The notes under the pieces: model-generated | What the model saw: the letters and a program-made list of their open reading frames with translations, nothing else | What the model was told of the DNA's origin: nothing | Database searches by the model: none | In this document: piece after piece, positions 1-46,372 of the stretch | How the letters are laid out: each line of letters starts with the position of its first letter | Numbering within the stretch: the stretch's first letter is position 1 | Position numbers and translations under genes: made by a program | Origin: Ignavibacteriales bacterium UBA6490 | Lineage (GTDB): Bacteria; Bacteroidota; Ignavibacteria; Ignavibacteriales; Ignavibacteriaceae | Direction of reading: 5' to 3' | DNA: 46,372 nt | Assembly: GCA_002435365.1 (NCBI GenBank) | Contig: DJMM01000008.1 | Location: 1 to 46,372, forward strand

Positions 1-878
1 GCAAAGTTCTGGAACCCGGAAGGAAGCTGTCCGGGAGGTGTAACCGGGAGCGGTGCGCTGAAAGTGCCGCCGATATTATTCAGGTAATTCAGCCTGTTCG
101 TTCCGCTTTCCCTGTAGAGTATATGTACATAATTACTGTTGTCTATTGTGATCCTCGGGTAAGATACGCTGGTTGAAACTCCGGTCGGATATTCCTGCAT
201 AGTTCCGCTTTTATTTGAAAAATATTTCAGCAGGAAGGGACTTAAATTACCGGTTTTAATAACAATATGAACTTTTCCCTGGGAGTCGACATCCAATGCA
301 GCTTCAAAATCGCCGCTGGCTTCAGCATTGGCAAGATATAATTCACTTGATAGTGTGGATGTCCGCAGATCATAGCTCCTGTAGTAGGCATAATCATTAT
401 TTATTGTGTATGTGAGATATACAAAATGCATAACACTGTCAGGACCAATTTTGGAAAATGGCAATGCTTTATTTATTCCGCCCGTTGTTATATCGATCGG
501 TGGTATAAACGAACCTGAAACATTATTTGTATATTTTATCTGGAAGAGGTCGGATGCGTCCCTGCCTTCATATCCGATATGCACCTTGCCGTTGCCGTCA
601 ATCGAAAGTGTTGAATAATTATCATCAACAGCATTATTTGTAATGTTGGTTCGGGTGAATGTTCCGTTATCTTCTTCCCTGAGATAATATATTTCGCGTG
701 AATTGCCGTTTGTACCATCCTGACCAGTATACGACAGGTGGGTTTTTCCCAGCAGGTCGTAAGCTGCAAACTGCCTGTTGTTGAACAGATTGTCGTATGC
801 AATAGTATCCTGCGGGAAATTGATCTGCTGTGCATTTACAAGGATTGGAATAATCAATAAAACCGGTAAAAATCTCAT
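1..878 (-). CDS. Secreted repeat protein, N-terminal part (the gene runs off the left edge of the window)
   Basis: My hand translation of the minus strand from the ATG at 878..876 stays open to base 1. It is absent from the supplied track because no stop codon is reached. It begins MRFLPVLLIIPILVNAQQ (signal-peptide-like) and is preceded by an AGAGGAAAGAAG Shine-Dalgarno-like stretch. A recurring unit ends in GKVHIGY / SVMHFVY / GKVHIVI / NYVHILY. Confidence 0.6.
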   Translation of the reverse strand, partial: MRFLPVLLIIPILVNAQQINFPQDTIAYDNLFNNRQFAAYDLLGKTHLSYTGQDGTNGNSREIYYLREEDNGTFTRTNITNNAVDDNYSTLSIDGNGKVHIGYEGRDASDLFQIKYTNNVSGSFIPPIDITTGGINKALPFSKIGPDSVMHFVYLTYTINNDYAYYRSYDLRTSTLSSELYLANAEASGDFEAALDVDSQGKVHIVIKTGNLSPFLLKYFSNKSGTMQEYPTGVSTSVSYPRITIDNSNYVHILYRESGTNRLNYLNNIGGTFSAPLPVTPPGQLPSGFQNF

Positions 879-1125
879 TTCTTCTTTCCTCTTAAATAGT
901 TTCTGATTTCACGTTTAAATTAAGAATTTTTTTTTAATGTTCCAGAAAAAAGTTTTGCAGCTGTTTGTCCATTGTACTGCAGGATCAATCCGGCCGGGGT
1001 AGGGTAACCGGATATGATTACATTTCCTGGTTCCCGGTAATGAAAAACGGATCCTTCGGCAGTTGAATTATACAACCCGGGAAGGCTAAAATTTAAAGCT
1101 TCCATAATGATTTGATCGGGCACCT

Positions 1126-1199
1126 GATCTCATTCTGATCTGATTCTAACCCCATTCTAACCCGATTCTGATCTCATTTTGATAAGGTTAGAATGAGAT
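1126..1199. repeat. Five tandem 11-bp units followed by an inverted copy of the same motif
   Basis: Read directly: GATCTCATTCT | GATCTGATTCT | AACCCCATTCT | AACCCGATTCT | GATCTCATTTT (1126-1180). TTAGAATGAGAT (1188-1199) is the reverse complement of ATCTCATTCTAA. A further AGAATGAGA copy sits at 1241-1249. Confidence 0.8.
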
Positions 1200-1227
1200 T
1201 AAACTGAGGCGAAACCGGAACCAGTTG

Positions 1228-1235
1228 TACCTTTG
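1228..1235 (+). promoter_or_regulatory. Candidate Bacteroidota-type -7 promoter box (TACCTTTG) upstream of the TPR-clpX genes
   Basis: Matches TAnnTTTG, 71 nt upstream of the ATG at 1306. I saw no clear -33 TTG at the expected spacing. Confidence 0.3.
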
Positions 1236-1305
1236 TAACAGAATGAGACTCATATTCCATTTAATCCCCTTGAATGGTCAATTATTTTTAATAAGTTTAA
1301 GTAAT

Positions 1306-3138
1306 ATGCTTAAAAAACTTATATTCTTAACGGTTGTGCTGGCATCAATTTTACCGGCACAGAACGACGTAAACAACCGCTTTATGCTTGCTGCCAGCTA
1401 TGAGCAGGCCGGTGAATTTGAAAAAGCAAAAAACATTCTTGAAGATTTGTTTGCGAAACAGCCTGACAATTTTCAGTTCTTCGATGCTTTGAACAGGATT
1501 TATATCCAGCTCAAAAATTATGATTCTTCTGAAAAAATAATAAAACAACGGATCTCCATAACTCCACAGGATATGAACCTGTATGGTCTTCTCGGCAAGA
1601 CATATCATATTAAAGGTGATGAACAACTGGCTTTTGATACATGGGATGATGCTATTGTAAAGAGTAATTATAATTTAATAGTCTACAGGTTAATTGTTAA
1701 TTATGCAATGGAACGGCGGGCTTTCGGCAAAGCTATCGAGCTTCTGAATGATGCAAAACAAAGATCGCCGGACTCAAAAATCTACTCTTATGATCTGGCA
1801 AATCTCTATGCGCTTACCATGAATTATACCAGGGCCGCCGAAGAGTTTGTCTCAGTGCTTAAATCCGCTCCGAATGAAATTCATAATGTGCGGGGCAGGA
1901 TGAACACATATTTAAACAAGCCTGAGGCTCTTAAACAGACCATCGGTGTATTTGAAGGTGCGAAAAATACAAATATTGAGACCAAATCAGTGCTGGCCTG
2001 GCTCTTTACAGAGGACAAAAATTTCACCTCTGCTTACGAACTTTATAAAGAACTGGATAAGGAAAGAGGAAGCGGCGGAGGGGAGATATTCGGATTCGCA
2101 CAGCTTCTTTTTAATGCAGGCGAATTTGAAATTGCATCCGGAGTTTTCCTTGATATACTGAACGGTTACTCTTCATCCCCGCTTGTAAATTCGGCTAAAA
2201 TGGGCTATGCCAGGTCAGTGGAAGAGGTGCTCAACCGAAAAAGTTTCAGTTCTTCGGGCAGATGGAAGCCGGTAAGTCCCCGTACAGAAATAAATATTCC
2301 TGAAGCAGACAGGCTGATAGAAATTTATATTGAGCTTTCAAAAAAAACTGCTTCGCCGGATATTACAAATGAAGCACTTTTCAGGGCGGGGAATATATAT
2401 CTCAATTATAAAAACAGGCCCGGTGAAGCGGAAAAAATATACACAAAGATTCTTGAATACCCCATGTCGTTATTTGCTGCTCCTGCAGCTGTTGAACTGG
2501 GAAAACTTTACATAGGGGACGGCAGACTGGAACAGGCAATGCAGATTCTCGGCAGAACCTCGGGATTGCCCCGGGCTACAGAGGAGCAGAGAAACAAGGC
2601 TAAGTTTCTGATGTCCCAAATCCTTTTTTATAATAAAGAGTTTGACGAAGCCGGCAAGCTTCTTTCACAGATACTCAGAAACCTCAGGGATAACAGCGCA
2701 AATGATGCCCTGGAACTTTCTCTCATTCTGAACATCAAAATGAATGATTCCCTTAGTCTGGTAGCCTTCTCTGAAGCTGAATATTTACTTGCTCAGGGGA
2801 AGTTTTCGGAGGCGGGGAGCAGATACGGCTCAATTTCCGCGGAAAAAGGGGGATTTGTTATCGGCAGCCTTGCTGCATTAAGGAGTGCAGAAACCGAATT
2901 GGCGTTAAATAATACCGATAACGCAATGAAGATATTGACGGAAATTTCGGGTGAAGAAAGCGGGAACATTTATTCTGATAAAGCATTATATTTGCTGGGC
3001 AATATTTATGAATATAGCCTGCGGGATAGTGCCGGGGCCGTGGAAATTTACGAGAAACTTCTTGCAAGATTTCCGGCGTCGATGTATCTTGATGATGCAA
3101 GAGAGCATATTATTGATTTAAGGAACAAATTAAGCTGA
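1306..3138 (+). CDS. Tetratricopeptide-repeat protein with N-terminal signal peptide
   Basis: Track ORF 1225..3138. The in-frame ATG at 1306 gives MLKKLIFLTVVLASILPAQ (signal-like), so I prefer it over the TTG at 1225. The sequence has a repeated 34-aa-style helical pattern (e.g. AASYEQAGEFEKAKNILEDLFAKQPDN and LGNIYEYSLRDSAGAVEIYEKLLARFP). Confidence 0.8.
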   Translation: MLKKLIFLTVVLASILPAQNDVNNRFMLAASYEQAGEFEKAKNILEDLFAKQPDNFQFFDALNRIYIQLKNYDSSEKIIKQRISITPQDMNLYGLLGKTYHIKGDEQLAFDTWDDAIVKSNYNLIVYRLIVNYAMERRAFGKAIELLNDAKQRSPDSKIYSYDLANLYALTMNYTRAAEEFVSVLKSAPNEIHNVRGRMNTYLNKPEALKQTIGVFEGAKNTNIETKSVLAWLFTEDKNFTSAYELYKELDKERGSGGGEIFGFAQLLFNAGEFEIASGVFLDILNGYSSSPLVNSAKMGYARSVEEVLNRKSFSSSGRWKPVSPRTEINIPEADRLIEIYIELSKKTASPDITNEALFRAGNIYLNYKNRPGEAEKIYTKILEYPMSLFAAPAAVELGKLYIGDGRLEQAMQILGRTSGLPRATEEQRNKAKFLMSQILFYNKEFDEAGKLLSQILRNLRDNSANDALELSLILNIKMNDSLSLVAFSEAEYLLAQGKFSEAGSRYGSISAEKGGFVIGSLAALRSAETELALNNTDNAMKILTEISGEESGNIYSDKALYLLGNIYEYSLRDSAGAVEIYEKLLARFPASMYLDDAREHIIDLRNKLS

Positions 3139-3141
3139 GAA

Positions 3142-4395
3142 ATGGCAAAGAAACAAAATCAAAAAATTGTTAAATGTTCGTTCTGCGGCAGGGACGGAAG
3201 CGAAGTAGGCAGCATGATAGCTGGTCCGGATGTCTATATCTGCGATATATGTATCGGCAGCAGCGTGGATATTCTGAAAAACAATCTTGCTGCATATAAT
3301 ACCTCTAAATCCCAGAATTTTTCGCTGCAGACGCCGGAAGTTATCAAAAAGACCCTGGATGAATATGTAATCGGGCAGGAACGTGCAAAAAAAGTGTTAT
3401 CTGTTGCTGTTTACAATCATTATAAAAGGATCCATTCGAAAACTTCTTTCTTTGAGCTTGATGATGTTGAAATTGAAAAAAGCAATATTCTGTTAATTGG
3501 TCCCACCGGGGTAGGTAAAACACTTCTTGCCCAGACACTGGCAAAAATTCTGGAGGTTCCTTTCGCTATTGCCGATGCAACTACCCTTACTGAGGCAGGT
3601 TATGTTGGCGATGATGTGGAAACGGTTCTGGTACATCTTCTCCAGGCATCGGATTATAATCTGGAACGTGCTCAAAAGGGAATTGTATATATTGATGAGA
3701 TAGATAAGATTGCCAGGAAAAGTGAAAGCACTTCAATTACAAGGGATGTTTCGGGAGAGGGTGTTCAGCAGGCATTGCTTAAAATTCTTGAAGGCACTGT
3801 TGCGGGTGTTCCTCCAAAGGGGGGAAGAAAGCATCCCGAGCAGTCCTTAATAAACATCAACACAAAGAACATACTGTTCATTGTGGGAGGTGCATTCGAA
3901 GGCATTGATAAAATAATTGCAGCCAGGATAAACAAGAACCAGGTGGGCTTCTCATCCGATCCGCTTAAAGGAAAAAATGAGTCGGATGATATATTAAAAT
4001 ATATTCAGCCTGAAGATCTTTTAAGGTACGGTCTTATTCCGGAACTGATCGGCAGAATTCCTGTTGTTGCCCCGCTCCATCAGTTGTCGGAAGAAGCTTT
4101 GAAGAATATTCTTACTGTTCCGAAGAATGCTATTCTGAAGCAGTACAAAAAACTATTTATGATGGAGGGGATCGAGCTGGAGTTTGATCCGTTTGCAATT
4201 GATATGATAGTTAAGAAAGCCATGGAAAGAAAAACCGGCGCCCGCGCGTTAAGATCGATCGTTGAAGAATTTATGCTCGATGTAATGTATAATATTCCGG
4301 GTAAGGAAAATATTGAGAAGTGCATTATAACGGGAGATGTTATTGAATCCGGTGCCGAACCAGTATTTCTAGAGGCTGACCGGAAATCTGCTTAA
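3142..4395 (+). CDS. clpX: ATP-dependent Clp protease ATP-binding subunit ClpX
   Basis: N-terminal zinc-binding module CSFCGR...CDIC, Walker A GPTGVGKT, Walker B VYIDEIDK, and a [10 protein letters not shown] sensor region. The 417-aa length is typical. It starts 3 nt after the TPR stop codon. Confidence 0.97.
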
Positions 4396-4408
4396 AAAGG
4401 GGAGTTAA

Positions 4409-5665
4409 TTGGTTCTTAAATCTCTGCTCCTGTCCATTATCTTTATCACCATGCTGTTTCCGCAGCCCCGTCTGCTCATACCTATGGACCTATCGCAGAA
4501 TGATCATCTGAAAGCATACGGAATTACATTCCGTGCATTGATGAACGGAGTAAAAGCTGACTGGCTTCTGAATTACAAGGGAGGATCCTTTATGCTTGAA
4601 TACTCCGATAAGATTGCCGCTGAATGCAGGATTGAGGCTGTAACATTCGTACAGGTTTCAGGCACCGAAGCAGTTTCCATTTATTCCGATGTACAGGACG
4701 AAAACAACAACACCGATGTTATCCGTCTTGAAAAAGCTCCTCAGATTGCCGTATTTGTACCTCCCGGGTTTCAGCCTTGGGATGATGCAGTTACACTGGC
4801 ACTTGAATATGCCGGGGTTCCTTACGATAAAATATGGAATGATGAGATTTTAACAGGCCAGCTTGAGAAATATGACTGGCTGCATCTTCACCATGAGGAT
4901 TTTACCGGGCAGTACGGGAAATTTTATGCATCCTTCAGCAATGCTCAATGGTATATTGACCAGCAGATAGAGTATGAAAACAACGCCAGAAAGAATGGTT
5001 TCAGCAAGGTGTCGGAAATGATGAAAGCTGTTTCCCAGGAGATAAAAAGGTTTGTTGGTCAGGGAGGCTTCCTGTTTGCAATGTGCTCCGCAACCGATTC
5101 ATATGACATATCTCTTGCAGCACACAATACTGACATCGCAGCCGGGATGTATGACGGCGATGCAGCAGATGCCGATGCCCAGCAGAAGCTCGACTTCTCA
5201 GCCACATTTGCGTTCGAAAATTTTAAGATTGAGAATAATCCCTATGTTTATGAATACAGCGACATTGATATTCAACCTGCCGAAATAGGTAACTTCGATA
5301 ACGACTATTTTACCCTTTTTGATTTCTCCGCCAAATATGATCCGGTACCTACCATGCTTACACAGGATCATGCAAACGTAATTAAAGGATTCATGGGACA
5401 GACCACGATGTTCCGCAAATCCTTAATTAAAAAATCAGTTATAATTCTTGCCGAGAGGCAGGGAACCGACCAGGTAAAATATATTCATGGCAATTTCGGA
5501 AGGGGAACATTTACATTTTACGGGGGACACGATCCGGAAGATTATCAGCACGCAGTAGGTGATCCGCCGACAGATCTTAAGCTTTATAAAAATTCGCCCG
5601 GCTACAGGTTAATACTTAACAATATACTTTTCCCGGCAGCTACAAAAAAGAAACAGAAAACCTGA
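4409..5665 (+). CDS. Exported hypothetical protein, possibly a class I glutamine-amidotransferase-like fold
   Basis: TTG start 5 nt after a GGGGAG Shine-Dalgarno sequence. Hydrophobic N-terminus MVLKSLLLSIIFITMLFPQ. GGFLFAMCSATD resembles a nucleophile elbow, and the motifs WLHLHHEDFTGQYGKF and FYGGHDPEDY are distinctive. The family assignment is a guess from memory. Confidence 0.6.
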   Translation: MVLKSLLLSIIFITMLFPQPRLLIPMDLSQNDHLKAYGITFRALMNGVKADWLLNYKGGSFMLEYSDKIAAECRIEAVTFVQVSGTEAVSIYSDVQDENNNTDVIRLEKAPQIAVFVPPGFQPWDDAVTLALEYAGVPYDKIWNDEILTGQLEKYDWLHLHHEDFTGQYGKFYASFSNAQWYIDQQIEYENNARKNGFSKVSEMMKAVSQEIKRFVGQGGFLFAMCSATDSYDISLAAHNTDIAAGMYDGDAADADAQQKLDFSATFAFENFKIENNPYVYEYSDIDIQPAEIGNFDNDYFTLFDFSAKYDPVPTMLTQDHANVIKGFMGQTTMFRKSLIKKSVIILAERQGTDQVKYIHGNFGRGTFTFYGGHDPEDYQHAVGDPPTDLKLYKNSPGYRLILNNILFPAATKKKQKT

Positions 5666-5675
5666 CACTGTTTTT

Positions 5676-6365
5676 TTATCTCTCCAGACCAAAGCTGTTG
5701 AAAAGCTCCCTATACCTGGCGATGATATCCTTTTTAATTTTTTCCAGATCTCTCCAGAAATCCTTCAGATGTATATCCCCTCCGAATTTAAAGTAATAAT
5801 CAGCCAGCTGGTTAATGTAGTTTGTTGTTAAATCCGAAATCATCTTAAAGGAGTTATCTGTATTTGAATTGAGCATATCCAGTTTTTCTGCTTCATCAGG
5901 TCTGATAACTTCTTCTTCATCCAGAACGGAATATTCATCAAACCTGTTTTCGAGTTCTTTATGCAGCACCCAGTTTGATGAAAGCTGGAAAAGATCCTCA
6001 AGGATACTATGTGCAAGCTGCTCTCTTTCGGAACGGTATTCATCTGCACTGCTGCTGCTCAGAGCTTTTGAAACAATCTCCAGGTTGTTCAGAATTGAAG
6101 AGAGGCTGGTGTGCTGTTCCTTCTCGTCGGCAATTTTTCTGAACTTTAATACTATTGCATCATCAAATGCGATTGCAGCATCGTTTTTTATGTTGTGGGA
6201 TTTTAGAGTAGAAAGAATTTCGGATTTCCATTCGGGAGCCCTTCTTTCCAGGAATTCCTCGGTAAGGTAAAAAGTTTTACCGGCAGAGGGGGAATCTACC
6301 ATGCTTACGATATAAAACTTGAGTTTTACAAGTGTTAAAAAAAGATTAAAATTTTCTCCGTTCAT
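5676..6365 (-). CDS. Hypothetical protein, acidic and predicted all-helical
   Basis: 229-aa ORF with a GAGGGAAAG Shine-Dalgarno-like sequence just before the ATG at 6365. I recognise no motif. The Ser-rich antisense ORF 5869..6270 is low-complexity and looks like a shadow of this gene. Confidence 0.6.
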   Translation of the reverse strand: MNGENFNLFLTLVKLKFYIVSMVDSPSAGKTFYLTEEFLERRAPEWKSEILSTLKSHNIKNDAAIAFDDAIVLKFRKIADEKEQHTSLSSILNNLEIVSKALSSSSADEYRSEREQLAHSILEDLFQLSSNWVLHKELENRFDEYSVLDEEEVIRPDEAEKLDMLNSNTDNSFKMISDLTTNYINQLADYYFKFGGDIHLKDFWRDLEKIKKDIIARYRELFNSFGLER

Positions 6366-6382
6366 CTTTCCCTCAGAAGTTC

Positions 6383-6430
6383 TGCGGCAGCGTTTTCGCT
6401 ATGAATACAATATATCAGTCCGCTGCCGCA
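6383..6430 (-). promoter_or_regulatory. 10-bp GC-rich hairpin between the C1 peptidase stop codon and the next start codon
   Basis: TGCGGCAGCG (6383-6392) pairs perfectly with CGCTGCCGCA (6421-6430) across a 28-nt loop. No U-tract follows on the minus strand. Confidence 0.4.
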
Positions 6431-6437
6431 TCGCAAA

Positions 6438-7670
6438 TTAATTTACAGTAAACTTTTTGAGCAGATCGGCAGCAGCGTCCTTATGCATCATGCAGTCTAC
6501 CATTTTCAGCTTGACGTAATCTTCGTGATAGAAGAAATAACCTTTATCGCCTGTATTCTGTGCCCCGGAACCGGAATCCTTTATAAGAAACCATGTTGTA
6601 CCGTTCTTATTAAGATAGCCGACAAGGTGCAGACCATGGTCGTCGGTTGTGGTTCCGTTAAGGAAACGGAACTGCCTGGCATTTTCATCAATATATTCGG
6701 ATGGGATATCAAAAGTGGGTACTACCGCTGCTTTATAGTGGGATTCAAGTCCGGCTTCAGAAACATCGCCGCCGAGGCAGACTGAATAACCTTTGCTTAT
6801 CGCTCCTTTCACTGCCTCCATATAAGTATCCAGGGGTATATTTACATAGCCGCTGTCCAGCCACCAGTTATCTGGCACATTATAGTAGATCTTTTTGTAG
6901 TAGGGTTCCTGCATAAGCGAAATTAAGTCGACGTAATCATCGGGATTTATTTTAACAACTGATTTAAAGAATTCCAGCGGGGTATATTCTTTCCCATTCC
7001 AGTTAAATCTTTCCGGGGGTGTTCCGATGTAATGATTCAGGATTGATTTAATGGTATTAACAACTTCCGTTTCGTTCCATGAATTTGAAGTTTTTACTGA
7101 TTTCAGATAATTATCCATTTCGCTGAACATATCACTGTGGTCGTGAACTTTCTGTCCCGGGAGCAAACCGCTGTAAATTTCATCGGGAACGATACCGTAC
7201 ATTTTCCAGAGTCTTTTAAGGGCGTTAGCCTCGGATCCTTCGCCGAATTCGGAATTTCCTCTCTCTTTTACATACCTTTTTGCTTTTTCGACATATTCCC
7301 AGTAGGCATTGTAAATAGGGGATAATCTTATCTTCATATTATGGATCCGGTATATTTCGGATTCAAAAAAAGATGTGGTTGACCATGACCAGCAGGTTCC
7401 GGTTACTCCCTGGTTCCTGGGGGTGTTATGCCAGACCTGTGTAAATTCAGAGGCGGAACGAGGGATATCCATACCTTCGAAATCTACCTTAAAAACCGGC
7501 TTCTTTTTCTCCTCTTTCTTATGAAAGTTGTCCGCATCCTTCTTTATTCTGTCATAATATTCATTCTTGGAATCAGTAAAGATTCCCTTATCTTTTATTT
7601 CCTGTTCCTGTCCAAATGATGTGGAGTAAATGAGACAAACCGCAAAAATTGTAAGAATTAGGTTATTCAT
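6438..7670 (-). CDS. pepC: C1-family cysteine peptidase (aminopeptidase C / bleomycin-hydrolase-like) with signal peptide
   Basis: Catalytic Cys context QGVTGTCWSWSTTSFFESE, His context DDHGLHLVGY, and WFLIKDSGS resembling the KNSWG region. N-terminus MNNLILTIFAVCLIYSTSFGQ. Confidence 0.85.
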   Translation of the reverse strand: MNNLILTIFAVCLIYSTSFGQEQEIKDKGIFTDSKNEYYDRIKKDADNFHKKEEKKKPVFKVDFEGMDIPRSASEFTQVWHNTPRNQGVTGTCWSWSTTSFFESEIYRIHNMKIRLSPIYNAYWEYVEKAKRYVKERGNSEFGEGSEANALKRLWKMYGIVPDEIYSGLLPGQKVHDHSDMFSEMDNYLKSVKTSNSWNETEVVNTIKSILNHYIGTPPERFNWNGKEYTPLEFFKSVVKINPDDYVDLISLMQEPYYKKIYYNVPDNWWLDSGYVNIPLDTYMEAVKGAISKGYSVCLGGDVSEAGLESHYKAAVVPTFDIPSEYIDENARQFRFLNGTTTDDHGLHLVGYLNKNGTTWFLIKDSGSGAQNTGDKGYFFYHEDYVKLKMVDCMMHKDAAADLLKKFTVN

Positions 7671-7847
7671 TTAAAAAATCCTTTAAATATTCCATCAGAA
7701 ATTAAGAAAGATTCTGATAAATTTCCCATAACCGCTAATTTTTTTCTTATAAAACGTTCAATTAAAAGTTTGTAATTATTATCTTTATTTTAATTATGTT
7801 AATAATTCTATGTATATAAATAAATACAAATTTAGGCCGGGGCGAGG

Positions 7848-9935
7848 TTGAGATCAGAGTATAACCTTTCCAATCAGAGTCTGAGGGCTTTCTGGAGTGC
7901 TGCCACTCAAAAAAGCATGATAACCGGGTGGATCACCCTGGTTATTATAATCATTTTTACAATCCTGGTATGGTATGAAACAAAACTTGATTCCGAGCGG
8001 AATTCGCGGGAAAAATTCACTACAATTTCACGTGAAGTAAAAAATGCCATAGTTAAAAGGATATCTGATTATGAGCAGATGCTCAAAGGTGCCAGGGGTA
8101 TGTTTGTTGTATCGGATTCAGTCACCAGGGAGGAGTGGAGATCATATGTAAAGCATCTGGAGGTGGAAAGAAATTATCCCGGTATACTGGGAATGGGGTA
8201 TTCGGTAATTGTAACACCCGGATACAAGGCTACCCACGAGAAAAAAGTAAGGGCAGAAGGTTTTCCGGACTACCGGATATGGCCTGATTATAAAAGGGAT
8301 ATTTATACCTCAATCGTATATCTGGAACCTTTCGAAGGAAGAAATTTAAGGGCATTCGGATATGATATGCTCCAGGAACCGGTGAGGCACATGTCAATGA
8401 CCCTTGCTATGGACAGTGCTATAACCACTCTTTCACGCAAGGTAAAATTGGTACAGGAAACAACACATGATATCCAGGCCGGATTTCTTATGTACCTTCC
8501 TCATTATCAGGAAGACAGCGTTATAAATACTGTTGAACAAAGAAGGAATGCACTCATCGGATTTGTATATAGTCCGTTCAGGATGAATGATCTTATGAAC
8601 GGAATATTGAGTGAAACTTTTAAGGATATTAACCTTGAAATATATTCGGAGGAAATTAACAGAAATTCACTGATGTATGTAAGCAGTCCTTTATTCCTGA
8701 GCCTTAGCGGAAATTATAATCCTGTATTCAGTGCAGATGATGACCTGAATTTTAACGGTGTTACCTGGAAAATAAGGTTTTCAACACTTCCATCTTTCGA
8801 ACAACAGGTAAAGGATAATACTCCGACATTGATCTTATTAAGCGGATTTCTGACCAGTGCGCTAATCTTTATACTTCTGGTGTCACTTACCGTAAACAGG
8901 CAGATCTTCAGGGAATTGAATCAGCTTATTGAATCGACAGGCGAAGGCATCTATGGACTGGACCTTAAGGGAAGATGTACTTTTATAAACACGGCTGCAT
9001 GTAAAATGCTGGGCCGGTCGCCGGAAGAATTTTATAATAAGCACATGCATAGCATGATTCATTACCAGCATAAGGATAAAACACCTTACCGGCTTGATGA
9101 ATGCCCCATCCAGGAAGGAATCGAAAAGGCAAAGATTCTAAGGGTTGATGATGAAGTTTTCTGGAGAGCTGACGGCAACAGTTTTCCGGTGGAGTATATT
9201 ACCAGCCCCGTTATCGTTAATAACAAAGTGATTGGAACAGTTGTTAATTTTAGCGATATAACATCCCGGAAAGAAACTTTTGAAAAACTTTCGAACTCAC
9301 TCCAGGAAAAAGTTATTCTGCTCAAGGAAGTTCACCACCGTGTAAAGAACAATCTTCAGATCATCTCGAGCCTGCTTAATCTCCAGTCGTATTATATCAA
9401 GGAGGAAGGCTCGCATGAAATTTTCAAGGAAAGCCAGAACCGCATACGGTCTATGGCGCTGATCCATGAGAAGCTGTACCAGACCAGCAATATGTCACGC
9501 CTGAATTTTGCAGAGTATGTGCAGGAACTGGTAATGAACCTGCTGCATTCGTATGACACATCTGGCAAGGTTAATTTCAAAATTGATATTGAGGATGTAC
9601 TGCTTAATATCGATACAGCAATTACTCTGGGACTTTCAATAAACGAGATCGTATCTAATTCCCTGAAGCATGCATTTCCTGGAAACAAACAGGGGGAAAT
9701 TATTGTGAGCCTGAAAGCAGCGGATCTGGATAACTTTGTTTTAACTATCGGCGATAATGGCGTGGGAATGCCTGAGTCTATTGACTACCGGAATACTACC
9801 TCGCTTGGGCTGCAGCTTGTAAATACTTTGATTGAACAGATAAATGGTTCCCTAGAACTCAATATAAACAAGGGTACCACATTCATAATTAAATTTTCTG
9901 CACCTTCCGAAAAAGAGGAAATCAGTTTTACTTAA
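7848..9935 (+). CDS. Sensor histidine kinase: CHASE - TM - PAS - HisKA_2 - HATPase
   Basis: CHASE-like periplasmic region (YPGILGMGYSVIV...RAFGYDMLQEPVRHMSMTLAMDSAITTLSRKVKLVQE). PAS region (GIYGLDLKGRCTFINTAACKMLG). HisKA_2 H-box HHRVKNNLQIISSLLNLQ and ATPase G-boxes (IGDNGVGMP, SLGLQLV). The start is uncertain: TTG at 7848 or ATG at 7917. Confidence 0.85.
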   Translation: MRSEYNLSNQSLRAFWSAATQKSMITGWITLVIIIIFTILVWYETKLDSERNSREKFTTISREVKNAIVKRISDYEQMLKGARGMFVVSDSVTREEWRSYVKHLEVERNYPGILGMGYSVIVTPGYKATHEKKVRAEGFPDYRIWPDYKRDIYTSIVYLEPFEGRNLRAFGYDMLQEPVRHMSMTLAMDSAITTLSRKVKLVQETTHDIQAGFLMYLPHYQEDSVINTVEQRRNALIGFVYSPFRMNDLMNGILSETFKDINLEIYSEEINRNSLMYVSSPLFLSLSGNYNPVFSADDDLNFNGVTWKIRFSTLPSFEQQVKDNTPTLILLSGFLTSALIFILLVSLTVNRQIFRELNQLIESTGEGIYGLDLKGRCTFINTAACKMLGRSPEEFYNKHMHSMIHYQHKDKTPYRLDECPIQEGIEKAKILRVDDEVFWRADGNSFPVEYITSPVIVNNKVIGTVVNFSDITSRKETFEKLSNSLQEKVILLKEVHHRVKNNLQIISSLLNLQSYYIKEEGSHEIFKESQNRIRSMALIHEKLYQTSNMSRLNFAEYVQELVMNLLHSYDTSGKVNFKIDIEDVLLNIDTAITLGLSINEIVSNSLKHAFPGNKQGEIIVSLKAADLDNFVLTIGDNGVGMPESIDYRNTTSLGLQLVNTLIEQINGSLELNINKGTTFIIKFSAPSEKEEISFT

Positions 9936-9945
9936 TAAGGATAAT

Positions 9946-11244
9946 ATGAAAGCAAATTCAACCGACAGGAAAGGAACCTTCAGTTCCTTCCCTAAAAATT
10001 ACTGGACTGTAATCGTTATGGAGTTCTTCGAAAGAGGATCGTACTATGGTGTAATGTCAGTTCTGTCTGTTTACCTTGTTCTTAATACCTCCGAAGGAGG
10101 GCTCGGATTCAGCAAAGAAAGCGTGGGACTTATTAAAAGCATAATAACACCGCTGCTTTATTTCCTTCCGATTTTGTCAGGTGCCATTGCCGAGAGGTTC
10201 GGGTACAGGATTACACTAACCTTTGCGTTTGTGGTAATGAGCTCAGGGTATTTTCTCACAAGTCTCTTCAGTGCCTATGTGCCTGTATTAATGAGCCTCC
10301 TGCTGATGGTGCTGGGTGCCGGAACCTTTAAACCGATAATATCGGGTACCATTGCCAGAAGTACTGATGAATCAAATTCAACTCTCGGCTTTGGGATTTT
10401 TTACTGGACTATAAATCTTGGTGCCTTTATTTTCCCGCTGCTTCTTGTACCCTTTTTGAAAACAATAGGATGGAATTATATCTTTATTATGGCATCGATC
10501 GGAACCGGCTGGCTTCTTTTCCTTAACCTTTTTGTGTATAAGGAACCGGATAAACCCGCAAGCAGCAAAACCATCCTGCAGGTGCTTAAAGGAGCAGTAA
10601 TGGTTCTGCTCGACTTCAGGTTCATTCTGATGATAGTAATTTATTCAGGCTTCTGGATATTGTATTTTCAGATGTTCGATACTGTCCTTTGGTATCTTAC
10701 AGAACATATCGATATGAGTCCGGTGAATTCTGCCGTCAATGCAGTATTCGGATTATTTGTTTCCCAACCTAACTGGCAGTTTGACGCCGAACATGTAACT
10801 GTAATAAATGCAGGTACTATTATCCTTCTGCAGATATTCATTTCCAATATTGTAAAAAAGAAAAAAGCGCTGCCTACAATGATTACCGGCATTGCGCTTG
10901 GATCAATAGGAATGGGTATACTTGCCATATCCACTCACGCCTGGGTTTTTATGGCTGGCATAATTATTTTTTCAATCGGTGAGATGACTGCACATCCAAA
11001 ATATATAAGCTATATCGGACTTATAGCACCGGAGGATAAAAAAGCATTGTACCTCGGTTACTCGTTTTTATATGGTGTGCTGGGAAGCGGCATCGGTGGA
11101 GTTTTGGGTGCTAACCTTTACGTGCATTTTGTGGATAAACTAAATGATCCTTCAATGCTCTGGTTTATATTCAGCCTTATTGGTGTTGGAACTATAATCG
11201 GACTCCTGCTTTACAACAGGTTCCTTGCACCTAAAAAATACTGA
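9946..11244 (+). CDS. POT/PTR2-family proton-dependent di/tripeptide transporter (MFS)
   Basis: ExxERFxYY-type motif MEFFERGSYYGV and the PTR2 signature LSGAIAERFGYRITL. Multiple TM segments. An AAGGA Shine-Dalgarno sequence precedes the ATG. Confidence 0.85.
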   Translation: MKANSTDRKGTFSSFPKNYWTVIVMEFFERGSYYGVMSVLSVYLVLNTSEGGLGFSKESVGLIKSIITPLLYFLPILSGAIAERFGYRITLTFAFVVMSSGYFLTSLFSAYVPVLMSLLLMVLGAGTFKPIISGTIARSTDESNSTLGFGIFYWTINLGAFIFPLLLVPFLKTIGWNYIFIMASIGTGWLLFLNLFVYKEPDKPASSKTILQVLKGAVMVLLDFRFILMIVIYSGFWILYFQMFDTVLWYLTEHIDMSPVNSAVNAVFGLFVSQPNWQFDAEHVTVINAGTIILLQIFISNIVKKKKALPTMITGIALGSIGMGILAISTHAWVFMAGIIIFSIGEMTAHPKYISYIGLIAPEDKKALYLGYSFLYGVLGSGIGGVLGANLYVHFVDKLNDPSMLWFIFSLIGVGTIIGLLLYNRFLAPKKY

Positions 11245-11261
11245 TATAAATTAGTGCTGAT

Positions 11262-11320
11262 GGTGCAGGACCCGGTTTTTTCGAATCCTGCACCGCAGCT
11301 TGTAAAAGCTGCTTTGGCTT
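11262..11320 (+). terminator. Two tandem hairpins followed by T residues after the POT transporter
   Basis: GGTGCAGGA (11262-11270) pairs with TCCTGCACC (11286-11294). GCAGCT (11295-11300) pairs with AGCTGC (11307-11312), followed by TTTGGCTTCTT. Confidence 0.5.
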
Positions 11321-11345
11321 CTTGATTGTGACTTTTTGTTTTTTA

Positions 11346-11353
11346 TAACTTTG
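11346..11353 (+). promoter_or_regulatory. Candidate Bacteroidota-type promoter (-7 box TAACTTTG with TTG about 21 nt upstream) for the EVE gene
   Basis: TAACTTTG matches TAnnTTTG, 27 nt upstream of the ATG at 11380. A TTG at 11322-11324 sits at a -33-like distance. Confidence 0.4.
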
Positions 11354-11379
11354 CTTTTAATTATTTATTCAATAAAAAA

Positions 11380-11850
11380 ATGACAGGAAGATTCTGGCTT
11401 TTTAAAACCGATCCCGAAGACTTCTCTCTTGATGATTTAAAAAAATCTGCTGCTCAAACAACCGGCTGGAGCGGCGTAAGGAATTACCAGGCCAGAAATT
11501 TTCTCAGAGATGAAATAAAGACTGGTGATGAGGTGTTTTTCTACCACAGCAGTTCTGATTCCCCTTCTGTAGTTGCGGTGTGCGAGATAGTTAAAGAGGG
11601 ATATGCCGATGAGACGCAATTCATTAAAACAGACCTGCATTTCGATCCCAAAGCAAAACCTGAAAATCCCGTTTGGTTCCAGGTGGATATCAAGCTTATA
11701 AAAGAACTGGATAATCCTGTTTCACTGCAAAAAATGAAAGAGAATAAAAAACTTAAGGATCTGCTGCTTCTGAAGCGCGGTAATCGGCTGTCTGTTATGC
11801 CGATAAACGAAAACGAGAGAAATGAAATTTTATTAATGTCTGAATCCTGA
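11380..11850 (+). CDS. EVE (PUA-like) domain protein
   Basis: FWLFKTDPEDFSLDDL...GVRNYQARNFLRDEIKTGDEVFFYHS is the characteristic EVE/THYN1-like N-terminal pattern. It is 156 aa and a single domain. Confidence 0.85.
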   Translation: MTGRFWLFKTDPEDFSLDDLKKSAAQTTGWSGVRNYQARNFLRDEIKTGDEVFFYHSSSDSPSVVAVCEIVKEGYADETQFIKTDLHFDPKAKPENPVWFQVDIKLIKELDNPVSLQKMKENKKLKDLLLLKRGNRLSVMPINENERNEILLMSES

Positions 11851-11937
11851 ATACTGCTTAGAAAATAAACATAATATTTTATGAATTATTTAAGTGTTTT
11901 GTTATTTTTATAAAAAAAATTTGAAGAGGAAACCTCA

Positions 11938-14208
11938 ATGGCTGCAAATATCGATATGATTAATAAATTATACTTCGGCTACAGGGAAAAGCTTGATCAT
12001 GTTAGGAATGTTGTTAACCGTCCCCTGACTTATGCAGAGAAAATATTGTATACCCATCTCTGGGCAAAACCGGAACGTGAGCTTTCCGGCGGCAGGGATT
12101 ATGCTGAATTGGCACCTGACCGGGTGGCAATGCAGGACGCCACAGCACAAATGGCCCTTCTGCAGTTTATGTCTGCCGGTAAAAAAACTACCGAGGTTCC
12201 CTCCACTGTTCATTGTGATCATCTTATACAGGCACAGGTGGGGGCTGAAGACGATCTATTGAGAGCAAGGGATGAGAATAAAGAAGTTTATGAATTCCTC
12301 GAAAGTATTTCGCGCAAATACGGAATCGGATTCTGGAAACCGGGCGCCGGTATTATTCACCAGGTTGTGCTGGAGAATTATGCCTTCCCGGGAGGAATGA
12401 TGATAGGTACGGATTCCCACACGCCGAATGCCGGGGGATTGGGAATGATTGCAATTGGCGTAGGCGGCGCAGATGCAGTGGATGTTATGTCCGGAATTCC
12501 GTGGGAATTGAAATGGCCCAAGGTAATCGGTGTTAAACTTACCGGTAAAATGAACGGGTGGACATCCGCTAAGGATGTTATACTTAAACTTGCCGGGATT
12601 CTAACCGTTAAAGGCGGAACCGGTGCAATTGTTGAATATTTCGGGGAAGGAACTACATCAATAAGCGCAACAGGTAAAGGAACTATCTGTAATATGGGAG
12701 CGGAGATCGGCGCTACTACTTCAGTATTCCCGTTTGATGAAAAGATGGCTGCATACCTTAGAATTACAGACAGAGCTGATGTTACAGCCCTGGCAGAGGG
12801 ACTCGCTGATGAGCTGACGGCTGATAAAGAAGTGCTGCAGAATCCCGCAAAATATTATTCGCAGGTAATTGAAATTGACCTATCTGCACTTGAACCTCAT
12901 TTAAACGGACCTTTTACGCCGGATAAAGCATTTCCGATTTCTGCAATGAAAGATGCTGTAAAAAAATATGGCTACCCTGATGATATTAAAGTTGCACTTA
13001 TCGGAAGCTGCACGAATTCCAGTTATGAAGATATTGACCGGGCTGCCTCAATTGCAAGACAGGCCATGAACAAAGGCTTAAAAACAAAATCCCAGTTTAC
13101 AATTACTCCTGGTTCCGAACAGGTGAGGGCTACAATTGAACGGGACGGCCAGCTTGATACTTTGACAAAATTCGGTGGTTTAATACTTGCGAATGCCTGC
13201 GGACCATGTATCGGTATGTGGAAAAGAATGGATATCAAGACCGGTGAGAAAAATACAATTGTTACATCTTTTAACAGGAATTTTGCAAAAAGGAATGACG
13301 GAAATCCGGAAACCCTTGCCTTCGTAGCTAGTCCCGAACTTACTACTGCACTCGCTGCTGCAGGTAAACTGACTTTCAATCCCTTGACCGATGAGCTTGA
13401 AAACGGGAAAGGTGAAAAAGTTAAGCTTGATCCGCCGGTGGGAGAAGAGCTTCCCCCCAAAGGTTTTCTCTCTGATGAAAACGGATTTATTCCCCCTGCT
13501 GCAGACGGCAGCAGCGTTGAAGTGAAAGTAAAACCCGACAGCGAGAGACTTCAGCTTCTTGAACCTTTTGCTGCATGGGATGGGCAGGATCTTTCAGATC
13601 TTAAGCTCCTGCTGAAAGCAAAAGGGAAATGCACCACCGATCATATCTCGATGGCGGGACCATGGTTGAGGTTCAGGGGCCACCTTGATAACATATCGAA
13701 CAATATGTTTATCGGTGCAATCAATGCTTTTACTGATGAACCCGGAAAAGTTAAGAATACATTTACAGGCGAGTATAAAAGCGTTCCTGAAGTTGCCAGG
13801 GATTACAAAGCCAGGGGAGTGAACTGGGTGGTTGTCGGAGATGAAAACTACGGCGAAGGATCAAGCAGAGAACATGCTGCAATGGAACCGCGCTTCCTTG
13901 GCGGAAGAGCTATTATTGTAAAAAGCTTCGCCAGGATACACGAAACAAATCTAAAAAAACAGGGTATGCTGCCCCTTACCTTCAGCAATCCCGCGGATTA
14001 TGATAAATTAAGAGAAGATGATACTGTGAAAGTAACGGGACTTAAAAATTTTGCTCCCGAATCACAGCTTAAGCTTATAATTAAACATAAGGATGGAAGT
14101 ACAGAGGAAGCTTTAGTAAATCATACAATGAACGAGCAGCAGATAAGATGGTTTAAAGCAGGCAGCGCACTTAACCTGATAGCGGAATCGGAAAAGAAAA
14201 AAGGCTGA
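11938..14208 (+). CDS. acnA: Aconitate hydratase (about 750-aa mitochondrial type)
   Basis: Fe-S ligand motifs IGSCTNSS and NACGPCIG, plus [11 protein letters not shown] and the swivel-domain motif [15 protein letters not shown]. 756 aa. Confidence 0.95.
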
Positions 14209-14257
14209 CAGCGCAATTTCGGTATATCAGCTGAGTTTCTGAGTTATGAACTCACCC

Positions 14258-14290
14258 TAAAATCCCTCAGAAAAAGAGGGATTTTTTTAT
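14258..14290 (+). terminator. Rho-independent terminator of the aconitase gene
   Basis: AAATCCCTC (14260-14268), loop AGAAAAA, GAGGGATTT (14276-14284), followed by a T-run. Confidence 0.8.
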
Positions 14291-14360
14291 TTCAGGAAAA
14301 CGTGAAGTGAAGATATGAACTGAGCTTGCCAGAACTACGATTCACAGGATTTACAGGAAT

Positions 14361-14410
14361 CCGGTGGCTGAGTGATCCCCCTTTGGGGAACACTCAATAA
14401 CCGGGTTTTT
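14361..14410 (+). terminator. Second intrinsic-terminator-like long hairpin plus TTTTT (a tandem terminator or the 3' end of a small transcript)
   Basis: Outer helix CCGG (14361-14364) with CCGG (14401-14404). Inner helix GAGTG-A-TCCCC (14370-14380), tetraloop CTTT, GGGGA-A-CACTC (14385-14395), then G-TTTTT (14405-14410). Confidence 0.55.
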
Positions 14411-14891
14411 CAATCATCCGATCAGTCATTCATTCAGTCTTTGTATAAATAACAGATGCTATTTCGATTAAGCCGGTCTTTAAATCCGGCATTCCTCGCC
14501 CCATCTTCCGTCACTAGGCAGGCATTCAGGCGAGGATTGACGGAAGAATCCCGGAGGATCCCCGGCTCAATCCCGGAGGACCACCTCAATAAGAACCTGA
14601 CCAATATCCACATGGATTCAGCAATTATTGACTTTCGTTTATTATTGTGAAAGAATCATTATCTCACCTGATAAGTCGCATTAATTATGAATGACCCCAA
14701 AATTCATCTTTCATTGGGAGAATTATGGAAGAGAAAATCCTGATGACTCTGCTTTTGTTATCTGCTGTCCTATTGTAAATATTTATTTAATAACAGAAAC
14801 TTTATGGTAAAAAAAACCGATCGGATATTTATAAACACTGTATAAATTGATTAACTTTTATGCAGGAAAAAATTTCTTTAAAGGTCCGGAA

Positions 14892-16016
14892 ATGAGAATT
14901 GATAAAGTTGAACTCCGACATACTAAAATGGAACTACTTACGCCATTTGAAACATCATTAGGTGTAGAAAGTTATGAAGAACATATCATTGTAAGAGTAG
15001 ACAGCGATGGACTTACCGGATGGGGTGAGTGTGTTGTGGAGCCAACCCCTGCATATTCTCCCGAGACCGTTAAAACTGCATGGCATATTCTCAGTGATTT
15101 TTTAATCCCGGCTGTTTTAAATAATAATATTTCCGAAGCAAAGGATTACATTGGTCACATATCCTGGATTCGTGGTCATAGAATGGCCAAAGCAGGTCTG
15201 GAAGCGGCTCTATGGGATCTGTCTGCAAAATCAAAAGGTATTAGTCTATCAAAATTACTGGGAGGTGTACAGCAAAAAATTGTTGTTGGTGTCAGTGTCG
15301 GGATGCAGGATGATGTCAATTCTCTGCTTAAGGAAATAAGCGGATTTATAGATGATGGCTACAGAAGAATCAAATTAAAAATATCACCAGGAAAAGATCT
15401 GCAGTATATCAAAGCAGTCAGAAAAGAATTTCCCGATATTTTATTTCAGGTTGATGCAAACTCCGCTTACGAACTGAAGCATATTGATATCTTCAGGCAA
15501 ATGGAGGATTATAACCTGCTTTTAATTGAACAGCCGCTGGGATGTGAAGATATCTATGCCCATTCCAGGCTTCAGCGTGAATTGAAAACTCCGATCTGCC
15601 TTGATGAAAGTATCCGCTCTGCTGAGGATGCAAAAGCAGCCGTGGAATTGGGAAGCTGTAAAAATATTAATATCAAACCGGGAAGGGTAGGAGGGTATAC
15701 GGAATCAATAGCAATACACGATTACTGTGCTGCAGAAAATATTCCGGTATGGCATGGCGGCATGGATGAATCAGGGATTGGCAGAGCCGGCAACATTGCA
15801 TTGGCCTCATTGCCTGATTTTATTTTACCGGCCGATATTTCCGCAAGCAGGAGATATTACAGGAAAGATATAGCGGAACCACTATTTGAACTAAATAAAG
15901 ACGGAACTATCGATGTACCAGTAAAACCCGGCATTGGTGTGGAAGTGGATATTAAACAACTGGATACAGTAACTGTCTTTAAAGATGAGTTTAAGAATCC
16001 CAAAAGGAATTTATAA
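14892..16016 (+). CDS. Enolase-superfamily enzyme, o-succinylbenzoate synthase / N-acylamino-acid racemase subgroup
   Basis: MRIDKVELRHTKMELLTPFETSLG...GWGEC is a typical N-terminal capping domain. Metal-ligand-type contexts are QVDANSAY, LIEQPL and CLDESI, with the general-base context RIKLKISPG. The ATG at 14892 is preferred over the track TTG at 14847. Confidence 0.85.
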   Translation: MRIDKVELRHTKMELLTPFETSLGVESYEEHIIVRVDSDGLTGWGECVVEPTPAYSPETVKTAWHILSDFLIPAVLNNNISEAKDYIGHISWIRGHRMAKAGLEAALWDLSAKSKGISLSKLLGGVQQKIVVGVSVGMQDDVNSLLKEISGFIDDGYRRIKLKISPGKDLQYIKAVRKEFPDILFQVDANSAYELKHIDIFRQMEDYNLLLIEQPLGCEDIYAHSRLQRELKTPICLDESIRSAEDAKAAVELGSCKNINIKPGRVGGYTESIAIHDYCAAENIPVWHGGMDESGIGRAGNIALASLPDFILPADISASRRYYRKDIAEPLFELNKDGTIDVPVKPGIGVEVDIKQLDTVTVFKDEFKNPKRNL

Positions 16017-16118
16017 TCCTGAATTGCCTAAAAATTCCCGTTTCAATAAGTAAATGCTGTCGATTGTGATATTAGCTTCCCACTTAACGATCCGGATTAA
16101 CAAATAACGGTAATGCAG

Positions 16119-17258
16119 TTAAAGATATTCAATTTTCTCCTGGTAAAAAATTCCCCTTGCTTCCAGTTTTTTCAATACAAATTCAACGCATTCAGCATTC
16201 TGACCTATAAACTCCGGCGGGCAGATTCCTTTTTTGTTAAATTTATTTTCAGCCAGTAATCTTATAACTGCGGTAGCAGTATACCCGGTCGTTCTTGCCA
16301 TCGAATGAACTCTTGATTTTACATCAAATTGATCATGCAGGCTATAGGTGTAACGGGTTTTTTTATTATCCAGACTGCCTTCAATAATTATTCTCATCAC
16401 AGTAAAATCCAGATCTCCATCCTTTAACTCCCACAAAGGGAATAAAAGCTTCGAGGTAAAATCAAGTGGTCTTATTAAAGTGCCGTTTATTTCAATTTCA
16501 TCTTTGCTGAAAAAGCCGGTTTCGCGAAGCTGCAGCATTTTTTCAATATGGCCGGGAAACCTGAGAGTTTTTTCTTTCATATTAGGCACCTTTAAGGTCT
16601 GGGCAAGTGTCCGCAGCCCGTCGCTGTTAAAAGCTTCAAGTGTACCAATCCCGGGAAAATCGATAAATTCAGGATCAGAGAGTGCAGGTCGAATGATTAA
16701 CCTGCCGTCTTCCACATATCTGGCAGGACGGGTATATTCTTCAATGACATCTGCCGGTGAAAATCCGGCTTTATATTCATAAGGCCAGTCTCTTACTATC
16801 GGCAGTCCTCCCACGTAAATCAGTATTGTTTCTGTGCTGTCAAGAATGTTATTTACATAACCGGTAAGTATATTGCTCATTCCCGGTGCTACCCCGCAAT
16901 CCACTACAGCAGTGAGATTATTTTTCTTTGCAAGCTCGTCAAGGTCAAAAGGGTTTTCAGAAAAGAAAGCAATATCAACAACATTTTTTCCGGCTTTAAT
17001 AATTTCCTTCAGCGTGTCGTAACCCATGAAACTGGGAACTGCACTTAAAATAATATCATAGTCTCTTAATAGGGAATGTAATTCTTTATGATCAGAGAAG
17101 TCCATTTGAATTTTCCGGATGGAAAAAGAGTCGGGGATTTTATCGAGATTATTTTTATTTATATCTGCAACTGCAACCTGGAAATCCATGTCATTTGCCA
17201 GATCAATCGCCATTGGACGGCCAATATGGCCTGCTCCTAAAACCAGTATATTCATCAT
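16119..17258 (-). CDS. Saccharopine-dehydrogenase-like NAD(P)-binding oxidoreductase
   Basis: N-terminal Rossmann motif MNILVLGAGHIGRPMA, a 379-aa length and a C-terminal sacchrp_dh-like region. A GGAG Shine-Dalgarno sequence precedes the ATG. The substrate is not assignable. Confidence 0.75.
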   Translation of the reverse strand: MMNILVLGAGHIGRPMAIDLANDMDFQVAVADINKNNLDKIPDSFSIRKIQMDFSDHKELHSLLRDYDIILSAVPSFMGYDTLKEIIKAGKNVVDIAFFSENPFDLDELAKKNNLTAVVDCGVAPGMSNILTGYVNNILDSTETILIYVGGLPIVRDWPYEYKAGFSPADVIEEYTRPARYVEDGRLIIRPALSDPEFIDFPGIGTLEAFNSDGLRTLAQTLKVPNMKEKTLRFPGHIEKMLQLRETGFFSKDEIEINGTLIRPLDFTSKLLFPLWELKDGDLDFTVMRIIIEGSLDNKKTRYTYSLHDQFDVKSRVHSMARTTGYTATAVIRLLAENKFNKKGICPPEFIGQNAECVEFVLKKLEARGIFYQEKIEYL

Positions 17259-17432
17259 TTCTCCAAATGGTTAAATTAAAGAAGCGGACACCTTGTGTGT
17301 TTCAGCGTATATATATTTGAAGAAAAATTATAAGCCGCTAAATCGATTCAGGTAAAATATAATACTATCAGGGCTTTTAACGAATTTACAAATTAACGGA
17401 CCTATCTGATGTATACTCAAGCTCTGCACCTG

Positions 17433-18920
17433 CTATTTTAAGTTTTTAACAACCCTGAGAATCGAATAATTTTCTCCTTCCTTCAGCAGATTCGCATAAT
17501 TCCTGTATGTAACCAGTCCAAGCTCCGATTTCGGTTCAAGTGCAATAACAATCATATTGTTTTTTAACTGGTTTGCTGGAATAAAAATGTAATCGTTCTC
17601 AGAAAGTTGATTTGTAATTTCTTTCAGTTCAGTTATGGGATTTACAACTATGTCGCCTTCAAAATCCATTGAATCAATTCGAATGATGTGGTATTGCTCT
17701 ATCTTATATTCATTTGAATTTTTAAAATCATAATAAACCAGGGAATGTTTTCCGGCCCAGTCAATCACCTCATTAAGAACTTTTGGTACTAAATAACCTA
17801 TGGGCCGCTCAACATCATATAAGGATTTCACAACGGGACGGTAATCGGCAACAGTGATAATTGTATCAGAATCGGAGTAATATGACAAAAGAGGAAGTTC
17901 CAGCTTACTGCCGTCAGAGAAATGATCTAACTGGATTGAGATATTCGGGCTTATCTCACCTTTGACAAGTTTTTCCCTCTGATCCGCTATAAGATTCTTA
18001 ATTTCATCTTTATGCCTGTAGCTGTAAACCAGCAGTCCCATCATTCCTGCCATCTGTGTTTCGGAACGTCTTTTTATATTGTCCAGGGAATCTATTCCGT
18101 TTTTACCCTCCTGTATAAAGGAAAAAGAATTTTGAATTCCCAGGCTTTGTCTGCCGTCATTTATGTCGAAGGTGCTTCTTCTTATGTAATTAACTTCCGG
18201 AGGTCCTCCCGGGAGGTATTCAAAACAGCTGATCTCTTTATCCTTAAGATAATCTATTATGAAATTCAGATACTCACGGGATAATTCAGTGATATTCTGC
18301 GAAATATTTATGTTGGTTACAGTGCCTATTTCCACTTCGTTATCAGTCCTGTACCCGTAAATTTTCCAGGTTTCGCCATACGGAAAATATTCATGTACAT
18401 CAAGGGTTACATCAAAAAGATATTTATTGAACAATTTATGCAGACCCGCTGTTTCCGGCTCAGTAAGGATCAGGTGGTTGCGGTTGAGGTCCATTGCATT
18501 TCCATTACGCCGCTGATTTTTTTCAGAACCATCGGGGTTCATTTGGGGTACTATAGCCAGATCAATTTTATCGAGTAAATATTGATTTTCAGATCTCAGC
18601 ATTTCATTTATTAAAAGCAGTGCACCTTCTTTGCCGGAATGCTCATTACCATGCTGTTGGGCAAAGATGAGTATTTTTAATTTTGTTTCATCTTTTCCAA
18701 AACCGTCTTTCGAAAGGTATACGGCATATAGTTTTCTTCCTTCAACAGATTCAGCGATCACTTCTTTGGTCACGAGATCGGAGTTATGGTCAGCAACCTC
18801 CAGGAATTGAGAAAGTTCATCGTGCGATGTAATTTTTGTATAATTACATTTTTGCAGCGGGGTCAACTGACCGACAGCAGATGCAAAAAACAGAAATTGA
18901 AAGAAAAGAATTTTCTTCAT
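17433..18920 (-). CDS. M14-family zinc carboxypeptidase, secreted
   Basis: HxxE zinc motif QQHGNEHSG, plus MDLNRNH and TLDVHEY (third zinc ligand context). Signal peptide MKKILFFQFLFFASAVGQ. Confidence 0.85.
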   Translation of the reverse strand: MKKILFFQFLFFASAVGQLTPLQKCNYTKITSHDELSQFLEVADHNSDLVTKEVIAESVEGRKLYAVYLSKDGFGKDETKLKILIFAQQHGNEHSGKEGALLLINEMLRSENQYLLDKIDLAIVPQMNPDGSEKNQRRNGNAMDLNRNHLILTEPETAGLHKLFNKYLFDVTLDVHEYFPYGETWKIYGYRTDNEVEIGTVTNINISQNITELSREYLNFIIDYLKDKEISCFEYLPGGPPEVNYIRRSTFDINDGRQSLGIQNSFSFIQEGKNGIDSLDNIKRRSETQMAGMMGLLVYSYRHKDEIKNLIADQREKLVKGEISPNISIQLDHFSDGSKLELPLLSYYSDSDTIITVADYRPVVKSLYDVERPIGYLVPKVLNEVIDWAGKHSLVYYDFKNSNEYKIEQYHIIRIDSMDFEGDIVVNPITELKEITNQLSENDYIFIPANQLKNNMIVIALEPKSELGLVTYRNYANLLKEGENYSILRVVKNLK

Positions 18921-19049
18921 ATTGTATTAAACTTTCTTGTTAAAGAGTTGCTGATTATACTATAATTTTTGACGGCTAAGCTGCTCTGATATTTTATATC
19001 CGGTATTCATATCCTGAAAAACTGTAAACACCGGGAATTTGAAGAAATA

Positions 19050-20042
19050 TTAAAAACTCAAATTCACCGAAATCCGGTGTACGCTAGGTAAAATATCATA
19101 TACAGAATAAGCGTAGTCAAAGTAAACTGCAGTGCTGCCTAACGGAACATTTGCACCCGCACCAAATGCAAAATCCTGGTCATCATAATTATACTTATAG
19201 CCGGCACGGACAAAAAATCTGTCAAAAAAGGAGAACTCTGTTCCGAAATGAGCACGTTCACGGTTATCATTCGGATGTGAAACATCAATTGCACTTTTCA
19301 TTTTTACAAAGTTCAGCTCAAACACATCAAAGCCAACTCCTACCTGGAAATACAATGGCAGCGGATATTCTTCAGTATTTAATCGGCTGGGGATTAATCT
19401 GCTTATAGGATAGTTATTATCTTTCCTGTGTATAAAGTCAAGATCGGGGCCGTCAAATTTCATATCCGAACCGAAGTTTGTCATGCACATAGCAATTGTC
19501 AGATTATGGAAATCGAGCCTGTACTGGGTACCGATATCAAATGCAATTCCCGATGCAGTCTCATTCCATATTCTTTGATTAATGTACTTAACTGTTAAAC
19601 CGACATTAAATTTGTCAGTCAGGAACCTTGCATATGAAAAACCTAATGCAATATCGCCGGCATCGAAATATCTTCCGGTGCCGTTTGGTTCTTCTTCAGT
19701 CGTAATCTCCATTTTACCTGTAGTGAACAAAATCATGCTGGCACCGAAAGTTCCCAGGTCACCCGCATTATAAACAACCGAAGCCGCATTGAAATCAAAT
19801 AAATCAAACCAGTTCATATAGGAAAAATGAGCCTGAACATTTTTAACTTTTGCAATTCCGGAAGGATTCCAGAATATGGCAGAGGCATCATCTGCAAAAG
19901 CTACTATTGCGCAGCCCATTGCTTCAGCACGGGCACCTACCGGGAGCTGAAGAAACTGGGCACCGGTTGTTCCAAGGTTCGGATTTTGTGCAATAATTTT
20001 TCCGAAGCTTATTATAAGTATAAAGAATAATATTTTTTTCAT
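19050..20042 (-). CDS. PorV/PorQ-family outer-membrane beta-barrel (T9SS-associated)
   Basis: Signal peptide followed by GTTGAQFLQLPVGARAEAMGCAIVAFADDASAIFWNPSGIA, which is the N-terminal signature I associate with PorV/PorQ. Alternating beta-strand pattern and a C-terminal aromatic residue (VNLSF). An AGGAG Shine-Dalgarno sequence is present. Confidence 0.7.
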   Translation of the reverse strand: MKKILFFILIISFGKIIAQNPNLGTTGAQFLQLPVGARAEAMGCAIVAFADDASAIFWNPSGIAKVKNVQAHFSYMNWFDLFDFNAASVVYNAGDLGTFGASMILFTTGKMEITTEEEPNGTGRYFDAGDIALGFSYARFLTDKFNVGLTVKYINQRIWNETASGIAFDIGTQYRLDFHNLTIAMCMTNFGSDMKFDGPDLDFIHRKDNNYPISRLIPSRLNTEEYPLPLYFQVGVGFDVFELNFVKMKSAIDVSHPNDNRERAHFGTEFSFFDRFFVRAGYKYNYDDQDFAFGAGANVPLGSTAVYFDYAYSVYDILPSVHRISVNLSF

Positions 20043-20060
20043 TTAAACTCCTGCTTCAGA

Positions 20061-22805
20061 TTATTTAATAATTGCAAATCGTTCTTTAAAACTTGAGTCT
20101 TTTGTTTTAACGACGTAGATATAAATCCCGGCAGCTGTTTCTCTTCCGCCTTCTGTTCTGAGGTCCCACACTTCGGTTCCGTTAGTGGCATTATGATTAA
20201 TTGTTTTAATCAAATCCGCATCGATAGTAAAAATATAAATTGTGCACTCCGTGGGAAGATTAATAAACTGTATTTGTCTTAATGGTTCTCTTCTCAGCTC
20301 ACCAAATTCCCGCTCATAGAGAGACGAAACTATATATGGATTAGGCACAACTCTTATTTTATTTAATTCGCCTGTAACCTGCTGCGGATTGATCTGAGCG
20401 CCCTTAATTTTAAAGGAGTATGAATCCTGAACATTTGGTTTTACCGGTTTTATAACTTCAACCGAAAATTTATTTCCTGCCGAAGGCGGTGAATTTACCG
20501 GGAAGGTTATTTCTCCTTCAATCCCGTCAAAATAAAATACATCAGATGAGAATAAAGTATCCGACTGAATGTTGGTATTCGTAACTGATAATAACACAAA
20601 ACCAGCGTTGTTCAACGAACCGTTCCCCTCGATTGATACGATATAGTTTTTTTCCAGAATTGAATCAGGGTAGAGCACGCTAAAATCAATTTCTACCTCA
20701 TCTGTCCCGCCAATTCTTGAAACGCTTTTTATTATATCAGGTTCTGCCAGTTTTAAAGAAATGCCATCAGTTGTAGTCTGCACCTGGTTAAGCTGGTACG
20801 GGCGGTTGTTAATAACAGGATCCTCTGAGTTGCGGACAACTGACATGGCATAATTAATTGTTATTATATCACCCTGTTCCGGTCGGTATTCATCAAGTGT
20901 CCCCGCGGTGTCCACCATGGTGACTTTCAGGCCATCTGATGTCAGGTTCAGTGTTCTGCCGCCATACGGGTAACCGTATCCGGGCCTGATTATAGTGTTA
21001 AGGGTAAGATTTTTAAGATCAAAAGTACTTGGTGATGAAAACTCAATTGCATATTTATACGGTTTTGTAGCATTGGAATCAGTGACAAGTACATCCACAC
21101 TAGTAGCCAGATCGCCAACTTCCTTCCTGGGTACAAAGGAAAATGTGGTTTTATATTCATTGCCCGCAAGCGATTCCTGATCAATTACGGATGCATCGAG
21201 AAGGTAATTGGAACTCCCGGTGCCCAAATTAATTACATCGATGGCAGATACAGCAGTTCTGCCGATTGCCTCCGATCTGGGGATGACTGAAACCGTATTT
21301 ACAGCTTCAAGGTTATTACCGATAGGACTTTCCAGACTTTCAATTGTTGAGTTCCCTTTGTCATACGCAGTAATTGAATACCAGTATTCAAAACCATTGG
21401 TAACTGTTGTATCAATATATGTATACTGCAGCCCGGTGTTAGATCCAACTGTATTAACAAGGTCAAATTGGGTGATTTTAGTCCAGTTAATTCCTCTATC
21501 TACACTTCTGTAAAGTCTGTAGCCTTCGAAATCATAGCCGGAGAATTCATCAAAACTTAACTCAGCTTTGTCGTCCCAGTAAAGGACAGCTTTAAAATCT
21601 CCCGCGGATGAATAGAGGTTCGGACGGGTCGGAGCTTTTGGTAAATTGAAATCAGCGTCAAGGGCGTTCTGTGCCACAGTAGCGGTGTTCATCATTTCTT
21701 CATAAGTTTCCCCGGCAATTATGGCCGTATAAAAGACCAGCGTATCAGAAGGACTTAAGGTGTAGGGACCGGATGAAAAGTGACCTTGAATATCCATTCC
21801 TGAAGCCGGAATTGTAGCAGGATCGTCAAAATGGATATCGGTGTTATTTCCAATATGAAAGTATCTGTGCCCGTCTGGTGAATTGAAGAGACTGGAATCA
21901 GAGGACATATAACCATACTGGACTGAATCATTATCAGACAAATTATCATCATCATATAACATATAATGCATATCTGTAATGCCTAACTGTTCGCCGTTGA
22001 CTTCGGGGGTCCTTAATAACATAACACCGAAAAATCCCGTTTTCCCGTCAGGCCATTCTCCTGAAAGGCCGTCATCATAAAAATAAATCAGGTTTTTCGA
22101 TTTGATAAAATTCATTTTATCATCTCCCCATTCCGGTAAACCACCGCTGACATCCCCTACATCAATATCATTATGCAGATGAAAATAGACTCCCTGGTAA
22201 GTATTCTGACTGTTGTTTGTAAGTTCGAATTTATAGAAGAGTGTATTTTTTATAAAATTTGTTCCGAAAGCATAACCGGTTTGGGCTAATTGGATTCCAA
22301 GGATACTGACTGTGTTATTGCTATCATTAAATACACAATAACTATCCTGATCGGAAATTATGATATTATTGCCATCTTTATCTTTAACGGGCCAGCCAAG
22401 CTGGGGATTCCAGGAATTGGGATCATCGCTGAAGGCAACTCTTGCCGTATCGCTGTTATGGTATCCGAAAGCAGCCTCCCATTCCTCATTTGTGGTAAAC
22501 CGTCCCTGGACAACATTTCCAGGAATGCCTACAAATTGATTGATCCGATATATATAATTTTTACCACTATTGATTGGAAATTCTCCTGATGGGCCCTGGG
22601 ATAGAAATCTTGGATATAGCTTTCCGCGGTTTTCAAAAAACAAGCCTATGTTACTGGCATTATGTATACCTGCTGCGCGATCCTGGATTCGTGTTGGCTT
22701 TTCCAGGGGATTTTTATCATCAATATCTTTATCATATTGTGCGAAGACAGTTGATGTGAAAATCAGCAACGTTATCAGGATTTTAAAATGTAAAACTCTT
22801 TTCAT
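20061..22805 (-). CDS. Large secreted protein with an FN3-like module and a T9SS-type C-terminal sorting domain
   Basis: Signal peptide MKRVLHFKILITLLIFTSTVFAQ. FN3-like segment KAVLYWDDKAELSFDEFSGYDFEGYRLYRSVDRGINWTKI. C-terminus VVPNPY...IQFINLP...IYIFTIDADLIKTI...AAGIYIYVVKT...RFAIIK resembles a Por_Secre_tail/FlgD-Ig-like CTD. Confidence 0.75.
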   Translation of the reverse strand: MKRVLHFKILITLLIFTSTVFAQYDKDIDDKNPLEKPTRIQDRAAGIHNASNIGLFFENRGKLYPRFLSQGPSGEFPINSGKNYIYRINQFVGIPGNVVQGRFTTNEEWEAAFGYHNSDTARVAFSDDPNSWNPQLGWPVKDKDGNNIIISDQDSYCVFNDSNNTVSILGIQLAQTGYAFGTNFIKNTLFYKFELTNNSQNTYQGVYFHLHNDIDVGDVSGGLPEWGDDKMNFIKSKNLIYFYDDGLSGEWPDGKTGFFGVMLLRTPEVNGEQLGITDMHYMLYDDDNLSDNDSVQYGYMSSDSSLFNSPDGHRYFHIGNNTDIHFDDPATIPASGMDIQGHFSSGPYTLSPSDTLVFYTAIIAGETYEEMMNTATVAQNALDADFNLPKAPTRPNLYSSAGDFKAVLYWDDKAELSFDEFSGYDFEGYRLYRSVDRGINWTKITQFDLVNTVGSNTGLQYTYIDTTVTNGFEYWYSITAYDKGNSTIESLESPIGNNLEAVNTVSVIPRSEAIGRTAVSAIDVINLGTGSSNYLLDASVIDQESLAGNEYKTTFSFVPRKEVGDLATSVDVLVTDSNATKPYKYAIEFSSPSTFDLKNLTLNTIIRPGYGYPYGGRTLNLTSDGLKVTMVDTAGTLDEYRPEQGDIITINYAMSVVRNSEDPVINNRPYQLNQVQTTTDGISLKLAEPDIIKSVSRIGGTDEVEIDFSVLYPDSILEKNYIVSIEGNGSLNNAGFVLLSVTNTNIQSDTLFSSDVFYFDGIEGEITFPVNSPPSAGNKFSVEVIKPVKPNVQDSYSFKIKGAQINPQQVTGELNKIRVVPNPYIVSSLYEREFGELRREPLRQIQFINLPTECTIYIFTIDADLIKTINHNATNGTEVWDLRTEGGRETAAGIYIYVVKTKDSSFKERFAIIK

Positions 22806-22828
22806 GATAATACCTTAAGAAAAAAATA

Positions 22829-25285
22829 CTAATTAAATCTTATGGTTAAACCCAGCCTGACAGAGCGGGGGGGTCCATAGTTAGAGGGATCGCGCATATA
22901 TTCATTTGAATAGCCGCCAACCAGTGTATAGTCGGGATCACCGGTATCACCATAGACATAAAGAACATTTCTATGGTCAGTTAAATTCAGAATTTCAGCG
23001 AATAATCTAAGCTTCAGTTTGTCGTACAGTCCGAATTCTTTTCCGACCATAAGATCAATATTATAAACTGCAGGTCTTCTCAGTGAATTCATCTCCACAA
23101 ATCCGATATCTCTGCCGCTTGGCGTATAGGGTGCCCCTGAGCTTGCCTTTATTATAAGGCTGAAGTCCATGTTTCCAAATATTGCTGAACCGAAAATCTG
23201 TGGTCCTTCACCTTCCGGAATCATATAAGTACCGCTTGCATTGAATACATGTGTCCGGTCCCAATCAAGATAATATAGCTGCGTAGATTCCTGGGTCCCC
23301 GGATACTGTTCTGTTTCAGACGAAGCACTGCCTTTTACAATAGAATAAGTATAAGTTAAACCGCCCGCAAAATATTTGGTAGGTCGTGTATCGACAGTAA
23401 CCTCAAAGCCTTTGTTGTTTGCATAATCTTCATTTACATATAATGTATAACCGGTATACCTGCCGTCAACAAACGGGAAATAGTAACGGGTTCCGATCAG
23501 TCCTGTAATATCTCTGTAATAGGCAGTCAGATCCATTGCAACGTTGTCGGAAAACTGATGCGAGATACCGACCTCATAGGATATAGTTCTTTCCGCATCG
23601 AGATTTGGCTGACCAAATAACGGTTCTCTTACGTTCAGATCGTACTGTTTGTTCTCGAACAGGTACTCGAAATCAGGATTCTGAAAAAAGTGTCCATACG
23701 AAAAACGCAGCTTGGTTTTATCAGAAATGGGATGAGAGATGCCCAGTCGCGGAGAGATCTGTGATCTGGATTTTACTTCAATGATAGAATTTGGATCCAG
23801 GGGATTCCCCCTGAATTGAACATTGGCATTCATATAGTCGTAGCGGAGTCCAACATTTATAACCAGGTAGGGCAATTCTATTTTATCCTGCAAATAAGCG
23901 GCAGCCTCGAACGGCCTTGTACTGTAATCGTTTATATAGGGAAAGTCTCTTTTAGGATCGTAGATATAAAATAATTTAAGACGATGATTTTTATATAATA
24001 ACCCGAACTTAACTTCGTTCATTGATCCGATCTGCCATACTGCATCTCCTTTGACGTCTGCGGTAACTGTTCTGCCATCTGTCAGTTCAGAGGGATCAGA
24101 GAAACTGAAAAATTCATGTCCGTTTCCATAATTATCGAAATACCCGTAATCAGTATATTCACGATAATCCGATGTATCTTTATCAATACCGGAGTAATAA
24201 CCCTGATTGAAATATGAAACTTTAACATCATAGAAAAAATCATTTGATACTGTGTGTGTTAAATTTAAGGAGGTCTGCCAGCTATCCGTTCTTCTTCTGA
24301 GATACTGTTCCGGAATATATTTGTATGAATGATTGTAACTCTGTCTTTTCCCTTTACTTCCCCTGTTGGAAAGTACGATTTTTACATAAGGAATTGCAGT
24401 TGTAGATATTTTACTGTAAAAAGATCTTGTATTATTATAGCCGAAAGGTAGGTAGCTTCCCCGTTCATCGATTTCACCGGAGAGGAAAAAATTATACTCC
24501 GGCCAAATGATCGGTCCGCTTATGCTTCCATTGATTCTGTTTTCTTCAAGATCTGCATATTTGTCGATTCCAAATTCGCTGGTTCTGGCTTCAAGTTTGG
24601 CAGAAAATTTATCGGTCCCGTCCCTGGTCACAATGTTAACGACACCGCTCAATGCATTTCCATATTCCGCATTAAATGTTCCGCTGAGCAGGCTCATCTC
24701 CTGAATGGCATCATTGTTAATTTCCGTTGCCAGACCGCCGAGCAGGGGATCTATAACCAGAGTTCCATCGATCATATATGCAACCTCATTTGATCTTCCG
24801 CCACGCACATGGAGGTTGGAGCTGCTTCCGGTAACACCTGCCTGAAGCGACAGTAAATCTGTGAAAGATGAAACAGGTAATGCTTCTATCTCTTCACGGG
24901 TAATAACCGAGATGCTGCTTGTAACATCTTTTTGAATAAGCGGGGTACGTGCGGTTACAATAACTTCACCAACCTGGATGGTTTGAGAATTCAGTTCTAT
25001 CTGCATCAGGGTAGTCTGATCAACGGTTATGGTAACATCTTTTACAAGCAAAGTCTCATAGCCGATATAGCTGTACTTAACCGAGTATTTGCCGGGAGAG
25101 ATGTTAAGAATAACATATTCCCCGTTAACATTAGCAGCAGCACCCAGGTTTGTTCCCTCAATAATTACATTTGCACCGACTAACGGTTCTCCGGTAGCTG
25201 CATCCCTGATTGTCCCGGATAGTTTACCGGTAGTACCTCCGTAAAGCAGGAAGGGAATTACGATAATAAAAAACAATCTTTTCAT
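22829..25285 (-). CDS. TonB-dependent receptor with N-terminal carboxypeptidase-regulatory-like domain
   Basis: GKLSGTIRDAATGEPLVGANVIIEGTNLGAAANVNGEYVILNISPGKYSVKYSYIGYE is CarboxypepD_reg-like. The plug region is VIVTARTPLIQKDVTSSISVITREEIEALPVSSFTDLLSLQAGV. A long beta-barrel ends in RLGLTIRFN. Confidence 0.9.
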   Translation of the reverse strand: MKRLFFIIVIPFLLYGGTTGKLSGTIRDAATGEPLVGANVIIEGTNLGAAANVNGEYVILNISPGKYSVKYSYIGYETLLVKDVTITVDQTTLMQIELNSQTIQVGEVIVTARTPLIQKDVTSSISVITREEIEALPVSSFTDLLSLQAGVTGSSSNLHVRGGRSNEVAYMIDGTLVIDPLLGGLATEINNDAIQEMSLLSGTFNAEYGNALSGVVNIVTRDGTDKFSAKLEARTSEFGIDKYADLEENRINGSISGPIIWPEYNFFLSGEIDERGSYLPFGYNNTRSFYSKISTTAIPYVKIVLSNRGSKGKRQSYNHSYKYIPEQYLRRRTDSWQTSLNLTHTVSNDFFYDVKVSYFNQGYYSGIDKDTSDYREYTDYGYFDNYGNGHEFFSFSDPSELTDGRTVTADVKGDAVWQIGSMNEVKFGLLYKNHRLKLFYIYDPKRDFPYINDYSTRPFEAAAYLQDKIELPYLVINVGLRYDYMNANVQFRGNPLDPNSIIEVKSRSQISPRLGISHPISDKTKLRFSYGHFFQNPDFEYLFENKQYDLNVREPLFGQPNLDAERTISYEVGISHQFSDNVAMDLTAYYRDITGLIGTRYYFPFVDGRYTGYTLYVNEDYANNKGFEVTVDTRPTKYFAGGLTYTYSIVKGSASSETEQYPGTQESTQLYYLDWDRTHVFNASGTYMIPEGEGPQIFGSAIFGNMDFSLIIKASSGAPYTPSGRDIGFVEMNSLRRPAVYNIDLMVGKEFGLYDKLKLRLFAEILNLTDHRNVLYVYGDTGDPDYTLVGGYSNEYMRDPSNYGPPRSVRLGLTIRFN

Positions 25286-26151
25286 TTTTTGCTCCCGATA
25301 ATGATCTGATTCTGATTCTCCATTATTTCCTGAGTTTCTTTCATTACTTTCTGTGCTTTTGCTTTTTCCCTCAGTGCGCAGCCCGTTGCAATTGCATTTA
25401 TAAGTACGGATATTGCTGCGAACGAATTAGTAAACAGCATGTTTTCACTTTTTACTATCAGATTGGATTTAGTATAAAAGGTTACCGGAGAGGTCTGTTT
25501 GTTTGTAATTGAAATTACCGGTATTCCCTTCTGTTTTGCAAACTGCGCTGCCTCGATTGTCTCTTTTGAATAAGGCGGAAAGGAGAAAACTATTAGCAGA
25601 TCCTTTTTCTTCATGAAAAGAATCTGCTCATGGAAAATTGTATGGGTGTGTTTAAATACTGATGAATCAATTCCTACCTGGTTTAATTGATAAGCCAGGA
25701 TTTCTGAAAGCAGGTAGGATATTCCAAGTCCGGCAGTAAAAACTCTGTCCGCCATTAGAATATCACCTATTACACTATTGAATACTTTTCTTTCAATTAA
25801 ATTCAGTGTGCTATTGATGTTTGTAATATCTACATTTGCCACTTCAGTAAGAAGGTCGTGATCGGCCATATGCTTTTCAAAGAGGGGGAATATCTCTTTT
25901 TCGCTGAGTCTGGCCTGGAATGATTCAACAACGGCTTCCCTTAATTCACTGAAACCGCCAAATCCGATACGCTGAGCGAACCTGATTACCGAAGCAACAC
26001 TTATGCCGGTACTATCGGATATATCCTTCACCGTCAGGAATGAAATCCTGTCCAGATTGTCGACAAAGAAATCCGCCAGTTTCTTATTATTCCTAGAAAG
26101 AATTCCATAATTCTTCTGAATTAGATCCTTTATCTTTTTATACTTGTCCAT
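25282..26151 (-). CDS. RpiR-family transcriptional regulator (HTH_6 + SIS domain)
   Basis: The HTH is VKDISDSTGISVASVIRFAQRIGFGGFSELR. The SIS region is VFTAGLGISYLLSEILAYQLNQVG. Its TGA overlaps the receptor ATG as ATGA (25282-25285). Confidence 0.85.
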   Translation of the reverse strand: MDKYKKIKDLIQKNYGILSRNNKKLADFFVDNLDRISFLTVKDISDSTGISVASVIRFAQRIGFGGFSELREAVVESFQARLSEKEIFPLFEKHMADHDLLTEVANVDITNINSTLNLIERKVFNSVIGDILMADRVFTAGLGISYLLSEILAYQLNQVGIDSSVFKHTHTIFHEQILFMKKKDLLIVFSFPPYSKETIEAAQFAKQKGIPVISITNKQTSPVTFYTKSNLIVKSENMLFTNSFAAISVLINAIATGCALREKAKAQKVMKETQEIMENQNQIIIGSKK

Positions 26152-26165
26152 ACCACATTGAAATT

Positions 26166-34510: not shown

Positions 34511-35770
34511 ATGATCGACATTCCGGGAAAAAGGACCGAACGCGCCATTCTTATTGCATTAAATACCGGGGATACTACCAGGGAAATTACTGAAGAACAT
34601 CTTTCCGAGCTTGAAGAACTTGCTTTTACGGCAGGCGCCGAAACAATAATGAAAGTTATCCAGGACCGTGCTACAGCCGATCCCGCTTTTTATGTGGGCA
34701 GGGGAAAAGCTGAGGAACTTAAATTCTTTGCTGAACAGAACGAAATAGAAATACTTATATTTGATGATGAACTTTCCCCCACTCAGCTGAGGAACCTTGA
34801 AAATCTTATTAAAAGAAAAATAGTGGACAGGACAGGATTAATTCTTGATATCTTCGCACAGCGTGCCAGAACAAAGGAATCAAAAACCCAGGTTGAGCTT
34901 GCGCAGCTGCAGTATCTTTTGCCGAGATTAACCAGGGCATGGACACATCTTTCAAAGCAGTACGGAGGCATTCGAACCAAGGGTCCCGGTGAAACACAGA
35001 TTGAATCCGACCGCCGTTTAATCAGGAACAGGATAAGTCACCTTAAAGAAAAATTGAAAAAAATTGAATCACAGAGGGAAACCCAGGGAAAGAAAAGGGA
35101 AAATTTTCTCAGGATTTCCCTGGCGGGATATACCAATGCCGGAAAATCCACGCTCTTCAATACACTTACAAGCTCCGAAGTATTCGCTGAAGACAAGCTT
35201 TTTGCGACACTCGATTCCACCACCCGTCTGCTTAACCTGAATGATGCAGGAATGCTTCTCAGCGATACCGTGGGATTTATAAGAAAACTGCCGGCAAATC
35301 TTGTAGCTTCCTTTAAGAGCACTCTTAACGAAGTGCGCTTTGCGGATCTTATAATTCATGTTATTGATGTTACACATCCTTATTTTGAGGATCATATTCA
35401 GGTGGTGAACGATACACTGAATGATCTTGGCTGCAGCGACAAATATGAAATTAAGGTCTTCAATAAAATAGATATACTGAAAAACCGGAACCTGCTTAAT
35501 TACATTTCAAACAAGTACAAAGGAAGCATCCCCCTCTCTGCTGCGCGGGGAATAAATATTAACAGGCTCAAAGAGAGGATCATTCAATACTGGAGTGATT
35601 CTTTTATAGAGGAACAGATTGATCTTGAACTCTCTGATTCCAAAAAGGCAGCAATGATCCATTCACTGGCGGACGTAATATCCACAAAATATGATGATGA
35701 TTTTATACATATCATATACAGGGCGAGCAAAGGGAATGCAGAAAAAATAAAAAGGATGATAAACGGCTGA
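34511..35770 (+). CDS. hflX: GTPase HflX
   Basis: HflX N-terminal domain (ELEELAFTAGAE...GRGKAEEL...IFDDELSPTQLRNLE). G1 is GYTNAGKSTLFNTLT, G3 is DTVGFI and G4 is NKID. Confidence 0.93.
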   Translation: MIDIPGKRTERAILIALNTGDTTREITEEHLSELEELAFTAGAETIMKVIQDRATADPAFYVGRGKAEELKFFAEQNEIEILIFDDELSPTQLRNLENLIKRKIVDRTGLILDIFAQRARTKESKTQVELAQLQYLLPRLTRAWTHLSKQYGGIRTKGPGETQIESDRRLIRNRISHLKEKLKKIESQRETQGKKRENFLRISLAGYTNAGKSTLFNTLTSSEVFAEDKLFATLDSTTRLLNLNDAGMLLSDTVGFIRKLPANLVASFKSTLNEVRFADLIIHVIDVTHPYFEDHIQVVNDTLNDLGCSDKYEIKVFNKIDILKNRNLLNYISNKYKGSIPLSAARGININRLKERIIQYWSDSFIEEQIDLELSDSKKAAMIHSLADVISTKYDDDFIHIIYRASKGNAEKIKRMING

Positions 35771-35843
35771 AATCTGCTGTGACCCTGGTGATGTCCCTTG
35801 TTTATAGATTGAAATTTCTTACCTTCGTCAATATATTTTTAGT

Positions 35844-36506
35844 ATGAAAATGAAATTAACATGTCTGGCGGTGGCTGTTTGTCTTTGTAGTAATTTATTT
35901 GCCCAGGAGGCAGGTGCTTTCCAAATTGCCCGGTTAAAATACAACGGCGGGGGGGACTGGTATAACGATCCGTCCGCGGAAATAAACCTGTTAAAATTTG
36001 TTGGTGCAAATACAAATATTAAAGTAAGCCCGGAATATAAATTTGTGGATCTTTCTACTGATGAAATATTCTCATATCCTTTTTTATTTATGACCGGTCA
36101 TGGGAATGTTGTTTTTTCAGGTTCGGAAGCGCAGCGTCTGAGGAAATATCTTGAGAACGGGGGATTCCTTTTTATCGACGACGATTATGGGCTTGACAAA
36201 GCATTAAGAAAAGAGATGAAAAAAGTTTTCCCGGAACGTGATTTTATGGAGCTTCCCTTCACTTACGGTATTTATAATATTTTATATGATTTCAGGAACG
36301 GACCGCCGAAAACACACCGGCATGATGAAAAACCGCCCCAGGGTTTTGGAATTTTTATCGGTGATAAGCTGGCGGTATATTATACATTTGAATCTAATCC
36401 AAGTGACGGATGGGCTGATCCGGAGGTGCATAATGATCCTCCTGCCAAAAGGGAGGAGGCATTGAAATTCGGAACAAACATTGTGGTATGGGCATTATCT
36501 GAATGA
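35844..36506 (+). CDS. DUF4159-domain exported protein
   Basis: Signal peptide, then ARLKYNGGGDWYNDPSAEINLL...PFLFMTGHGNVVFSGSEAQRLRKYLENGGFLFIDDDYG, which is the pattern I associate with DUF4159. Confidence 0.75.
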   Translation: MKMKLTCLAVAVCLCSNLFAQEAGAFQIARLKYNGGGDWYNDPSAEINLLKFVGANTNIKVSPEYKFVDLSTDEIFSYPFLFMTGHGNVVFSGSEAQRLRKYLENGGFLFIDDDYGLDKALRKEMKKVFPERDFMELPFTYGIYNILYDFRNGPPKTHRHDEKPPQGFGIFIGDKLAVYYTFESNPSDGWADPEVHNDPPAKREEALKFGTNIVVWALSE

Positions 36507-39500
36507 GTGAATCGGTTTTATATAAGGAAATTATTAAAAAGCTTGAACGCAAAACCAAACGCGGGCAGGTTTTTATGGCTTATAAAGGAGCACTTATAAC
36601 AGTTTTGTTATGCAGCTCCGTTTTCTTTGTTATTACGCTTGCCGAATCTCTGTTTCATTTCAGTTCCGGGGTAAGAACCGTACTTTTTTTCCTTTTTGTT
36701 CTTTCAGTAGTGGGATCTGCAGCATACCTTGTTGCAGTTCCGCTGCTTAAGTATTTCAGATTTTTCAGACGGACCGATTATTTCAGTGAGGCTGCAGAAG
36801 TCGGTTCATATTTTCCATCATTAAAGGATGAGCTTTTAAATGCCATGCAGCTGGTTTCCGGATCATACGGCTCCGGTTATTCTTCTGAATTAATTGATGC
36901 GGCTTTCCGGAGAATATATTTTAAATCTGAGGAACTGCGGTTTGAGGAAGTAATTGACTTCAGAAAAGTGAAGTCGATGATATTATATGCTGCCGGTGTG
37001 TTACTGCTGATGCTGATGCTTATAGTTTTAGTACCCGGTTTAGCGTCTGCTTCCTCCAGGCTTTATAACTTCAGTCAGGATTTTATTCCGCCCCCTGAAT
37101 TTGTGCTTAATGTATTTCCCGGTGATGCGCAAGCTTCAAAGGGCGATAATATTACGGTTAAAATAACAGCATCGGGAATTATTCCGAAAGAGGTATATGC
37201 TGCAGTAAAATCGGAGGCGCAGACAGATTTTAAACCGGAACGCCTGACAGCCGATTCTTCAGGAGTATTTGAATACACTATAAATTCCATCAGAAGTTCG
37301 GTTGATTATTATGCATATTCCGGTGATATAAGCAGCAGGATATACCGCATAGAGGTTTCGGATAAACCGCTGATAAAAAATCTTGAAATAACAGTAACTC
37401 CCCCTGCATATACTGGTCTTCCTGAAATCACACAAACAGACAATGGAAATATCTCTGCGATTATGGGCAGCCGGGCTTACATCAGGATAAGTTCAAATAA
37501 AGAGCTGCGGAAAGCGGAACTCAGTTTCGGTGACTCAGTTGTAAAAAATCTTGAGGTGCGTTATTCGTCAGCTTCCGGAAGATTTATACTTAATAATGAG
37601 ACGGAATACAGGATTCATCTTGCCGATGCTGCAGGTAGTCCGAATGAATCGCCCGTAACATATAAGATAACCCTGCTGGAGGATGAATATCCGCAGATTG
37701 AATTTACGGAACCGGGTGCTGATGTTGATCTTGCTAACGATAATCGTCTGCCGCTGGGAATCAAAATATCTGACGACTTCGGATTTTCGAGGCTGCTGGT
37801 TAGATACAGACTTTCGGAATCCCGTTACGAAAAACCGCATAAGGATTATTCGGTTTTTGAACTTGCAATTCCGGAGAGACAAAAGGAGGCCGAAATCTCA
37901 TATATATGGAATCTGTCATCCTTAAATCTGGCCACGGACGATGTTGTCTCTTATTATGCTGAGGTGTCTGATAACGACAGGGTGTCGGGGCCTAAATCGT
38001 CACGGTCTCCTGAATTTAAAATAAGAATTCCATCTCTTGATGAAATTCTGGTACAGGCAGACCAAAAGCACAGCCAGGTTGCGAACGATCTTGAAAAGAC
38101 TCTAAAAGAGGCGGAGGAACTGAAAAAGACCCTCGATAAAATCAGCAATGATCTGAAGCAGGATAAAAAGGAACTCAGCTGGGAGGAAAAAGAAAAGATC
38201 GAGAATGCTCTCGATAAATTTGAACAGCTTCAGGATAAGCTGCAGAAATCAGCAGAGGATATGAACGAGTTACGGAAAGATCTGCAGAAGAATAATCTGT
38301 TGTCAAAAGAGACGCTTGAGAAATATATGGAGCTTCAGAAACTATTTGAAGAATTATCCGGCGATGAATTTAAGAAAGCAATGGATCAGCTGAGAAATCT
38401 GCTCGAAAAGATGGACAGAAAATCAGCCATGGATTCTTTTGAAAATCTTAAAGTCAATGAAGAGAATTTAAGAAAGGGCATCGAACGTACCATTAATCTG
38501 CTAAAGAGGGTAAGAATTGAACAGAAAGTAGAAGAGCTTGTTAAAAGGTCCGGGGAAGTTGATAAAAATCTTGAAGATATTATGAAGGAAAGTAATCCTT
38601 CACAGAACTCTCTCCGGAAGCAGGAGAATATGACAGCAGAAATGAAAAACATTGAAAAGGAGATGGAAAAGCTTCTGGATGAGATGGAAGGTCTGGATGA
38701 TATGCCGAAGGATGAGATGGAAAAAATTTCTGAGGAATTTAATAAGCAGGAGAATGAGAAGCTCAGCAGTGAGGCATTAGAAAATCTAAAACAGAATCTT
38801 ATGCAACAGGCCCGGCAGAAACAGTCGCAGTTATCAAAGAACATGAAAAATTTTGCTGAGGAAATGCAGCAGCTTCAGCAGCAGCTTCAGCAGCAGAGCC
38901 AGATGCAGGTTTTTTCCGATATGATGAGAATTCTTGAAAACCTTATTACACTTTCCAAGAAGCAGGAAGAGCTGATAAAGGAAAGTATGAATTTTAACGA
39001 TTCGCCGTCGAGCCGGAATGCCGAAAAACAGACAAACCTGCAGAGAAATCTAGATAACCTTATCAGGCAGCTCGGCGAATTATCCCAGAAAACCTTTGCC
39101 GTTACACCGGAGATGGGGAAAGCATTAGGAGATGCTAAGAGGGAAATGACTAAATCCACTCAGGCAATTCAATCAAAAAACGGCAGCCTGGCAGCAAATT
39201 CCCAGCAGGATGCCATGAAATCCCTAAATGAAGCAGCATCATCAATGCAGAGTTCTATGGAAGCAATGATGCAGGCCGGTGGAGGGGGTGGAATGTCCTT
39301 AATGCAGCAGCTTGGACAGATGGCACAGCAGCAGATGGGATTAAATAATCTGACGCAGAAAATGATGCAGGGGAACCAGGGACAATTATCTCTTTCTGAG
39401 CAGGCGGAACTGAGGAGAATCCAGGAGCAGCAGGAACTTATAAAAAAATCTCTTGAAGAACTTAACCGCGAAGCAAAACTTTCAGGTGAGTCTAAAAAGA

Positions 39501-39862
39501 TACCCTCAAATCTTGAGAATATTGTGAAACAGATGGAAGAAGTAATCTCTGATATGGATACCGGGCAGCTGGACGACAACCTGGTACAGAAACAGGAAAG
39601 AATATTATCAAGGCTGCTGGACGCGCAAAGGTCGTTGAATGAACGTGATTTTGAAAAGCAGAGGGAATCATTCAGCGGAGAAAACGTGGTAAGGAAATCA
39701 CCCTCCGGTCTGAACTATGGAGACCGTCAGGAGGAAAAACTGAAAGACGAATTGAACAGATCTTTTGATGAAGGATACAAAAAAGATTATGAAAGCCTGA
39801 TAAGAAGCTATTTTGAGGAATTAAGGAAAGAAAACAACCGGCAAAAGCCCCCAACTGATTGA
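36503..39862 (+). CDS. Large membrane-anchored coiled-coil protein (DUF4175-like)
   Basis: N-terminal TM segments, a central beta-rich region, then about 550 aa of E/K/Q-rich coiled coil with QQLQQQLQQQ and a GGGGG tract. 1119 aa. Its ATG overlaps the DUF4159 TGA (ATGA at 36503-36506). Confidence 0.7.
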   Translation: MSESVLYKEIIKKLERKTKRGQVFMAYKGALITVLLCSSVFFVITLAESLFHFSSGVRTVLFFLFVLSVVGSAAYLVAVPLLKYFRFFRRTDYFSEAAEVGSYFPSLKDELLNAMQLVSGSYGSGYSSELIDAAFRRIYFKSEELRFEEVIDFRKVKSMILYAAGVLLLMLMLIVLVPGLASASSRLYNFSQDFIPPPEFVLNVFPGDAQASKGDNITVKITASGIIPKEVYAAVKSEAQTDFKPERLTADSSGVFEYTINSIRSSVDYYAYSGDISSRIYRIEVSDKPLIKNLEITVTPPAYTGLPEITQTDNGNISAIMGSRAYIRISSNKELRKAELSFGDSVVKNLEVRYSSASGRFILNNETEYRIHLADAAGSPNESPVTYKITLLEDEYPQIEFTEPGADVDLANDNRLPLGIKISDDFGFSRLLVRYRLSESRYEKPHKDYSVFELAIPERQKEAEISYIWNLSSLNLATDDVVSYYAEVSDNDRVSGPKSSRSPEFKIRIPSLDEILVQADQKHSQVANDLEKTLKEAEELKKTLDKISNDLKQDKKELSWEEKEKIENALDKFEQLQDKLQKSAEDMNELRKDLQKNNLLSKETLEKYMELQKLFEELSGDEFKKAMDQLRNLLEKMDRKSAMDSFENLKVNEENLRKGIERTINLLKRVRIEQKVEELVKRSGEVDKNLEDIMKESNPSQNSLRKQENMTAEMKNIEKEMEKLLDEMEGLDDMPKDEMEKISEEFNKQENEKLSSEALENLKQNLMQQARQKQSQLSKNMKNFAEEMQQLQQQLQQQSQMQVFSDMMRILENLITLSKKQEELIKESMNFNDSPSSRNAEKQTNLQRNLDNLIRQLGELSQKTFAVTPEMGKALGDAKREMTKSTQAIQSKNGSLAANSQQDAMKSLNEAASSMQSSMEAMMQAGGGGGMSLMQQLGQMAQQQMGLNNLTQKMMQGNQGQLSLSEQAELRRIQEQQELIKKSLEELNREAKLSGESKKIPSNLENIVKQMEEVISDMDTGQLDDNLVQKQERILSRLLDAQRSLNERDFEKQRESFSGENVVRKSPSGLNYGDRQEEKLKDELNRSFDEGYKKDYESLIRSYFEELRKENNRQKPPTD

Positions 39863-39887
39863 TTTAGTAAAATAAACTAAATATTTT
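39862..39887 (+). terminator. Weak AT-rich hairpin plus T-run after the coiled-coil gene
   Basis: ATTTAGT (39862-39868), loop AAAATAA, ACTAAAT (39876-39882), then ATTTT. Confidence 0.3.
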
Positions 39888-39915
39888 CCACAAACAAATA
39901 TCTTTCGTTTATCTA

Positions 39916-41112
39916 TTGAACAGCAACAATCAAAAACAACTTGATATAACACTGTCTGAAATTGATGCACTTCTGGATCTTTCAGATGATCTTATATTTT
40001 TTCTTGATCCGGAGGGCAGGTTCATAAAGCTCAATAAACTTGGTGCATTGAATCTTGATTACGACTCTTCCGATTTGACCGGTCAGCATTTTTTTTCACT
40101 GCTGGATGAGATTCATTACGATAAGACGGTAAAACTTTTCAGCGAATTGATTTCAGGTGAAGACTGGCTCAGGTTTGATGCGGTTTTAAAATCAAGGCTG
40201 GGCAACAAATACTCTTATAATATAACCATTAAGAAATTTTCAGATGGAAATCAGGTTACAGGCATAGGGGGGATTGCAAGGAATATATCATTAAAGATAA
40301 GGAACGAATCCAAGATATCAGAGCTCGAATCCCGTTTAATAGAAGCTGCCAGGATGATTTCCATTGAGAGGGCCAGGTGGAAACAGGATAAATCTGTTCT
40401 GGAAGAACTGAACAAGCTGAAAAACGAATTTATTTCAAATATCTCACATGAGCTGCGCACACCGCTGGCATCAATTATTGGATTTTCTGAAACAATAATG
40501 TCTGATCCTGAAATGTCACCGGAGATGAGGGATGAATTTAACGGTATTATCTTAACTGAAGGGAAGAGGCTTGCCAGGCTGATTAACGAAATTCTTGAAA
40601 TTTCAAGAATGGAATCCGGTAAAGTAAATCTTGTTAAAACTGATGTTAGTTTACTTTCTATCCTAAATGAAGCAGTTGACCTGAACAGGGATTATTTCAG
40701 CAAGAAGAACCTTAATTTTACATTTGAATATCCTGATGAAGATATTATTATCAGCGGTGACAGGGAAAAACTGGTAAATGTGTTTGATGGTCTACTGAAT
40801 AATGCGGTAAATTTTACACCTGTTAACGGTAGAATTAAGCTTCTGTTGCATAAAATGATAAAGGAAGCAGAGATTATTATCAGTGATACCGGGGCGGGAA
40901 TCCCTGAAAAGGATATTCCACAGATATTTCAGAAGTTTTATACTGCCGGACATGCTGCTACAGTTGTACCTCATTCGGGTTTAGGCTTGGTTTTTGTTAA
41001 ACAAATCATAGATTTGCACAGAGGATTAATCCTTGTTCATAGTGAAATTAATAAAGGGACGACTTTCGTCATTAAATTACCTTATCAAAATAAATCAGAG
41101 GGCAACCTGTGA
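39916..41112 (+). CDS. Cytoplasmic PAS-domain sensor histidine kinase (HisKA + HATPase_c)
   Basis: PAS-like N-terminus, H-box FISNISHELRTPLASIIGF, N-box LLNNAVNFT and G-boxes ISDTGAGIP and GLGLVFVKQI. No TM segments. The TTG start is uncertain. Confidence 0.85.
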   Translation: MNSNNQKQLDITLSEIDALLDLSDDLIFFLDPEGRFIKLNKLGALNLDYDSSDLTGQHFFSLLDEIHYDKTVKLFSELISGEDWLRFDAVLKSRLGNKYSYNITIKKFSDGNQVTGIGGIARNISLKIRNESKISELESRLIEAARMISIERARWKQDKSVLEELNKLKNEFISNISHELRTPLASIIGFSETIMSDPEMSPEMRDEFNGIILTEGKRLARLINEILEISRMESGKVNLVKTDVSLLSILNEAVDLNRDYFSKKNLNFTFEYPDEDIIISGDREKLVNVFDGLLNNAVNFTPVNGRIKLLLHKMIKEAEIIISDTGAGIPEKDIPQIFQKFYTAGHAATVVPHSGLGLVFVKQIIDLHRGLILVHSEINKGTTFVIKLPYQNKSEGNL

Positions 41113-42491
41113 GTAAACTAGTTTACATTATAGATGATGAACCTTCTATCGCAAAACTTCTCTCTTACTGGCTGAAAGAGAAGTGGAAATATGAAGTGGA
41201 AATATTCAGCAGCGGTGAAGATGTTATCAAAAAGCTTACATTAAATCCGGATCTGATCCTGCTTGACATAATGCTTCCGGGGATGGATGGTATTGAGACT
41301 CTTAAAAGGATTAAAGCATACGATCCGGAGCTTCCTGTGATAATGCTCTCGGCACAGGGAAGTATCGATGTAGCGGTTGACTCTCTGAGAATCGGAGCCT
41401 TCGATTATTTCTCCAAACCGATCGATCAGCAGAAACTTGAACCGGCGGTAAAGAATGCCATTAAGACTTATGAGCTTGTTAAAGAATTACAGCATCTTAA
41501 GGAAGAACAGAAGTCCCGTTTCAGCTTTGATAATATCATATCGGCTGACGGTAAAATGCAGGACGTATTTAAGCTTATCAGCAAAGTGCTGAATAACGAA
41601 ATTACAGTTTTGATTCATGGCGAAAGCGGAACCGGCAAGGAACTGGTAGCAAGAGCTATTCACTACAACGGAAGAAGAAAAGAAAAGCCATTTATAGTGG
41701 TTAACTGTGCATCTATACCCCGGGAACTTCTGGAAAGTGAATTATTCGGACATGAGAAGGGTTCATTCACCGGTGCTCATCAAAGGAAGCTGGGTAAATT
41801 TGAACTTGCAAATGAAGGTACACTTTTTCTGGATGAAGTGGGTGAGCTTGAAATGCTGCTCCAGGCAAAACTGTTAAGAGTTATTCAGGAGAAAGCATTT
41901 GAGAGAGTGGGAGGAATCGAACTAATAAAAACTGATGTAAGGATAATATCTGCTACCAACCGCGATTTGCGGGAAGCTGTTGAAAAGAAGGAATTCAGGG
42001 AAGATTTGTACTACAGGCTTAATTCCTTTCCCATTTATATTCCGCCGCTGCGCCAGAGAAAAAGTGATGTACTCGTACTTGCAAACCATTTCCTTCAGTC
42101 ATCAAAGCAGAAATTCAGCAAGGAAATAAAAGGATTTTCTAAAAAAGCGCTGAAACTGATATATGAGTATCACTGGCCTGGAAATGTAAGAGAAATGGAA
42201 AATACAATTGAAAGGTGCGTTATTCTTGCAGAAAAAGAATTTGTGGATATTGAAGATTTTCCCCCACATATTAAATCAACCGGTCATTTTTATGTCCCGG
42301 AAAGTACCGGCAGTCTTTTCGAAGATGATAATGTAGTACCGTTCGAAAAACTGAAGGAGGAAGCCATAAGGCACGCTCTGAAAATATCCGGCGGTAATAT
42401 AGTTGAGGCTGCAAGGAAACTTCAGCTTGGTAGAGCAACCATATACCGGCTGATGGAAAAGTACGGAATTGATAATCCGGTAACCAAATAG
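41109..42491 (+). CDS. Sigma-54-dependent response regulator (NtrC family: REC + AAA+ + Fis-type HTH)
   Basis: The REC domain is DLILLDIMLPGMDG. Walker A is GESGTGKE, the GAFTGA-loop variant is ESELFGHEKGSFTGA, and the C-terminal HTH is GNIVEAARKLQLGRATIYRLMEKYGI. Its GTG start overlaps the kinase TGA (GTGA). Confidence 0.92.
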   Translation: MSKLVYIIDDEPSIAKLLSYWLKEKWKYEVEIFSSGEDVIKKLTLNPDLILLDIMLPGMDGIETLKRIKAYDPELPVIMLSAQGSIDVAVDSLRIGAFDYFSKPIDQQKLEPAVKNAIKTYELVKELQHLKEEQKSRFSFDNIISADGKMQDVFKLISKVLNNEITVLIHGESGTGKELVARAIHYNGRRKEKPFIVVNCASIPRELLESELFGHEKGSFTGAHQRKLGKFELANEGTLFLDEVGELEMLLQAKLLRVIQEKAFERVGGIELIKTDVRIISATNRDLREAVEKKEFREDLYYRLNSFPIYIPPLRQRKSDVLVLANHFLQSSKQKFSKEIKGFSKKALKLIYEYHWPGNVREMENTIERCVILAEKEFVDIEDFPPHIKSTGHFYVPESTGSLFEDDNVVPFEKLKEEAIRHALKISGGNIVEAARKLQLGRATIYRLMEKYGIDNPVTK

Positions 42492-42510
42492 ATAAAAACG
42501 GAGAAATAAA

Positions 42511-42852
42511 ATGGATTTTATTCGCGAAGAACATGGCGATATATTAGTTGAAGTTGTAAACCTTTCCAGGGCCACACTAAAAGAAGCAGAGGAATTTAAA
42601 CGAAGACTGCTTGAAGATATAAACCAGGGATGGAGAAAAATTATTATTGATCTGTCGGACTGTGAGTTTATCGACTCCACTTTTCTTGGTGCACTTGTTG
42701 TTTCTCTAAAAAAAATGACAACCCTCGGAGGAGACCTTCGCCTTATTGGTTTTCAGCCGGCAGTTCATACAATGTTTGAGCTCACCAGGATGTACAGAGT
42801 TTTTGAATCCTTTGAACAGAAGGAAGATGCCCTGGACAGCTTCAGGATGTAG
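42511..42852 (+). CDS. STAS-domain anti-sigma-factor antagonist (SpoIIAA/RsbV-like)
   Basis: 113 aa. IIIDLSDCEFIDSTFLGALV contains the conserved phosphorylatable Ser context (DSxxLG). Confidence 0.85.
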   Translation: MDFIREEHGDILVEVVNLSRATLKEAEEFKRRLLEDINQGWRKIIIDLSDCEFIDSTFLGALVVSLKKMTTLGGDLRLIGFQPAVHTMFELTRMYRVFESFEQKEDALDSFRM

Positions 42853-42863
42853 AACAGGATCTT

Positions 42864-44438
42864 ATGAGTTCTGAATTAAAACGATCAATTCTGGTTATAG
42901 ATGACGATATAACCGTTAGAAAACTTATAGCCTTTCATCTCACAAAAAACAACTATGATGTATTTCCAGCCGCCGGACCACAGGAAGGTTTCGATTATTT
43001 GAACAGGGAAAAAATAGACCTGGTGCTGTGTGATGTATCGATGGAAGAGATGGATGGCTTTACATTCTGCAGGAAAGTACGTGAAAATCAGAATTTCAGA
43101 GCGCTGCCCTTTATTTTTGTTACTGCCCGTACATCCATTGAAGATAAATCCCTGGCCCTTGATGCCGGAGGAGATGATTTAGTAACAAAACCGTTCGATA
43201 TAAATGAACTTATCCTTAAAATTCAGGTGCTTATAAGAAGAACTGATATCTACAAAGTGTACGGGATCAAAAAGAACCTTGAAAAATCATTCAGCCAGCC
43301 TACCCCGCGTGTACTGCTGGTGGATGACGATCCCTCAATGGTCAGGTTGTTTGTATATAATCTTGAAAAAGCAGATTTTGATTGCAGGTTTGCAACCAGC
43401 GCCGACGAGGGATATGCTGTAGCTAAAGAATATCACCCGGATATTATAATATCCGATATAATGATGCCTGAAGTCGATGGGTTTTCTTTCCGTAAAATGC
43501 TTCTTAATGATCATGACCTCAAAAACATTCCTTTCATTTTTCTTACTGCTAAAGGAAGAGAAGATGAAATACTTGATGGTTTTGAAGCGGGAATCAATGA
43601 TTATGTTGTTAAAACAGCAGGACCCCGGGTTGTAGTCGCAAAGGTTAAAGCTATCCTCAAAAGTCTCGGTAAAGAGCGTCAGAAAGTTGTAACAGAGCTT
43701 CATCATGCCGCAGATTCCTTAAGAGTAAAGGTTGTTCCCGATTCCACCCCTTTTATTCATGGTTTTGATATCAGACAGTGGCACCAGTCCTACCAGGGTG
43801 TACCGGGCGGGGACTTTATTGATTATTACAAATTGGATGGAAACAATACGGCAGTAATTCTCGGTGATGTAATGGGTAAGAAATGGGGAGCATGGTATTT
43901 TGCATTTGCTTATGCAGGATATGTGCGGAGTGCGTTGAGAGGGGTATTGCAGAACACTCAAAATTATTCGCCTGCCGGTATACTGCAGAACGTAAATAAA
44001 TCAGTCTATCAGGATGCCAAAATCTCCGAAGTGTTTGCAACAATATCTGTTGTTATCATCGACACTATGAATTCCGTTTTATCATATTCCGGTGCGGGTG
44101 ATCTTCCACTAATTTATAAAGACAGCGTAACAGGAAAGATCGATAAATTTAGTTCAAATGGTTTATTGCTCGGATTTGCTGCCGACGGCAAATATCAGGA
44201 TTTTAACATCAAAATGAACAATGGGGATATTGCTCTTATTGTAACTGACGGTATTACGGAGTCGCGGAACAGAGAGGGCATGCAGTTTGGTTATAACAAA
44301 CTTTATAATATTATTACAAACACTAAACCGGGCGAGGATATAAGTTTAAAAATTAAGCAGGAATTTGAGGAATTTACTTCTACAATATTTGATGACGATG
44401 TCAGCCTGATTTCGATAACGTGCGGGGAGACCAGTTAA
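42864..44438 (+). CDS. Tandem-receiver PP2C (SpoIIE/RsbU-type) serine phosphatase
   Basis: REC1 is ILVIDDD...DLVLCDVSMEEMDG...TKP. REC2 is VLLVDDD...DIIISDIMMPEVDG. The PP2C motifs are GGDFIDYY, LGDVMGKKWGA and LIVTDGITE. Confidence 0.88.
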   Translation: MSSELKRSILVIDDDITVRKLIAFHLTKNNYDVFPAAGPQEGFDYLNREKIDLVLCDVSMEEMDGFTFCRKVRENQNFRALPFIFVTARTSIEDKSLALDAGGDDLVTKPFDINELILKIQVLIRRTDIYKVYGIKKNLEKSFSQPTPRVLLVDDDPSMVRLFVYNLEKADFDCRFATSADEGYAVAKEYHPDIIISDIMMPEVDGFSFRKMLLNDHDLKNIPFIFLTAKGREDEILDGFEAGINDYVVKTAGPRVVVAKVKAILKSLGKERQKVVTELHHAADSLRVKVVPDSTPFIHGFDIRQWHQSYQGVPGGDFIDYYKLDGNNTAVILGDVMGKKWGAWYFAFAYAGYVRSALRGVLQNTQNYSPAGILQNVNKSVYQDAKISEVFATISVVIIDTMNSVLSYSGAGDLPLIYKDSVTGKIDKFSSNGLLLGFAADGKYQDFNIKMNNGDIALIVTDGITESRNREGMQFGYNKLYNIITNTKPGEDISLKIKQEFEEFTSTIFDDDVSLISITCGETS

Positions 44439-45514
44439 AAATCTTCCGTGGCCTGCAGTTTTTCTGTTCTGTCAGCAAGCTTAAGCTGTTCGATTAATCC
44501 TTCAATATCGCCTTCCATAATATTTGCAAGGTTATACAAAGTAAGCCCTATACGGTGATCAGTCACCCTGTTTTGAGGAAAATTGTACGTCCTGATTTTA
44601 TCGCTTCTATCCCCGCTCTTTACCATAGTTTTTCTCTGGGCAGAGAGGCTATCTGTCTGTTCTTTAATTTTAAGATCGTACAATCTGGCCCTCAATACTT
44701 TCATTGCTTTCTGCCTGTTCTTAAGCTGAGATCTTTCATCCTGGCACTGCACTACTATGCCGGTGGGGATATGGGTAATTCTTACTGCAGTTTCCACTTT
44801 GTTTACATTCTGACCTCCGGCACCGCCGGAACGGAAAATATCAATTCTCAGATCGTTTGGATTAATTTCAATCTGTACATCTTCAGCTTCAGGCAAAACT
44901 GCAACGGAAGCTGCGGATGTATGTACACGCCCGCTTCCTTCGGTAAAAGGGACACGCTGAACCCGGTGTACTCCGCTTTCAAATTTAAGTTCGCCATAAA
45001 CGTGATTTCCGCTGATCGAAAAGACTACTTCTTTAATACCCCCTATTCCGGTATCATTCAAATCGATAAGCTCAATTTTCCAGCTCTTTTTTTCACAGAA
45101 CCTTGAATACATCCTGAAAAGATCATTCGCAAAGAGAGCAGCTTCCTCACCACCGGTGCCTGCCCTGATTTCCATAATAACGTCTTTATTATCATCCGGG
45201 TCTTTGGGAAGGAGGAGTAACTTGATCTGATCTTCCAATTCGGACTTCTTCTCCTCAAGCTCTGATAATTCTGATTTTGCCATTGAGGCCAGTTCCTCAT
45301 CCGCGCCGGAGCCGATAATTTCTTTATTGCCTTCGATATTTTTAATTACCGAGGAATATTCCCCGTATACCTGCATAATTTCCGAAAGTTCACTTCTCTC
45401 CCTGCTTAATGATATCATTTTATCACGGTCGTTCATAAACTGAGGATCGGAGAGCTGCTGATTTATTTTATCAAATTTATTCTTAATTCCGTTTAATTTT
45501 TTTATTAAGTCCAT
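44435..45514 (-). CDS. prfA: Peptide chain release factor 1
   Basis: GGQ motif SGGAGGQNVNKVETAVRITHIPTG. Codon-recognition region HRVQRVPFTEGSGRVHTS (PxT-type, so RF1 rather than RF2). 359 aa. Confidence 0.95.
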   Translation of the reverse strand: MDLIKKLNGIKNKFDKINQQLSDPQFMNDRDKMISLSRERSELSEIMQVYGEYSSVIKNIEGNKEIIGSGADEELASMAKSELSELEEKKSELEDQIKLLLLPKDPDDNKDVIMEIRAGTGGEEAALFANDLFRMYSRFCEKKSWKIELIDLNDTGIGGIKEVVFSISGNHVYGELKFESGVHRVQRVPFTEGSGRVHTSAASVAVLPEAEDVQIEINPNDLRIDIFRSGGAGGQNVNKVETAVRITHIPTGIVVQCQDERSQLKNRQKAMKVLRARLYDLKIKEQTDSLSAQRKTMVKSGDRSDKIRTYNFPQNRVTDHRIGLTLYNLANIMEGDIEGLIEQLKLADRTEKLQATEDF

Positions 45515-45535
45515 TTATCTGCTTTTTTTCGAATC

Positions 45536-45543
45536 CAAATATA
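45536..45543 (-). promoter_or_regulatory. Candidate -7 promoter box TATATTTG upstream of prfA
   Basis: The plus-strand CAAATATA is TATATTTG on the minus strand, matching TAnnTTTG about 22 nt upstream of the ATG. No clear -33 element is seen. Confidence 0.3.
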
Positions 45544-45648
45544 AACAACAGAAGAGTGAAAATCTAAGAAACATAGCTTACCTTTGCAGCATCTTTCTTG
45601 AAATTTTAACTTAAACAGAAGAAGTTTGTATAATTACCTGAGGATAAT

Positions 45649-46116
45649 ATGAATACGACACACCAGTTCTTTTATCAAAACGAGGAAAAGCTTCTGAGAA
45701 CAATATTTTTTGCGCTGCTTGCCGGACAGCTGCTGTTCTTTGTTATCGCACTCTTTCTTCAAAAAACATTCAAGCCGGATAGTGACCTTTTAAAAATACT
45801 TGATTACTTGGTGCCCCTTCTTTTGCTAGCTGCCATTTTTCTGTCCGGATTTATTTACAGGCTGATGATATCAAAATCTAAAAAGCTCCCTTTGCGGGAT
45901 AAAATCTCAGGCTACAGATCTTCCGTGATCGTAAGCCTGGCTGTGCTTGAGGCCGCAAACATAATCTCAATTACCGCATTTATGATAACCGGGGAGATTA
46001 TTTATGCTGCTGCTTCATTAATATTATTTCTTCTTTTTATTTTGAGAGCACCGTCCGGCGGGAAATTAATGATGGATCTTGAAATAACGAGTGAGGAGCT
46101 TTCAAAATTTGAATAA
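45649..46116 (+). CDS. Small integral membrane protein (about 4 TM helices), function unknown
   Basis: Four hydrophobic stretches: FFALLAGQLLFFVIALFL, LVPLLLLAAIFLSGFIY, VIVSLAVLEAANIISITAFMI and IIYAAASLILFLLFIL. A GAGGA Shine-Dalgarno-like sequence precedes the ATG. Confidence 0.6.
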   Translation: MNTTHQFFYQNEEKLLRTIFFALLAGQLLFFVIALFLQKTFKPDSDLLKILDYLVPLLLLAAIFLSGFIYRLMISKSKKLPLRDKISGYRSSVIVSLAVLEAANIISITAFMITGEIIYAAASLILFLLFILRAPSGGKLMMDLEITSEELSKFE

Positions 46117-46158
46117 CTACTGTTGCCAGGGCAAAGTACATCTTAGGAAGTGGAAGTG

Positions 46159-46372
46159 TTATAAACTGGAAAGGTATTCAACAATAATATCCTGAACGTC
46201 ACGGTGAAGATCGGCTCCGCCCCTTGAAAATTCAAACATTATACTGATTATTAAATCCTCACCGCTCTGGGTTGCAAGATAACCGGATAATGAAGATACG
46301 CCGTTCAATGTTCCGGTTTTTCCACGGAAATTGCTATCGGCGGGACCGCCGTTGAATCTGTGGCGGAGAGTT
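46159..46372 (-). CDS. dacB: C-terminal fragment of D-alanyl-D-alanine carboxypeptidase/endopeptidase (PBP4, S13 family); the gene starts beyond the right edge
   Basis: Hand translation of the minus strand gives ...TLRHRFNGGPADSNFRGKTGTLNGVSSLSGYLATQSGEDLIISIMFEFSRGG...EYLSSL*. The KTG box followed by LxGVSxLSGY is the PBP4 C-terminal pattern. It is not in the track because it is edge-truncated. Confidence 0.7.
   Translation of the reverse strand, partial: TLRHRFNGGPADSNFRGKTGTLNGVSSLSGYLATQSGEDLIISIMFEFSRGGADLHRDVQDIIVEYLSSL

What the first reader, a model, noticed from the sequence alone, without database searches (positions are those of the whole stretch)
19050..26151. RpiR - TonB receptor - 914-aa T9SS-tagged protein - private PorV/PorQ barrel: a receptor module with no SusD
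Seen: the rpiR stop codon overlaps the receptor start codon (ATGA). The receptor is followed after 23 nt by a 914-aa signal-peptide protein with an FN3-like segment and a CTD-like tail (VVPNPY...GIYIYVVKT...FAIIK). After a further 18 nt comes a 330-aa barrel whose N-terminus (GAQFLQLPVGARAEAMGCA...IFWNPSG) looks like PorV/PorQ. No SusD/RagB-like lipoprotein ORF is present. Established: PorV binds the CTD of T9SS cargo and shuttles it, and SusC-like receptors normally work with a surface lid or binding partner. Inference: the 914-aa protein may be a T9SS-delivered surface partner of this receptor, functionally replacing SusD, and the adjacent barrel may be its dedicated shuttle or anchor. An RpiR (phosphosugar-type SIS sensor) heading such a module is also unusual.
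Basis: partly seen in the sequence, partly recalled or inferred. Interest (0 to 1): 0.7.

Follow-up and report, generated by a model that had tools for sequence, protein, structure and literature searches.

The report
TonB receptor with PorQ-anchored surface partner
An Ignavibacteria nutrient-uptake operon pairs an outer-membrane TonB-dependent importer with a large secreted beta-sandwich protein and that protein's own PorV/PorQ-type barrel, a trio conserved across many Bacteroidota-related phyla that probably does the job SusC/SusD does elsewhere, here probably for cyanophycin-derived peptides.

Summary
Four co-oriented minus-strand genes (rpiR, TonB-dependent receptor, 914-aa protein, 330-aa barrel) lie at the stated coordinates, with the ATGA overlap and the 23-nt and 18-nt gaps. 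The barrel is a clear PorV/PorQ-family member, not FadL, but is not an ortholog of PorV, PorQ or PorV2. The 914-aa tail misses the curated T9SS CTD cut-off (19.7 vs 23 bits). However, the family's C-terminal profile hits only two PDB entries, the CTDs of PorZ and PorU, the two T9SS proteins that keep their CTD and sit on PorQ/PorV.

Receptor, big protein and barrel are adjacent, in that order and on one strand, in 72/75 and 73/76 testable loci from Ignavibacteria, Calditrichia, Marinimicrobia, WOR-3, Stahlbacteria, Rhodothermales and others. Distant copies lie beside glycoside hydrolases, LacI regulators and T9SS cargo. No SusD is present. RpiR is not part of the cassette. It belongs to a regulon specific to this ortholog group: periplasmic cyanophycinase, YfcC transporter, M20 peptidase and two small T9SS proteins that share the big protein's N-domain.

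Best reading: a SusD-independent uptake module whose surface partner is anchored on a PorQ-like barrel. Physical contacts and substrate are untested. I found no description in the literature searched.

The parts
25282..26151 (-). RpiR/MurR-type transcriptional regulator (HTH_6 + SIS), 289 aa. Its stop overlaps the receptor start (ATGA).
   Evidence: Present only in the close ortholog group and always alongside cyanophycinase/YfcC. In other phyla it heads the whole operon.
22829..25285 (-). TonB-dependent receptor, 818 aa: signal peptide, CarboxypepD_reg N-terminal domain, Plug and a 22-strand-type barrel. Not SusC family.
   Evidence: PF13715, PF07715, PF00593. (TIGR04056 SusC 102 bits vs cut-off 368, model positions 2-224 only). 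Immediately upstream of the big gene in 72/75 loci.
20061..22805 (-). 914-aa secreted multi-beta-sandwich protein, member of a large uncharacterised family.
   Evidence: 6343 clusters at E<=1e-3; 587 at <=1e-30. AlphaFold2. No Pfam or NCBIfam family except sub-threshold CTD matches.
21651..22673 (-). N-terminal beta super-sandwich domain of the 914-aa protein (about residues 45-385).
   Evidence: for the model; resembles the N-terminal sandwich of GH94/GH149/GH161 phosphorylases, with no catalytic fold. Homologous to the N-domain of the two small T9SS proteins upstream (hhalign 97.7%, E 1.5e-12).
21276..21632 (-). FN3-like domain (about residues 392-510), with the family signature DFEGYxIYRS and an Asp-box-like SxDxGxxW.
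   Evidence: Most conserved region across the superfamily (44% identity to distant members).
20361..21263 (-). Variable Ig-like beta-sandwich region (about residues 515-815).
   Evidence: high pLDDT beta-sandwiches. Only 8-12% identity to distant family members, so it is a candidate specificity region.
20064..20354 (-). C-terminal domain (residues 818-914), a PorZ/PorU-like T9SS CTD (VVPNPY...GIYIYVV...RFAIIK). Its inserted loop (residues 825-843) is invariant within the ortholog group.
   Evidence: 34/46 members hit the PorZ model, 24/46 PorU and 19/46 TIGR04183; the hits fall on the CTD ends of those models; the only PDB hits are 5M11 PorZ and 6ZA2 PorU. (beta-sandwich; loop low pLDDT)..
19050..20042 (-). 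330-aa PorV/PorQ-family outer-membrane barrel. Not an ortholog of PorV, PorQ or PorV2.
   Evidence: NF033709 222.6/90; PorQ 118/220; PorV 79/250; PorV2 64/325.. (only PDB hit is F. johnsoniae PorV 6H3I_F, E 1.5e-9). Immediately downstream of the big gene in 73/76 loci.
26168..26197 (-). 11-bp-stem hairpin (TGTCAGCCCGG-N8-CCGGGCTGACA) between the stop of the 457-aa gene and the rpiR start. Probably a terminator or attenuator separating two transcription units.
   Evidence: Read directly. Not flagged by the consensus terminator scan, because the following T-run is weak.
26210..28727 (-). Two paralogous T9SS cargo proteins (457 aa and 375 aa). Each has the same N-domain as the 914-aa protein followed directly by a canonical type A CTD.
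   Evidence: PF18962 and TIGR04183 above cut-off. (31% identity). (N-domain homology). Conserved in the ortholog group.
28776..32131 (-). Co-conserved downstream pathway: M20 PepT-like peptidase (31037-32131), signal-peptide cyanophycinase (30173-31027) and YfcC/DcuC-family transporter (28776-30176).
   Evidence: (TIGR02069 cyanophycinase 183.8 vs cut-off 126.6; YfcC 406 bits; PepT-like 239 bits). (7UQV cyanophycinase, E 7e-41). Synteny.
17433..18920 (-). M14 carboxypeptidase with signal peptide, 129 nt downstream of the barrel. Frequently co-located with the locus.
   Evidence: 17 loci.

Best explanation
The core is a three-gene outer-membrane cassette. It consists of a TonB-dependent transporter, a Sec-exported all-beta surface protein ending in a PorZ/PorU-type C-terminal domain, and that protein's own PorV/PorQ-family barrel.

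Proposed mechanism (inferred):
1. The 914-aa protein crosses the outer membrane by the type IX secretion route.
2. Its CTD is kept rather than cleaved, and docks on the extracellular loops of the cognate barrel. PorZ does this on PorQ and PorU does it on PorV.
3. This fixes the protein on the cell surface next to the transporter.
4. The conserved N-domain and FN3 act as the transporter-facing part. The variable Ig-like middle captures substrate and hands it to the TonB-powered channel. This is the role that SusD and surface glycan-binding lipoproteins play in Bacteroidia.

The cassette is generic. Paralogous copies in other FCB phyla sit in glycan-utilisation loci.

This particular ortholog group is wired into a regulon controlled by the RpiR/SIS regulator. 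The regulon contains a periplasmic cyanophycinase, a YfcC-type basic-amino-acid/peptide carrier and an M20 peptidase. The likely cargo is therefore cyanophycin-derived (beta-Asp-Arg)n oligomers or closely related peptides.

Shown: gene order, family assignments, conservation, CTD resemblance and regulon content. Inferred: T9SS dependence, CTD retention, the barrel and receptor contacts, and the substrate.
For: Conservation of the trio:
- Same order and strand, with median gaps of about 20 nt, in 72/75 (receptor) and 73/76 (barrel) testable loci. These come from Ignavibacteria, Calditrichia, Neomarinimicrobiota, WOR-3, Stahlbacteria, Rhodothermales, Kryptonia and others.
- Several genomes carry two or more cassettes, each with its own barrel (L027, L028/L047, L022/L065).

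Barrel and CTD:
- The barrel is PorV/PorQ family.
- The family's C-terminal profile finds only the PorZ and PorU CTDs among 177,635 PDB sequences.
- 34/46 diverse members hit the CTD end of the PorZ model and 24/46 that of PorU.
- PorZ and PorU retain their CTDs and are held on PorQ and PorV (PMC5562754, PMC10202324).
- The CTD and FN3 are the most conserved regions and the middle is variable.
- Distance-matrix partial correlations pair the CTD with the barrel (0.33 vs 0.10) and the N-domain with the receptor (0.385 vs 0.22).

Fold and context:
- The model shows only binding-type beta-sandwiches and no enzyme fold.
- Neighbours of distant cassettes are PUL-like: Por_Secre_tail 24/103, GH3, GH16, LacI, SSF, SBP.
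- No SusD is present in the window.

Substrate:
- The cyanophycinase equivalog is matched above cut-off and the protein has a signal peptide.
- S51, YfcC, the small CTD paralog and RpiR accompany this ortholog group across phyla and are absent from the distant cassettes (S51, YfcC and the small paralog in none; RpiR beside two).
Against: - The window protein's own CTD match is below curated thresholds (19.7 < 23 bits; no PF18962 hit). The PDB profile hits are marginal in E-value (0.0026 and 0.0063).
- No physical or co-folding evidence exists.
- The mirror-tree correlations have no phylogenetic control and the differences are modest.
- T9SS core genes were not examined in these genomes.
- An RpiR/SIS regulator normally senses phosphosugars, which fits poorly with a peptide polymer.
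- Cyanophycin is a large insoluble polymer. This window, unlike L001, encodes no secreted cyanophycinase in the locus.
- The neighbouring M14, MR_MLE and beta-lactamase-fold genes could instead point to peptidoglycan-peptide salvage.
Confidence: 0.6

Rival explanations
1. The barrel is a dedicated transient shuttle rather than an anchor. It escorts the 914-aa cargo from the T9SS translocon. The CTD is then cleaved by PorU, and the protein is released or linked to LPS. Any cooperation with the receptor would be indirect.
For: - PorV itself is a shuttle (PMC5562754).
- The barrel N-terminus aligns with F. johnsoniae PorV.
- 19/46 family members also hit the generic cleavable-type CTD model TIGR04183.
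Against: - The CTD is the best-conserved part of the protein, which is unusual for a discarded signal.
- It resembles specifically the two retained CTDs.
- The two small paralogs in the same locus use ordinary CTDs and have no private barrel, so a private barrel is not needed merely for secretion.
- The barrel scores higher on the PorQ model than on the PorV model.
Confidence: 0.15
2. The three genes are co-transcribed but do not form a complex. The receptor works alone, and the big protein and barrel are an adhesin or S-layer-like pair, or a FadL-like channel with an unrelated role.
For: - PorV-family barrels are FadL homologues (PMC12578637).
- There is a weak Toluene_X match.
- The beta-sandwich/FN3 architecture is also typical of adhesins.
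Against: - The order is strict and the spacing tight across phyla and across paralogous cassettes.
- All three proteins co-diverge (r 0.86-0.95).
- The cassettes sit in catabolic loci whose content changes with the cassette subfamily.
- The FadL model scores below its cut-off (16.9 vs 29.7), whereas PorV_fam scores 222.6.
Confidence: 0.1
3. The architecture is as in the best explanation but the substrate differs. The module would import peptidoglycan-derived peptides or amino-sugar peptides, or generic Asp-containing peptides, rather than cyanophycin fragments.
For: - The regulator is MurR/RpiR-type with a phosphosugar-type SIS domain.
- M14 gives weak MpaA-like hits.
- An MR_MLE-fold gene lies nearby. 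It scores as OSBS/N-succinylamino-acid-racemase type (TIGR01928, 335.9 vs cut-off 200.65), with only sub-threshold matches to the L-Ala-D/L-Glu epimerase models.
- Related loci carry beta-lactamase-fold, S11, C69 and C45 genes.
Against: - The S51 enzyme passes the cyanophycinase equivalog cut-off and gives E 7e-41 against a solved cyanophycinase. It scores only 31.5 bits on the PepE model.
- The carrier is of the YfcC 'basic amino acid' type.
- S51 and YfcC are the invariant companions of this ortholog group, whereas M14 and MR_MLE are variable.
Confidence: 0.25
4. The cassette is independent of the T9SS. The PorV/PorQ-like barrel, possibly with the receptor, itself exposes or holds the big protein. 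The PorZ/PorU-like tail would be an ancient barrel-docking domain rather than a secretion signal.
For: - The window protein's tail fails the curated T9SS CTD thresholds.
- The cassette occurs in lineages whose T9SS content was not checked here.
- BamG-BamH shows that FadL-like barrels can hold surface proteins outside the T9SS (PMC12578637).
Against: - The same locus encodes two proteins with canonical, above-threshold T9SS CTDs.
- A quarter of the genes flanking distant cassettes carry such CTDs.
- T9SS is reported across the FCB superphylum (PMC11205867).
Confidence: 0.1

Closest known systems
SusC/SusD and RagA/RagB pairs (Bacteroidota PULs; TonB-dependent transporter plus surface lipoprotein lid)
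   Same: - A receptor with a CarboxypepD_reg N-terminal extension and a Plug is followed immediately by the gene for a surface partner.
- It is embedded in substrate-specific catabolic loci with secreted hydrolases, regulators and inner-membrane carriers.
- There are multiple paralogous copies per genome.
   Different: - The partner is an all-beta, 900-1600-aa protein with a T9SS-type CTD. It is not an alpha-helical TPR lipoprotein.
- A third gene, the PorQ-like barrel, is obligatory.
- The receptor does not meet the SusC family model (102 vs 368 bits).
- No SusD gene is present.
PorQ-PorZ and PorV-PorU sub-complexes of the T9SS attachment complex (P. gingivalis)
   Same: - A PorV/PorQ-family barrel is paired with a secreted protein whose uncleaved CTD holds it on the cell surface (PMC5562754, PMC10202324).
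- The family's CTD profile hits only these two CTDs in the PDB, down to the ...RFAVIR/KFAVIK terminus.
   Different: - The barrel fails the PorQ and PorV equivalog models.
- The passenger has no PorZ beta-propellers and no PorU peptidase domain.
- The pair is encoded with, and co-evolves with, a TonB-dependent receptor, and occurs in many copies. It therefore serves nutrient uptake, not cargo attachment.
PorP/SprF-like barrels encoded next to their type B CTD cargo (e.g. SprB-SprF in Flavobacterium)
   Same: The principle of a private outer-membrane barrel encoded beside the one T9SS cargo it serves (PMC10202324).
   Different: - The barrel family differs (PorV/PorQ, not PorP/SprF).
- The CTD is type A-like (PorZ/PorU-like), not type B.
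- A receptor is linked.
BamG-BamH of the Bacteroidota BAM complex
   Same: A 14-strand FadL-type barrel binds a surface-exposed protein through its extracellular loops while packing against a larger barrel (PMC12578637). This is a structural precedent for a receptor-barrel-surface protein assembly.
   Different: - The function is different (OMP biogenesis).
- BamH is not a CTD protein.
- No homology was tested here.
Known cyanophycin scavenging (extracellular CphE, then dipeptide import, then CphZ/IadA/IaaA)
   Same: The cyanophycinase homologue and a basic-peptide carrier lie in one regulon with peptidases (PMC9974463).
   Different: - The cyanophycinase here is periplasmic and sits behind a TonB-dependent import step.
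- No CphZ, IadA or IaaA was identified. The M14 is carboxypeptidase-T-like.
- No TonB-dependent cyanophycin uptake was found in the papers searched.

Membership tests
PorV/PorQ family (NF033709) | Full-length match to the family HMM above the curated cut-off | tested here: met
   222.6 bits vs cut-off 90, residues 25-330 on model positions 1-326. PF19572 PorV 34.5 vs 27. The only PDB hit is PorV 6H3I_F.
PorV, PorQ and PorV2 (equivalogs NF033710, NF033711, NF052325) | Score above the equivalog cut-off, i.e. orthology to the core T9SS component | tested here: not met
   PorV 78.7 vs 250, PorQ 117.9 vs 220, PorV2 63.9 vs 325. Only the N-terminal half aligns.
FadL/TodX (PF03349) | Match to Toluene_X above the gathering score | tested here: not met
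   16.9 bits vs 29.7, 34 residues only.
T9SS type A CTD cargo (TIGR04183 / PF18962) | C-terminal domain matching the CTD model above cut-off | tested here: not met
   Window protein: 19.7 bits vs 23. No PF18962 hit, even for the isolated tail.
T9SS type A CTD cargo (TIGR04183 / PF18962) | CTD fold (7-strand Ig-like sandwich) and motifs (PxP, GxY, terminal K/R) at the extreme C-terminus, with homology at family level | tested here: inconclusive
   - AlphaFold2 gives a beta-sandwich for residues 818-914, with VVPNPY, GIYIY and FAIIK.
- 19/46 members hit TIGR04183, 34/46 the PorZ CTD and 24/46 the PorU CTD.
- The profile hits only the PorZ and PorU CTDs in the PDB, at E 0.003-0.006.
- The result is suggestive of homology but the scores are weak.
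T9SS cargo | Secretion depends on the T9SS; fate of the CTD (cleaved or retained) | not testable with these tools
   Needs genetics and proteomics. T9SS core genes lie outside the window.
SusC/RagA family (TIGR04056) | Full-length match above cut-off | tested here: not met
   102.3 bits vs 368.25. Only model positions 2-224 (N-terminal extension plus plug) align.
TonB-dependent receptor | Plug domain plus TonB-dependent beta-barrel | tested here: met
   PF07715 48.9 bits and PF00593 122.5 bits.
Canonical PUL (SusC/SusD-defined) | Adjacent susC-like and susD-like genes | tested here: not met
   No SusD/RagB family hit for any ORF of at least 150 aa in the window. No SusD family appears among the 25 commonest families of 103 ORFs flanking distant cassettes.
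RpiR/MurR regulators | N-terminal HTH_6 plus C-terminal SIS domain | tested here: met
   PF01418 56.5 bits and PF01380 75 bits. No equivalog cut-off is reached, so the effector is unknown.
Cyanophycinase (TIGR02069), neighbouring gene 30173-31027 | Equivalog HMM above cut-off and a conserved Ser nucleophile motif | tested here: met
   183.8 vs 126.6. E 7e-41 to 7UQV, with GTSAGA aligned. Enzymatic specificity was not tested.

The most novel reading that the evidence does not exclude
Non-Bacteroidia FCB phyla (Ignavibacteria, Calditrichia, Marinimicrobia, KSB1, WOR-3, Rhodothermales and others) would use a previously unrecognised, widespread class of outer-membrane uptake machine. A TonB-dependent transporter works with a T9SS-exported beta-sandwich protein that is stably anchored, through a PorZ/PorU-type retained CTD, to its own PorQ-like barrel. 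This trimeric module would be the SusD-independent counterpart of SusCD utilisomes. It would show that the PorQ-PorZ type of anchoring is a general surface-display mechanism, not a peculiarity of the T9SS attachment complex. The copy in this window would be the first TonB-dependent uptake system for cyanophycin-derived peptides.
Probability: 0.45. Interest if true: 0.8.

Novelty: new variant of a known kind. Interest (0 to 1): 0.66.

Why it matters
- **Defining utilisation loci.** PULs are currently defined by SusC/SusD pairs and are therefore essentially restricted to Bacteroidota. A conserved receptor / CTD-protein / PorQ-like-barrel cassette would give a marker for polymer-utilisation loci in many abundant but poorly studied environmental phyla.
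- **T9SS biology.** It would broaden the role of PorV/PorQ-family barrels and retained CTDs from secretion housekeeping to nutrient capture.
- **A protein family without annotation.** It would assign a role to a very large family of 'hypothetical' proteins: 6343 clusters at 50% identity at E<=1e-3, of which 587 at E<=1e-30.
- **Nitrogen cycling.** The specific locus also suggests an unrecognised route for scavenging the nitrogen-rich polymer cyanophycin in anoxic sediments and bioreactors where Ignavibacteria thrive.

Tried and rejected
1. The first AlphaFold2 run used 28 close homologues (pLDDT 64). The N-domain and CTD were unreliable, and the Foldseek result was uninformative. It was replaced by the 76-sequence run.
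2. A paired chimeric alignment (barrel, linker, last 160 aa of the big protein; A6) was built to imitate a co-fold. No interface prediction was therefore possible.
3. The full-length family profile against PDB sequences gave only an insignificant FN3-like hit.
4. The isolated tail against Pfam gave only CHU_C at 15.5 bits.
5. An enzymatic role for the 914-aa protein was rejected. No catalytic fold or family was found.
6. FadL identity for the barrel was rejected.
7. SusC identity for the receptor was rejected.
8. The M14 as CphZ was not supported. Its best solved relatives are carboxypeptidase T-type enzymes.
9. The sigma-70 promoter and terminator scan was no better than shuffles and was not used.
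10. Eight literature searches found no description of this cassette, nor of TonB-dependent cyanophycin uptake. The library lacks most subscription journals, so absence is not proof.
11. L024 (Cloacimonetes) is a genuine exception, with a big gene but no receptor or barrel. In L055 the big gene is preceded by a barrel, with too little upstream sequence to tell whether a receptor is present. L017 and L019 are frameshifted copies, not exceptions.

Full report
**1. The observation**

The finding's coordinates hold four minus-strand ORFs:
- rpiR, 25282-26151
- an 818-aa TonB-dependent receptor, 22829-25285
- a 914-aa protein, 20061-22805
- a 330-aa barrel, 19050-20042

The rpiR stop overlaps the receptor start as ATGA. 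The next two junctions are 23 nt and 18 nt. An 11-bp-stem hairpin (26168-26197) lies between the preceding gene and rpiR. A 129-nt gap follows the barrel. The four genes therefore look like one transcription unit.

Composition is uniform at about 40% GC. Homologues place the window in Ignavibacteria.

**2. Family assignments**

- RpiR has HTH_6 plus SIS.
- The receptor has a CarboxypepD_reg N-terminal domain, a Plug and a TonB-dependent barrel. It matches the SusC/RagA model only over the N-terminal 224 positions (102 vs 368 bits). It is SusC-like at its N-terminus but is not a SusC.
- The barrel scores 222.6 bits on the PorV/PorQ family model (cut-off 90). It fails the PorQ (118/220), PorV (79/250) and PorV2 (64/325) equivalogs. 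FadL scores 16.9 vs 29.7. Its only relative among solved structures is F. johnsoniae PorV.
- The 914-aa protein has a signal peptide and no Pfam family. Its tail reaches only 19.7 bits on TIGR04183 (cut-off 23), and the isolated tail hits nothing in Pfam above noise.
- No SusD-like ORF exists in the window.

**3. The 914-aa protein**

It belongs to a very large unannotated family:
- more than 800 close relatives of about 914 aa in Ignavibacteria-type metagenomes;
- in an exhaustive profile search, 6343 clusters at 50% identity with E<=1e-3, 2781 with E<=1e-10 and 587 with E<=1e-30, mostly 900-1600 aa.

A first AlphaFold2 model was poor. With a 76-sequence alignment spanning 30-80% identity (one row at 30%, the rest 44-80%), the model reached pLDDT 85.5 and pTM 0.74. 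Its domains are:
- signal peptide
- N-terminal beta super-sandwich, about residues 45-385
- FN3-like domain, about 392-510
- a run of Ig-like sandwiches, about 515-815
- C-terminal beta-sandwich, 818-914, with a low-confidence inserted loop at 825-840

Foldseek finds only FN3 arrays, the non-catalytic N-terminal sandwich of GH94/GH149/GH161 phosphorylases and, at rank 10, PorZ. No enzyme fold appears.

Across 61 diverse members, FN3 (44% identity) and the CTD (40%) are the most conserved regions. The N-domain is intermediate (24%) and the middle is highly variable (8-12%). That is the pattern expected for constant docking modules flanking a specificity module.

**4. The C-terminal domain**

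- Scanning 46 diverse members against NCBIfam, 34 hit the PorZ model, 24 the PorU model and 19 TIGR04183.
- The PorZ and PorU hits fall on the last 70-95 positions of those models, which are their CTDs.
- A profile of 68 family tails, searched against all 177,635 distinct PDB sequences, returned exactly two hits. One was the CTD of P. gingivalis PorZ (5M11, E 0.0026, ending ...RFAVIR against the family's ...KFAVIK). The other was the CTD of PorU (6ZA2, E 0.0063).

The E-values are marginal, but the selectivity is striking. PorZ and PorU are the two T9SS proteins that retain their CTD, and they are held on the cell surface by PorQ and PorV respectively (PMC5562754; review PMC10202324). This argues that the barrel is an anchor rather than a transient shuttle.

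**5. Conservation of the trio**

A scan of one genome per GTDB species found at least 596 loci encoding relatives. The best 80 were fetched with flanks. They come from Ignavibacteria, Melioribacteraceae, Calditrichia, Neomarinimicrobiota, WOR-3, Stahlbacteria, Eisenbacteria, Kryptonia, Rhodothermales, Balneolia, Cytophagia-labelled MAGs and others.

I called ORFs and ran iterated HMM searches seeded with the window proteins:
- A receptor lies immediately upstream on the same strand in 72 of 75 cases with enough flank.
- A PorV/PorQ-type barrel lies immediately downstream in 73 of 76.
- Gaps are typically 10-25 nt.

The exceptions are two frameshifted big genes (L017, L019), one Cloacimonetes locus without receptor or barrel (L024), and one locus (L055) where the big gene is preceded by a barrel and has only about 780 nt of upstream sequence. 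Some genomes and contigs carry two cassettes, each with its own barrel (L027; L028/L047; L022/L065).

Pairwise-distance matrices of 57 complete trios are strongly correlated (r 0.86-0.95), so the unit is inherited together. Among distant pairs, the partial correlations are:
- CTD with barrel 0.33, against CTD with receptor 0.10
- N-domain with receptor 0.385, against N-domain with barrel 0.22

These are suggestive only, because there is no phylogenetic control.

RpiR accompanies only the close ortholog group.

**6. Context and likely substrate**

For distant cassettes, a Pfam census of 103 flanking ORFs gave Por_Secre_tail 24, FlgD_ig 13, SSF symporters 5, GH3 4, GH16 4, LacI/Peripla_BP 4, SBP 3 and Malectin 3. 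These are PUL-like loci whose secreted enzymes use the T9SS.

For the window's ortholog group the companions differ and are conserved across phyla, including Ignavibacterium sp., Zhuqueibacterota and an unclassified 'bacterium':
- RpiR
- an M20 PepT-like peptidase
- an S51 enzyme
- a YfcC/DcuC carrier
- one or two small T9SS cargo proteins
- then receptor, big protein and barrel, often followed by an M14

The S51 protein (30173-31027) has a signal peptide. It passes the cyanophycinase equivalog (183.8 vs 126.6). It aligns with solved cyanophycinases at E 7e-41, with the GTSAGA serine motif conserved. The carrier is closest to the 'putative basic amino acid antiporter' YfcC.

The two small cargo proteins (375 and 457 aa) are paralogs. 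Their N-domain is homologous to that of the 914-aa protein (hhalign 97.7%, E 1.5e-12), but it is followed directly by a canonical, above-threshold CTD.

The most economical reading is a cyanophycin-type utilisation locus:
1. capture at the surface;
2. TonB-dependent import of oligomers;
3. periplasmic cyanophycinase;
4. YfcC import of beta-Asp-Arg;
5. cytoplasmic dipeptidase.

Known cyanophycin scavenging uses extracellular CphE plus dipeptide import and CphZ/IadA/IaaA (PMC9974463). I found no report of a TonB-dependent step.

Caveats:
- A SIS-domain regulator is an odd sensor for this substrate.
- This window lacks the secreted S51-CTD enzyme present in L001.
- M14, MR_MLE and beta-lactamase-fold neighbours leave peptidoglycan-peptide salvage as a live alternative.

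**7. Mechanism proposed**

Shown: a conserved three-gene outer-membrane cassette; a PorV/PorQ-family barrel; a binding-type multi-sandwich protein with a PorZ/PorU-like tail; catabolic, subfamily-specific neighbourhoods; no SusD.

Inferred: the big protein is exported by the T9SS, keeps its CTD and docks on its cognate barrel beside the receptor. It then presents substrate to the receptor, functionally replacing SusD and surface glycan-binding lipoproteins. FadL-type barrels holding surface proteins next to a larger barrel have a structural precedent in BamG-BamH (PMC12578637). A private barrel encoded beside a T9SS cargo has a precedent in PorP/SprF (PMC10202324).

**8. Comparison and novelty**

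The system works like SusCD/RagAB and like PorQ-PorZ, but is a member of neither:
- The receptor fails the SusC model.
- The partner is unrelated to SusD.
- The barrel fails the PorQ and PorV equivalogs.
- The passenger lacks PorZ or PorU passenger domains.

Eight full-text searches found no description of the cassette. The library is incomplete, however. I rate it a new variant of known kinds, combining TonB-dependent uptake with T9SS-type surface anchoring. It is widespread and unannotated.

**9. Verdict**

Its comparative-genomic predictions hold and are sharpened:
- The barrel is an anchor of the PorQ-PorZ type.
- The cassette is generic across FCB phyla.
- RpiR belongs to a cyanophycinase regulon rather than to the module.

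The physical complex, T9SS dependence and substrate remain to be tested.

Noticed in passing
window 28776-32131 (minus strand): An M20 PepT-like peptidase, a signal-peptide cyanophycinase (TIGR02069 above cut-off) and a YfcC-type carrier form a set with the receptor cassette that is conserved across phyla. This is a candidate cyanophycin utilisation locus with a periplasmic, not cytoplasmic or extracellular, cyanophycinase.
   Followed up: partly
window 26210-27583 and 27600-28727 (minus strand): Two paralogous T9SS cargo proteins (457 and 375 aa) carry the same N-terminal beta-sandwich domain as the 914-aa protein (hhalign 97.7%) but with ordinary type A CTDs. The locus therefore holds three copies of an uncharacterised domain family with two different C-terminal sorting or anchoring solutions.
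   Followed up: partly
window 26168-26197: A strong 11-bp-stem hairpin lies in the 58-nt spacer between the 457-aa gene and rpiR. It was missed by the consensus terminator scan. It may terminate or attenuate read-through into rpiR and the receptor.
   Followed up: no
window 20298-20354 (residues 825-843 of the 914-aa protein): A loop inserted in the CTD (SSLYEREFGELRREPLRQ) is nearly invariant within the ortholog group, variable between cassette subfamilies, and low-confidence in the monomer model. It is a candidate partner-specific contact.
   Followed up: partly
window 14847-16016 (+): An enolase-superfamily gene passes the 'o-succinylbenzoate synthase' model TIGR01928 (335.9 vs 200.65) yet sits among peptidases. 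It is more likely an N-succinyl-amino-acid racemase or dipeptide epimerase than a menaquinone enzyme.
   Followed up: no
L001 13762-17046, compared with window 18921-19049: In Ignavibacterium sp., a C45-like 405-aa gene and a 686-aa S51 + Por_Secre_tail gene (a secreted cyanophycinase-like enzyme) are inserted between the barrel and the M14. The window has only a 129-nt spacer there.
   Followed up: partly
L084 1204-13888 and L085 1057-13808: In Zhuqueibacterota and another non-Ignavibacteria lineage, rpiR heads the whole operon (rpiR, M20, S51, YfcC, CTD protein, receptor, big protein, barrel). In the window, rpiR has moved to just upstream of the receptor.
   Followed up: partly
L024 7983-19000 (Cloacimonetes MAG): A family member has no receptor upstream and no PorV-like barrel downstream. 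It is followed by a 369-aa weakly TBDR-like ORF and an ORF of more than 2160 aa. This is the one clear exception to the trio rule.
   Followed up: no
L027 1-10424 (Neomarinimicrobiota MAG): Two cassettes lie in convergent orientation on one contig. One has an unusually short (672-aa) big protein.
   Followed up: no
window 32397-39862 (+): A BatA/VWA gene, a GTPase (HflX-like domains), DUF4159 and a 1119-aa DUF4175 protein form a Bat-like cluster adjacent to the locus. It is unrelated to the finding as far as seen.
   Followed up: no
window 4409-6365: Two ORFs (418 aa on the plus strand, 229 aa on the minus strand) have no Pfam match at E<=1e-5.
   Followed up: no
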